From NCBI GenBank assembly GCA_038087875.1, contig CM075988.1, forward strand, positions 5,456,001 through 5,520,000: a stretch of 64,000 nt of DNA. The letters run 5' to 3'. The position numbers and the translations under genes were made by a program. How positions within the stretch are numbered: position 1 is the first letter of the stretch; the number at the start of each line of letters is the position of its first letter. Shown here piece after piece: positions 1-64,000 of the stretch. The notes under the pieces are model-generated. The model was not told the origin of the DNA, did not search any database, and was given only the letters and a program-made list of their open reading frames with translations. Origin of the DNA: Malacoraja senta. Taxonomy: Eukaryota.

Positions 1-596
1 GTGGCGGATCTGTACGAGGGCTAAATGCTCACACAACAAAAGTGATGAAGTCTAGTTTTCAGGCCTCCAAGTTTGAAACAGAGAGATGGTTTAAAAGCAC
101 GAGCAATGTCACCAACAATTGGTACCAAGATAATGACGTTAAAGTGGCAAGCTATCCCAAGACACTTCACAGCAACAACATCAAATAAAATTTGACTCAG
201 TGTCAGTATCATTTCAGCTCTGTGGACAAAAGGAGCTCAGCCTCCGTGAAGCCATCACATGCAATTTCAAAACCCTGTCACTATTGTTGAAAATTCTTTT
301 GATGCTGCAGAATCTGTTTCAGCTCCAGCTCTCCGCCCTTTCCTAGATGGACATCACCATCTGGTGGAAACAGAAGGAACTGCAGATAGACACGAAATGC
401 TGGAGCAACTCAGCGGGTCAGGCACCATCTCTGGAGCGAAGGGATACGTGAGTTTCGGGTCGAAACCTTCTTCAGACTCACTGATGATTTAGATGCTGGA
501 ATCCTGAGCAAAACACAGAGTGCTGGTGGAAATTAGCAGGTCGAGGTTAGATTAGGTTTATTACTGTCACACGTACTGAGGGCGATACACAATGTA

Positions 597-903
597 GTGC
601 GGCACGATGGCACAGATGTATAGTTGCTGTCTTACAGCGCTTACAGCACCAGAGACCCGGGTTCGATCCTGGCTAAGGGTGTTGTCTGTTCTCCCTTGAC
701 CTGCGCGGGTTTTCTCAGAGATCTTCGGTTTCCTCCCACACTCCAAAGACGTACAGGTTTGCAGTGTAATTCGCTTGGTATAAATGTAAATTGTCCCTAG
801 TGTGTGTAGGGTAGTGCTAATGTGCAGGGATCATTGGTTGGTGCAGACTCGGTGGACTGAAGGGCCTGTTTCTGCACTGTATTTCTGAAGTGAATTGAAC
901 TGA
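597..903 (+). mobile_element. HE1-type V-SINE (tRNA head, V-domain, CR1/HER1-derived tail); one of ~35 copies in the window
   Basis: Box B-like gggttcgatcc, V-domain ggtttcctcccacactccaaagacgtacaggt, tail gggcctgtttc...tgtat. Confidence 0.85.
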
Positions 904-924
904 ACGGCAGTGAAAAGCCATTTT

Positions 925-1200
925 ATAGAAACATAGAAAACTAGGTGCAGGAGTAAGCCATTTGGTCCTTCGAGCCAGCACCGCCATTCAATATGATCGT
1001 GGCTGATCATCTAAAATCAGTACCCGTTCCTGATTTTTCCACTAGATCCCTTGATTCCTTTAGCCAAAGAGCTAAATCTAACTCCCTCTTGAAAACATCC
1101 AGTGAATTGACCTCAACTGCCTTCTGTGGCAGATAATTCCACACATTCACAACTCTCTGGTGAAACAGTGTTTCCTCATCTCAGTTGTAAATGGCCTACC
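925..1200 (-). mobile_element. CR1 LINE 3' fragment
   Basis: Reverse complement of CR1 3' end (gccttctgtggcag..ttccacac; ggtgcaggagtaagcc tail). Confidence 0.75.
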
Positions 1201-2029
1201 CATTGCATGCCATCCAAAACATATTAAATATGCTATACATACTGTAGATACAATCAATTAAAACTCAAGTGCAATCAATGGAGCACAGAGTGCAGAATGT
1301 AGTTCTCAGAATGTCGGAGATAGTTAGCCAAAGTCTTAAAGAGATTTCCTGATTCTTATACTCAATACCCTGACCAATGAAAGCAAATATACCATGTGTG
1401 TAGGAAAGAACTGCAGGTGCTGGTTTATACCGATGGTTTCTTTCCCATTCTGGGAAGTGTTGCCAATTTCGGAGAGCTGTGGATTTGGACCCCATGATCA
1501 GGCAGCATCTGTGGAGGGAATAGACCGGTGGCATCTAGGGGAAGATGGAGAAATAACATGAGCTGTCGAACTTGGATTTGGTTCCGAGTTACACGATCAA
1601 AAATTTGACGATAACTGGGATAAATCACGTCCGTGGTCATTACCAAATGAAACTGCACGTTGCAACATTGGACGAAGTTCTATGCAGCTGTGTTTCATGA
1701 TGATCTGTCATGTTTCCTGGTGTGGCTCGTCAGTCATTGCGCCAAAACCCAGACAGAAAACAATTGTTGTTACATCGACCCAAAAAGGCACGGAGCACAA
1801 TGTTCTACTTTCATCGTCAATGAAACGTTTAAAGAGTCACTATTGATGCTTGACAAGGCAGCTCCAAAACTCACTGCCTACTGCTCCTACACAGTCCAAG
1901 GCTCAAGCTACAGTCACATTGACATTCATGTCGCGATTGAAATTAATTGGGAAATATTGTCTTTTTTGATTCCTTCATGCCTGGATTAGGGGGGCATTAG
2001 TTAAAGAGAAAAAATTGGATTTCTTTCTC

Positions 2030-2490
2030 TGAAATGACAGTGGTTTAGTGGTTTGATGGTTCTTCATTGCCACGTACACACAGCACAGTGAAATTTTTCT
2101 GCACAACCCACAAATGCCCAGTCGCCATATTTTGGTGCCGTTTACAAAGGGAAACAAACAGTCCACAGTCCAAGTCGGGTCCACATGCGCAAAGTACTGG
2201 AGCGCCCCTGATCCAGGTAAGACCCAGGCTGCTGCAGGCCCTTGACCCGACGTCCCTCTCTTCGCCCCACCGCCTCTGTGTCCCGGGGGTGCCTCCTGCA
2301 GCTGACCCTTGAAAGGCGTTGGAGGCAATACCCTGGTCCCTCTCCTACCGGCCAACTCCTCGCTCCATGGTCACCAGCGGCCCCCTCCTCCTCCACTCTC
2401 CAGTCTTTGGGGCTTCCGAGCTTCCCCTGCAGGCAGCGGCCCACCGGGGCCTTCTCCGCAGCGGTGAACCAGGCCCTGCTCTTGGCAATA
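2030..2490 (-). mobile_element. GC-rich non-autonomous retroposon fragment (related to 14380-14850)
   Basis: Shares ttcaagg..ctgcaggaggcacc..gacaca and the aatttcactgtg tail with 14620-14850. Confidence 0.55.
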
Positions 2491-2789
2491 TGTGTAGGCT
2501 TGTTTGCTTGTTTGGTTTTGTTTGTTTTGTTTTTATTTATTTTTTATCATTATTAAATTTTTCATTATTATTTTTGTTTCTTAAATTATTTTATATTAAC
2601 ACAAGGTGTCGACCCGAAACGTCACCCATTCCTTCTCTCCAGAGATGCTGCCTGTCCCACTGAGCTTACTCCAGCATTTTGTGTCTACCTGCTCTTGGCA
2701 ATGGTCCTTGCTCTCGGCCTTGGAAGCTGTGTCCACTCTTCCCAGGAACTTCCCTTCGGTTGTTTTCTCTGGGACGTCGGATGTGGAGG

Positions 2790-3150
2790 GGGAGACTTGA
2801 TAGAAGTATATAAAATCACGAGAGGCATAGATAGGGTAGACAGTCAGAACATTTTGTTTTCCCAGGGTATAAATGTCACATACCTGAGGGCATAGTTTTC
2901 AGGTGAGACGGGTGAAGTTTAATGGAAATATGTGGGGCTATTTCTTTACCCAGAGAGTGCTGGGTGCCTGATACACACTATCAGGGATGCTGCTAAAGAA
3001 TTAACAGATGGAGTCCGCTGATGCTGGAATCTGATGTGATAGTGGCGTTTAAGAGGCTTTTAGCTTGGCAAAAGGGTATGCATGGAATGGAGGGATATGG
3101 ATCATGTTCAAACTGATGAGATTAGTTTATCTTGGTATTATGTTGGCTTT
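2790..3150 (+). mobile_element. CR1 LINE 3' fragment
   Basis: ORF2 C-terminal GDLIEVYKITRGIDRVD. Confidence 0.75.
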
Positions 3151-3254
3151 GGATTGGCACTCTGGAAACAAGGAACTGCAGATGCAAAAAAAAGACACAA
3201 AATGTTGGAGTAACTCAGTGATTCAGGCAACATCTCTGGAAAATATGAATACGT

Positions 3255-3470
3255 GACAATTAACAATTTTTTACCAAAACCAATTAACATACAACCTGTA
3301 TGCCTTTGGCATGTGGGAGGAAACAGAAGATCTCTGCGGAAATCCACGCGGTCACGGGGAGAACGTATAAACTCCATACAGACAGCACCCACAGTCAGGA
3401 TCGAACTCGGATCTATGGTGCTGTAAGCGATAAAGGTAGCAACTCTACCGCTGTGCCACCGTGCCGCCCT
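3255..3470 (-). mobile_element. HE1-type SINE
   Basis: Reverse complement of head and V-domain. Confidence 0.8.
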
Positions 3471-4153
3471 CAAATGATGAAACCAGTGTCAACTGAGGTA
3501 TGTTCAGTCAGGCTGGATGTCTGTGTTCCAGTCCACTGATACTAGACTGTTGAAGTAGCCCCTAATCCTCCTTGGACCACTACTGCATTACTCTTGCTTA
3601 CCAAACTGGCAGGAATGTCTCCAGTTGACTATGGTAAAGTTGACATTCAATCTTTAGAGTCATACAGTGTGGAAACAGGCCCTTCAGCCCTACTTGTCCA
3701 CACCGGCCAACATGTCCCTCCAAACCTGTCCTATCCATGTACCCATCTACCTGTTTCTTAAATGTAGGGATAGTCCCTACCTCAACTACCTTCTAAGGCA
3801 GCTCGTTCCATTCACCCACAACCCAGTTACCATGATGGAAGGTTTCTGGTGGAATTCAGCAAGTCATCCATCTATCTGTAGTGAGCAGTTAACATTAGAC
3901 TGTAAGGCAACCCCTTTATTTCATAGCCTGACTCACTGCCACTGCCAGTTCTGGACTGTTAAACTGGTGGATTCTCTGTTTCATGGTGCAGTTGACCGGA
4001 GTTTTGGAATCAGAAGCAAAGAATGAACAATATGGCAGCTTTCCCAGACAGCTTTAGGCAAACACTGCTGACGGAGCAACAGTGGACCCACCGTCCCTGC
4101 TTTCCGATCCATTCCATGAATCAGGAGCAGAGCAGACAAACAAATCAAGTTAA

Positions 4154-4460
4154 GGGGCGGTCACGGTGGCGCAGCGGTTGAGTTGCTGCCTTACAGCGCC
4201 GGAGACCCGGGTTCGATCCCGACTATAGGTGCCTGTCTGTACGGAGTTTGCACGTTCTCCCGTGACCTGCGTGGGTTTTCTCCAAGAACTTTGGTTTCCT
4301 CCCACACTCCAAAGACGTGCAGGTTTGTAGGTTAATTGGCTTGGTAAATGTAAAAATTGTCCCTAGTGGGTGTAGGATAGTGTTAGTGTGCAAGAATCAC
4401 TGGTCGGCATGGACCCGGTGGGCCGAAGGGCCTGTGTATCTCTAAACTAAACTAAACTAA
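4154..4460 (+). mobile_element. HE1-type SINE, near full length
   Basis: tggcgcagcgg box A, ggttcgatccc box B, V-domain, (aaact)n tail. Confidence 0.9.
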
Positions 4461-4689
4461 GTCAAGCTTATTGTCATATGCACAAATATGGTGAGGTACA
4501 GAAACAATGAAGATCTTGCTTGCAGAAGCATCACATCAACTCAGCCAGCACACAAAAACAAAAGAGAGAGATGCAAAGAACTGCAGATGCTGGTTTACAT
4601 AAAAGGCACAACGTGTGGGAGTAACTCTGAGGGTCAGGCAGCATCTTTGGAAAAGAGGGATAGGTCTGAAGATGGGTCCTGACCTGAAA

Positions 4690-5555
4690 ATATTGTAATC
4701 GTAATTGTAATTAATTTATTAGCCAAGTATGTAAACATGCAAGGAATTTGATTTACCAACAATCATATAAAAAAGCAAGATACATAACCGCATAAAAATT
4801 AAACATAGACTTAAACAGCCACCACAACAGCGTGTGAGAATCCCCAGGGCAAACAGCATAAGCGGAGACCCACAGCCATCAGTTCAATGTCCAGGCCACA
4901 CACACACGCTCCTTTACCGTGATGTGACCAGAGTTGTACTGACCACTGTCACTCTCTCTGCAGTCCCTGTCCCCCCGAAAAGTCAGAAAGCCGTCCACAT
5001 GCGCACCAGACTCCGGGATGCCCTCATGGAGACATGTCCCCACAAAACACTGAGATCACTGCACTCACGGCACTCCCTCCGAGTCCTCACCAGTGCAGAC
5101 AGCACGTCCATCTTGTTTTTCCGGCGACCTCACATTCACCACTGTGATGCAAGGCAAAAATTATACCTTCTTTCCTCCTTTTCTCCCGCGGTCGGGGCAA
5201 TCGAAACTTCCGCAGTCGGGGCGATCGAAGCTCCCCAGCATTTGGCGATCGAAGCTCCCGCATTGGGGCGATCGAAGCTCCCGTGATTGGGGTTGTCAAA
5301 GCTCCTGCGGTTGGAGCTCCCGTAGTCGATCCCTAACAAAGGGACCGCCAGCTCCACGATGTTAAAGCCGCAATGCAGACGGAGATACGATGAAAAAGTT
5401 GCATCTCCGTCGATGAAAGAGATTTCCCCAACCCCGACCCCCACATAATACAGAAACTAAAGGTACACTAAAAACATACAAGTAAACACAGTAAACACAG
5501 ACCGAAATAGCAAAAGAGGAAAAAGATGAGAGGCTGCTGGCACGGCCGCCATGTA
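4690..5555 (-). mobile_element. GC-rich non-autonomous retroposon with internal 23-bp tandem repeat
   Basis: Homologous to 21740-22475 and 56190-56945; ggggcgatcgaagctccc repeats at 5190-5290. Confidence 0.65.
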
Positions 5556-5899
5556 CGACGTCAGTGCTGGAACGTTGTAAGGCAGCAACTCGACCACTGC
5601 ACCACTGTGCCTCCTGTGACAGGCTGAAGACAGTGTTGGTCCATCATGGGCACAGCCCTCCCTACCATTGGAAGCATCTACCGGAGGCGCTGCCACAGGA
5701 TGGCATCTCATGCCAACCACTTATCTATATGAAAGGATGTCACCTATCCATGATCTCCTGAGATGCTGCCTGATCCAGCACTATGTCCTTTTATGGATAG
5801 GTGATGTTTCAAGTTGCGACACTTCTTCAGACTGAAAACCAAAATTGTACGTAAATTCTATAAGACAATGAAAATAAAAAGACTATGCAAAAAAAAAAG

Positions 5900-6215
5900 A
5901 TATTAGTCCAAAACATAATTGGAAAACAAAGTCATGGTAGAGCAAGAGATGGTTTGTTGTTGAGCTAGGATTAAAGTTTTACAGGTCAGTTCAAATGCCT
6001 GGTGGTTGTAGGAATGTAGCTGTTCGTAAACCTGGTGGTGTGGGAGTTCAGGCTTTTGTATCTCCTGCCTAGCAGTGAGAAGAGGGCATGACCAGTATGG
6101 TGTGGAGCCGTGAGATGCCATCCTGGGGCAGCACCTCCAGTAGATGCTTCCGATGGTAGGGATGGCTGTGCCCATGATGGACCAGGCTGAGTCCAACACT
6201 CTCTGCAGCCTGTCA
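5900..6215 (-). mobile_element. Rex1/Babar-type LINE 3' fragment
   Basis: Frameshifted C-terminal motif HTGHALFSLL-GRRYKSL..HTTRFTNSYIP. Confidence 0.7.
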
Positions 6216-7106
6216 CAGGCAGCAAAGTGGCACAGTAGTAGGGTTGATGCCTTACAGAGTCAGAGACCCAGGTTCGAGCCTGAATACGGGTGCTGTCTTT
6301 ATGGAGGTCAGAAGGGTCTCGACCCGAAACGTCACCTATTCCTTCGCTCCAGAGATGCTGCCTCACCCGCTGAGTTTCTCCAGCATTTTTGTCTACCTTT
6401 GATTTTTCCAGCATCTGCAGTTCTTTCCTAAACATCACTAAGTTGTAGCTCAGGATCAATTTTCACATGAAACAATCACACAAATAGCAAATTTAATTTG
6501 GCTCATTCCTATGTTCACAATTGTATAACGCTGTGCCTGTTTTTTTCCCACAGGGGAAACAAATTTTCTTAAACTTTAAACACAGAGTCTGAAGCAGAGA
6601 ACTGAGGCAGTGAGTGAGTGACTGGCTTGAAGCCTTGTATGTCAAGAAATTCATTCCTGGTCTGCAGCAGTGATTGTACCCTGAACTTTGTTCCCACATT
6701 TCAGTTCTATTGACTGCAAGAGAATTAATTTAAGCAATGGTACAGCGTGTTGTTGCTTTAAACTAGCAGGTCAGGTGAGATGTGTAGGAAGGAACTGCAG
6801 ATGCTGGTTTAAACCGAAGATAGACACAAAACGCTGGAGTAACTCAGCAGGACAGGCAGCATCTCTGGAGAAAATTAATGGATGTCATTTCAGGTCGAGT
6901 CCCTTCTTCAGACAAAACGTGTTTAGATTTGTTTTTTATTGGAATATTTTCCTTTCTGATGATTCACTCAGCCAAGTGTAGTTTTGATTCACTGTTGGTG
7001 AAATGACATGGGAAGCTCTGCAATCTTGTTGGTCATTCATGCCTGGGGTATGTGTGCTGTCGGCTGAGGAGGTAGGGGGAGGGGGGAGGGAGATTACAGC
7101 AGCTAA

Positions 7107-7434
7107 AGGGCCTGTCCCACTTACACGATTTTTTTCGGCGACTTCCAGCACCCGTCATAATCGCAGCAGGTCGCCGAAAATGTTCAACCTGTTGGAAATC
7201 CAACCGGCGACCAGAAAAAGGTACGACTCTTTGGGTGACTACTCATGACCATACAGCGTCACATGTCGATATGTCGCGGGGTGACGCTGTATGGTCGTGA
7301 GTAGTCGCCCAAAAAGCTGTACCTTTTTCTGGTCGCTGCTGGATTTTCAACGTGTTGAAACTTTTTGCCGACCTACTGCGACTATGACGGGTACCGGCAG
7401 TTGCCGAAAAATTCATGTCAGTGGGACAGGCCCT
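7107..7434. mobile_element. Fold-back MITE, PIF/Harbinger-like
   Basis: Whole element is an imperfect palindrome; termini agggcctgtcccac/gtgggacaggccct; flanks TAA and TTA. Confidence 0.8.
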
Positions 7435-7884
7435 TTACTGGTTGAAATTTTAATGAAACCAGCCTAGACAGATTCATCTTAAAGTGATGCAATGAAGAAA
7501 CAGGCCCTTCAGCCCATCAAGTCCACTCCATTCTTCAAGCACCCATACACAACAAACATACACTAATCACACCTTATTTTCCACACAGCCACAAGATACA
7601 CCAGGGACTATTTTCTTTGGAAAGTTAACCAACAACTTTTCATCTTTAGGACGTGGGAGAAAGCCCGAGCACCCAGAGGATACGTGCACACTCCACATAG
7701 ACAGCATCTGAAGTCGGGATTGAACTCAGGTTGCTGAAGCTGACAAGACGTGCCACTACGCCACTCGAGTTCACCATGTTATGTTGCACACCAGGCATTT
7801 TCACAATACCTTCTGCATGTTTAGATAGCATTTTGTTATTGCAGAGTTATATTGCAACTTCTCTTGAACCAAAACATGGGCCCA

Positions 7885-8212
7885 AATGTGTAGGATGGAA
7901 CTGCAGATGCAGGTTTACACCGAAGATGAACACAAAAGGCTAGAGTAACTCAGCGGGTCAGGCAGCAACTATGGAGAAAAGGAATAGGTGACATTTTGGG
8001 TCGAGACCTTTCTTCAGGCTTGATCGTTGTTACTTTTTCCATCGTGTTCTTTCATTTGTTCTATATCTCTCTATATCACCGTCCATATCTCTTGTTTCCC
8101 TTTCCCCTGACTCTCAGTCTGAAGACGGGTCTCGACCCGAAACGTTACCCATTCCTTTTCTCCAGAGATGCTGCCTGACCGGCTGAGTCACTCCAGTTTT
8201 TGTGTCCATCCC
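7885..8212. mobile_element. Inverted pair of Penelope-derived terminal repeats
   Basis: gagtaactcagcgggtcaggcagca (minus copy) faces gatgctgcctgaccggctgagtcactcc (plus copy). Confidence 0.7.
8116..8150 (+). ncRNA. Minimal hammerhead ribozyme motif in Penelope-derived repeat
   Basis: CTGAAGA-c-gggt-ctcg-accc-GAAA-cg-TT. Confidence 0.6.
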
Positions 8213-8299
8213 GTGGGCCCAAATTCTACAAGATGCACGTCGAGTGTGGATAAATAAACACAATCATAATTTGAGGGGGTGGAGTGGCATAACAAGCAG

Positions 8300-8490
8300 A
8301 AGGAAATAATATTTACTTATTTCGCACTTTCACAGTCACTGAACGCACAAAATCAATTTACAAGCTATCAAATCAGTCATCTTGATCAACTATGGAGGCA
8401 ATGTTGTATGAATTACAACAAGATAACTGACAATGTAATCTATTTCAGTGAGGCTGGCTGAGAGATCATTATTGGTAGAGGTTCCCTCTC
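8300..8490 (-). mobile_element. Highly decayed Deu-domain SINE (SacSINE1-like) 3' part
   Basis: taatctatttcagtgaggctggctgagagatcattattgg resembles recalled consensus taatctgttttagtgatgttgattgagggataaatattgg. Confidence 0.4.
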
Positions 8491-9488
8491 CAAGTGCAGG
8501 TTTGTTGTGAGATAAGGGGTTGAAAATATAATTCTCATACAGGAATCAAAGTCCCCTTAACCTGCTATGTGTTACGGAATAATAAGCTATGTGTGCTCTG
8601 CACATTCCAGCAAATGTTTTAACATATAAAGAGTGCAAGTATCAGTTAATGCCATAAACATAGCAGAGAAAAATTAGATGTTTTAAGCAATCAATCCACA
8701 GATGCTTCCCTGACCTACTGCACATTTCCCCGTATTTCCTGTTTTTATTGAAAATGCAGATTACGTGGATGGGGATCATTTGGGAGTTCAGGCATTCCAT
8801 GAGATTCACTCACAGAATTACGGAACACAGAACATAGAACAGGCCCTTCGTCCCACAATGTCCATGTCGAACATGATGCCGACGATAAACTGATCTCCTC
8901 TGTTTGCACATGATCCATATTCCCTTCATATCCGCGTGCCAATCTAAAAACTTCTTAAATGCCGCTATTGTATCTGTCTCCATCACCACCCATGGCAGCG
9001 CATTCCATGCACCCACCACACACTACGTTAAAAAAAACTTGCCCTGTACAACTTCCTTAAGCTTCACCCCTCTCACCTATCAACAACAGACCCTTCAGCT
9101 CACTGAGTCCACACTGACCACCAAACAATCATCCCATCTTTACAATCATCCCATCTTCTTCCTCCCATTGCCATCAACGTGCACCCTGAACCTCAACCTA
9201 CCACAGTATACCTTTTGTTCCAGATGCCAGCATCTGCAGTCTCTTGTGACTCCATTCCACAATTACGTCAAGAGCCGAGAGTGTTTATTTGTCATATGTA
9301 ACAAAATCAGAACAATAAAATTCTTACTTTATTCTTATTCTTGATTGGATTAATGTCTCGCCTTCTCTTTGACTGGAAAGCACACAAACAAAGGCTTTTC
9401 ATTGTACTTCGGTACATGTGACAATAATAAACTAGACTCAACTAAACTTTAGGTTAGTTTTTAATTTAGCGATACAGCAAGGAAACAG

Positions 9489-10520
9489 TAGCAATGTTAC
9501 AAAATTTTGAGATTTAAAAAATCAAGACTGCAATTTATCCCATCAGATAAAGCATAAAAAGAAGTTGAATTTGACACCTAATTCACTTTCATATCTTCAG
9601 TATTTAAAAGGTTATGGCCATTTTCATATTGCATCTTGTTCCCTATTGCTTTTCCATTGACTTAACTCAAAAGCTGTGATCGGGGACAGTCAAAAGCCCA
9701 TAACTTTTTAAAAAATTAAGAGAACTGAATGAAATTTTCAGTTATTATAGATTGAAGCATTCCGAAACAAATATGAAAATTTTACTTGGATGACCTGAAA
9801 TTAAAGCATATAATTAGTTAGTTACCTAATTGTAGCTAATTACAAAATTCAATTACTAGATCTAAACATCTATCTATTTCTTAAGAAAAGGTTAACATTT
9901 TAAAATAGCCTAAGTGTCCAAATAACATTCACACAAGAATTCACAATATAACATGATTTTTAAATCTCATTGTCATGAATTTATAGGCCAAATGGAAGGA
10001 ATTTAGTGTTTAATTACCGTAAATTAATGGCCATTTAAATCATCTTGCGAGTGACATTTTGTGGAACGCGATCGTTTGGAACGTTGCGGTTTGCGGTGAA
10101 TTTAAACCCCATATCGGCAGGAAAAACACTGCCGGTTCGTATGGGTCCTAAGTCACCTTTTCGCAATGTAGAAATTTGGATTAAAGTAATCCTAAGAAGC
10201 ACATTTATATGTAAAATAAACGGCTTACCTATATCTGTCCCGTACGGGAGATCCGTCCCGTTGTCGGCGTTGACGGCTTTAGAAGTCGATTTTTATTTTA
10301 ATCCTGCTATTAAATTGTCCAGCGATGTTTATAAAAAACTTCAGAGAACGCAAGTCGGATGGATTATTCTTCAGCAGCTAAACAGCCTGACAAAGATTGA
10401 CTTCGACAGGCAGGAGTAAACGGCATTTTAATCCCGCCCCCTCTCAATTGCACCAAAGTCGCGCACACGGCCAGTGGCAGAACTGCAGCACCGCTGAAGG
10501 TAAGTTTTGTAACATACCTA
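9489..10520. mobile_element. Non-autonomous TIR DNA transposon with 7-bp TSD, inserted in an HE1 SINE tail
   Basis: TIRs tagcaatgttacaaaa / ttttgtaacataccta; exact gaaacag at 9482-9488 and 10521-10527. Confidence 0.85.
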
Positions 10521-10785
10521 GAAACAGCCCCTTCTGCCCACCGAGTCCAATCCCTGCACATTAACACCACCCTACACACACTGGGCACAATTTTTCATGC
10601 TCAATTAACCTACAAACCTGTACGTCTTTGGCTTGTGGGAGGAAACCGAAGATTTCGGAGAAAAAACACGCAGGTCACGGGGAGAACGTACAAACTCTGT
10701 ACAGACAGCACCCATAGTCAGGATCGAACCCAGGTCTCTGGCACTGTAAGGCAGTAACCTTATCGCTATGCCACCTTGCCGCCCA
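10521..10785 (-). mobile_element. HE1-type SINE (its 3' end lies at 9460-9488)
   Basis: Split by the TIR element. Confidence 0.8.
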
Positions 10786-11160
10786 TACATAGTAAATCCT
10801 TATTATACACAGTAGGGATAATTTACAGATGCCAATGAACCTATCCACCCACAGGTCATTGGGGATGTGGGAGGAAACCCATGCGGTCACAGGAAGACCA
10901 TGCAAACTCCACACAGACAGAGCTCCACCATAGTATTGAACCCGCATCCCTGGAGTTGTGAGTTGGGCAGGTTGGAGCCATTCGGACTCGGTATTAAGAT
11001 TCTTCACTGCCAGGTAACTCACTTTGTCAGTGTCAGTAATGGCCATTTCTGCTAGAAGTCATCCATCTGTGACATTGGCTCAGTTGTTCTCTCTCCTTTG
11101 CTGCCGCCTGACCTGAGATCCCACAGCCCTGAAATATCAATGCATTATGCCTGTCTCTTT

Positions 11161-11470
11161 AGTTGAATTTAGTTTAGAGATACAGCATGGAATCAGGCCC
11201 TTCGGCCCACCTAGTCCGTTCTGACCAGTGATCACCCCGGACACTGGCACTATCGTACACATGAGGGACAATTTACAATTTACAGAAGCCAAATAATCTA
11301 AAAACCTGTATGTCTTCAGGGTGTGGGAGGAAACCAGAGCACCCGGAGAAACCCACGTGGTCACAGGGAGAACGTGCAAACTCCGCACAGACAACACCCA
11401 TAGTCAGGATCGAACTCGGGTCTCTGGCGCTGTAAGGTAGCAACTCTACCGCTGTGCCACCGTGCTGCCC
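11161..11470 (-). mobile_element. HE1-type SINE, full length
   Basis: Reverse complement of head, V-domain and tail. Confidence 0.85.
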
Positions 11471-13229
11471 GATAGCTTTAAATCCCTTTTTTTTAATTTC
11501 TTTAAGGAGCACCATAGAGTCTCTGCAGATACAAGTCCACCACCGATATTGCCACTGTGCTGCCCTGTGGATTAGGCCGAGGACAAGGATATCTGACGAG
11601 ATGATGGGTAGGTGACTGCGTGGATGATGATGGGGATGCGGTGTCGTGGAATGCAGTGAAAAGCTGAGTAGTGTTTGGCTTAGGGCAAAGAGAGGAGGTG
11701 GATGTAAGCTATCTTGAGGAGTTAGAGTGGTGAGCATGAGGGACACAGTGTGAAAGTGGGTTGAGGGACTTTGTGAGAATCTAGCTCAACAATGCTGAGG
11801 GGAATGGTGAGAAACCTAGATCGATGTGTCTAAGAGTGTGAGGGTACGTGGGTGGGTGGGTGGATGTCGTGAGAAGAGGGGATCAGGAAAATGGGTTAAG
11901 GTGGAAGGAGTGTGAAAGCAGATTGGATTCCAATCGACAAATCCGTGGTGTTAATCATACGGTACAGTGGAATTAGTTGTGATAAATGGGAAATCTCAAA
12001 CTTGACAGGAGTTGTTAATCTCTGGAAAAAAAAAGAAATGGCTGTATAGTCTCCCATAAATTTCATAATTCATCCATTTTTCAAGCCTTAGTCTTCTGAC
12101 CAGCTCTGCCATTGCATTTCTCCATTTTGTGCAGTGGAACACCTCATCAATGGTAAAGAGAGGAATCTTATCGATGGGCTGATGAGTATTTAATTGGTGA
12201 AATATTTACAAATTGAAAGAAATGCAGTCGTGTGCTCAAGATGAATGTCCTGTCCCAAATAATTAACTTTGATCGATGATTTTAATTTAGATATAATACA
12301 AAGTTGTTCATAATAGTAAGGGGGATCAGTGATGGGATATGAAACGCTTTTTTTTTTTTAAACCTTGTTAAATATCTTATTAAGCATCACGAGGATAGGA
12401 ATCGCAGGTTACATTTGGATGGTTCACTGCAGACTTGGAGTCTGCAATAAAGAGTGAGAGTACAGTTGGTTGGCCATCTCCTCTGCATTGAGTACAGTCA
12501 TTACTAGAGTGGTGTCTGAGATATTCACCTTCCATGCGATGTCCCTAATCATCACCTTTCAGAAATTCCCATTAAAGTCCCCATCAAATCCTTATGGAAG
12601 TCAAGTTGAAACATAACTTGAGAAATGAAGTTGACTTTCTGTCCTTGCCAGCTTCCTTTGAATGGACGATGAGATTGGAGGGACCACCTTATCAACAATC
12701 TTACCAACAACTAGAAAGCTGTCCTGAACTACTATCTACCTCATAGGAGATCCTCGGATTATTTTTGATTGAACTTTACTGGACTTTACCTTGCACTAAA
12801 CGTTATATACGTTATTCCCTTTATTCCCTTTTTCATGTATCTGTACACAGTGGATGGCTCGACTGTAATCATGTATTGTCTTACCGCTGACTGGTGAGTG
12901 CACAACAAAAGCTTTTCACTGTGCCTCGGTACACGTGACAATAAACTAAACTCAAACTCAAAAACTCACCATTATCTCATTCGAAATATCACCTATCCAT
13001 GTCCTCCAGAGATGCTCCCTGGCCCACTGAGTCACTTCAGCACTCAGTGACTTAATTGGAAACCAGCACCTGCAGTTTCATGTGCACTTAGCCTAAAACT
13101 GCACTTCATTTTGCCTCTGGAAAGCAGCCAACATAAGCCATCAGCCCAAGACCTTTCCCACCACAAGCTCCCTGCTCCCATCGGGCAGAAGAAACAGAAG
13201 CTTGAAACCGTGCACCATCAGACTCAGAC

Positions 13230-13635
13230 AATAGACGCAGGAGTAGGCCATTCGGCCCTTCGAGCCAGCACCGCCATTCACTGTGATCATGGTTGATCAT
13301 CCACAATCAGTACCCTGTTCCTGCCTTCTCCCCATATCACCTGACTCCGCTATCTTTAAGAGCTCTATCTAACTCTCTCTTGAAAGCATCCAGAGAATTG
13401 GCCTCCACTGCCTTCTGAGGCAGAGAATTCCACAGATTTACAACCCTCTGTGGGAGAAAGTTTTTCCTCATCTCCGTTCTAAATGGCTTACCCCTTACTC
13501 TTAAAATGTGGCCCCTGGTCCTGGACTCCCCCAACATCGGGAACATGTTTCCTGCCTCTAGCATGTCCAATCCTTTAATAATCTTTTATGTTTCAATAAG
13601 ATAACCTCTCATCCTTCTAAATTCCAGAGTATACA
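13230..13635 (-). mobile_element. CR1 LINE 3' fragment
   Basis: MFPMLGESRTRGH..RKNFLPQRVVNLWNSLPQKAVEA. Confidence 0.85.
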
Positions 13636-14379
13636 CGTTCAATGGAAACTATTAAGATGGGTCCATCTAAATAGTATTCATAGATTCTCCCATTATGTCT
13701 CCTTCTCTGATTCCGCCATAGTCGAGCATATTTGGCCTCCCTGGTCTTCAATCTGTTGAAGGCTACATAGCAGTATTTGATAAGAGGGAGTCACATTAAC
13801 ACATTAACCTCTCCCAGCTGGAGATTAGAACATGGAACATAGAACAGTACGGCATTGACCCTTTGGCCCACAATATCTTTGCCAAACATGTTGCCAAGAC
13901 CAACTCTTATTTGCCAGCAATTAGGATCTAGATCTCGATCTGGAATGATCTGGAAGACTAGTGGTTATGTTTTTTTGGTTTTTCACAGTAGCTTCCCATC
14001 CACAAAGTTATCAGTAACATCTCCGGAATCATTTGCGCATAGGAATTCATAATTTGAAAGGCAAATATACTCAGTCGGTGATTGAAAAATGGAAGGAATT
14101 CACAAAGATTTCACAGCATCAGAATAAAATCAAATCATCTTCTCCCCTTCGAGAGTCAGATTACACTGATATTCCAACACAAACACTATTTTAGTTGGCT
14201 ATTAGATGTTACTTACAACTGTTCAGCCAGTTCTGATAGAAACCTCAACTTTGAAGCAGGTTGGGTGGTTCCATGTCTAATCTCGTTGGCTCCTATGATT
14301 TTGTCAAGGATAGATCATTATTTTAAAAGGATATCCGAGTATCAAAGAGTATATCTGGTCCTAATCTGCCAACCATGCG

Positions 14380-14850
14380 TGTTGGAGGCCTTCCTGAAGT
14401 GCCGTGGCCACAATGACTCCCAGAAGGTTTGTCATTCGGCGGGACTAGGAATGCACCTAAAGGCTCATCGGGGGCCTGCCCGTCTGACAGCAGGACCCAC
14501 GCAAAGGTTCGTCGGTCTGCAGGACCGGACACACGCCAGAAGGCTCGTCGGTCGGTGGGATTGGGAACAAGCCCTAAGGCTCGTCGGATGGCGGGACCGG
14601 GTGGAGGAGAGGAGGTGAATGCCTCCAGCACCTTCAAGGTGGCCTGCAGGAGGCACCTCCGTGACACAAAGATGGCCAGGTGAGGAGAGGAGAGGGGCGT
14701 CAGCTCACGGGAACTGCTTTATTAGTACATCAAGCGCGCGGAATTTGGACTTTGAATAATGCCACCAAAAATGGCTGCGCCGGCAGGTCTGATCTATGCA
14801 AAAAGAATTTCACTGTGCAATTGCATATGTGGCACAGCACCATTGAACCA
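14380..14850 (+). mobile_element. GC-rich non-autonomous retroposon with short internal repeats
   Basis: aaggctcgtcgg repeats; aatttcactgtg..atgtggca tail. Confidence 0.5.
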
Positions 14851-15139
14851 TTAATCTAACATTAAAATATCCCATTTTAGGTAACCTTTCACAACCTCCC
14901 CTTCCCTTTCACTGCCATTCCCCAAACCCTGAACTTTTCCATCCTCAAGCTTCACAATTTGCAACTCTTTATCCTTCTGGCTTACATCTCTGGCCTTTGT
15001 CCAACAATCAAAAAATTGTTGGCTGTGTCAGCCATGCATTGTCAGCCGACCATTTATCAGCCATGCATTGACCTGCCCCTCCTCACTTCCAGTTATCTCC
15101 CTCCCCCCCCCCCCACCCCCACCATTCAGTCTGAAGAAG

Positions 15140-15512
15140 GGTTGTACAAAATCATGAGGGGAATAGAACAGGTAGAAGCACAGGATCTGTTGCCCAGAGT
15201 AGGAGAATCGATAACCAGAGGACATAGGTTTAAGGTGAGGGGAGTAAGATATATTTGGAACATGAGGGGTAGCTTTTTTCACGCAAAGAGTGGTGGGTGT
15301 ATGGAACGAGCTGCCAGAGGAGGCAGTTGAGGCAGGTACTGTCACGACGTGTAAGAAACATCTAGACAGTTACATAGATAGGACAGGTTCAGAGGGATAT
15401 GGGCCAAACGCAGGCAGGTGGGACTTGTGTAGATTGGACATATTGGCTGGTGTGGGCAAGTTGGGCTGATGGTCCTGTTTCCATGCTGCAAGTCTCGATG
15501 ATTCTATGACTC
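15140..15512 (+). mobile_element. CR1/HER1 LINE 3' fragment
   Basis: LYKIMRGIEQV..TRGHRFKVRG. Confidence 0.8.
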
Positions 15513-16557
15513 TAAACATTCTAACCCGAAACGTCATCTATCCATGTTCTATAGTGATGTTGCCTGACCCGCTGAGTTACTTCAGTACTTTGTGTTTTTC
15601 TTCCTGGAAACAATGCTCCATTTCAATTAAACCTCACAGAAAATGGAATGGAATGGCATACTTTGTCACATGTGACAAGGCACATTGAAATTCTTTGCTT
15701 GCATACCCAAGGTATGTAAATAGTCGACACATATGATGCTGACAAGGGTACAAAGTACCCCGGCTGACTCCTCATTTGTTCTCCCCACCCCCTCGTCCCG
15801 GCTGTCCCCCAATGCCGGGTCCTCCATTGATCTTCCCCGTCCCCCCCTCACAGTGGTTCCCCCGCACCCACATCAACCATGGTCACATGGCCTCACCATC
15901 GTCCCCGAGCCACCGCCCCCCTCCGAGGCTCCAACACAGCCGCCGAGGCTCCACTGCTGCCACCGACTCAGTTACATAAAAATGATGCTGTCCAGTCACT
16001 TTAATCCATGTAAAGTTTACTATTTTGAGTCTAATTCATTTTTAATTGTGAGTTATTTACAAAGTCAGAAGGCATGACTTTTTGATCCATTTTCTATCAT
16101 TAACTAATTCGAATGAACAGTGCTCATGGATGTTCTCCTCAGGTCTGCAAAATACTGCAGAAAGTATCTCCGGCAACTGAGGTGACCTGCAACAGTGCCC
16201 AGTCTAAAGTGTCGATTGGCAGTGCCAGCAGAAAGTGAAGCAAGCACAAAATAATTTTTATGCACGATTCACAGAGAGAAAACAGGCAGGGGTGCTCCAT
16301 AAAGCCTCAAGTCCATGGTGTTTAAGTTAGTACAAGATAGCACTAGGTTTTCTTACCAAAGCAAGGGAGAGGAGGAAGGCTGCTGCCCAGAACCCGCCAG
16401 CGATGACCTTCATCTGCCCACACTGCCCTTGAGTGTGTGGTTCATGAATTGGACTTATGAGGCATGTCAGAACTCACCACAATTGAGACTGCACCACCCA
16501 CCATCGTCATTACCGACGGGCCACCACCAGATAGTAGAGTGGTGCAGCTGAGGGTAG

Positions 16558-17134
16558 TGTAAGGGTTAAACTGACAATTTCAGCTACAATGTGGAATGGA
16601 GTTACCGACTAAGTTAGCAGCCCTTACATTCCATAGGCTTTCGAAAACTCGTTTATCTCCTTGCGCCTGCGATCAGTGCCTGGGAAAGGCTGCTTTGGCG
16701 AACAAAACACAGTAATGTTTGAGTAAATGTTGCCAAACAATGTCCAGGAATGTCTGGGTGAGCTGAGCAAAACAGAAACAACAGCAATAGTTGGGTAGAT
16801 AGACCACCCGCGCCAGTAGCGCAGAAACGTTGCAGACCAGGGGGGCTTATGATTGGCTCGGGGAGGGGGCAATGGCGCGGTCTACTCTAATAAGAAATGC
16901 CATAAAGGATGGTGTTGGGCGCCCTTTCGGGGAGAGAACTTCAGCCTTGGACCGTGCCGCCAACGGTGCCAGCTGATCAAGAGCAGAAACACCCTGTGGC
17001 GTGCTCTGCTGTGTGCTTGGGGTTTGCGAGTGCATTTGGGGATATTTGAGTGTGTGTGCCTTATTTAGTAGTGCAATAAATTACTGAGTGAATCAAAACT
17101 GTCATCTGAATCCAGTGACTTATCAAACACAACA
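16558..17134 (+). mobile_element. Candidate solo LTR
   Basis: Begins TGTAAGGG, ends ACAACA, AATAAA at ~17075, CpG-retaining; lies between two parts of a decayed SINE; no TSD seen. Confidence 0.5.
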
Positions 17135-17299
17135 ACCTGTGATGCAATCTGTGTGGAGTTTACACATTCTCCCTGTGGCTGCACCAGTTTCTCCTAGGTT
17201 CTCACAAATCCCAAAGATGTACTGCTGGGTAGTTTCACTGGCCATTGGTTGCACTGTCTACTTTGGGCTTTTTCTTTCACTAGAGTTGAGGCTGCTAGT

Positions 17300-18475
17300 T
17301 TAGTTCAGAGATGCAGCACGGAAACAGGCCCTTCGGCCCACCGAGTCCACGCTGACCATCAATCACCCATACACTAGTTCTATCCTACACAATAGGGGCA
17401 ATTTACAGAAGCCAATTATCCTACAAACCTGTACGTCTTTGGAATGTGGGAGGAAACCGGAGCACCTGGAGAAAACCCACGCAGTCACAGGGAAAATGTG
17501 CACAAACTCCATACAGACAGCACCAGAAGTCAGGATTGAACAATGGGTCTCTGGCACTGTGAGGCAGCAACTCTACCATTGTACCACCCTGCCGCTCTTG
17601 AATTTGTGTTTATTACATATTATCTACACGTATGTGTTACAGGCCTAGTTGCGTTGCTGCAAGTAAGAATTTCATTATTCCATTGTCAGTACATATGACA
17701 ATTAAACACTCTTGACTCTTGTACATTGTCCTTGGTGTGCAGCTGAGTGGCAAAATCCATGGAGGCATTGATCAGAATAAGATGGGAATCATGTGGGATT
17801 AGATATATAGGTGTATATATTGTCCAAGCAGACAAGATAGAGGTTCCATGTAAGATTCTATGACATCCATGAGCTAAGAGTTGAGTTTAGAGTTGAGTTT
17901 AGAGACACAGTATGAAAACAAGCCCGTTGACCCACTGAGCCCACGGCGACCAATGATCACCCCTTCACACTAGTTCTATGTCATACCTCTTTCTCATCCA
18001 CTCCCTGCACACTAGGGGCAATTTACAGAGGGCCCGCACGTGTTTGGGATGTGGGAGGAAACTGGAACGCCTGGAGGTATCCCATGCGGTCACAGGGAGA
18101 ACGTGCAAACTCCACACAGACAGCACCCAAGTTCAGGTTCATTCCTGGTCTCTGGCACTGTGAGGCAGCAGCTCTACAGCTTAGGGTTAGGGTTAGATCA
18201 TTGGTTAGGAATACTGTGTTCAGTTCCTTCCACACACGATAGAAAGTGTACAGTAACATTAGAAAAAGTGCAGAAGAGGTTCACCGGGATGATACCTACA
18301 AACCCGCACATCTTTGGGATGTGGGAGGAAGCCAGAGCACCCGGAGGATACCCATCTGGTCATGACGAGAAATGTGCAAACTCCACACAGACAGCACCCG
18401 AGGTCAGGATCGAACCAAGTCTCTGGCGGTGTGAAGCAGCAGCTCTACCCGCTGCGCCACTGCGTCGTCCCCCAT
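17300..18475 (-). mobile_element. Cluster of three HE1-type SINEs (17300-17595, 17890-18180, 18295-18475)
   Basis: Repeated reverse-complement V-domain gtgggaggaaacc..acagacagcacc. Confidence 0.8.
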
Positions 18476-19734
18476 GAAGTATTCCTTCCTTCCTCCACAA
18501 TTGGTGCGGACATTAGTCTGGTGAACCCAAGGGCAACTAGTGATCATTAGCACTCAAGACAATTTATTACACTTAGTTCAATCACCAGTTCCTAATCAAA
18601 ACCCGTGATATCCCTTTTAGAGCTAAATAACATCGGAACGGGACGCCAAACTATTCCACAATTAAATTAGTCACTCGGGATTTCAATAGTTTTGTTACTT
18701 GAGTATGGGTAGAAACATTCAAAGCACCTGCAAAATTCCTGTGTACAGCAAAAAGACAAAAATAAAATCAATTACTAGAGCATCCAGTTTATTGGCCAAA
18801 TCATTGTTCCCAGAGTGATCACACACATGATGACAGTGATATTAATTATGATGACTCTTAATATGAATTAGTGAGTTGCATGAATATGTATAAGGAAGCA
18901 TTTGAAATGCAGATTGATATTTGAAATGAGAATTTATCATATTATTAACAGATTTCAATGGAAATCAATTGTTGAGAAGTTACAAAGAGAGTTAACAATA
19001 AATTAAAGTCTGACAGCCTACTCTTCATTAGAAGGTAATTGATTAGATATTGATCTGAATAGCATGCATTAAAACAAGAATCTTCAATAATTTGAGTCAA
19101 TAATGAAGGGAATAAAGTTGCACCCATTCCACTGTAAGTATTTATAACTGAACAACGTCTATTTTACTGCATTGCAACATAGCAACATATCTTGGGTGCC
19201 TTGTCAGAGATATATCAGCTGAACTTTAACATAGCCTACATCCACGCAGAGATATTGCACACAGTATCAAAAAGCTTAGACTAAAACATGATCTGCACAG
19301 AGCAGTTCCATTTTCTACTGAGTCCCAGAGTGATTTACTCAATTTTTAAACCTGATCGCTGCGAGATTCAGATATAAGATAGAGTGGGAAAACCAAATTA
19401 AAATGGATGATCATAGATAAGCATCACTGAGTGCAGGGAAAGGTTTAGAATTCAGCAATGAATGCCCAGGACACTTGTAGAGAGGAAATAGAATATTAGA
19501 CATCAAGTACTCCATCACCAGAATCTTGTTTAACCATTACACATCTCTGATTTGTCACACTGCCTGTGTTGGACAAATTGAATTTTTCTCCAACTAAATT
19601 TCAAGAAAGCCATAGCCATCATCGTTGGTACTTCTCTGAAACCCTGTAACTATAACCACTGACTCCATCCCACTGTTTAATAAGTGTCCGAGCCTAGACT
19701 AGAGTAGAAATCAAAGTGAGACGGACATTTTTTT

Positions 19735-20332
19735 AGTTTAGATATACAGCGTGGAAACAGGCCCTTCGACCTGCCGACTACGCGCCGACCAGCGATCCCC
19801 ACACACTAGGGACAATTTCCAATATTAGCAAGCCAATTAGCGTACAAACGTGTACATTTTTGGAGTTGTAGGAGGAAACCGGAGCCCCTGGAGAAAACCC
19901 ACGCAGGTCACAGGGAGAATGTACAGGATCGAACTCTGATCTCTGGCGCTGTGAGGCAGCAACTCTACCACTGTACCACCATGCCACCCAAATATATACA
20001 TCTGCTTCATCACCAAAGCTGCCAGTTACTCAGTGATAAGGCATTTAGTACCACTGCGGCACTGTGGCACAGCAGTAGAATTGCTACCCAAAGGGACCTG
20101 AGTATACGGAGTTTGTACCTTCTCCCTGTGACCTCGTGGGTTTTCTCCAGGTGCTCCAGTTTCCTCCCACACTCCAAAAACTTACGGGTTTGTAGGTTAA
20201 TTGGCTTCGGTAAACATTGTAAACTGTCCCTAGAGTGTAGGATCGTGCAAGTGTACGGGGACCACTGGTTGGCACGGACGGTGGGACGAAGGGCCTGTTT
20301 CCACGCTGCAACTCTAAACTAAACCAAACTAA
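19735..20332. mobile_element. Head-to-head HE1-type SINE pair
   Basis: Minus copy 19735-19990, plus copy 20060-20332. Confidence 0.8.
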
Positions 20333-20734
20333 AGTGAGGGTTAGTGCGTTGCAATGTAAAATATCAAGCTTTCCAAGGCAAGGCCTTGCACGTTCCATTC
20401 AGATGCTTTACTCTAGGCTTGGAATCAAAAGTAGACAAATACAACCAACCATGACTGTTCCATCATGATGGACATTTGCTGTAGGAAAATCTCAGTGGAG
20501 TGAGGGTCGTGCACAGGGTCATATGGAGAAACATTTCCTAATAGCAGAGATATACACAACCAGACGGCATAGGTTTAAGGGGAGGAAAAGAAGGTAGGAG
20601 AGGATCTGTATATTATTTTCATCCAGAGGGGGCTTGCAATCCTAGAATTCATTGTCTGAGAAGGTGGTGGAGGCAGATTCTTTCACAGCCTTTACAAAAC
20701 ATCTGAATATAGAAGATAGAACAGTACAACACAG

Positions 20735-21305
20735 GCATGGTGGCACAGCGGTAGAGTTGCTGTCTTACAGCGCTTACAGCGCCAACGACCCAGATTCGAT
20801 CCTGGCTAAGGGTGCTGTCTGTACGGAGTTTGTACGTTTTCCCCGTGACCGCATGGGTTTTCCCCAAGTTCTTCGGTTTCCTCCCACGCTCCAAAGACGT
20901 ACAGGTTTGTAGGTTAATTGTCTGGGCATTAATGTAATATTGTCCCTAGTGTGTGTAGGATAATGCTAATAGATACATAGAAGATACATAGAAAATAGGT
21001 GCAGGAGTAGGCCATTCGGCCCTTCGAGCCTGCACCGCCATTCAATATGATCATGGCTGATCATCCAACTCAGTATCCCGTACCTGCCTTCTCTCCATAC
21101 CCCCTGATCCCTTTAGCCACAAGGGCCACATCTAACTCCCTCTTAAATATAGCCAATGAACTGGCCTCGACTACCCTCTGTGGCAGAGAATTCCACAGAT
21201 TCACCACTCTCTGTGCGGTAATGTGCGGTGATTGCTGGTCGATGCAGACTTGGTGGGCCAAAGGGCCTGATACTGCGCTGTATCTCTGTACTAAAACTAA
21301 ACTAA
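20735..21305 (+). mobile_element. HE1-type SINE interrupted by a minus-strand CR1 3' fragment (~20970-21215)
   Basis: SINE resumes at taatgtgcggtgattgctggtc; insert encodes QRVVNLWNSLPQRVVEA. Confidence 0.8.
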
Positions 21306-21739
21306 ACACAGGAACAGGTACTTTAGCACTCATAGCCAGGCATAACATCAAAACAAATAATCGTTTCTGCCTTGGAATTCCTCCATTCCTTGTAAACCCA
21401 TGTGCTTATTTAAAAGCCTCTTAAATCCAGCATGTTCCAGGCACCAACACCCTCTGTATAAAAAAGCTTGCATGGCACATCTCCATTAAATGTTGGCCCT
21501 CTCACCTTAAGGCTATGCCCTCTAGTATTTGAACTTCCTCCCTGGGAAAAAGGTTCTGACTGTCTACCCTATCTATGACTCTTATGATTTTATATACTTC
21601 GATCAGGTCTCACCTCAACCAGAGAAAACAATCCAAGTTTGTCAAACCTCTTCTTATAGCTATTATCACTTGGATGTGCAACTAAATCACCCAGGCACAG
21701 TAGACCATGGACCAAGTGCTAGTCAGTGGGATTAGTACA

Positions 21740-22475
21740 TAATCAGAATCAGAATCAGAATCACACTTTATTCGCCAAGTATGTTTTGCAACGTACGAGG
21801 AATTTCATTGGCCAGGTCAGTCATACAATTAAAAGTAACAGATCAGTTAAAAACACATTTTAACATGAACATCCACCACAGTGACTCCTACACATTCCTC
21901 ACTGTGATGGAAGGCGAAATAAAGTTCAAGTCCTTCCCTTAGTTCTTCCTCGGTCGTGGCCCTCGAGCCACCGTTGACGGGACGATCTTGACTCCCGTAG
22001 CCGGCGGCGTTCGGGCCCTCCGCGTCGAGGCGAACAAGCTCCCGCATCGAGGGGATGTCAGCTCCCCCGCGCCGGGCGATCAAAACTCACGTCGGGGCTG
22101 GTCGAGCCTTCCGCGGCGTTGGAGTTCCCGACTAGCCTCTCCCGAGACTGCGAGCCCTTGATGTTGATTCCGCGGTGGTCGCGTTGGGAGCGATCCCAGG
22201 CATGGGATCAGCTGCGATGTTAAGTCCACGCCCCGCGGTGGGGCTCACGACAGTCCGAGGAGGCTTCCAGAGCCAGGAGAATGTGATCCGAAAATTGATC
22301 ACATCTCCGGCAAGGTAAGAACCTGAAATAAAGTTTCCCCGATCCCCTCCCCACTCCCCCCTCATAAAACAAACCGAAGAACATTAAAACAAAACTTTTA
22401 ACAAACTAAAAAAATAACAAAAGAGTGAAAAGATGAACAGACTGCCGGCAGGAATGCCATCTCCCCGGCACCCCA
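21740..22475 (-). mobile_element. GC-rich non-autonomous retroposon with (attctg)n tail
   Basis: CpG-rich body shared with 4690-5555 and 56190-56945. Confidence 0.65.
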
Positions 22476-22994
22476 GATGAAGACTTAAAGATGGGTATGG
22501 ATGTGGTGGGCTGAAATACCTGTTTGTGTGCTGTAAGGTCATAATCTCATGTTCATAAGTTCATAAATGTTCTGGGAGCAGAATTAGGCCATTCGACCCA
22601 TCAACTCCACGCCGCCATACAATCATGGCGGATCTATTTCTCCCTCCTAACCCCATTCTTCTGCCTTCTCCCCACAACCCCTGACACCCGTACTAATCAA
22701 GAATCTATCTATCTCCGCCTTAATAATATCCATTGACTTAGCTTCTACAGCCTTTTGTGGCAAAGAACAGTAAGATTAAACGAGAACTTACCAGTTTGAA
22801 GTTTGATCTTTATTTTATGAGGAGTTACGTTGGTGATTACGTGAAGAAGACCCTTCACGGCGCATGCGCGTCAATCTTCAAAGCAGCGGAATGAAATCAC
22901 AGTCAACACAATAATTGAAGTAACATATTAAGATGAGCAACGTGAGAACTACTATTATGACCTTTTTTTATGAGAGAGGGTTGGGCGTGACGGG

Positions 22995-23106
22995 CACGTA
23001 ATCACCAACGTAACTCCTCATAAAATAAAGATCAAACTTCAAACTGGTAAGTTCTCGTTTAATCTTACTATTTTACTTTGGAGTCACGTGAGTGACCACG
23101 TGAAGA
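22995..23106 (-). repeat. DIRS internal complementary region (ICR)
   Basis: 22995-23069 is the perfect 75-bp reverse complement of 22769-22843; 23071-23106 matches the reverse complement of 27471-27506 with 2 mismatches. Confidence 0.92.
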
Positions 23107-23329
23107 TTTCAAAGCTCTGTGATTTTATGCCGCAGATTCAAATCCAGGCCTCACTGCATTGATTGACTTTCGATGAGAAACAATCAATAATGCGTTAAAC
23201 ATGAAATGGTAATATCATGCAATAACAATTGATTTGAATAATCAAAACAAACAGTAACCTGTCTATCCCAGAGGAACTAAACAGGACTTAATACTGAATT
23301 TGCAAACAGCCTCTCTCCGATCGGCGATC

Positions 23330-24230
23330 GGCCGATGGTAAAAAAATGTTTTTAAATAATTCATTTGACCACCCGGCACCTATAAAATATGGCCGCTGTG
23401 AACATCCATCGTCCTAGCCGACGACATTGCTGCTGCTCTAGTGGAAAATGGATATATACACTTCAGTGTTAATACCTGCCTTAATCAACATTTGCTTTAA
23501 ATCACCTTGAGATAGTCTGCACTGACACTCTCCTGTGTGGCTTCATGTAACTGATAAACAATGCTGTTTCCACATTCCTTAAGGTCTTTATAGCTTTAAT
23601 ATAATGAAAATAAATGTGCCATTACACATAAACATGGATCAGTAGGTTATGCTGAAACACAATTTTAACAAACCTGTGACACCTGGCCTGCTCTGCTTAA
23701 GCAGTACGCAATTATATAACATAACATTCTCTTCAGCAACTTCCATCCTGTCTAGAAGTTTTTTCAAAATCTGCACTTGCTATGCTGAACCAATGCCAAG
23801 AGCATAACCCCTTTCATGATTAGTTTGGCAAATTCAGCGACATGCCAGGAACCTACTGTGGAAACATCTTGCGGACCTCACACATCCCAGATCGCCATAT
23901 ACCTGGGTTTAGGAGGTTTAGAGTTGAAATTCCTTTCATCAATCCAGCTATGATATGATGAAACTCAATAGGATCTTTCCTGACCCCATCCAACCCACAG
24001 GATGACAAAGCACTTAAAGCTGTATTAATGGTGCTATAACTGAGCCCCTCATCATCATAGAGAGTCAACAGGAACTCTAAAATATCCGCAATACCTGTAG
24101 TATTATAGTCAATATTATTTTATACACAATATTGCTCTCATTTTTTTACATAAGTAATATACCCCTTTTGAGTACTCTTTCTCCAGGCTACAGTGAGCAT
24201 GTCCACCGTAAACCCAGACAGTCCTTGCTC
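23330..24230 (-). pseudogene. DIRS tyrosine recombinase, frameshifted
   Basis: GLSYSTINTALSALS..GLMKGI; C-terminal STRAAAMS..AGWSNE. Confidence 0.8.
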
Positions 24231-24309
24231 CAGTTATGGCCTTCTTAAAACCTGCAAATGAACAAGTCAATACAATCACATAACAGATGACTTTCCCATG
24301 TTAGCGGAT

Positions 24310-24625
24310 GCTCCAGTCAATTCCTACGCTTGGGAACCACCAAAAAGAGGTTGGATCCCTAACTGTAACATCAAAGGGAAACCATGCTTGATTCGGCCAA
24401 TTAGGTATTACAAGCAGCCCCAAAGTGGCATCCTGCTTGATTTCTTGCAGACTCCGACCTATTAGGCAAAATGGTAGGAAAAAATATATATATATATATT
24501 CCACCTCAATGTCAAAGTATTAATTGCAACTGCCACCTGGTCTGGTTCTCATGAAACCTATTTAGGCATCTGATGGTTGACCTTGATGCAAAACAAATCG
24601 ATATCTGGCATTCATATACAAGTAC
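24310..24625 (-). pseudogene. DIRS methyltransferase-like domain, disrupted
   Basis: PDIDLF..; PFCLIGRSLQEIKQDATLGLLVIPNWPNQAWFP. Confidence 0.75.
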
Positions 24626-24639
24626 TATATTATTGAACA

Positions 24640-25272
24640 CCTCCTTGTTGAACATTCAATCTACGTTGTCATGGAATGTTCGTGACTTGGCGTCTGCTAC
24701 TATATAGAATCTACCTGGTAGATAAATAGCTGAAATATCTTTTCCAATGCACCAGGCCCAAATTTGATTAGCCAATCTGTCACAAATTACCGACTTGATT
24801 CCACCAATGTGATTAATATATATGCCACTTGCGTTGTATTGTCAATCTGAAACTGAACATGCAGATACATTTGTTAGAGCAATAAGCCTTGTCCTTAAAA
24901 CCTCTTAATAGTTAATTGCCCATGTCTGCAGAAACGATGCCTCTTGCTCAGTCCATCTGCCTCCACAGTTGAAACTCGTATCCGTGACACCCCACCCGAG
25001 TGCACTGACATTCATCTGCAAAATCATGGAAGGCTGGTCAAGCATTACCTTGCTATAACTCCTGGACACATGGTGAAACCATTGCAAATTAACATAGTCT
25101 TTACTGATAACTGCATAGGTCTATTATAATGACCCGAATGTATCCTTAATGCCTTAATTAGCTTGATACAGCTGTCAATTAGCTCTACCCTTTTTTCCCT
25201 GGGCAGAGCACTTAATTGAATCAATTGTGAGCCAAATAGTCAGGTGTTAATTTGGATTTCTCTGGATGGATC
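24640..25272 (-). pseudogene. DIRS RNase H plus C-terminal remnant of RT
   Basis: VSALGWG..GGRWTEQE..IN; HVQFQIDNTT; PGR..VADAKSR; IHPEKSKLTP. Confidence 0.75.
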
Positions 25273-25559
25273 AGCAATCAGTGACTGAGCAGCAATTTTA
25301 GAGGCAAACGTCCACTGCTTACCCTCATGCATTCAGCATGGGGTCCCGGCACATAGCCATGTTTGGATTCCTGTTTGGAGTTAATCCATACTAACCTTAG
25401 ACACTCTTTTAGAGGGGGACTTATCGAAGCTGAAGCAGGTATCACCATCCATCTCCTCCATTTGCTTGTACATGCCTCTGTACCAAGCATGTTGTTCGAC
25501 TCCATTCCCCACAATCTTATCACATATGTGTGTGGCTCCATCTTCATCCACTATACATC

Positions 25560-25965
25560 CACGTGGGAGGACTTATGCAACCTGCAACAGGAGCTGCCCC
25601 AGGCCTGTGTGCATGTATTTTAGCACCATCTCGACCACTACGGAGAAACCGAGTGGGAGTAATGGCAGCCCTGCAAACAGGTGTTGCTTCAGGCCCATGT
25701 GCATACTCCTGTAGCACTCTCTCGACCACTCCGCCATTTGAGTGGGAGAAATTTTGGCAACCCTTTACTAGGCGTCACCTTAGGCATGTGTGCATGTATT
25801 TTAGCACTATCTCGACCACTGTGGTGCACCAAGTGGGAGGAATGGCAACCCTACAAACAGGTGTTGCTTCAGGCACATGTGCATCCTTCTGTAGCACTCC
25901 CTCGACCACTCCGACCCTTGAGTGGGGGACTTTTGCAACCCTTTACTAGGTGTTGCTGCCTGACA
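25560..25965. repeat. ~90-bp tandem array (about 4.5 units, ABAB 180-bp higher order) inside the DIRS
   Basis: gtggga/gtgggg recurs at ~25563, 25653, 25742, 25833, 25922; ctcgaccact and tgtgcat in each unit. Confidence 0.8.
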
Positions 25966-28900
25966 TGCCTTACGATGGAGCGTTCTTGAATTGCAACAAG
26001 ACGCAATGTTGTCTGACATTGATACCCCTGATTTGGCACTCACTCTGAGTTGGGGTTATCAGGTCGCTGCCTACAGCAGCCACCAGGACTAGCCATGCAA
26101 TTCGATACTCTGTTGGTATCCTCCTTCCCCAAACAGGCTGCACGTGCTAGCGACTCCAAATCATGCTCCTTCCCGATGCCAACTCCGTCTATATGGAAGA
26201 ATTGGAGTACCTCTGGCCCCCATACATCAGACATAGTGGGAAATGCTGGAACAAGCTTAACAATTATTTGTCATAGCCAAAGACATTTATGTGAATGAAG
26301 AGGCCCATCCCAGTTAAACCTGGGCTTTATTTACTTGTACTATGAGTAAACCGGCGTCTTGGGGAAGAAACCGTGCATAGTCCCTTTTAATGAGCAGCAA
26401 TTACTATGACGCCACCTGGTGTAACTCCCACAGGTGACTGATAATATGGCTCTACAAGGCTTCCCATCTCCTTAATTGAATAAATGATAATCATCTATCT
26501 CAGTATAATAGTCACAATGTGACCAAGTGGTAACTATAATGTCTACCCTTTTGAACGCTTCTCAAAATTGCATTCGTCTTTAATTTGGAGTGCAACCTGA
26601 AACCTCCTCAGAATTAGCAGAAATTGCTACTTTTTCACCTCGACACATAAGGGTGATAAACCACTAATCTCTCTTCCTGAGTTGAGGTTGGAGTCAGCCA
26701 CACACTGACCCTTTGTACTCCTCTCCACTGAGGAAGTGATAAGCAGCCCTGAGCCTTACTCCTCTCCACTGAGGACATACATATATAACAGAGGGGACCC
26801 TCCTGGCCAGGCTCCACATATTTCAAACATATATGGGATGCCAAAGTCAGGTCCTTCCTCAATGAGCCGGGTAGTAACCCGACGACCATGCTCAGTCTGC
26901 ACCCCCACTCGGGAGTCGCTGACCTTACTGTCAGCGACTCTCTCAAGAAGTCCGACGGCCACCGGCTCCTCACTTTACCGTGGACCGTAGCCGGTATCCC
27001 CGCGGTCTAGAGAACCCCGCAGCCCCTATTTAAAACATATCTCTGGAGTCGCTGACCTGCCTGTCAGCGACTCGAAACAGCAAGCCTAACAGCCACCTCT
27101 ATGGTGACCACAGCTTGCTTCAACCCGCGTCTATAAATAAACCCGCGGCCTGAATTAAACCTCGGGAGTCGCGGACCGTTCTGTCCGCGACTCCACCAGC
27201 AAAACCCACCGGCAGCCTGCTACCGCACTCCCGCGGTCCGAAGCCGCATCCCCGCGGTCCACAATTTCTCCGCGGTCCACCGGGTTTTTACTGAAATTTC
27301 CATGTCCACCAGGAACCTGGGGAAATGATTTCTGCAACGGACAACCTGAAAAGTAAGTTTAAACTTACCTGCAGGATTTTTTCAAACTTACCGCTGGAGA
27401 ACTCTGTTCCTCCCAGCCTGTCTGCGCCAATGCGACCGACGTAATGACGCGCATGTGCCCTGACGGGTCTTCTTCACGTAGTCACTCACGTGACTCCGAA
27501 GTAAAATTCCACAGATTCACCACAATATGATTAAAGAAATTCCTGCTCATCTGCTTCCTAAAGGAACGTCCTTTAATTCTGAGACTACGACCTCTAGTCC
27601 TAGACTCTCCCACTAGTGGAAACATCCTCTCCACATCCACTCTATCCAAGCCTTTTACTATTCTATACGTTTCAGTGAGGTCCCCCATCATGTATAAATC
27701 TATGACTGAGGTTCCGCTATCTTCATCTGCAATATTAATGATACGGCACGGTGGGGTAGTTTGCTGATGCAATGTTCACAACTCCTCAGTAATGACACGG
27801 TCAATGCCCACTTACTGCAGGAACAGAGCAACATTCAGGCACCCTCCTTTTTACAGGAGACTTTCAAATTCCTACCATCCACTTTGTTCAGAAACATTTC
27901 CTAACTTTAATTTTGAAATGCCGAGTTCCAATGTTCAGAAACGAGGCCATCGTCCAAAGTTCCCAGTCTGCAAAAAAAAATTATGATTTAGAAAAATGTC
28001 CTTCAGCCTTCTAAACTTCAGCCAATGGAACCTTACTTTCTATAATCCCTGGACAAATTAATCCTTGAAGTCCAGGTATATTTCTGATAAAATTTGCAGG
28101 AGGATCTTGATCGGTTGGGCAGGCGGGCTGAAGATGGTGAATGGAATTAATGGTTGATGCTTAATACAGAGAAATATGAGGTGTTGTGTTTTGGGAAGTC
28201 TAACATGGCAGGACCTAAACAGCGAATGGTAGAGCTCTGGAAAGTGTCATAGAACAGAGGGATCTAGGAGTGCAGGTGCATAGGTCCTTGAAAGTGGCAG
28301 CATAAATTGATGGGGTAGTCAAATTGGTCTTGGTCAGTCAGAGTTTTGAGTACAGACGTTAGGAGGTCATGTTGCAGTTATATAGCATATTGGTGAGGCC
28401 ACATTTAGTGTATTGTGTTCAGTTTCGGGCACAATTTCAGTTATAGAAATGATGTTGTCAAGCTGGAAAGGGTGCAGAGAAGATTTAGAATAATGTTGCC
28501 AGGACTCGAGGTCCTGATCTATAGATAGAGGTTGAGCAGGCTAGGACTCCAGTCCTGGAGCACAGAAGGATGAGAGGTGATCTTGTAGAGGTATACAAAA
28601 CCATGAGGAGGAATAGGTCAGATAAATGCACAGAGTCTCTTGCCCAGAGTAGGGAAATTGAGAAACAGAGAACATGGGCTTATGTTAAGGGTTGAAAGAT
28701 TTATTAGGAACCTGAGGGGTAACTATTTTACACAAAGGGTGGTGGGTGTATGGAATGAGCTGCCAGAGGAGGTAGTTGAGGCACTATCACAAGAAACATT
28801 TAGACAGGATATGGATATGATAGGTCTAGAGCAGGGGTCGGCAACCTAGGGCCCAGGGGCCGGATGCGGCCCGTAACCCGAAATCATCTGGCCCGTGTGC

Positions 28901-29399
28901 GTATTTTTTTCTGAGGACTTCCGTCATCTAGAATCCGAGAACAAGAGCAGACAGTGCGCGCGGCAAATCTCCGACTAGCTGTGGCGGAAAGCGATTGTTA
29001 CCTAATATTGAGAGACTGTCGAGCGAAAAACAACACGAAGTTTCGCCCTAACTGCTATGAGACAGACAAACAGACTGACATAGAGGGGTGAGAGTAGTTT
29101 CAATACCAGTGTCTCAAACTAACTGCTATGTTCAGTAGACATAATGTTGCTTAATTATATAAATATGTCAACATTTAGTTAGTACTAGACTAAGTGGGAC
29201 CCGTTGGGTCCCATGTTCACACGTGAGGGCTGGTCCCCCAACGCAAAATTCCACCTCTCCACCAATTCCAATATTGGTGGCCAGCGGGGGGGGGGGGGGG
29301 GGGGGTGAGAGGGTTTCTGGAGCTCTGGTATGGGTGTTGTGGGCCGAAGGGACTGGTTTCCAGAGGGCTAGTATGGACATTGTGGGCTGAATGGATTCT

Positions 29400-29685
29400 T
29401 GGGCTGGCAGCTCAGTCACTCGGGCCTGGTGGGCTGGCAGCTCAGTCACTCAGGCCTGGCGGGCTGGCAGCTCAGTCATTCAGGCCTGGTGGGCTGGCAG
29501 CTCAGTCACTCAGGGCTGGTGGGCTGGCAGTTCAGTCACTCAGGGCTGGTGGGCTGGCAGCTCAGTCACTCAGGGCTGGTGGGCTGGAGCTCAGTCACTC
29601 AGGGCTGGAGGGCTGGCAGCTCAGTCACTCAGGGCTGGTGGGCTGGCAGATCAGTCACTCAGGGCTGGTGGGCTGGCAGTTCACT
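29400..29685. repeat. 30-bp minisatellite, 9-10 units
   Basis: gggctggcagctcagtcactcagggctggt. Confidence 0.9.
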
Positions 29686-29714
29686 TATGGCTATACCTTG
29701 AAATTCCATTACAA

Positions 29715-30058
29715 GCAGAGTGCAGGCCACCACATTCAATTTCATAGCATTTCAGGCAGAGTGCAGGCCACCACATTCAATTTCATAGCATTTCAGGCAG
29801 AGTGCAGGCCACCACCTTCAATTTCATAGCATTTCAGGCAGAGTGCAGGCCACCACATTGAATATCATAGCTCTTCAGGCGGAGTGCAGGCCACCACATC
29901 AATTGCACAGCATTTCAGGCAGAGTGCAGGCCACCACATTCAATTTCACAGCATTTCAGGCAGTGCAGGCCACCATATTCAATTTCACAGCATTTCAGGC
30001 AGAGTGCAGGCCACCACATTCAATTTCACAGCATTTCAGGCAGAGTGCAGGCCACCAA
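29715..30058. repeat. 41-bp minisatellite, 8-9 units
   Basis: cagagtgcaggccaccacattcaatttcatagcatttcagg. Confidence 0.9.
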
Positions 30059-31084
30059 ATTGCCAAACAACTCATTGCATTGTCATTAAGGGCTAACAAA
30101 TCATTTATTGCAAGTATATTGCAGACTCACAGTTCAGTTGATTCACAGCTTAGAATGACAGTTGTGGACTCTCCCTTGTGATCTTCCAAAGTGACTGACT
30201 CACATCTAGGCATCCGGGGTTTTATAGCCCTGCCCCCCCCCCCCCCGGAAGGGGCGTTACCTTCATCGTGGCGATTGACAGACGAGAGGACCAATCAGCT
30301 GATCTCAAGATTTTTTAAACACTCATAACTTATTTAATTTTCATCAATTGGGAAAATCCTCGGGGCTGCCTCAGCGGAGGAAGACTTTGAAAAAGATGAC
30401 CAAAAATCATAGCGATATATGGTAGTGTTTTTTCTAAAATCAATATACAGCGCAGACAGGAAGTGGTCAAGATGAAACGTTTAGTTATATAGTTTTGTTA
30501 TTACCTCCATTTATTAACTATGGCGATAGATGTGGCCCACCATCCACTCACAGACATGGGTCCTGGCCCCTATGCAGAACAAGGTTGCCGACCCCTGGTT
30601 GAGAGGGGTATGGGCCAAGCGCAGGCTGGTGGGGTTTGTATAGATGGGGCATGTTGGTCGGTGTTTACCATACTGTTTACCATACTGTATAACTCTATGA
30701 CTATGACTTGATCACTGGTCCTTCTCATGCCAATCTCTCCTTCCTCATAAGTGGTGTCCAGAATGACGAGATATACAAAAGTAATCAGCGTGGGTGTGTG
30801 GAAGTTTGCAAACTAGTTAGACTTCAAATGTTCAGTCTTGATTAAAGTAAAAATTGTATGCTGAAACTGCTCAATTTCATCTCATTGAACCCAGCTTTAA
30901 AAAAAAAATCATAATCAGACAAATAAACTATATTTAATTAGTTTTAGGATCAGATTGTTGATAGAGGATTTTGCAGCCTGTCTCATGTCTTATTATTTTC
31001 CAATTTACATCAGTGGTTTTTCCATTAATGTGACAGACTCAGCAGTCAAACAAGGTAGGACACACTTTGCTTTAATTTAGACTC

Positions 31085-32152
31085 TAGAGATACAGCGCAG
31101 AAACAGGCCCTTCGGCCCACTGAGTCTGCACCGACCAGCGATCACCCTGTACACCTGCACTATCCGACACACTAGGGACACTTTACAGGCAGAATTTTTT
31201 ACCGAAGCCAAATTAACCTACAAACCTGTACGACTTTGGAGTGTGGGAGGAAATCGGAGCACCCGGAGAAACCCACACAGCCACAGAGTCTCAGGTCTCT
31301 GGCATTGTAAAGCAGCAGCTCTACTGCTGCACCACCATGCCACCCGGCAATGGCGAGAGACTTGCACAGTTCGCACCCAAGGGCTAATCAGCAGTGTTTT
31401 CTTGGAGTGAGATGGGTTGTCTCCATTGGACGTGCATTGTGTAGCCTAATATAAATCACAAATAAAAACACAAAGTGCTGGAGTGACTCAACGGGTCAGG
31501 CAGTATCTCTGGAGAACATGAATAGGCGATGCTTCGGGTCTCATGTTGTCGACCTCCCCGTGGTGAGCCCGGTCAACTGACCTCAGTCAGGCGAACGACA
31601 ACAAACAGAGACAGCAGCAGCGCCGCTGCTTGGCGACAACCGGAAACCATAGCGCCCTTTTTAGGGCGGGCACCTACGGATGTCGAACCGGATGGCATCA
31701 CCCTTCTGCAGCTGAATTATGCTGCCTCAAATGCAAGAAGAAGAAGAAGAAGAAGGAGACACACTTCTTCTGGACTCCAGCACTTTGTGTCCTTTTCTGT
31801 AAACCAACATGAGCAGTTCCTTGTTTCGACACCACCACAGTTTACAGGACAGCATGGGCCAACAGCGGCACAGTGGCTCAGCGGTAGAGTTGCTGCCTTA
31901 CTACGCCAGGGACCCAGGTTGGATCCTGACTACGGGTGCTTGTCTGTAGGGAGTTTGTACGTTCTCCCCGTGAGCTCGTGGGCTTTCTCCGAGATATTCG
32001 GTTTCCTCCCACACTCCAAAGATGTAAGGGTTTGTAGATTAATTGGCTTAGTATGAATGTAAATTGTCGATAATGTGTGTGTAGGATAGTGTTAGTGTGC
32101 GAGGATCACTGGTCGGTGAGGTGCCCACTGTATCTCTAAAACTAAAAACTAA
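31085..32152. mobile_element. Two HE1-type SINEs (31085-31345 minus; 31865-32152 plus) flanking a Penelope-derived inverted pair
   Basis: V-domain and tails; gagtgactcaacgggtcaggcag / actccagcactttgtgtc. Confidence 0.7.
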
Positions 32153-33214
32153 AATGACAATTATTGGGGCTTTATGTATTCTGCGTACAAAGCACCAGAT
32201 GCACTCATGTGGCCTCTTTGACCCACACACCAAAGATGGGTGTGTTGGAAGATTAATTGGCCACTGTAAATTCCCCTCAGTATGTTGTCCACTGGTAAAA
32301 TAGGCTTGTCCAGGTGGAGACGCCTGTCCGTGTCTAACACCAGCCACGTATTTGTCCTGCCTCCCTTCTGCCTGACCTGCTGAGTTACTGCAGAACCTTT
32401 TTTCTGTGAAGCAGCATCTGCGGTTCCTTGTTTCTACCTCCAAGTAGAAATCCTCATTGGTCATAATTAGAGATGCAGAGGGCTGGAACTGTCAAGATCC
32501 AAGTGAGTTTTTCAGAGATAGAGAGTCCTGAGGAAATTGAAGCATTTCATTTATAGAATGTTGGTTTTCGTCCAGAAGCAAGGTCAGACCTGGAGTCAAC
32601 GTGGTTCAGTGAACACAGGACTGAGCCAACAGGTTGAGGATTCCTTTCTCTCTATGATTTTATGAGAGTGAAATGCTAGTCAGACCTTTCCCAGGCTAAT
32701 GAGATGTAAAAGTCTAAGAGATGCCAAGGCAATGAACTAATCTTTGTAATTTTACAAAATGATAGTATTCAATTATTTTCAATAATTACATGGATAGGAC
32801 AAGTTTAGAGGGTTATGGGCCAAATGCAGGCAGGTAGGACTAGTGTAGCTGGGACATGTTGGTCGGTGTGGGCAAGTTGGGCCGAAGTGCCTGTTTCCAT
32901 GCTGTATCACTCTATAACACTATTAATATTTGCACAACAAACAATAACAAATCATCCACTACCATAAAGCAAAATTGCCAATATGCTTACTACTAAACAT
33001 CTAATTACTATATTACAATCCTGTTCCAGGATACAGTCAATCCCGCACAGTGCCCAGAGGTCCCAGAACTCCTCCATGCTGCCATGGTGCCCCTGGACAT
33101 TGGGTGTTCTTTTTCATGGAACACCCAGGCACGGACGTAACCCTGGAAAAGGGGCAGGCAATCAGCTCAGGCAGAGCCCTTGTCTGCCAGGTGCCATGAC
33201 CCAGTGAACTCATT

Positions 33215-33515
33215 TGGTTTAGAGATACAGTGCAGAAACTGGCCATTCGGCCCACTGAGTCTGCACCGACCAGTGATCCCTGTACTTACACTATCCTACA
33301 CACACTAGGGACTATTTGCATTTATACCAGGCCAATTAACCTACTGACCTGTACTTCTTTGGAGTGTGGGATGAAACTGAAGATCTTGGAGAAAACCCAT
33401 GCAGTCATGGGGAGAACATAAAAACTCCGTACAGACAGCACCCATAGTGGGGTTCGAACCTGGGTTGCTGGAGGTGAAAGGCAGCAACTCTATTGCTGCA
33501 CCAGCTTGCCACCCA
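33215..33515 (-). mobile_element. HE1-type SINE
   Basis: Reverse-complement match to family. Confidence 0.8.
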
Positions 33516-34015
33516 ATTCTTGTGGCTTCGTGACTGATGACAACAGCCCTCTCTGTTTGGATATATCTAGGGGGTTTTATGCCACTGGGCAGTCAGCGGT
33601 CGTAAGATGTTAGACTAATTTTTGTGACGAATCACCACAAAGTCATGAGATGGTCAAGGGCTCAGTGTCACCACAGTCTCCCTCTCCTGGGAAAACCCAG
33701 CATTAATCACAAGGTTTTGTGGAAGGTCGGAAGCAGAGGGTAATCTTAAGCTTGCCTTCAGACGGAGATTTTTACATGGTGGAAATCACAACACTGGAGA
33801 GTATATAGAAAGAAAGCTCATTTATATGGTAAACAGCAGCAGCAGACACACACAGGACAGGAGCTTTGATAAGAATAAAACATAAAGCAAAACAAAACAG
33901 ACAGTTAGCACTTATCAAATTCCCAGAAATAGCAATTTATCAAACGCGGATATTCTGTTTTATTGATGTAGGTCAACAGATAAATATTGGCCAGGACTCA
34001 CAGGGAAAGTCCCTG

Positions 34016-34505
34016 TAATAGAGTCATAGTTATACAATGTGGAGCAGGCCCTTCAGCCCAACTTACCCACACCAACCAACATGTCCCACCTATAGTAATC
34101 CTACCTGCCTGCATTTGACCCATATCCCTCTAAACCTGTCCTATCCATGTACCTGTCCAAATGTTTCTTCAACACTGCAATAGTACTTGCCTCAACTATC
34201 TCCTCCAGCAGCTCATTCCAGACACCCTCCACCCTCTGTATGAAAAAGTTACCCCTCAGGTTACTATTAAATCTTTCCTCCCTCACCTTAAACCTATGTC
34301 CTCTGGCTCTTGATTCCCCTACTCTGTGCAAGAGACTCCATGTGTCTTCCCAATCTATTCCTCTCATGATTTTGTACAGCTCTATAGGACCACCCCTCAT
34401 CCTCCTGCGCTCCAAGGAATAGAGTCTCAGCCTATTACACCTCTCCCTCTAGCTCAGGCCCTTGGGTGTCGTAAATCTCCCCAGTACCTTTTCCAGCTTG
34501 ACAAC
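34016..34505 (-). mobile_element. CR1/HER1 LINE 3' fragment
   Basis: LYKIMRGID..RGHRFKVR..QRVEGVWNELLEE. Confidence 0.85.
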
Positions 34506-35302
34506 ATATTTCCTAAAATATCATGAGGTCCTTCTTATCCCATCGAGAGAGAGGATCGGGCCTCAGTTTGACACAGTATCTGAAAGATGGCTGATTTGAA
34601 GCACTCGATAAGATTCAAGGTCAGCTACTGGAAGCGAGCGATGGTGACCTCGTGTACGGAAGTGGAAGAGGAGTTTGCGGAGGTCACATGTCATGGAGTG
34701 GGCTCCAGAGGAGCCAACAGTAGCTGGGGGAGGATGCAGGGATCAAACAACAGTGGAGGGCCCACAGATGTCTTACGAGTGCACAGATCCGGTGTGACCG
34801 GATTCAAGAGAGAGTTAGATTTAGTTCTTGGGGCTAAAGGAATCAAGGGATATGGGAAATAAGCATGAATGGGGTTCTGATTTTGGATGATCACCCATGA
34901 TTATATTGAATGGTGGTGCTGGCTCGAAGGGCCGAATGGCCTACTCTTGCACCTATTTTCTGTTTCTATTTTTCTATGACTTGCTATAGCTGTGCGGAGT
35001 GGCAGTGGAAGGCATCACTAGGCCAGGCTCACCCCTACATCACTGATCCAGTGCCGTCGCCAGGACAACGGGCCTTTAAAGCCAGGATTAGGCTGGACTT
35101 ATTTAAGAACTTAATTCTTGAAAGCTACACGATGGCACCTGAAAGGTGGCAAATCATTGTTAAGAAATCTACTATCTGTTAATATAGTTGATATATGTTA
35201 CTTACGTATAATTGTGCTTACGTATCGTATAATTTTACTTAACATAGACACAAAAAGCTGGAGTAACTCAGCGGGTCAGGCAGCGTCTGTGGAGAAAAGG
35301 AA

Positions 35303-35338
35303 TAGGTGACGTTTCGGGTCGAGGCCCTTCTTCAGACT
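35303..35338 (-). ncRNA. Minimal hammerhead ribozyme motif
   Basis: Reverse complement agtCTGAAGAagggcctcgacccGAAAcgTCacc. Confidence 0.55.
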
Positions 35339-36164
35339 TCCTGCACATATAATTTTACTAGATTGCATGCAAAACAAATCATTTCACTGTAGCTAGGTAC
35401 ATGTGGCAATAAAGTAATTATTACCAACTATTACTATTACTATTACTCTGAATCATCCTCAAGACTCCACCGATATATCAGTCTGGGTAATGGTCTTAAA
35501 TCTATGGAGTGTGACTTCAATCCAGTACTAAAGACATCAGGAGTGTAGATACTGGAACCTTGAGCAAGAGCAAAATGCTGGAGATACACAGCAGGTCAGG
35601 CAGCATCTGTGGAGGGAATGGAGAGGTGATATTTTGCGTTCAGACCCTTCTTCAGTCTGCTGACTCAGTCATGTGTTGAGAAAGTTATATTCGCTCCCAG
35701 TCAGACAAGATTCAAAATTAAAACATAATTTTTTTCAAATCTATCCACACTATCACTACCATCCCCTCTACAACCATCAGGCTATTAAAAACTACATAAG
35801 CTCCGAATTACATAGACTTAGAGGCATTGATTTGTCATTGCACCATTCTTGTTTGTTTATATATCAAGATTACTAAAAGTCTGATTGACCACTTTTGGCT
35901 CGCTGTGCTGTGATTTCCGAGAGAACGGCGTCACCTACGGCCGTCATTTTTGGCCACCTCGCTCAGAGCCACCCTCCGCCTTCCTGGACTGGAGGATTTT
36001 TCCCATCGATGAAAAATCAGAGAGATATTAATGTTTTTAATTTGTTTGCCATTCTCTCTGCTGCCCCTGCTGGTGGGAGGGGAGAGGGACTATAAAACCC
36101 GGAAGTGGTGTGCCTCACTCAGTCTCTGCAAGATGGAGGAAGCGAGAGGGTCACGTCTCTCTGA

Positions 36165-36660
36165 ATAACAGTAAACACATCACCCCGATCCTGGCCTCTC
36201 TCCACTGGCTCACTGTGCGGTTCCGTATAAACTTCAAGATCCTCCTACATGTCTACAAAGCCCTCAATGGGCTTGCCCCCACCTACATAAAAAGTCTTCT
36301 CACCCACCACTCCACCTCCAGGCCCCTCAGATCGGCCGACTTGGGGTTGCTGAATATCCCGCGGTCTAGGCATAAGCTCAGGGGCGACCGCGCCTTTGCG
36401 GTTGCAGCCCCTAGACTGTGGAATAGCATCCCCTTTCCCATCAGAACTGCCCCCTCCATCGACTCTTTTAAGTCAAGACTAAAGACTTATCTATACTCCC
36501 AAGCCTTTCCTGACGTCCTCTGAGTGAGGGCGACATGTATATATGTATGTAGTTTGTTTTGTTTGTGCTATTCTTATAACAAATGTAAAGCACTTTGGCC
36601 AACGAGAGTTGTTTTTTAAATGTGCTATATAAATAAATGTGACTTGACTTGACTTGACTA
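36165..36660 (+). mobile_element. L2 LINE 3' fragment with open ORF2 C-terminus, inserted in the Helitron
   Basis: HITPILASLHWLTVRFRINFKILL..GDRAFAVAAPRLWNSIP; (tgact)n tail. Confidence 0.9.
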
Positions 36661-36704
36661 CTCAACTGTGAGTGCCCTTAATGTGGTTTGAAAATGAAAA
36701 TATG

Positions 36705-37329
36705 GTTGGTTTCAAGTAAAAATGCACTGCAAATGGCTGTTTGGGGGGTTTGGGGTTGAAGTAAAAATGCAGTGCAAATGGCTGTTTGGGGGGTTTTGGG
36801 TTTAGGTGGAAATGCACTGCAAATGGCTGTTTGGGGGGTTTTGGGTTGAAGTAAAATTGTAGCGCAAATGGCTGTTTGGGGTTTTTTGCGTTTAGGTGGA
36901 AATGCACTGCAAATGGCTGTTTGGGGGGGGGGTTTGGGTTGAAGTGGAAATGCACTGCAAATGGCTGTTTGGGGGGTTTTGGGTTGAAGTGGAAATGCAC
37001 TGCAAATGGCTGTTTGGGGGGGTTTGGGTTGAAGTGGAAATGCACAGCAAATGGCTGTTTGGGGGGTGTTGGGTTGAAGTGGAAATGCACTGCAAATGGC
37101 TGTTTGGGGTTTTTTGGGTTGAAGTGGAAATGCACTGCAAATGGCTGTTTGTGGGGTTTTGGGTTGAAGTGGAAATGCACTACAAATGGCTGTTTGGGGT
37201 TTTTGGTGTTGAAGTGGAAATGCACTGCAAATGGCTGTTTGGGGGGTTTGGGTTGAAGTGGAAATGCACTGCAAATGGCTGTTTGGGGGGGTTTGGGTTG
37301 GTGGAAATGCACTGCAAATGGCTGTTTGG
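36705..37329. repeat. 45-bp minisatellite, 13-14 units
   Basis: gaagtggaaatgcactgcaaatggctgtttggggggttttgggtt. Confidence 0.92.
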
Positions 37330-37719
37330 CTAAACTTGACAACTTCCTGTTGGCACTATATTGATTTTATATTAAACGCTACCACTTATGGCTGTGATTT
37401 TTGGCCATCTTACTCAGTCCCCCTCCGCTCATCAGGTGCAGAGGATTCTTCCCATCAATGAATAATAAAAGTGTTATTAGTGTTTAAAAAATGTTGAGAA
37501 TCTCTCTCCTGTGAATCACGCCATGAAGGCCACACCTTTTCCGGTGGGACGGGGAGGGATTATAAAACCCGGAAGTGCGTGTGTGGCTCGGTCTCTGCAT
37601 GATGGGGGAGGGAGAGGTCGCGACTGTCTGAGCTGTGAATCAACTGAACACACTGGATGTCTACTGACCTGTGAGTGTGGTGTTTTGTGTGGTTTTATGG
37701 TGGTTTTATGATGGTTTTA

Positions 37720-38070
37720 CCCTGCTTGAAATGGTATGAAACTGCATTTGAATGTGGTGGCCTTGCATCCTGTATGAAATGGTATGAAACTGCATTTGAA
37801 TGTGGTGTCGTTGCACCCTGCATGAAATGGTATGAAACTGCACTTGAATTTGGTGGCCTTGCACCCTGCTTGCAGTGGTTGGAAACTGCACTTGAATTCG
37901 GTGGCCTTGCACCCTGCTTGAAGTGGTAGGAAACTGAACCTGAATTTGGTGGCCTTGCACCCTGCTTGAAGTGGTATGAAACTGCACTTGAATTTTGTGG
38001 CCTTGCACCCTGCTTGAAATGGTAGGAAAATGGATTTGAATTTGGTGGCCTTGCACTCTGCTTGAAATGG
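37720..38070. repeat. 48-bp minisatellite, ~7 units
   Basis: tgaaatggtatgaaactgcacttgaatttggtggccttgcaccctgct. Confidence 0.9.
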
Positions 38071-39060
38071 AATTTCAAGCAATAGCCGTGAGTCAACTGC
38101 CAGCCCACCAGCCGTGAGTGAGCTGCCAGCACATCATGCTTGAGGGACTGAGCTGCCACCCCAAGAATCCATTTGGCCCACAATGTCCATACTAGCCCTC
38201 TGGAGACCAGTAGTCCCTGCAGCCAACAACACCCATACCAGCACTCCAGAAAGCCCCCCCCCCTCACTGGCCACCAATATTGGAATTGGTGGAGAGGTGG
38301 AATATTGCGTCGGAGGACCAGCCCTCCCTTGTGAACATGGGACCCAACGGGTCCCACTTAGTCTAGTATATATATATAAATAATTAATAAGATAAGAGGT
38401 GAACCAGAAACAGGTGACAGTGAAGATGTAGATGCTTCCTAATACGTATAAGAAAGTACTCCCAGATTTTTCTAATCTCCAGAGGTTCTAGTTGAGGCCC
38501 CTGGCTTATTGTTTTCACCGTGATGTTGGGCAGTACTCAAAGAGCTTGATGGCTCTTTTCCCATAACTGAGATTCCCATCATTGACACCATTTCTTGGTA
38601 GCGGGCCAAAATGTGAATGCGGGGAATTAGTCTTTTACTTTATTCCAATTTATGTATTTCCCTTTAGTCATTGCACAAGATTATGTCATGGAAATGCCAA
38701 AGACTCGAGGGCCTAGCTTTAAGGTGACAGGGGCGAATATTAAAGGTGATATGCAGAGCTTTTTTTACACAGAGTGTGGTGGGTGTCTGGAACATGTTGC
38801 CAGTGGTGGTGGTGGAGGTAGATACAATAGTGGCGTTAAGGAAGATAGCAGCAAAGCTGCTGCCTCACAGCGCCAGAGACCCAGGTTCAATCCTGACTAC
38901 GGTTACTGTCTGTACGGAGTTTGTATGTTCTCCCTGTGACCATGTGAGTTATCTCTGGGTTCTCCAGTCTCCTCCCACACTCCAAAGGCGTTCAGGTTTG
39001 TAGGTTAATTGGCTTCAGTAAAATGGTAAATTGTCCCTTGTGTGTAGGATAATGTTAATT

Positions 39061-39410
39061 GGACGACAGATGGCGCAATGGGCTAAGTGTTCGGCTGGCA
39101 ACCGGAAGGTAGCCGGTTCGAATCCCGCTTGGAGTCCATACTGTCGTTGTGTCCTTGGGCAAGACACTTCACCCACCTTTGCCTGCGTGTGAATGTGTGT
39201 GAATGTGTGTGAGTGATTGGTGGTGGTCGGAGGGGCCGTAGGCGCAGATTAGCAGCCACGCTTCCGTCAGTCTGCCCCAGGGCAGCTGTGGCTACAGAAG
39301 TAGCTCACCACCACCGAGTGTGACTGAGGAGTGAATGAATAATGCGATGTAAAGCGCCTTGAGTATTAGAAAGGCGCTATATAAATCCCATCCATTATTA
39401 TTATTATTAT
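39061..39410 (+). mobile_element. AFC-like tRNA/CORE SINE with L2-type tail, inserted in an HE1 SINE (38855-39490)
   Basis: Box A tggcgcaatgg, box B ggttcgaatcc, CORE gtgtccttgggcaagacactt, gccccagggcagctgtggctac, tail tgtaaagcgccttgag..(att)n. Confidence 0.75.
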
Positions 39411-39914
39411 TAATGTATGGGCTGATCGCCGGTCGGTGTGGACTCGGTGGGCCGAAGGGCCTGTTTCCGCGCTGTATTTCTAAAGTCTAAAGTCATTAAA
39501 GAGGCTTTAAAAAAGGATCATAGATATGCAGGGAATGGAGGGATATGGATCATATACAGACAACTGAGATTAGTTTAACTTGCCATCACGTACCGCATGG
39601 ACATTGGGAAGAGCAACTTGTTGCTGTGCGGCATGTTCAATGTTCTATGTTTATGTTATAATGGCACAGCTAGAATTACCCAGTCCGTCACCTTCCCACC
39701 ATTAAAGGGATCTACAAGAGGCACTGCTTCAAAAAGACCCACATCATCTCTGCCACGCTCTCATCTCACAGCTACCTTAGGGAAGAAGATATCGGAGCTT
39801 GAGAACCGTGATCTCCAGGTTCTTTGTATGTGTTAAGGTGTCTGTAAACCAACCGCAAGGAAGAATTTCACACTTCCATTGGCAGTACATATTACAAAAA
39901 AACACTCTTGTTTC

Positions 39915-40915
39915 TTGAAGATAGACACAAAAGGTAACTCAGCGGGATAGACAGCGTCTTTGCAGAAAGGGAATGAGTGACATTTTAGGTCGAGAACCTT
40001 CTTCAGACTGAGAGTCAGAAGAAAGGGAAACAAGATACAGACAGTGGCCTAGAGGGACATAGAACAAACAAATGAAAGATATGCAAAAAAGTAACGATAA
40101 CAAAGGAAACAGGCCATTGTCAGCTGGGGGCTAGGTGAAAACGAGTTACAGACAATGAGACTCAACAAGACTTTGAAGCTCGTACAACGACTTGGATGGG
40201 GGAGAGACAAGAGAGAGGGGATGCAAGAGTTACTTGGAGTTAGAGAAATCAATATTCATACCATTGGGCTGTAGGCTGCTGAAGCAAAATATGAAGAGCT
40301 GTTCCTCCAATTTGCGTTTGGCCTCACTCTGACAATGGAGGAGGCCTAGGACAGAAAGGTCAGTGTGGGATTGGGAAGGGGAGTTAAAGTGTTTTTCACC
40401 AGGAAATCACGTAGGTCCAGGCGGACGGAGCGAAGGTGGTCAGCAAAACGATTGCCCAGTCTGCGTTTGGTCTCGCCGATGTATAAGAGTCCACACCTCG
40501 AACAATGATACAGTAGATGAGGTTGAAGGAGGTAGACAAAAGTGCTGGAGAAACTCAGCGGGTACAGCAGCATCTATGGAGCGAAGGAAATAGGGTGCAA
40601 ATAGGGTGCCTAACTAGAAAGAACTGTCGGGGTCCCTGGACAGAGTCGACGGAGGAGGTATAGCGACACGTGTTGCATCTACTCCAATTGCAGAAGAAGG
40701 TAGCTGGGGAGGGTGTGGTTTGGATGGGAAGGGATGAATTAACCAGGGAGTTGCGGAGGGAATGGTCTCTGCGGAAAGTGGAAAGGGGTGGAGATGGGAT
40801 GATGTGGCAAGTAGTGGGATCCTGTTGGAGATGGCGAATATGTTGGAGAATAATGTGTTGTATACAACGCCTGAGGTGTAAATGGAGCCGGTGGAAAGGA
40901 GGTTGAGAACATTTC
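39915..40915 (-). mobile_element. Penelope-like element 3' fragment with GIY-YIG endonuclease remnant
   Basis: CSRCGLLYIGETKRRLGNRFADHLRSV; downstream terminal repeat with degenerate hammerhead core (~39980-40008). Confidence 0.85.
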
Positions 40916-41499
40916 TATTTTCCTTATCTTCACCCAAAGTAGATCCACTAATCTCATATTTCTGCATGTTATGCTCCACCTGTCAATTCCCCTTCTGCAG
41001 ACTCTTTGCAGTTTGCTTTCCCACCTACGTATATATTATTAGAAAATCTGGTGACAAATTACTCAGCCCCTTCATCTGAGGTATTGATATGTATTATAGA
41101 TGTGTAGGAAGGATGCTGGTTTATACTGAAGATAAACACAAAAAGCTGGAGTAACTCAGCGGGTCAGGCAGCATCTCTGGAGAGAAGGAACAGGTGGTAT
41201 TTTGGGTTGAGTCCCTTCTTCATATGTTCTCTGTGGCAGCCCACTGCTTACAACTTGTCTATCCGTCAAATGACCCATTCTGCTAACTTTGTTTTCTGAC
41301 TGTTACTAAATTCTCTTTCTATGCTAACGTATTCCCTTAATGCCATGAGCATAGTAATTTTATTTTTTTAATTTAAGGCTGAAGAAGGATTCTGACCCAA
41401 ATCGTCATCTATCCATTTTCTCCAGAGATGTCATCCTGATCTGGTGAGTTGCTCCAGCTCATTATGTTTTTTTTTTGTAAACTAGGATCTGCAGGTTAG

Positions 41500-44400
41500 G
41501 TTTAGGTTTAGAGGTACAGCACGACAACAGGCCCTTCGGCCAACCTTAGTCCACGCTGACCATCGATCACCCGCACACTAGTTCTGTATTATCCCACCTT
41601 CAGAATAAAGGCAATTTACAGAAGCTAATTAACTTGCAGTATAAATCCTACACAGACAGCACCCATAGTCAGGATCGAACTCGGGTTTCTGGCGCTGTGA
41701 GGCAGCTGCTCTACCTACTGCACCATTGTGCCACCCCAATTGTAATTTTATATGTTGGATTTTATCAAACTTCTTCTGGAAACTCTAAATGCATGACATC
41801 TTCTGATGCTCTTCGTTAACACCTCATTACACCCTCAATGGCTTTTCAATTTCCCTTCCATTAAATGCATGTTCACTTTGCTTATGTACATTTTGTTATT
41901 TCAAAGGCCCTGTGCCAATATATCACAGCATTCCCCTCAGGATGGATGCCAGCCTTGGGGACCGATTCCTGCTTCCTGATCAACCTTTAGAACCCTCAAG
42001 CCACATGGGGTGGCATGGTGGACATCAAACAGTACAGCGCAGTTACAAACCCTTCACCCACATGGGGTGGCATGGTGGCGCAGCGGTAGAGTTACTGCCT
42101 TACAGCGTCAGAGACCCGGGTTCGATCCTGACTACGGGTGCTGCCTGTACAGAGTTTTACGTCTCTCCATGGCCGCGTGGGTTTTCTCCGAGGTTGGCTT
42201 GGTATGAATGTAAAATTGTCTCTAGTGTGTGTAGGACAGTGTTAATGTGCGGAGATCGCTGGTCGGCATGAAATAGTTGGGCCGAATGGCCTGTTTCCGT
42301 GCTGTATCTCTAAACTAAAGAAAATACAATTAAACATCCTTGACTCTAGACTCAGTCTTGACTCATATAGAATTACGTGCTATCTATCCACTGAAGCTAT
42401 TAAAGTCTTGTAATACCATGAATATGTTCTCCAATTGTGTTTTGTATTGATGTCTTGTTTCTGCAACATCTTTTTCTCTTCATTGTCTTGTAGAATACAT
42501 CTGTAGTTTCTGTATAATATATGTATTTGTATGTAGTCATGAGCTATGGGCCTATGATGCTGCGGCAGGCAAGATTTTCATTTTATTTAAGACATCCCTT
42601 CTTGTGCTTTAGACCAGACTTTAAGGTCCTTAGAGATACTGCGTGGAAACAGGCCCTGTGGCTCACCAAGTCCGCACCAACCAGCGATTACCAGCCCCCC
42701 TGCACACTAGCACTAACCTACACACTGGGGACAATTTACAAATTTCACCAAAGCCAATCAACCTACAAACCTGTATGTCTTTGGGGTTTGGGAGAAAACC
42801 CATGCAGTCACGGGGAGAACATATCAACTCTGTACAGACAGCACCCGTAGTCAGGTTCGATCCTGGGTCTCTGGCGCTGTAAGGCAGCAACTCTACCGCT
42901 GCGTCACCGTGCCACCCCAAATATACACACGATAATAAACTCAGCTTGATTTGATTTGAATTCGATAGACATCTTGGCATAAAAGGCACCTAGAAGTATG
43001 GGGAAAGAGTAGGAATATGGGTTGAGGTCAAGAATTAGCCTTTATCAAATTAAAGGGCAGGACATGACCAACCAGCTGATTGACCAACTTCTACTCTCAT
43101 CCATGTTTCTATGTTTAGGAAGGAACTGCAGATGCTGGTTTGCATTGAAGAAGGGTCTTGACTCGAAACGCCACCAATATCTTCGATCCAGAGGTGCTGC
43201 CTGTCCTGAGAGTTACTGCAGCATTTTGCGTTTTAGTTTATTTTAGGTTTTAGTTTTGGAGATAGGGTGCAGAAACAGGCCATTTGGCCCACCGAGTCTG
43301 CACTGACCAGCGATCCCCACATATTAACACTATCTACACTTCTACCAAGTATACAGACCCAAGCCACATAACCTACAAACCTGTACATCTTTGGAGTGTG
43401 GGAGGAAACCGAAGATCTCGGAGAAAACCCATTCAGGTCACGGGGAGAACGTACAAACTCTGTACAGACAGCACCCGTTGTCGGGATGGAATCCGGGTCT
43501 CTGGCGCTGTAAGCGCTGTAAGGCAACAACTTGACCGCTGCGCCACCGTGTCTATCGTGTTCCTATGTTGCTCCGTTAGAGAATGTCATCTGGGGCTAAT
43601 GTTGAGCCAGCTTCTTTGCAAAACTTTAGGAGTTTAAACTGAGAAATTATGCACTCCAGTAACTTGTAAAACCTTCCATGAACTAGAGGAAAGATTTATA
43701 AGGTGGGAAGAAAAGTCTGTCAAGCTTCATGAGATGGGTTACAGTAAGGGCTTTAAAATTACATGTTCAGGGTTTATTGTCAACCAGAGTTTTACTGCCA
43801 GTATTTGTCACTTTTATATTCAATCATTTTTAGTCGTAAATGTTATTAAGCAGTCGCATCAGTACTTTAATGAGAGCTGCTCAATGTCACTTCTCAGCAT
43901 ATCATTTGTGACCCATCTCAGTCACATACACACTCTATATAATGTGAAACACATGGACATTCAGAAAATAATCCGCCTCCCCATTCTACACACTGACTCC
44001 TGATCCATCAAAATACAACGTCTGAGCACAATGTACATGTGTAAAAGCTAGATTCATTAAATATATTCTCTAGAGCCACCAGCTCAGACATCCTCCTCAT
44101 AATAACCTTTGCCTCAGCCAAAGGGACATTATAACTCCTACATCTCAGTGTGGCTCAGCGGTAGAGAGCTGCTGCCTTACAGCGCCAGAGACCCGGGTTT
44201 GATCCTGACTGCGGGTGCCTGTCTGTACGGAATTTGTACGTTCTTCCCGTGACCCGCGTGGGTTCTCTCCAAGATCTTTGGTTTCTTCCCACACTCCAAA
44301 GACGTACAGATTTGTAGGTTAATTGGCTTGGTGCAAATATAAAACTGTCCATCGTGTGTGTAGGATGGTGTTAGTGTGCGGGGATCGCTGGTCGGTGTGG

Positions 44401-44790
44401 ACTCGGTGGGCCGAAGGGCCCATTTCAGAGCTGTATCTCTAAACTAAACTCAATCTCACTTGGTGAAATGGTGCGGGCAGCACAGAGGCGCAGCTGGTAG
44501 AGCTCCTGCCAAACAGCTCTAGTGATCCGGGTTCAATCCTGTCCTTCATCTGTGTGCAGTCTACACATTCTCCGTGTATCTCTGTGGGTTTCCTCTGGAC
44601 ATTCCAGTTTCCACCCACATCCCAATGTTGGAGGATTAATTGGCCACTGTAAATTCCCCTCAGTACGTTGTTCACTGGTAAAATCTGGGGAGACTTGATG
44701 GGAATGTCGAGAGGAAAAAATGGGTTAGGGTAAAGTTAGTATAATGTTAGGTGGCATTGGTGGTCCTCCTCAGTGCTGAGAAGTCTATTT
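41500..44790. mobile_element. Six HE1-type SINEs (41500-41740 -, 42065-42320 +, 42630-42920 -, 43235-43550 -, 44148-44450 +, 44475-44790 + older)
   Basis: Family V-domain and tails. Confidence 0.8.
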
Positions 44791-44806
44791 CCATGCTCTA
44801 TCTGTA

Positions 44807-44860
<54 letters not shown>

Positions 44861-45025
44861 CTCTCTCTCCCTCTCCCTCCCTCTCCGTCTCCTTTGCCTG
44901 CTCCCTCCTCCACTCCTATTCCATCTCCATCTCCTGCTCATTCTCCTTCTCCCTCTCCCTCCCCCATTGCTGTTGACTCTCTCTCTCCCTCTCTCCCTGT
45001 TCCTTTCCCTCACCCTAACCCTCTC
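44790..45025. repeat. (CT)n / polypyrimidine microsatellite
   Basis: Direct inspection. Confidence 0.95.
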
Positions 45026-46494
45026 TAGTGAGGAAGGGAGAGTGGAAGATGAGAAATGTCAGGGATTGAGTGTGAAGCAGAAGTGAAGCAGGGATGGAGG
45101 GAGGGGGGAGGGAGGGGGGAGGGAGAGCTTTTTGGAACATATTGCTTATATTGACAAGGAAAGTGCAAGTTAGAATGGGAGGGGAAATAACATCACAAGA
45201 GAGCAATGTTCCATGGATGAAGTGGTTCGCATACAATGGTTTGGCAAGGAATTAAAATGGCAAGGAGAGAACATAAAGATGTCCACTGTGTTTATGCTCT
45301 GTTCCTTTCCTCAGTGTTCAATCCTATGTGCGGAGAAGCCACCTGAAAATAACGGGCTTCTTATATAATATCTCAGTGGTTTGGGTCTTAAAACAAACCA
45401 ACAGGAGCCTCAGGAACACCACCATAGGTTGCATAGGGACTGCATGGGGGAATTCCATTCCCACATTCAATGTGACTCAAGTCACTTGTGGTAGCACAGC
45501 AGTAGAACTACTGCCTTACAGCGCCGGCGGCCTGGGTTCTATCCTGACTGTGGGTGCTGTCTGTACAGAGTTCGTACGTTCTCCCCGCCTCAAACCTGCT
45601 TGGGTTTGTCTCCGAGATCTTCAGTTTCCTCCCACACTCCAAAGACGTACAGGTTTATAGGTTAATTGGCTTGGTGTCAATGTAAATTGCCCCTGATAGT
45701 GTTAGTATCGCTGTCAGGTGCGGACTCAGTGGGCCAAAGGGCCTGTTTCCACGCTGCATCTCTCAATTAAAAGTGGTCATTGAGAAGCCATACTCAGTGT
45801 GGCTGGGGCACATACCTACTTTCCATAAGTTCCAGGAGCAGAATGGCTGATCTATCTTTCCTTCTCAACCCCATTCTCCTGCCTTCGCACCATAACCCCT
45901 GACACCCTTAGTAATCAAGAATCTGTCAATCTCTGCCTTAAAAAAAAATCTCCATTGACTTGGCCTCCACAGCCCATCTTCTTTCTGAAGGTTGGTCCTT
46001 TAATTCTGAGGTAATGGCCTCTGGTCCTAGACTCTCCCACATCCACTCTATCCGGGCCATTCACTATTTCGAAGACGTGCCGCTTTGTCGGTTAATTGGC
46101 TCCTGCAAATGATCCCCAATGTTTAGGAAGGTGCTAGTGTATGGGTGATCATTGGTCAGCGTGGACTCGGTGGGCCGAAAGGGCCTGTTTCCATGCTGTA
46201 TCTTTAAACTAAACTAAACATAACTCACTGTTGGAGAAATAGGATGCACAGTGGGGCTTGAGAGAGACATATTTTGAATCCAGCTGATAGAATAGGTTGC
46301 TAGCAACTGACTGATAATAGATGGACATGATGAATTGAGGTGGCATGGTCAATTGCCAGATTTGGTTTTCACCCACTTCATGGTGCATCAATGGTCTGAG
46401 CGATGGAGGAGATAAAACTCCCTCAGCAGCTGAACTGGGCAAGTAACTTGCCAAACGAATGGGAACAATGGAAGGAGGAATTTTCCTCTCCATA

Positions 46495-47485
46495 TAATAA
46501 TAATAATAATACATTTTATTTATGGGCGCCTTTCAAATCTCAAGGACACCTTACAAGATTTAACAAGATTTTACAGTAGAAACATGTAAGCGGAATGAAA
46601 TAAATAGTAAAGACATCACCAGTACACAAATTAAAAACAGAATTCAATCCGAACACAAAAATCAAAAACACAGTATGGAAGAGAGAGCAGCGGCTGGTAA
46701 TACGCGCCAGCGTCCACTCCCCCTTCCGGCAGCCATCTTGGACACAAAGTAAAACAATCAATTAACATTTACACACACACAGAAATCATCCCCCACAATG
46801 ATTACCACTGTGGGGGAAGGCACAATGTCCAGTCCCCAACCCCAGTTCTCCCAAAGACGGCATATTGAGGCCTCCACAGTTGCCTCTACGGAGGCCCGAT
46901 GTTCCTGGCCGTTCTCGCCGGGTGCAGTTGCCCCGGCGTCGGGAGAGTCCTCGCAGCGGCTGGGACGGCTGGAACGGCCGATTCCCTACCGGAGTCCGTG
47001 GCTTCTGAAGCCGACAAGGCCGCGCCGGTATGGAGCTCCGAGGCTCCCGATGTTAGAGTCGGCGCCGCCGCCCGCGGCTGGCCGTTCCGCAGTCCCGCAG
47101 CCCGGAGGTGTTGAACTTGGCGGTCACAGCTCACCGGAGCTCCAGCGCGTCGATCCAGCGCGGCGACCCAGGCAAGGCATCGCTCGCTCCGCTCCACGAT
47201 AGCGCTCCAGCGCTGTGCCGCCACCAAAGCTGAAGGTGCGAGGCGGTCCCCGCCAGGAAACGCCGTTCCAGGCCCGCTGGTAGGCCGCAAGGACGGGTCG
47301 ACGGGGCAGCCCGGAGAAAAAGCCGCCTCACCGACCAGGTAGGGACCTAGAAAATAGTTTCCCCCTTACCCCCCCACAAGAAAAGTCAAATTCCCCAGGA
47401 AAGATAGACACAGTTAACTGAAAACTAAAGAAAAAAGTGAAATTAACGGACGGCTGCTGGTTAGCAGCCATTCCCCAAGATGGCT
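46495..47485 (-). mobile_element. CpG-rich non-autonomous retroposon with L2-type tail
   Basis: Tail tgtaaggtgtccttgagatttgaaaggcgcccataaataaa(tat)n; head similar to 22440-22475 and 56900-56940. Confidence 0.65.
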
Positions 47486-48344
47486 CCTCCTCCTCTCATA
47501 TTTCCATATGAAGTTGGCAATGGCTAATAAAGAAAACAACAATAAATGTGCTGTTTTATTTGGTTGATAACCAAGTGAGAGATCTATCCAAACCATTTGG
47601 TCAGCCGATGAGATGATGGAATAGGTTCTCAAAGTTCTTCTGCAACTCCGCTCGCAGTGAGCCAGTGGAAAGTTTCTTGGATAAGAGGTGAACGGGGAGA
47701 TATTGACACATCCTTGACTGAGCTGAAGCTTTCGTCTGGGAGGTTTATTGGTCTGCACCAAGACCGAGTACGTTAATCATAGTGCTGAGGTAGACTGGAA
47801 CAGATGTAGTCATGGCAAGGTGTGTCAAATCCTATACGGCTCCAGACTAGCCCAAAATAAGAATTGATGCGTTGGATAGACCATAGAAGAATACAGCACA
47901 GGAATAGGATCTTCCGCTCATAATGTCCAGTTAAACCAATCTCCTCCTCCTGCATGGGATCCATATCCCTTCATTCTCTTACAATCCATGTGCTTGTCTA
48001 AAGCCTCTTAAATGCCACAATTCCCTGCATAACCATGTGCCTATCCAAAAAATCTCTTAAATGCCACTATTGTATCTGCCTCCACCACCACCCCTGGCAG
48101 CATTTTCCAGATACTCATTGCTCCCCATGCAAAAGACCTGCCCCACACATCTCCTTTAAACTTTGCCCCTCTCGCCTAAAAGCTAAGCCCTCCAGTCTTT
48201 GGCATTTCCACCCTGGGAGAAAGGTTCTGACTGTCTAGATTCATAGAGACACAGAATCATACAGATATGTATGACACATCTGGATAGTGGATGATAATAC
48301 TAGTCCATGTAGTCAAACAAAGGCCGGATGAAAGAGCAGGGGAA

Positions 48345-48722
48345 ATGTGCAGGAAGGAACTGCAGATGCTGGTTTAAACCGAATATAGATACAAAAAGCT
48401 GGAGTAACTCAGCAGGACAGGCAGCATCTCTGGAGAGAAGGAATGGGTGACGTTTCGGGTCGAGACCCTTCTTCAGACTGGTTAGAGATAAGGGAAACGA
48501 GAGATATAGACGATGATGTCGAGAGATAAAGAACAATGAATGAAAGATCTTCAAAAAAGTAATGATGATAAAGGAAGCAGGCCACTGTTAGCTGTTTGTT
48601 AGGTGAAAACGAGAAGCTGGTGCGACCTGGGTGGGGGAGGGATAGAGAGAGAGGGAATGGCGGGGCTACCTGAAGTTAGAGAAATCAATATTCATACGAC
48701 TGGGCTGTAAGCTGCCCAAGCA
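48345..48722 (-). mobile_element. Penelope-derived terminal repeat
   Basis: Homologous to 39915-40290. Confidence 0.8.
48446..48479 (-). ncRNA. Minimal hammerhead ribozyme motif, best-preserved copy
   Basis: Reverse complement agtCTGAAGAa-gggt-ctcg-accc-GAAA-cg-TC-acc. Confidence 0.7.
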
Positions 48723-49005
48723 GGGGTTGTGTAATGTCAGCAAATTGCAATTAGCAACATGAATGGCAGAGGAGAAATGTCCCGGGACATCCATTCAAAT
48801 GTCTGCTGATCCTTCCCCTCAACCGGTGTAAGAAGTATCACCTATCCCTTTTCTCCTGAGATGCTGCCTGACCCACTGAGTTACTCCAGCAATTGGATCA
48901 ACTTTCAAACTCTTGTCCTCACGTGTTGGGTGTTTTCCTTCCTTCATCAGAAAGGTTTAGTCCCAGGGAAGATTCATAAACCCGTGGTGTTACTTCATAT
49001 GAGAT

Positions 49006-49251
49006 TCAGCAAATCAATGGAGCGGCGATGATCACCCACATCGGGAAGACACAGAGATGGTGCAGGGTAGCGGAGATGAGAGGGGGAGACAGCAAGGAAG
49101 AGCATCTCCCAATGCCCATGACACCGTGAGTTCCCTCGACCAGTCTCAGAGCGCTCAGCTTGGCACAAGTGCCAGGCACATTCATGGTCATCTGGATTGT
49201 AAATAGTGAGGCTCCAGTCAAGTTGCAGGCTTCACCGTCACACCCATTGTC
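49006..49251 (-). CDS. Possible terminal exon with hydrophobic C-terminus (unidentified)
   Basis: Apparently non-repetitive; ttttgattgtcAG acceptor, single open frame DNGCDGEAC...VFPMWVIIAAPLIC*; no partner exons seen. Confidence 0.2.
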   Translation of the reverse strand, partial: DNGCDGEACNLTGASLFTIQMTMNVPGTCAKLSALRLVEGTHGVMGIGRCSSLLSPPLISATLHHLCVFPMWVIIAAPLIC

Positions 49252-49747
49252 TGACAATCAAAACCAACCCACCCAAAAAAAGAGATTTAACTGAATGACG
49301 AATCACTCCAGCTTTTCCATTGGGAACCCCGTTGGTTTTGAGCTAAAGGGCCCACGCTGCATGCAGGGATGTCCCGGAGGTTTCTGCTCCAGGGCTCTCC
49401 TGAGAAGCCGAGTTGGGCTGAGAGTGATGGTCTCTGGCCTTGCCTGGCAGAAGCTAAGATCCTGTCTCAGCACGACCTACCCATCACCATCTTTGTGATT
49501 CGCGAACACTACAACCTCACCTTTACAGGGTTTCAACCAGTTCTGAATGGCCAAATGCGAGCCAACTGGACTCTGATTAGGGTTCGTTCTTGACAACAAG
49601 ATTTACAAGACTTTTGAGGTCAGTTTGCTATATCACGTTAGGAGTGTTGACAGGGGTAAAGGTCCTTGGAACTATGCCGTCATGGGAACCCCTGTAGAAC
49701 AGAGCGGAAAGGAGACGGCATCAAATCCAGTGATATCTCCATTCGTA

Positions 49748-49837
49748 CTCTCTCTGTCTGTCTGTCTGTCTGTCTCTCTGTCTGTCTGCCTCTCTCTCTC
49801 TCCCTCTCTCTGTCTCTCTGTTTGTTTCCCTCTCTCA

Positions 49838-49868
<31 letters not shown>

Positions 49869-50072
49869 TCTCTCTGCGTCCCTCTCTGTCTACCTCTCTC
49901 TATCTATCTGTCTCTGTGTCCCCCTCTCTTTTTCTCTTATCTCACTCTCTCTCTCCCTCACTCTCTCTGTCTGTCTTTCCCTCCATCTCTGTTCTGTCTG
50001 TCTGTCTTTCTCTTTCTCTGCCAGTCTCTCAATCTCTCTGCCTCTCTGTCTCTCTGTCCCTCTCCCTCTCTG
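49748..50072. repeat. (CT)n/(CTGT)n microsatellite
   Basis: Direct inspection. Confidence 0.95.
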
Positions 50073-50429
50073 TGTAATTTTTTTCACTATCTATTTGCTG
50101 TCAAATTGCGCTTGGCTAATGCTGTGAAACCGTGTCGGGTTGGTGAGACTGGGTATACGTTTCTGTGTGCGACCCATATTGGACAACCGCCAACCAAGGT
50201 TCAAGTCTCTCGTTCCCTGAAAGTGGCATCACAACTGGATAGGGAGGTGAAGAAGGCATGTTAGGTCAGGGAAAAGAATATAAGAGCTGGAATGTTATGT
50301 TGCATCTATACAAAACCTTGATTAGGCTGTACTTAGGGTGTTCTGTGCAGTTTGGTCACCATACCACCATTTTGTATCTTCTCCAGTGGTCATAGCTGGT
50401 CAACATTCATTGTCTATGTTTATTTCACA

Positions 50430-51013
50430 GATGCAGCATAGAGACAGGCCATTCAACCCGCCAAGTCCATGCTGACCCTCCATCACCCATTCAAACTTGT
50501 TTAATGATATCCCACAATCTCATCCACTCCCTACACACTAGGGACAATTTATAGTGGCCAATTAACCAACAAACCCGCATGTCTTTGGGATGTGGGAGGA
50601 AACCAGAGCACCCAGAGGAAAACCACACAAACACATGGGGAACGTGCAAGCTCCACACAGACAGCACCCAAAGTCAAGATCGAACCTGGGTCGCTGGTGC
50701 TGTGAGGTAACACGGTGGCGCAGTGGTAGAGTTGATGCCATACAGTGCCAGAGACCCGGGTTCAATCCTGACTACGGGTGCTGTCTGTACGGAGTTCGTA
50801 CGTTCTCCCCATGACCTGCATGGGTTTTCTCCAAGATCTCCGGTTTCCTCCCACACCCCAAAGACGTACAGGTTTGCAGGCAAATTGGTTTTGGTAAAAT
50901 AGTAAATTGTCCCTAGTGTGTGTAGGATGGTGCTAGCGTATGGAGATCACTGGTCGGCGCGGACTCGGTGGCCGAAGGGCCTGTTTCCGTGCTGTATCTC
51001 TAATCTGAACTAA
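50430..51013. mobile_element. Head-to-head HE1-type SINE pair
   Basis: Minus copy 50430-50705 abuts plus copy 50710-51013. Confidence 0.85.
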
Positions 51014-51679
51014 TCTCTACCAGCTTTTGCTCCCCATCAGTCACACCCCATCTATCGATGTCAGTGACTCCACTAGGATTGGACTCAGGTGGCCTGTTGT
51101 ACAGTCTCAAACTGGGGACACATCTACACACAAGAGGAAGACATCTAAAAGCTATCTGGCATTCCCATAATCAGACCTCAGGAGAGTGATCGGGAGGAGG
51201 AAGGGAAGAATTTGACGTAATCTGTTTTGTCAGCTTGGGGGCGATAAAGTGATTGCTCGACTTGGAAAATAAGACTTTCAGAGAGGAATGTCTGTGAAAA
51301 TAACAATCCTGTCATAACCAATTGTGAATATGTTTGTGTTCTGCCAGAATATTTGTTTATACATGTGAAGATAGAACATATTGCTGTTTAACACTCTGCT
51401 CAATAAGCACAGCATCTGTTTTCTTTTATTTTGTACTCAATCTGCCAAAATAAGACTATTTATTTGCCTCGACAGTGCTGGCTTTTTGTTATCATAGATA
51501 GCATTGTTTGTGGGTCACTATTTTACCACATGCTTTCCAGTGAGAAAGTGTTCCATCTGATCTGACCCAACGACGATAAGAAAATGTAAAAGTAATTTTC
51601 CTTCCCTAGTTTGTGGTAGAAGAATTGTCAAATATCATCCAGCGTTAACAATACACTGGCAACACTTCGACTTACGTAA

Positions 51680-52150
51680 AATTGTGGACGCAGCCCGGAC
51701 CATCCCACAAACCAACCTCCCTTCTATTGACTCCATTTATACCTCACGCTGCCTCGGCAAGGCCAGCAGCATAATCAAGGATGAGTTGCACCTTGGCCAT
51801 TCCCTCTTCTCCTCTCTCCCATCAGGCAAACTAAACAGAAGGGTGAGTACGCACACCTTCGGATTCAAGGACAGTTTCTTCCCAGCTGTTATCAGGCGAC
51901 TGAATCACCCTACTACACCTAGAGAGTACAGTTGAACTACTATCTACCTCATTGGTGACCCTCAGATATCCTTGATCGGACTTTGCTGGTTTTACCAACC
52001 ACTAAATGTTATTCCCTTATCAGGTATCTATCTATACACTGTAAATGGCTCCATTGTAATCATGTTTTTTTTTTTTTTTGCTGTCTGGTTAACACGCAGC
52101 AAAAGCTTTTCACTGTACCTGGGTACACATGACAATACACTAAACTGATT
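51680..52150 (+). mobile_element. Rex1/Babar-type LINE 3' fragment
   Basis: LPSIDSIYTSRCLGKASSIIKD..GHSLFSSLPSGK..FKDSFFPAVIR; ttcactgtacc..tgacaat tail. Confidence 0.8.
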
Positions 52151-52171
52151 CTGAAACGTCCTAATAACGTC

Positions 52172-52455
52172 AGTGCCTGCATCTTACACAGTGTCAGCAT
52201 CTTACACAGTGCCTGCATCTTACACATGTGTGCCTGCATCTTACATACATGAGTGTCTGCATCTTACATACATGAGTGCCTGCATCTTACACACATGTGT
52301 GCCTGCATCTTACACAGTGTCTGCATCTTACACAGTGCCTGCATCTTACACACATGAATGCCTGCATCTGACACACATGTGTGCCTGCATCTTACACACA
52401 TGTGTGCCTGCATCTTACACACATGTGTGCTTGCATCTTACACGCATCTGTGCCG
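52172..52455. repeat. 18/24-bp minisatellite
   Basis: gtgcctgcatcttacaca(catgt) ~13 units. Confidence 0.9.
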
Positions 52456-52881
52456 GCATCCCTCCTGGCCAGGAACATCACGGGTGTGTGCATGCGCGGT
52501 AGATTGGGAACACCGTCCAATCAGAGGACAGTGAAGCGGGACTTGCGCGGGATTGAGCTGGGACACCGTGTGTTATGCTGCAGCCATTTTTAATCTGCCA
52601 TTGATGTACCATGTTCGACATTAGTTTGTAAATGTCTCTTTATATTAGTTGCTCCATTGTTGTTATTGCTCAGGGCAATACATAACAGTGAGGTGATTAT
52701 GGAGATGTGGTTGGGTGTTTGATGAGATGAAGGGCCTTTCCGTGCCATCACTCCATAATTCTAAAATGCCTCTGTTTCTTTCACAAAACAAATTCTCTCT
52801 AAATGTTGTTGCTGTCCTTTTTATTTTTGTCCTATTGATGATAAACCGATTATATGCACCTGATCAATTGTCTTTAGTAGT

Positions 52882-53903
52882 GTTTAGTTTAGTTTAATTA
52901 GTTTAGTTTAGTTTAGTTTAGTTTAGAGATACAGCGCGGAAACAGGCCCTTTGGCCCACCGCGTCTGCACCGACCAACAAACCCCGCACATTAACATTAT
53001 CCTACACTAGGGACAATTTTTACATTGATACCAAGCCAATTAATCTACAAACTTCTACATCTTTGGAGTGTGGGAGGAAACCGAATATCTCGTGCAGGTC
53101 ACAAGGAGAACGTACAAACTCCGTACAGACAGCACCCATAGCCAGGTTCGAACCCGGGTCTCTGGCGCTGTAAGCACTGTAAGGCAGCAACTCTACAGCT
53201 GTGACACCGTGCCATCTTTGTAAAGTCCACAATTACTACATTGATCACATTTCCGACAAGCAACTTCTCTCGTGTGTATAGAAATGCAGGGAATGAGAGA
53301 TTTCCAGGGACATTCGAGCCAGATAAACATTAACAGTATAGGTAACTATTATAATAAAATATGTGAAGGATCAGCCAAGTTATAAATGGTTATAAAGCAG
53401 TCCAACTCAATGTGAAAGATAATGCCCTTCCACCCTGACCCACCATATTAGACGTTTGGATACCTGTTCTCCTCTAAATTAGGTGCAGAATATATTTGTT
53501 ATTTTTATTTCCATCTTTCCTAAATATTTTGCATTAAAATAATTAGATGCAAACATCAGAATGATTAATACGGCAAGTTTTTATTATTACTATTAAGGAT
53601 GGCCAATGTTAGAGTTGCGACCTTATAGCGTCAGAGACGTGGGTTCGACCCTGACTACGGGTGCTGTCTGTATGGAGTTTGCACGTTTCCCCGTGACCGC
53701 ATGGGTTTTCTCTGGGTGCTCTGGTGTCCCCCCTCATTACAAAGATATGCAAGTTTGTCGGTTAATTGGCTTCTGCAAATTTGCCCCTGGTGTGTAGGAT
53801 GTGAAACTGGGATAACATAGAACTAGTGTGAACAGCCGATCGTTAGTCGGAGTGGATTCAGTGAGTCGAGAGGCACTGTATCTCGAAAACTAAAACTAAA
53901 ACT
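52882..53903. mobile_element. Two HE1-type SINEs (52882-53213 -, 53605-53903 +)
   Basis: Family match. Confidence 0.8.
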
Positions 53904-55309
53904 ACGAACGTATGTGTTATGGTGCAATGATGCAATGCAATGACAAACAGTGTAATTCATGACATTAACGTTGGAACCTACATACAATAAAGCAGATGAG
54001 GGGAAATGCCGGATGCATTGGACTTAGTTTGCCAGAAGGTATTTGATAAGATACTGCATCAAAGATGATTGTAAAGAATACAAGTTCACCACAGGTTTAA
54101 GGACTTGAGTAGGTTAAATGAGTGGGTAAAGTTCGGGCAAATTGAGTGTAAGCTGGGGACCATTTTAGCAGGATTTATTTTTAAAGCATGTTATTTGAAT
54201 ATTGAAAGATTGCAGAGCTGTAAGATTAAACAGGGTATTGGGATATGAGTGGGAAGCAACTGCAGATGTTGGTTTAAACCGAAGATAGACACAAAATGGT
54301 GCAATAACTCAGCAGGTCAGACAGCATCTCTGGAGAGGAAGGGTCTCAACCCGAAACGTCACCCATTCCTTCTCTCCAGAGATGCTGCCTGTCCCGCTGA
54401 GTTACTCCAGCATTTTGTGTCTATCTGGTGATTTGAGTATATGATTTGTTACTTTCTAGTATGCATGTGATTCGCAAGAAGAAGAAGAAGAATGTGCAGG
54501 GATCGCTGGTCGGCGTGGACTCCGTGGGCCGAAGGGCCTGTTTCCGTGCTGTATCTCTGAACTAAACTAAGCAATGCTCCTTCCTTTGCACGGAAGCAGA
54601 TATATATTGTTAAGATTTGCCACACGTATCATAAACAGTGCTTAATTACTATGGCACTCCTCAGGATTATTTTAACATTGTTAATTGCAAACTAAATAGA
54701 AGGGTTGAAGAAGGATAAATGAATGATGAATGGCTATTGGAAAGTCATTAACCTGTGGATCCCCATATCCCGAATCCCTGCCTGTGGTGTTGCATAAACA
54801 TTCATCATATTCTTTGTGAGCTTCAAAGGTTGTGCAATGAATTTACGGTTCAGGAACAAATTCCCAAAGTTAAGATAGAAATCTAATGAGGCCCACATCA
54901 TCATAACAACCATCCTGGAGTAAATATGTACGACTTGTTGTTGATAAATGAAAAATTCACAGAAGATAAACGATAAGGCAAAAGTATAACTATTTTGTAA
55001 AACTCTGTGTAGGAAGGAACTGCAGATGCTGGCTTACACCAAAGGTAGACACAAATTGCTGGAGTAACTCAGCAGAACAGGCAGCATCTTTGGAGTGAAG
55101 GAATGGGCGACGTTTTGGGTTGAGACCCTTCTTCAGACTGAGAGTCAGGGCTCTAACAGTGTTGTGTGACGTTGCAAGAATGAATGATTTCTTCCTTCAA
55201 TTAACTCAGTAACGTTCCATGTATATTTTGCAACATGATGAACTATGTAGGACTCAATGAAATGCACAAACCTGTTTGGCCTTTCAATATTAATATGCCT
55301 GGTGTACAT

Positions 55310-56060
55310 CTTACCTTGCAGTTCTGGTCACCCTTTACAAGAAGGATGTGTCAGCTTTGCAGAGATTTACCAGAGTGCTGTGTGGATGAGAAGGTACGAG
55401 CTACAAGGAGAGGTTGGTCAAACATGGATTATTTTCTCTAAAATACTATAGGCCAAGTGTTTCCAACCTGGGGTAAATCTACCCCTAGGGGGTAAATTAC
55501 GCCGACCCAGGGGGTAAATTTGTTGATTCTGGATTTGTACATATTTCTTCTCATTGACTGAATGTGTTTGGTTCTGGTATCTGTTCATCATTAGTTGTTC
55601 ATAAATAAGTGAAATAACATGGTTATATGCTATTAAAGTTGCCAGGGGTAAACGGGATGATAAAGGTTGGGAACCCCTGTTATAGGTTGAGGGAAAACTT
55701 AACAGAAATCTTTGAAATGATGAGAGGCGTAGATAATGGTGGACAGTCAGAACTTCTTTCCCAGGGTAGACATGGCAGAGACTAGAGGGCAGAGCTTTAA
55801 GGTGAGAGGGGAAACGTTTAATGGAGATGTGTGGGGAAATTTTTTACACAATGGGTGGTGGGTGCCTAGGATGTGCTGCCAGAGGTGGTGGTGGAGGCAG
55901 ATACAACAGTAGCATTTAAGAGGCATTTGGATAGGCGCCTGAATATAAAGAGAGTGGAGGGATATGGATCATGTGTAGGCAGGTGAGATTAGTGTATCTT
56001 GGCATCATGCTCAGCACAGATATTGTGCGCTGAAGGGCCTGTTCCTGTACTGTTCTTTAT
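55310..56060 (+). mobile_element. CR1 3' fragment split by a hAT MITE
   Basis: gactagagggcagagctttaaggtgagagg..gatatggatcatg. Confidence 0.75.
55454..55679. mobile_element. hAT MITE
   Basis: TIR caagtgtttccaacct / aggttgggaacccctg; 8-bp flanks ctataggc / ttataggt; subterminal ggggtaaa repeats. Confidence 0.8.
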
Positions 56061-56189
56061 TCTATATACTGTGGATCCATGGAAGAGGAGAAAAAAACTG
56101 GGATATGGTGTTACCTAACGATGGAGAATTCAACATTTATACCATCTCTAGAGGTGCTGCCTGACCTGCTGAGTTACCACAACACTTTC

Positions 56190-56945
56190 AAAGTGTTCAA
56201 AGGTCAGTTTATTGTCACATGTACCATTTTAAGGCACAGTGAAACTCGTATTACCATACAGCCATACTAAAACAAAAGCAACAAGACACACAACTACGTA
56301 AAAGTTAACATAAACATCCACCACAGTGGATTCCACCACATTCTTCACCGTAATGGAAGGTAATAAAGTCTAATCTTCCTCCTCTATATTCTCCTGCGGT
56401 CGGGCCAGTCGAACCATCCGCAGTCATGGTGATCGAAGCTCCCGCAGCCGGCAATCGAAGCCCCCGCATTGGGGCGATTGAAGCCCCCGCATTGGGGCGA
56501 TCGATGCTCCCACGTCTGGGCGGTCGAAGCTCCTGCGGTTTGGAGCTCCCGATGTCGGACCCTAACCAGGGACTGCGAGCTCCACGATGTTAACGCCACA
56601 GGCTCCCGCGGTTGGAGCTCCAAGGTCGACCCCCAACAGGGATCGCCGGCTCCGCAATGTTAAGTCCCGCAGGCTCCCGTGGTTGGAGCTCCTGAAGTCG
56701 GTCTTCAGCAGAGGCTGCCAGCTCCTCGATGTTAGGCCGCAGTGTGGACGGAGATGCGACACGGAAAAAGTAGCATCTCCGACGAGGTAATAGATTAAAA
56801 AAAGTTTCCTCCAACCATCCCCCCCCCCCCCACATAAAAACAAGCTAAAGAAAACTAAAACATACATTTAACACATACTAAATAACAACTAAGAGATGAG
56901 ACAGACTGTTGGCGAGGCGGCCATTGAGAGCGCCACCTGGTGGAA
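56190..56945 (-). mobile_element. GC-rich non-autonomous retroposon with Rex/Babar-type tail and 23-bp repeats
   Basis: Tail ttcactgtgcc..catgtgacaataaa; body shared with 4690-5555. Confidence 0.7.
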
Positions 56946-57014
56946 GTTGGATGGCACTTTATGCTTTTTTGTGTATTAACCAGCATCCGCACTTTGTTTC
57001 AACATTCATACAAT

Positions 57015-57425
57015 TGCGTTGTAAGCTTCCCAAGCTGAATGTGAGGTGCTGTTCCTCCAGTTTGCACATGGCTTCACCCTGACAATGGAGGAGGCTCAGG
57101 ACAGAAAGGTCAGTGTGGGAATGCTAGGGGGTGTTAAACAAGGCTGCAACTCCATCAAGCCTTGGTGGGTTGAGTGCAAGTGCTCGGCAAATCAATCGTC
57201 TAGTCTATGTTTGGTCTCACTGATGTAAAGGAGCACTGGAACATTGAACGCAGTAGATGAGGTTAGAGGGGGAGGAGGTGCATGTAAACCTCTGTCTCTG
57301 CTGGAAGGGCAGCAGGCATCCCTGGATGGAGGTGAAGGAGGAGGTATAGGGATGAGTGTTACATTCCCTATGGTTGCAGGTGAAAGTATCCAAGGAGGGG
57401 GCAGTTTGAGTGGGAAGGGATGAGG
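57015..57425 (-). mobile_element. Penelope-like element fragment
   Basis: QRFTCTSSPSNLIYCVQCS; homologous to 40260-40740. Confidence 0.75.
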
Positions 57426-59019
57426 ACAGGTGATGTTTCAGGCCAGGATCCTTCTGCATTTCAGTTTGGGGCCCTTCCTCAGGCTTCACCTAAAACATCA
57501 CCTGCATGTTCTCCAGGGATGCTGCCTGACCAGCTAATTTACACCAGCACTTTGTGTCTTTATCAGGGCTGCCTTGATGTCATGTTACATATGTTCATCT
57601 TAATTCAAAACATCAACAGAACTGCACATGCTTTAATCTGAAAATAACCATAGAACATAGAAGGGTACTGCATAGCAACCGGCTTCTGGCCCACAATGTT
57701 TGTGCTGAATATGATGCTAAGATAAAGTAATCTGTCTGTACATGATCTTGGCATGCCCATGTGCCTATCTACAAGCTGTTTAAATGCCACCATTGTTGCT
57801 GCCTCCATCACCACTCCTGGCAGTGTGTTCTAGTCTAGGCATTCACCACTCTCTATGTAAAATATTTGCCCAGCATACCTCTATTAAACTTTGCCTCTTT
57901 CACCTTAAATCTATGCCCTCTAGTCTCTTCAACATTTTTCAACAAAGGATTCTGAAACTACTCAGCTGGTTAGTTTGCAGCTGAGGTGAGAGAATCTCTC
58001 TGATGCTAAGAACTATATTCTGCACTCTGTACTCTGTCCACATATTGTACTTGAATGCTGCTTGATTGTGTTTATAGATAGTATTATCCGATTTGTGTAG
58101 GAAGGAACTGTAGATGCTGGTTTACACCAAAGCCTCAGTCTGAAGAAGGGTCTCGATCCAAAACGTTACCCATTCCTTCTCTCCAGAGATGCTGCCTGAC
58201 CCACTGAGTTACCCCCCGCATTTTGTGTCTATCTTCGGTGTCATTGGACAGCATGCAAAACAAAGCTTTTCACTGTACCTCGGTATGCATGGCAACAATA
58301 AACCTTAACACAAACCAAGTTAACAGCGCAGAAAATTTCTGATAGCAATTTCATTCCATCAGCATTTTCTCTTGAATTTTGAGATTTACTAGTTTATAAA
58401 TTAAGTGCTCGTAATAAAGTTGACACTGTTAATGTTTCTGAAAAATACTCCTCCATTTATTTATATAGTTATGATAAACACCTTTTATGGAAATTTACAC
58501 CCGATAATTGCAAAATTAAATTAGGAAAAGGTTTTTATTCCTCGGTGCCTCTTCCAAAGAACATAAATACCTTCCCTGTTTGCTTCCAGTCTTCAGAATC
58601 TAAATATAAATTACCTTTAATGGAACCAGTTTATGGGTAAATACTTTAGATTTTGAAATGAAATAATGATTGTATTTTAATATGAATTATGTGTTAGATT
58701 GTGCAGCAGTAATTTAAAAAGTTGATGTCTTTTAAGGTTCTGAAAAAATATGTTATTTGAATGAGTACTGTTGCCCTAACCTTGCCCATACGAAGTACTC
58801 ACTAATAATTTATTTTGAAACAGAGAATTATAGAAACAAGAAACTGCAGATGCGGGTTTACAAAAGAGGACACAAAGTGCTGGAGTAACTCAGCGGGTCA
58901 GGCAGCATCTCTGGAGATTATGGATAGGTGATGTTCGGGTGGGGATCATTCTTCAGACTCTCTGCAGGTCTGAAGAAGGGCCCCGACCCAAAACATCACC
59001 TTCCATGTTCCCACTGAGT

Positions 59020-59542
59020 CTTTAGTTTAGTTTAGAGATACAGCGCAGAAACAGGCCCTTCGGCCCACTGAGTACGAAACCGAACAGCGGCCTCCGCCAT
59101 TGAACACTATCCAACACGCACTAGGGACAATTTTACGTTTATACCAAGTCAATGAACCTAAAAACCTGTACGTCTTTGGAGTGTGAGAGGAAACCGAAGA
59201 TATCGGAGAAAACCCACGCAGGTCACGGGGGGAACCTACAAACTCCGTACAGACAGCACCCGTGGTCAGGATCGAACCCGGGTCTCTGGCGCTGTAAGGC
59301 AGCAACACCGTGCCGCCCATTGATGTTGCAAATTTTTACATTTACCAAGCCAATTAACCGACAAACATGTACGTCTTTGCAGTGTGGGTGGAAACCGAAG
59401 ATCTCGGAGAAAACCCACGCAGGTCACGGGGAGAACGTATAAACTCAGCACAGACAGCACCCGTAGTGGGGATCGAACCCGGGTTTCCGGCACTGCATTT
59501 GCTGTAAGGCAGCAACTCTACCGCTGCGCCACCCTGCTGCCC
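59020..59542 (-). mobile_element. Tandem HE1-type SINEs
   Basis: Two consecutive reverse-complement copies. Confidence 0.85.
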
Positions 59543-61164
59543 GTGCTGGATTCCATCATTGATTCCATCCACCAGAACTCCAGCATTGTGGGGAGCTCTC
59601 TCCAGCCCCTCTCTCTCAGCATGGCAGCCATTACATGTGTAAGTCAACACGATCTTAATTAGTACGGGTGTCAGGGGTTATGGGGAGAGGCTGGAGAATG
59701 GGGGTTGAGAGGGAAAGATACGGCAGCCATGATTGAATGGCGGGGTAGACTTGTCAGGCCAAATGGCCTAATTCTGCTTCCAGAACAAATGAACCTATGA
59801 AGTTGCAGGCTCCTTTAAGGGCAGCAGCTCTGACGTACTTGCTGCATTCACAGATGCCAGAAGCTGCATAAGGTTCGAGCAGCAAATCTGCCGGGATTTG
59901 CAGAGATGTTCAAGAAGTGCAGGGAAACTGTTTGATTTTAATTACCTAAACATCTCTTGGTTAAATGCTGTAGCTGAGGGGAAAGGAGGGCGGTAATGTT
60001 TTCTAAGATGTGTTCTGGAGACTATCTGTGTCTTCAAATACACGTCTGGATCTGGTGGTGGGTTGGGGGGGGGGGGGGGTAAGGTGGGCCAAGTGTCAGC
60101 AAGGCACTTGGGGAAGAGTGATCAATGTACCATAAGGTTTAAATTATTAACGGAGAAGAGCAAGGAATCAGCTAAAGTAGAGCCTTTATATGAGAAGGGT
60201 ATGAGTCTCTCTAGAATAAAAGGCAAGCAAAGTGTGTAAGGAGAGGATGTGTGGGAAGAAACTGCTGGTTCAAACCAAAGATAGACACAAAATGCTGGAG
60301 TAACTCAGCGGGACAGGCAGCTTCTCTGGAGAGACGGAACGGGTGAAGTTTCGGGTTGAGACCCTTCTTCACATATTTCAGATACAAGCTGACTACATTC
60401 CCACAAGAGGAAAAGGCAGGGAAAGCAGAGCTTTCTGTGGGGTTGGGCTGAATTTTGAGCTAATATACTCTTGCGGGGTTATGGGGACCAAAGTGGAAAT
60501 GGTACCAATAGATTGCTCTGCTGAGAACTGACATAAATTCTATGGCTAAACTGTGGGTCTGGGAATTATCAACACCCACACAGTTTTCCTATTGCTAAGT
60601 TTTACCAGAAGTAAAATATTGTGCCTGGTGGTAAATTAAATTCATGATCTGAAAGTGCTGACATTTCCACCTAGGGATAAAGGTTCTGAGAGTCTACCCT
60701 CTCCATGCCTCTCATAAAAGGTACATTCATTCAGTTTCCCAGATTGTGTCATAGCCTCAGATGTTATAGAATTTTACTATATCCCTCAGCGCCACACTAT
60801 TCAATCTTCCAGCAATCCAAGGTGTATACTACCAAAGCATTCAGGTCTGAAAATTAATTTAAAAAATCGTTGATGCTAGTAATATGAAAGAGAAATAGAA
60901 TGCCCAGGAAACACTCAGCAGTTCAGGCAGCATCTGTGGAGAGAGAAACATTTTTCGAAGACTTTTCATAGAAATAATTTTATTGAAATTGAGGATTGAG
61001 GATGGATAGGATGAAGGGATTACCTCTGAAAGATAAGGCTATGGGATAGACTGTTGGTGAATCCAAGCTGTTGACAGGTATGATGAGAAATTTTGACAAA
61101 ACAACAAAGGAAAATGAAATAGCTGTGAAATGCAGGTCAGAGCTGCAGGAAATGCTCCACATGG

Positions 61165-62083
61165 TGGCCCGTGGCGCAGTGGTGGAGCTACTGCCTTACA
61201 GCGCCAGAGACCAGAGTTCAATCCTGATTACGGGTGCACGGAATTTGTATGTTCTCCCCGTGACCTGTGTGGCTTTTCTCCGAGATCTTCGGTTTCCTCC
61301 CACAATCCAAAGAAGCACAGGTTTGTACATTAATTGGCTTGGTATGAATGTAAAATTGTCCTTAGGGTAGTGTGAATGTGTGGGGATCGCTGGTCGGTGC
61401 GGGCCTGGTGGGCCGAAGGGCCTGTTTCCGCGCTGTATTCCGAAACTAAAGTAAACAAAAAAAAAATTCTGCAGCATCAGTGGATGGTACACCAGTGCAT
61501 CAAAGCACCAGTAACTCCAGGATCTCATCACTTCTGCCCCTTACCTTCCCAACCAACCTCGTCCCACAGATGCAATTCTCTGTAGTACAAAGCTTCATAA
61601 CTCAAAGTTACACACATTGGCTTAATTCAATCAACGTGCAAGCCTATAGGCACACAACTCTGGTCCGACACTGCGATAAGAAACAGGAGCCCACAGTCAC
61701 GTCCCACAGCCCATCTCCCTTAGCCTCTTCTATACAGATGCCAGAACCAGGCACCCTGCTCTCAGAGAAAGTGTTTTAGCTTAGAAGAGAGATACACCAT
61801 GGAAACAGGCCCTTCGGCCCACCGATTCCGCACCGACCAGCGATCCCCGCACATTAACTCCATCCTACACTCACTAAGGACAGTTTACATTAATACCAAG
61901 CCATTTAATGTACAAACCTATGCGTTTTTAGAGTGTGGGAGGAAACCGAAGATCTCGGAGAAAAAAACACAGGTCACGGAGAGAACGTGCAAACTCCGTA
62001 CAGACAGCACCCATAGTCAGCATTGAACCCAGGTCTCTGGCGCTATAAGGCAGTAGTTCTACCGCTACGCCACCGTACCACCC
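61165..62083. mobile_element. Two HE1-type SINEs (61165-61450 +, 61788-62083 -)
   Basis: Family match. Confidence 0.85.
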
Positions 62084-62189
62084 GGTTAACACCTAATTTA
62101 GATGTTCTCCATGCACATCCTGACCAACAGCTGGCACGTGTCAACAGTCACCCAATCTTCAGTTGATAAGGCCACTAATGTCTTAACGT

Positions 62190-62625
62190 AGAAACAAGGA
62201 ACTGCAGATGCTGGTTTACAAAATTACCTGAGAAAGGGTCAGTCTGAAGAAGGGTCCCGACTCAAAATGTCACCTATCCATGTTCTCCATAGATGCTGCC
62301 TCACCCGCTGAGTTTCTCCAGCGTTTTAGTCTACCTTCATCCTCGGTCTCCTCCATGGCCAGAGTGAGTCCCACCGCAAATTGGAGGAGCAGCACCTCAT
62401 ATTTTGCTTGGGTAGTTTACACCCCAGCCGTGTGACTTCTCCAATTTCAGGAAGTTCTTGCTTTCTCCCTCCTTCCCCTCCCCTTCCCAGCTCTCCCACA
62501 GCCTACGGTCTCCGCCTCTTCCTTTATTTTTCCCGCCCCCCTCCACATCAGTCTGAAAAATAGTCTCGACCCGAAACCCGAATGGTTTTTCCAGCATTTT
62601 TGTCTACCTTCAATTTTTCCAGCAT
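62190..62625 (+). mobile_element. Penelope-like 3' end between two terminal-repeat copies
   Basis: EEQHLIFCLGSLHP; degenerate hammerhead cores at ~62243 and ~62553. Confidence 0.7.
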
Positions 62626-62929
62626 AGAAAATAGAAAATAGGTGCAGGAGGAGGCCATTCGGCCCTTCGAGCCAGCCAGCCATCTGCAGTCCTTTCTTAA
62701 AAAGAATCCAGCACTTTGGTCTTTTTTTTCCACCAATGTCATGTTGGTTACACCTTCTTCAAATTTACAACACATTCCACCCATGTAGCGGTAATTAAAA
62801 TATCAGGCCACATTAAATAGGAATTTCTATTCCGCTGACTGGCATAGCAATTCCCCCACACCCCACCCTCTTCTCCAACTAATTCAGATGAAACACCAAG
62901 GCATTGATGGCTATAAATATATTAGTTTA

Positions 62930-63455
62930 GCTTAGATTAGTTTAGTCTAGTTTATTATTGTCACTTGTACAGAGGTACAGTGAAAAGCTTTTTGTTGCTT
63001 GCTATCCAGTCAGCTTAAAGACTGTGCATGATTACAATCAAGCTGTCCACAGTGTATGGATACAAGATAAAGGGTATATCATTTAGTGCAAGATAAAATC
63101 TAATAACAGTTAAAGATAATTAAAGATAGTTTGAAGGTCTCCAACGAGGTAGATGGGAGGTTAGGACCGTTCTCGAGCTGGTGAGAGGATGGTTGAATTG
63201 CCTGATAACAGCTGAGTAGAAACTGTGCCTAAATCTGGAGGAATGCATTTTCAAACATCAGTACCTCTTGTCAGATTGGAGTGGGGAGAAGAGGGAGTGA
63301 CCGGGGTTAGATTCATCCTTGATTATGTTGGCGGCCTTGCCGAGGCAGCGAGAAATGTGGATGGAGTCAATGGAAGGGAGGTTGGTTTGCGTGATGGTCT
63401 GGGTTATGTCAGCAACCCTCTGCAATGTCTTGCAGTCTTGGATGGAGCTATTCGC
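62930..63455 (-). mobile_element. Rex1/Babar-type LINE 3' fragment
   Basis: Reverse complement of the 51680-52150 family. Confidence 0.7.
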
Positions 63456-63459
63456 AAAC

Positions 63460-63717
63460 AGTTGCTGCCTTACAGGGGCAGAGACCAGGGTTCAATCCTG
63501 ACTACAGGTGCTATCTGTATGGAGTTTCTACATTCTCCCTGTGACCGTGTGGGTTTTCTCCGGATGCTCTGGTTTCTTCCAACACTCCAAAGACGTAAAT
63601 TGTTCCTAGTCTGTAGGATAGCGCCAGTCTATGGCTTGGTCACAGGTCAGCACGGACTCGGTGGGCCGAAGGGCCTGTTTCCGCATTGTATCTCTAAAGT
63701 CTAAACTAAAGTCTAAA
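63460..63717 (+). mobile_element. HE1-type SINE
   Basis: Family match. Confidence 0.8.
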
Positions 63718-64000
63718 AGAAGGGAGTTCACCATATCCTTCTGAAGGGATACAGATGAGCATTACATGGTGGCTTAGTCTGCAACGCACAAAACCAATGA
63801 ACAAATATATAAAAACAGATAAATCGACCCAAGGAACATTATCACAGCGACGTTATCAATTAAAACCTGTCAACAAGCCTTATAGACGGCGATAATACAT
63901 TAATTGGTTAAATTGGTCTGAGATTAAGGGAGAGGTTGAGTAGGCTGGGTCCCTAATCCTTGGAGCACAGGAGGATGAGGGGTGATCTTATAGAGGTGTA

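Follow-up and report, generated by a model that had tools for sequence, protein, structure and literature searches.

What are three regularly spaced, perfect hairpins doing near one end of a decayed retrotransposon? The question is raised by a stretch of 64,000 nucleotides from Malacoraja senta (hereafter the window), in which perfect stem-loops lie at 26913-26940, 27046-27073 and 27166-27193, with spacings of 133 and 120 bp. The sequences, coordinates and spacing given for them in an initial annotation were re-checked and stand, and no further perfect stems of at least 11 bp with loops of 3-10 nt occur in the window; local dinucleotide shuffles (n=15) each contain 0-1 such stems. The hairpin at 27166-27193 lengthens to 12 bp, and because the element lies on the minus strand it is the first in the RNA. 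Its exchange of T-A for G-C with pairing kept, which had also been noted, is borne out as a trait of the whole family at pair 8 of this unit. The array is as follows, in the 5' to 3' order of the minus-strand RNA:

27165..27194, minus strand: hairpin unit 1, first in the RNA, with a 12-bp stem, loop AGAACG and pair 8 changed from U-A to G-C
27080..27119, minus strand: predicted companion hairpin formed from the diverged spacer of unit 2
27046..27073, minus strand: hairpin unit 2, with an 11-bp stem and loop AGGCAG
26913..26940, minus strand: hairpin unit 3, with an 11-bp stem and loop AGUAAG
26850..26886, minus strand: fourth unit, in the original position within gag, now decayed and with its stem lost; by eye it corresponds to the final unit in sister families

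On the element's sense strand the 471-nt hairpin region folds with a z-score of -7.9 against shuffles. The fourth unit shows no strong fold (z -1.7), and the flank of unit 3 still resembles gag residues 28-60 of an intact relative. At E up to 5, no Rfam covariance model matched the hairpins.

The hairpins lie within a non-autonomous member of the DIRS1-like tyrosine-recombinase retrotransposons, with inverted terminal repeats plus an internal complementary region (ICR) complementary to both ends, as in DIRS1-like elements:

22766..27507, minus strand: full-length DIRS1-like element of 4.74 kb, colinear with several genomic copies over 4.7 kb at 94-97%
27445..27507, minus strand: left inverted terminal repeat, matching 22812-22873 and the ICR in inverted orientation
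27301..27303, minus strand: relic gag start codon, at the position of the gag ATG of intact relatives
24248..25209, minus strand: decayed pol relic (RT end, RNase H, methyltransferase), found by tblastn with the intact ORF of the relative L096
23314..24272, minus strand: decayed tyrosine recombinase relic, tblastn E 4e-40 to the L096 ORF
22995..23106, minus strand: ICR, complementary to both element ends
22766..22873, minus strand: right inverted terminal repeat and right end

The recombinase ORF of L096 matches PF00589 above the cut-off, and the recombinase region of the window itself gives a weak match to PF13495; the L096 pol ORF matches RVT_1 (E 1.5e-20) and, below the cut-off, Dam (E 0.003). 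Gag has no Pfam match, and its six protein homologues, four of them named as little-skate proteins, are uninformative for the hairpin peptide. In L096 (2620-6102), L099 and L133, gag and pol are fused in a single frame of 1050-1160 codons rather than carried on overlapping ORFs. The terminal repeat opens with a 6-bp hairpin (27480-27497) with an arm, GAGTCAC, similar to the outer arm of the gag hairpin, and part of the ICR (23080-23096) could pair with this arm over 7-8 nt. The array had been placed in a DIRS 5' region. The assignment to a DIRS1-like element holds, and the array is a relic of the gag N-terminus rather than part of a separate UTR.

The host genome is rich in such elements, with about 16,800 matches to the DIRS terminal motif. 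The window family comprises hundreds of copies at 94-97% identity to the window copy, and a first-look genome scan gave 664 candidates. The heavy decay of the ORFs, as first described, is evident: pol and recombinase persist only as relics, and within the window family there is no intact gag ORF, given family-wide stops and an undetectable gag core. An in-frame gag stop directly follows unit 1 in 45 of 45 three-unit copies, and in a rough alignment four stops in pol and recombinase are common to at least 9 of 11 full-length copies. By this measure the family was already non-coding when it spread and, from the shared stops and the missing gag core, would have needed proteins in trans. Other repeats lie in and around the family. 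Tandem repeats of about 90 nt, strongest at a 180-nt period, fill 25600-25950 of the window in the decayed RT region; they recur in family copies and sister families, where their between-family conservation exceeds that of their flanks. A Ty3/gypsy-like element with an open frame of 1373 codons is inserted into one family copy (L051, 284-4400). Two minisatellites with 30-nt and 41-nt units occupy 29380-30100 of the window, within a non-autonomous-looking repeat that has short inverted ends at 28825-28847 and 30582-30604.

The hairpin motif is found at 818 genomic sites, including sites in other DIRS families. Relatives with an open gag frame have a single hairpin, at gag codons 35-44, where it encodes E-S-L-T-V-R-S-A-T-S. 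A query with the gag core, which is blind to the hairpin, recovered 70 loci, 62 of them with the 5' end in reach; 54 of these have one hairpin, none has two and eight have none, and at least 10 of 11 positions pair in 48 of the 54. The eight copies without a hairpin, some of which are coding copies with in-frame deletions running through it, count against the explanation preferred below. Two to four hairpin copies were seen only in gag-dead families, and a 5' ORF of at least 200 aa is present in 0 of 101 multi-unit copies vs 15 of 58 single-unit copies, a comparison that spans few independent families. The three hairpins of the window are, as far as their sequence tells, tandem duplicates of the single stem-loop of codons 35-44.

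The array appears to have arisen after coding loss by tandem duplication of a 5' gag segment, at least twice and with differing breakpoints. One type of duplication has a unit of about 145 nt that ends at the hairpin, and the other has a unit of 85-89 nt that begins just before it, such that the two overlap only in the hairpin and about 15-20 nt on either side. In a rough tree the two types fall in separate clades and the window family nests in that of the 145-nt unit, on a branch of 0.36 changes per site; the tree used 33 of 42 intended rows (eight lacked the anchor and one was missing), and because some rows are probably mis-anchored its use is limited to the placement of the window family and its long branch. 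A sister family, recovered with a hairpin-free query, has two or three units in 19 of the 20 copies that include a 5' end, and further expansions to three or four units have occurred repeatedly. The sister family's last unit has broken outer pairs (2-3), and the same unit is wholly decayed in the window family, which is evidence against the preferred explanation. So is the tandem expansion of neighbouring segments without the hairpin in the gag-dead copies L185, L197, L201, L220 and L242, where minisatellite-like expansions of 23-nt or 52-nt units in 5' gag exclude the hairpin. Given these hairpin-free expansions nearby, copy number by itself requires no adaptive explanation. Neutral duplication probably explains the number of hairpin copies, and the array in itself results from duplication and is no special architecture. 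An analysis of shared 11-mers was not counted: it found the arms to be some of the few sequences that the window and four relatives have in common, but the relatives had been fetched by the hairpin pattern; hairpin-free queries replaced it.

If copy number is set aside, what remains to be explained is the persistence of the stem. The divergence of loops and spacers noted at the outset is confirmed, and the stems have stayed almost fixed by comparison with single-unit relatives, from which they differ at about 4 of 63 nt (median per copy, with eight of ten copies found by an RT query), vs 23-47% for the upstream flanks and 33-50% for the loops (binomial P about 1e-5 to 1e-7). In a set of 21 hand-chosen lineage representatives, pairing holds in 91% of cells, and changes on both sides are seen at 6 of the 11 pairs. 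The covariation score was reached by none of 500 shuffles, which ignore relatedness, nor by slid partners, and about 6-7 independent double changes were counted by eye. In coding families the double change at pair 10, from A-U to G-C, changes two amino acids. Consensus folding at the hairpin gives -15.4 kcal/mol for the sense strand vs -5.1 for the antisense strand, several lineages have T.G pairs that are valid only in sense RNA, and the hairpin site of L178 reaches a z of -4 to -5 against synonymous recodings. Unit 1 in its G-C form also occurs in contigs from three other organisms; two contigs span units 1 and 2, with a spacer between them so diverged that an alignment at 80% fails.

As for the exchange in unit 1, in the best 30 copies, the right-arm C is present in 30 and the left-arm G in 29, and the half-reverted T-A/G-C state was found at only two sites genome-wide. 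The 20 half-changed sites comprise these two unit-1 reversions, two single changes in unit 2 and 16 other single changes, 15 of them of CpG type; an intermediate subfamily was not seen among them. Unpaired stem changes at the background rate had been named in advance as the result that would speak against a structure. Within the family they are indeed found: single changes are unpaired and near background, with rare non-CpG changes at 0.012 in stems vs 0.015 elsewhere and variants shared between copies at 1 of 66 stem sites vs 35 of 473 others, in a sample partly chosen by the hairpin. Between families the stems are kept. The within-family rates are uninformative, because copies evolve neutrally after insertion, and the between-family comparison is the informative one.

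Several observations run counter to strict maintenance of the stem. Pair 6 is broken (A.C) by a synonymous change in 9 of 33 copies of the coding cluster; the same break is found in another family, where 11 of 24 copies have it in one unit, and in one other organism it reaches 49 of 80 in depth. Distant coding families show only mild structure at the site (z -1 to -2), keep just the outer stem, or pair in another register. Over all naive stems there is no strand asymmetry (sense G.U vs sense A.C, 67 vs 61), and a folding scan of whole elements gives a clear 5' excess in two of five elements and a weaker one in the rest. No enrichment of GANTC as a methyltransferase target was found over whole elements. 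Overall, it is quite probable that selection acts on the hairpin structure as such. The proposal of a structured cis signal is therefore retained in part: covariation, the held stems and synonymous constraint speak for it, but of the roles suggested for it, dimerisation is not supported and translation control is improbable. The complementarity among these hairpin loops is only 0-3 nt, short of what dimer initiation by kissing loops needs, and retention in a gag-dead family makes translation control an unlikely explanation.

The synonymous constraint extends well beyond the stem. In 61 copies found by the gag core, diversity at fourfold sites is 0.22 for codons 1-50, 0.28 for codons 51-100 and 0.16 for codons 101-150, vs 0.40 and 0.55 after codon 150 (P 5e-8 for the contrast). 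Diversity at second positions is not lower in 5' gag, at 0.12-0.17 in the first part vs 0.07-0.13 after it. Low diversity at fourfold but not at second positions is the signature of a nucleotide-level signal that overlaps about 450 nt of gag, and recombination between subfamilies could contribute to it. Fourfold sites in the stem have a diversity of 0.13 (n=5; P 0.03 vs all other sites), and the first loop position varies freely (0.43). Pairing and diversity are correlated (rho -0.40), a relation that is partly circular and recurs after codon 150. The hairpin would thus belong to a cis-acting structured domain of about 450 nt. A second candidate element of this domain is a GACTC-N4-GAGTC hairpin at gag codons of about 70-75 (D-S-x-E-S), which occurs across the distant families L096, L099, L105, L123 and L169.

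Signals that resemble splice sites lie on either side of the hairpins:

GT at 27391 and GT at 27368, minus strand: two GTAAGT donor-like sites in the leader, putatively used in splicing

These sites lie about 175-200 nt upstream of unit 1. One or two such sites are present in the leader of eight of nine coding relatives, and an acceptor-like TTGCAG ends at 24252 on the minus strand, exactly where recombinase homology starts. Donors and acceptor are kept across families (L096, L099, L105, L114, L132, L133). This arrangement suggests that the recombinase is made from spliced RNA, in which case the hairpins, being between the donors and the recombinase acceptor, would occur only in unspliced RNA. 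The retroviral packaging signal psi is likewise positioned after the splice donor and so present in unspliced RNA only, a likeness that depends on the splicing being as supposed here.

The preferred reading, on which confidence is evenly divided, is that the hairpin is a Gag-recognition, or packaging, stem-loop within the constrained 5' gag domain. A packaging role is read from position. It is favoured because psi and the TIPIRT domain of Ty1 are matched in where the domain lies, in its overlap with 5' gag and in its retention by helper-dependent families. As is typical of both, the region lies near the 5' end, extends into gag, has multiple stem-loops over at least 100 nt and is constrained at the nucleotide level. 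DIRS Gag would select the unspliced genome via the 5' gag domain for packaging and reverse transcription. Once gag coding was lost, slippage duplications of the 5' gag segment would be tolerated, and the gag-dead family would still be picked up in trans by the proteins of intact elements. The need for this pick-up may be what led selection to keep the stems while loops and spacers drifted. That the original unit, the one nearest the 3' end, decayed in steps indicates that the extra copies are redundant at least in part.

An unlikely alternative, although the best placed of those considered, is that the stem-loop is a real RNA element that controls splicing or stability. Such an element would retain the intron between leader donor and recombinase acceptor or shield the 5' RNA, and extra copies would give more full-length RNA. 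The closeness of unit 1 to donors that are conserved with their acceptor fits this account, a gag-dead family would also gain by staying unspliced, and the evidence from conservation is identical to that for packaging. However, the account builds on splicing that is itself supposed, an in-frame ATG is found in the leader of just one of the nine relatives, and a constraint over about 450 nt would seem to exceed the need of a splice regulator.

Less likely still is a neutral by-product, in which a chance palindrome in gag was copied by RT slippage and kept symmetrical by template-switch correction without any selection. In the correction of quasi-palindromes, a template switch copies the mutations of one arm onto the other. 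The region does behave as a general duplication hotspot after coding loss, stem-breaking variants have spread, rare changes within the family are nearly as frequent in stems as in the background, and the double change in unit 1 lacks a surviving intermediate subfamily, as a one-step switch predicts. Yet under a simple model, in which correction copies about half of mutations, about 8-10 of 31 pairs should have changed, and one is seen (P at most 0.001). Nor does neutrality account for the suppressed synonymous diversity over 150 codons or for retention in other organisms despite spacer divergence.

The reading of the 28-bp unit as a DNA site is less probable again. Core sites of XerCD/dif-type tyrosine recombinases are 28-bp inverted repeats of 11-6-11 geometry, and the palindrome here has exactly this geometry in an element that encodes a tyrosine recombinase. 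The binder would be that recombinase or another dimeric protein, or else the hairpin would form in single-stranded cDNA. The outer arm has GAGTC(A/G)C in common with the terminal repeat, the antisense strand folds equally well locally, and the cDNA of DIRS-1 is single-stranded, according to the accessible text of PMC7192593. By eye, however, the unit is unlike the AT-rich circle junction in the ICR, the expected substrate of the recombinase, and the published integration model assigns no role to a lone site in gag. Pairs of T.G that hold only in the sense RNA, together with consensus folding, favour the sense strand, and distant families retain a hairpin but change its stem length and register.

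That the symmetry merely reflects an amino-acid repeat in Gag is very improbable: each hairpin does read E-S-x-T-x-R-S-A-T in the ancestral gag frame, but the peptide occurs only once in intact Gag, every three-unit copy has a stop after unit 1, the unit-1 double change is non-synonymous on one side, and only 23 of 300,000 random synonymous recodings (7.7e-5) give the full stem, which rules out such a repeat as the sole source of the symmetry.

An extension of the packaging reading would make the array itself adaptive. In this extension, which is also unlikely, gag-dead DIRS families repeatedly multiplied the stem-loop to outcompete intact elements for packaging proteins, in a defective-interfering strategy. 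The array is surprising only if extra copies bring an advantage; were the competitive multiplication true, it would point directly at the DIRS packaging signal. Apart from this extension, a covarying stem-loop in a domain of about 450 nt offers a concrete candidate location for a DIRS cis-signal. The natural gag-dead families serve as a deletion series in which the stem-loop is kept and the protein discarded. The packaging question can therefore be addressed by assays of binding and by probing, and 5' gag in the DIRS elements of other hosts could be searched for synonymous constraint.

Loss of coding with retention of cis-signals is familiar from LARD- and TRIM-type derivatives of LTR elements and from defective-interfering genomes, which are mobilised in trans. 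The DIRS family resembles them in all three respects, but differs in being nearly full length with decayed ORFs, and the signal that it keeps is a duplicated piece of former coding sequence. The likeness to XerCD/dif sites is confined to the 28-bp 11-6-11 inverted repeat; the site is inside gag, unlike the circle junction of the element, and its geometry is lost in distant families. Closer parallels are found in Ty1. The accessible parts of PMC5454406 describe TIPIRT as a structured cis-acting domain that spans the 5' leader and reaches a few hundred nt into GAG, suffices for helper-driven mobilisation of a mini-element and contains palindromic stems. The DIRS domain is similar in being a structured domain in 5' gag. 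Ty1 differs in its pseudoknot, tRNA primer sites and 7-nt kissing loops (PMC5454406, in the same parts), whereas the DIRS loops are non-complementary, and no primer site is known for DIRS-1 from the accessible text of PMC7192593. Retroviral psi, as treated in the accessible parts of PMC5454406, is similar in having several 5' stem-loops that reach into gag and purine-rich loops. In contrast to retroviruses, the DIRS element lacks both envelope and integrase, and no Pfam family matches its Gag; nor do multiplied stem-loops in defective families belong to the standard features of psi.

Among DIRS elements, the likeness to DIRS1-like members extends to gag, RT/RH/MT, tyrosine recombinase, inverted terminal repeats and ICR, as given in the accessible portions of PMC7192593, PMC3266345 and PMC9210276. 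As cis-elements, those portions describe the ICR, the terminal repeats and a hairpin proposed for 3' priming; neither a stem-loop in 5' gag nor the duplication of one in gag-dead families appears in them, and the word hairpin is not used in those of PMC3266345 and PMC9210276. For Dictyostelium DIRS-1, the accessible text of PMC7192593 reports that the RT acts in trans, that the ICR is required and that a 5' segment is free of siRNAs, which its authors ascribe to presumed protein occupancy. The view that the array is undescribed for DIRS is upheld in the searchable literature, outside of which fall Repbase, subscription reviews and supplements: no account of a 5' gag stem-loop or of its multiplication in DIRS was found there. 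A 5' gag cis-signal of this kind is well known from other retroelements, and the DIRS case would be a new one.

What the first reader, a model, noticed from the sequence alone, without database searches (positions are those of the whole stretch)
48345..48722. Dispersed family of short Penelope-derived repeats carrying a minimal hammerhead ribozyme
Seen: the motif agtCTGAAGAagggtctcgacccGAAAcgTCacc has both hammerhead core boxes, a 4-bp stem II and a palindromic ACGU in place of stem III. It is intact at 48449-48476 (-), near-intact at 8119-8146 (+) and 35308-35335 (-), and decayed at ~450, 2607, 4665, 5805, 6312, 6890, 39980, 41378, 43146, 54337, 55107, 58139, 58969, 60343 and 62243. Established: Penelope-like elements carry such minimal type I hammerheads, proposed to cleave as dimers. 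Inference: most copies here lack ORF sequence, so a ~150-350 nt ribozyme-bearing unit may have amplified like a SINE or retrozyme and could cut host pre-mRNA.
Basis: partly seen in the sequence, partly recalled or inferred. Interest (0 to 1): 0.75.

Follow-up and report, generated by a model that had tools for sequence, protein, structure and literature searches.

The report
Penelope retroelement stubs with minimal hammerheads
These scattered repeats are mostly decayed, short end-pieces of a known type of jumping gene (Penelope-like) in a cartilaginous fish, each carrying that element's usual tiny ribozyme motif; the one less expected feature is that many copies start at almost the same base, probably the start of the element's RNA.

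Summary
The motif and every listed copy are real: 40 family hits in the window, 0 in the reversed window. They are pieces of a Neptune-type Penelope-like element (PLE). Longer copies run from a GIY-YIG ORF end through the pseudo-LTR into the hammerhead and tail; the nearest named proteins are from a stingray and the whale shark. PLE hallmarks are present: two 3' ends about 35 nt apart, head-to-head inverted partners, and one 11-nt target duplication around such a pair. The ribozyme looks weak and unmaintained: stem I has 2 bp, no compensatory change, core intact in 3 of 16 copies. Cutting of host pre-mRNA has no support. Less expected: 17-18 of 40 copies begin within -3..+8 of an initiator-like TCA(+1)GT at the ribozyme's 5' edge (about 2 expected), and public DNA contigs show the same edge. 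Best reading: run-off cDNAs from the 5' end of uncleaved PLE RNA, not a tandem retrozyme; self-propagation as a SINE is not shown. Minimal hammerheads in PLEs were published in 2014, and this scan has already noted them, short copies included, in other shark genomes. New member of a known kind.

The parts
48345..48722 (-). 5'-truncated Penelope-like copy: ORF end + pseudo-LTR + minimal hammerhead + tail (the finding)
48666..48722 (-). Last 18 codons and stop of the PLE ORF (C-terminus of the GIY-YIG domain)
   Evidence: translation; tblastn to the 40.2 kb ORF end, 75% over 16 aa
48480..48665 (-). Pyrimidine-rich pseudo-LTR upstream part, related to those at 40010-40230 and 8021-8115
48477..48482 (-). 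Initiator-like site; A(+1)=48479 is the modal 5' end of short copies (this copy reads ACCAGT; 8116, 40009 and 55139 read CTCAGT, a full BBCA+1BW match). Start site inferred, not shown
   Evidence: consensus from PMC5287114 abstract
48447..48478 (-). Minimal type I hammerhead motif: stem I 2 bp (48478-77 with 48448-47), CUGAAGA 48476-70, bulged A 48469, stem II 48468-57, GAAA 48456-53, ACGU palindrome 48453-50, predicted cut between 48449 and 48448
   Evidence: layout as in PMC4209133
48345..48446 (-). Tail with two family 3' end zones, +86..+104 (48394-48376) and +120..+135 (48360-48345); inferred reverse-transcription start sites
   Evidence: analogy to PMC11167929
48335..48342 (.). 8-nt direct repeat also at 48719-48726: candidate target-site duplication
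39915..40900 (-). Longest copy (about 1 kb): CX4CX2C linker, GIY-YIG motif, pseudo-LTR, decayed hammerhead, tail; a short copy (40529-40594) is nested in its ORF
7877..8224 (.). Head-to-head pair (7885-8020 minus, starting at +1; 8021-8211 plus, starting near -97) inside one 11-nt target duplication (7877-7887, 8214-8224); the plus arm has an intact core and stem II
35241..35338 (-). Short solo copy starting at +1; core intact, one stem II pair broken; 9-nt flanking direct repeat
57000..57540 (-). PLE ORF fragment (linker and GIY-YIG) next to a head-to-head pair of short copies at 57424-57567
62189..62615 (+). Inverted tail piece, short copy (62239-62338), then ORF end + different pseudo-LTR + decayed hammerhead (62339-62615)
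378..478 (-). Short copy starting at +1, downstream of a tail-only piece (492-542)
4570..4689 (.). Head-to-head pair: minus arm starts at the predicted cut site (+32), plus arm +2..+27
6310..6435 (+). Short copy starting at +8, directly behind the head of a tRNA-like SINE
6775..6913 (-). Short solo copy +2..+135
41100..41495 (.). Two short copies (41112-41223 minus, 41376-41495 plus)
43111..43240 (+). Short copy +5..about +91 with the distal 30-nt tail inverted at its 5' side
54240..54428 (.). Head-to-head pair (minus +39..+135, plus +6..+97)
55006..55154 (-). Copy starting about 11-15 nt upstream of +1
58094..58243 (+). Short copy -3..+104 with the distal tail inverted at its 5' side
58830..59010 (.). 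Head-to-head pair, arms starting at +1 and +2
60243..60372 (-). Short solo copy +5..+135

Best explanation
These are dead-on-arrival insertions of an endonuclease-bearing, Neptune-type Penelope-like element in a cartilaginous fish. The element's protein nicks DNA and starts reverse transcription inside its RNA at two sites, about 100 and about 135 nt downstream of the hammerhead's 5' edge (inferred from the two 3' ends and by analogy to the anole element). When it primes on the downstream repeat it gives 5'-truncated ORF + pseudo-LTR copies (shown by anatomy). When it primes near the RNA's 5' end it runs off after 100-135 nt, giving the abundant short copies; the 5' end is probably a polymerase II start at TCA(+1)GT (inferred). 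Priming on both DNA strands gives the head-to-head pairs (inferred). Every copy that spans the motif came from uncleaved RNA. After insertion the copies decay, CpG sites first, so most motifs are inactive. PLE identity: about 0.95. Run-off from a start site as the cause of the fixed 5' end: about 0.55-0.6.
For: ORF fragments match full-length RT + CX2-5CxxC + GIY-YIG proteins (E to 1e-32); nearest named ones are from Hypanus sabinus and Rhincodon typus (6 of 8 looked up carry names). 3' ends: 15 of 28 strong hits at +86..104, 12 at +120..135, 1 between. 8 of 17 short copies have an opposite-strand partner head-to-head within 40 nt, and a ninth (8020) abuts a pLTR arm inside one 11-nt target duplication; both traits are described for PLEs (PMC8557442 passages). 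5' ends: 17-18 of 40 in -3..+8 against 1.5-1.8 expected from the rate elsewhere (p<1e-11); their upstream flanks do not match known pLTRs (16 of 17 score at or below the 99th percentile of random pairs; 41376 scores just above) and match each other only through inverted partners. Public DNA contigs: loose ends at 48478 and 48479 with random consensus (agreement 0.31-0.32), summed depth 54M over the core against 2.5M just upstream in X1. The first loose letter is an extra G on the element strand in 2 of 2 runs listed at 48479 and 3 of 4 at 48478, as expected from cap copying (PMC2912911 passage). D. virilis Penelope has an internal TATA-less promoter in its pLTR (PMC2377424 passages).
Against: No transcript 5' end was mapped: only contigs were available, and no place with many starts was listed. 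The depth drop is partly an artefact of laying at 82% on one subfamily's pLTR, and loose ends at 48480 include pLTR-bearing copies. An initiator-like hexamer occurs at 1.7% of window positions, and the same bases read as a splice acceptor. The 5' end coordinates were curated by hand after automatic alignment. Clear target duplications (7 nt or more) were seen in only 3 of 16 insertions, against 5 of 240 mismatched pairs. The tree of 27 copies has no supported branch (0 of 24), so it cannot exclude a separate short-copy lineage. No RT-domain fragment and no full-length copy lies in the window. 4 of 40 5' ends fall at +30..34 against 1.6 expected (p=0.07), so some cleaved templates are possible.
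Confidence: 0.75

Rival explanations
1. The 100-135 nt unit is a self-propagating non-autonomous element (a SINE-like PLE derivative): it carries an internal polymerase II promoter and both RT start sites, so short copies are themselves transcribed and recopied by the PLE protein.
For: Fixed 5' and 3' ends; large excess of short over ORF-bearing copies; Penelope promoters can be internal (PMC2377424); pLTRs suffice for mobilisation in trans in a rotifer (PMC3846280 passages).
Against: Short copies show tail variants of at least three subfamilies, some shared with pLTR-bearing copies (table); a +1 arm and a pLTR arm sit inside one target duplication; copies starting at +1 to +8 lose the initiator's upstream bases; non-CpG divergence from consensus is 5-22% with no young burst.
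Confidence: 0.17
2. The fixed 5' end comes from RNA processing or structure rather than a start site: a splice acceptor (pyrimidine tract + CAG at +2/+3) or an RT stop at a hairpin that pairs the core with the tail.
For: In D. virilis the intron ends at the 5' end of helix I (PMC4209133); the predicted fold pairs about +3..+15 with +32..+51.
Against: A spliced template should add a common upstream exon; loose ends are random (0.31) and unrelated in the window. An RT would pause at the 3' side of a hairpin, not at its 5' end (inference). The fold is not more stable than shuffles (z -1.0).
Confidence: 0.2
3. A non-LTR retrozyme: tandem monomers cleaved as dimers, circularised and reinserted.
For: Head-to-tail joints of 127-138 nt units exist in public contigs (12-32 contigs per joint in the two DNA runs); retrozymes derived from PLE pLTRs are reported, also in one chondrichthyan (bioRxiv 10.64898/2026.07.22.740005).
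Against: No tandem array of the unit in the window; these joints are a tiny share of 320858 and 395369 contigs laid; the joints lie at the +1 edge and tail ends, as expected for template jumps or adjacent insertion; hammerhead is minimal with 2-bp stem I, whereas retrozymes carry canonical ones (PMC7229834 passages).
Confidence: 0.06
4. Intact copies act as ribozymes that cut host pre-mRNA and are kept for that.
For: 2 of 16 copies keep core and stem II; non-CpG core bases changed 5 times against 13.8 expected (p=0.006).
Against: The excess lies wholly in the 5' box used to select the copies (0 of 80 changes; 3' box 5 of 64, like the tail); G12 is A in 8 of 16; CpG core bases are kept less often than other CpGs (60% against 78%); 3 intact cores against 2.6 expected by chance. 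Stem II probability is under 0.02 and the active dimer lies 11-17 kcal/mol above the best fold. No strand bias, no host gene found. Related motifs cleave poorly or need protein.
Confidence: 0.04

Closest known systems
Minimal hammerhead ribozymes of metazoan Penelope-like elements (Cervera and De la Pena 2014, PMC4209133)
   Same: Type I core, bulged base before stem II, G10.1-C11.1 pair, palindromic 15.2-16.2, place in the pLTR, thousands of solo motifs from truncated PLEs, nearby pairs on opposite strands.
   Different: Stem I only 2 bp and stem II 4 bp (4-5 and 7-8 bp in their schistosome families; 2-bp helix I in D. virilis). No shark or skate entry in the supplementary files I could search (file 1 not searchable).
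Neptune-clade EN+ Penelope-like elements (as summarised in PMC8557442)
   Same: C-terminal GIY-YIG, CX2-5CxxC linker, 5' truncation, inverted adjacent copy, optional 30-40 nt tail at one end.
   Different: The sharp pile of 5' ends at the ribozyme edge is not described in the passages read.
Anolis Poseidon element PAc (Frangieh et al. 2024, PMC11167929)
   Same: Two RT start sites downstream of the hammerhead that define the tail; both strands cut and extended; uncleaved RNA is the template; no RNA-seq ends at the cut site.
   Different: Poseidon clade; its ORF starts in stem II, whereas no ORF start could be placed in this unit.
Non-LTR retrozymes (PMC7229834; bioRxiv 10.64898/2026.07.22.740005)
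   Same: Short, non-coding, hammerhead-bearing, PLE-related, with dispersed monomers.
   Different: Defined by tandem units and circular RNA; here copies are solo or inverted, ends follow PLE insertion geometry.

Membership tests
EN+ Penelope-like element | C-terminal GIY-YIG endonuclease in the ORF | tested here: met
   Pfam GIY-YIG E=0.016 on a 46-aa piece (below the curated cut-off); tblastn of full-length RT+GIY-YIG proteins E to 1e-28
EN+ Penelope-like element | Telomerase-related RT in the same ORF | tested here: inconclusive
   Present in homologues but no window copy reaches it
EN+ Penelope-like element | Pseudo-LTR following the ORF end and holding the hammerhead | tested here: met
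   Copies at 48.3-48.7, 39.9-40.9 and 62.3-62.6 kb
EN+ Penelope-like element | Optional 30-40 nt tail and inverted 5'-truncated partner | tested here: met
   Bimodal 3' ends 15 and 12 of 28; 9 of 17 short copies paired
Neptune clade | CX2-5CxxC linker between RT and EN | tested here: met
   Found in the 40.6 kb fragment, decayed in the 57.3 kb one, and in 50 of 51 homologues; shared with Nematis
Neptune clade | RT phylogeny | not testable with these tools
   No RT sequence in the window, no genome held
Minimal type I hammerhead | Core CUGANGA / GAAA / UH with stem II and palindromic stem III substitute | tested here: met
   Consensus meets it; intact in 2 of 16 copies with stem II, 3 of 16 core only
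Minimal type I hammerhead | Stem I of about 4-6 bp | tested here: not met
   2 bp, third pair A-C in 10 of 16; a 2-bp variant is known from D. virilis
Minimal type I hammerhead | Compensatory changes in stems | tested here: not met
   0 two-sided changes in 4 stem II and 2 stem I pairs over 16 copies; a single stem sequence gives little chance to see any
Minimal type I hammerhead | Self-cleavage as dimer or with protein | not testable with these tools
   Folding model disfavours it; no assay
Non-LTR retrozyme | Tandem units each with a hammerhead | tested here: not met
   None in window; rare joints in public contigs
Non-LTR retrozyme | Circular monomer RNA | not testable with these tools
   Only contigs available
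SINE-like non-autonomous element | Fixed ends without coding sequence | tested here: met
SINE-like non-autonomous element | Own source copies (lineage separate from the autonomous element) | tested here: inconclusive
   Tree unresolved; shared variants and shared target duplication argue against
SINE-like non-autonomous element | Polymerase III (tRNA, 7SL, 5S) head | tested here: not met
   No tRNA call or Rfam match on the unit

The most novel reading that the evidence does not exclude
The first 135 nt of this PLE's RNA pack an initiator, a hammerhead and both RT start sites, so the unit is copied from capped, uncleaved RNA and can then re-transcribe and spread by itself: a very abundant polymerase II, hammerhead-bearing SINE equivalent in skates and rays, whose 5' ends give a genomic record of the start site and of how rarely the ribozyme cuts in the germ line.
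Probability: 0.17. Interest if true: 0.6.

Novelty: new member of a known kind. Interest (0 to 1): 0.3.

Why it matters
The hammerhead-PLE link is known; its role in vivo is open. If the short copies are run-off products, thousands of junctions in these genomes would map the element's transcription start and measure how often cleaved against uncleaved RNA was copied (5' ends at +32 against +1), a cheap test of that open question. As a source of host RNA cleavage the family looks unimportant.

Tried and rejected
Rfam scan: 10 weak matches, none to a hammerhead family or on the motif. No whole genome held. Pattern scans of metagenome, viral (27, 75) and prokaryote genome contigs (74): 0 loci each. 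Word-index protein search with the 119-aa fragment: 0 of 54 candidates; the HMMER search found 369. Host gene: 85 translated stretches (5 PLE pieces and 80 of the other long stop-to-stop frames) gave no convincing host domain, only repeat-derived hits; short exons were not scanned. No RNA holder on record was listed; six runs are guessed RNA; this is no evidence on expression. Core-against-tail conservation was run twice: the multiple alignment with one slipped row and C3 included gave no difference (151 of 165 against 618 of 675); pairwise realignment of 16 copies without C3 gave 139 of 144 against 632 of 688 (p=0.053) or 686 of 784 (p=0.0008), traced to the 5' box. 24 of the 40 hits do not span +4..+85 and were left out of these counts. 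Tree of 27 copies uninformative. ORF start in the tail: no N-terminal match from 51 full-length homologues. Downstream promoter elements: only loose matches to recalled consensus, not counted. The paper by Lunse et al. on dimer cleavage was not held; known only through a review. Literature searches for this family or the fixed 5' end returned nothing specific; the library lacks most subscription papers and Repbase/Dfam were not searchable, so absence from print is not shown. The bioRxiv supplement listing chondrichthyan retrozyme families was not seen and may include this unit.

Full report
Observation. The motif is exact at 48449-48476 and 35308-35335 on the minus strand, with 0.01 matches expected. 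All listed copies were found. A profile from 15 window copies gives 40 hits, 19 plus and 21 minus, 5% of the window, and none in the reversed window. Rfam has no hammerhead match here. I number the unit from the A at 48479 (+1): core +4..+10, bulge +11, stem II +12..+23, GAAA +24..+27, predicted cut after +31.

What it is. The finding's own copy begins with the last 18 codons of an ORF. The same ORF end occurs at 62337-62450 and 57000-57540, and in a 1-kb copy at 39915-40900 that holds a CX4CX2C motif and a GIY-YIG motif (Pfam E=0.016, below cut-off). HMMER finds 369 relatives. Full-length ones carry RT and GIY-YIG domains, and 50 of 51 have the cysteine linker, which marks the Neptune and Nematis clades of Penelope-like elements (PMC8557442, passages). 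Of 8 relatives looked up, 6 are named: one from Hypanus sabinus, five from Rhincodon typus, so the host is most likely a cartilaginous fish (inference; 'skate-like' is my recollection of such repeats, from no call). No RT fragment lies in the window.

PLE geometry. 3' ends are bimodal: 15 of 28 strong hits at +86..104, 12 at +120..135. This matches the optional 30-40 nt tail, which in the anole element lies between two internal RT start sites (PMC11167929, parts 1-2 of 4 read). 8 of 17 short copies have a head-to-head partner within 40 nt, in three cases just the distal tail piece inverted. The pair at 7885-8211, a +1 arm and a pLTR-bearing arm, sits in one 11-nt target duplication, so both came from one event. 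Duplications of 7 nt or more were seen at 3 of 16 insertions (5 of 240 mismatched pairs).

The fixed 5' end. 17 or 18 of 40 copies (one ambiguous) start between -3 and +8, against 1.5-1.8 expected from the truncation rate elsewhere (coordinates curated). Their upstream flanks are not pLTR and share no exon. Public contigs agree: of the six loose-end sites shown per run, 48478-48480 are prominent in both DNA runs, with random consensus at 48478 and 48479; the cut site 48448 is not among them (24 rows shown, 2100 not). Summed depth falls about 20-fold upstream, partly because other subfamilies have other pLTRs; contig depth is no copy number. The site reads CTCA(+1)GT in three pLTR-bearing copies, matching the human initiator BBCA+1BW (PMC5287114, abstract); such hexamers occur at 1.7% of positions. 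The first loose letter is often an extra G, as seen for cap copying in L1 and SVA (PMC2912911, passage). D. virilis Penelope has an internal promoter in its pLTR (PMC2377424, passages). I infer run-off cDNAs from capped, uncleaved RNA; no RNA end was observed. 4 of 40 ends at +30..34 (1.6 expected, p=0.07) leave room for some cleaved templates.

The ribozyme. The layout is that of the minimal hammerheads described in PLE repeats in 2014, including solo and opposite-strand motifs, with low dimer activity (PMC4209133, parts 1-2 of 4; review passages). Among the 16 copies spanning +4..+85, the core is intact in 3 and core plus stem II in 2; stem I has 2 pairs; there is no compensatory change. Conservation tests disagree: no core excess, an excess at non-CpG core sites (139 of 144 against 632 of 688), which traces to the 5' box used to select copies (0 of 80; 3' box 5 of 64). 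G12 is lost in 8 of 16, and 3 intact cores match 2.6 expected by chance. ViennaRNA gives stem II under 2% and puts the active dimer 11-17 kcal/mol above the best fold; such models miss tertiary contacts and protein help, which the anole motif needs.

Rivals. Retrozymes are tandem and circular (PMC7229834, passages; bioRxiv 10.64898/2026.07.22.740005, parts 1-3 of 5; its supplements not seen). There is no array here, though 127-138 nt head-to-tail joints occur in 12-32 contigs each. A self-propagating SINE-like unit is not excluded: the tree of 27 copies is unresolved, and pLTRs can mobilise in trans (PMC3846280, passages). But short copies share variants with several subfamilies. Host pre-mRNA cutting has no support: no host gene found in 85 frames, no strand bias.

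Novelty. Searches for this family or the fixed 5' end found nothing specific, within a library that lacks Repbase, Dfam and most subscription papers. Four earlier notes of this scan report the same arrangement in shark genomes, one with short copies starting at the motif; these are unchecked notes, not support. Verdict: new member of a known kind, interest 0.3; the start-site reading is the part worth a genome-wide test.

Noticed in passing
window, for example 4165-4349, 20748-20931, 42074-42321, 45490-45773, 50714-50913, 61170-61452: A second abundant dispersed family of about 300 nt with a tRNA-like head and a TTTAG-type tail (about 10-13 copies per segment family), a typical tRNA-derived SINE; ARAGORN calls one piece tRNA-Ala at 39063-39137.
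   Followed up: no
window 6226-6435: SINE head joined directly to a PLE short copy at +8; if recurrent in the genome it would be a polymerase III-driven, PLE-mobilised chimera. Seen once.
   Followed up: no
window 48483-48555: In two guessed-RNA runs from different organisms and studies, a variant set (48483, 48490, 48520) makes up about 90% of depth but 0.2-2% (48483, 48490) or about half (48520) in DNA runs: probably one abundant transcript carrying a particular copy.
   Followed up: no
window 48442-48479: A 38-nt go-back joint with one extra letter in 12-13 contigs per DNA run: a tandem of little more than the hammerhead itself, the arrangement most able to form a dimer.
   Followed up: no
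window 4570-4689: Inverted arm ends exactly at the predicted cut site (+32) and joins the other arm by 2-nt microhomology; the nested copy at 40529-40594 also starts at about +32..33.
   Followed up: partly
window 29400-30061, 36706-37329, 37719-38070, 52171-52460, 25563-25957: Minisatellites with periods 30, 41, 45, 48, 23 and 90; arms at 29183-29297 and 38254-38368 are 94% complementary, framing the first four arrays.
   Followed up: no
window 31536-31602 (+): Weak Rfam match to an HDV-like ribozyme (28.7 bits, cut-off 44, E=0.26) right beside a PLE copy at 31459-31540; probably chance.
   Followed up: no
window 15138-15477, 34045-34383, 28608-28783, 55833-55996, 51682-51911, 63186-63415: Other dispersed repeats of 160-230 nt, 70-81% alike, not identified.
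   Followed up: no
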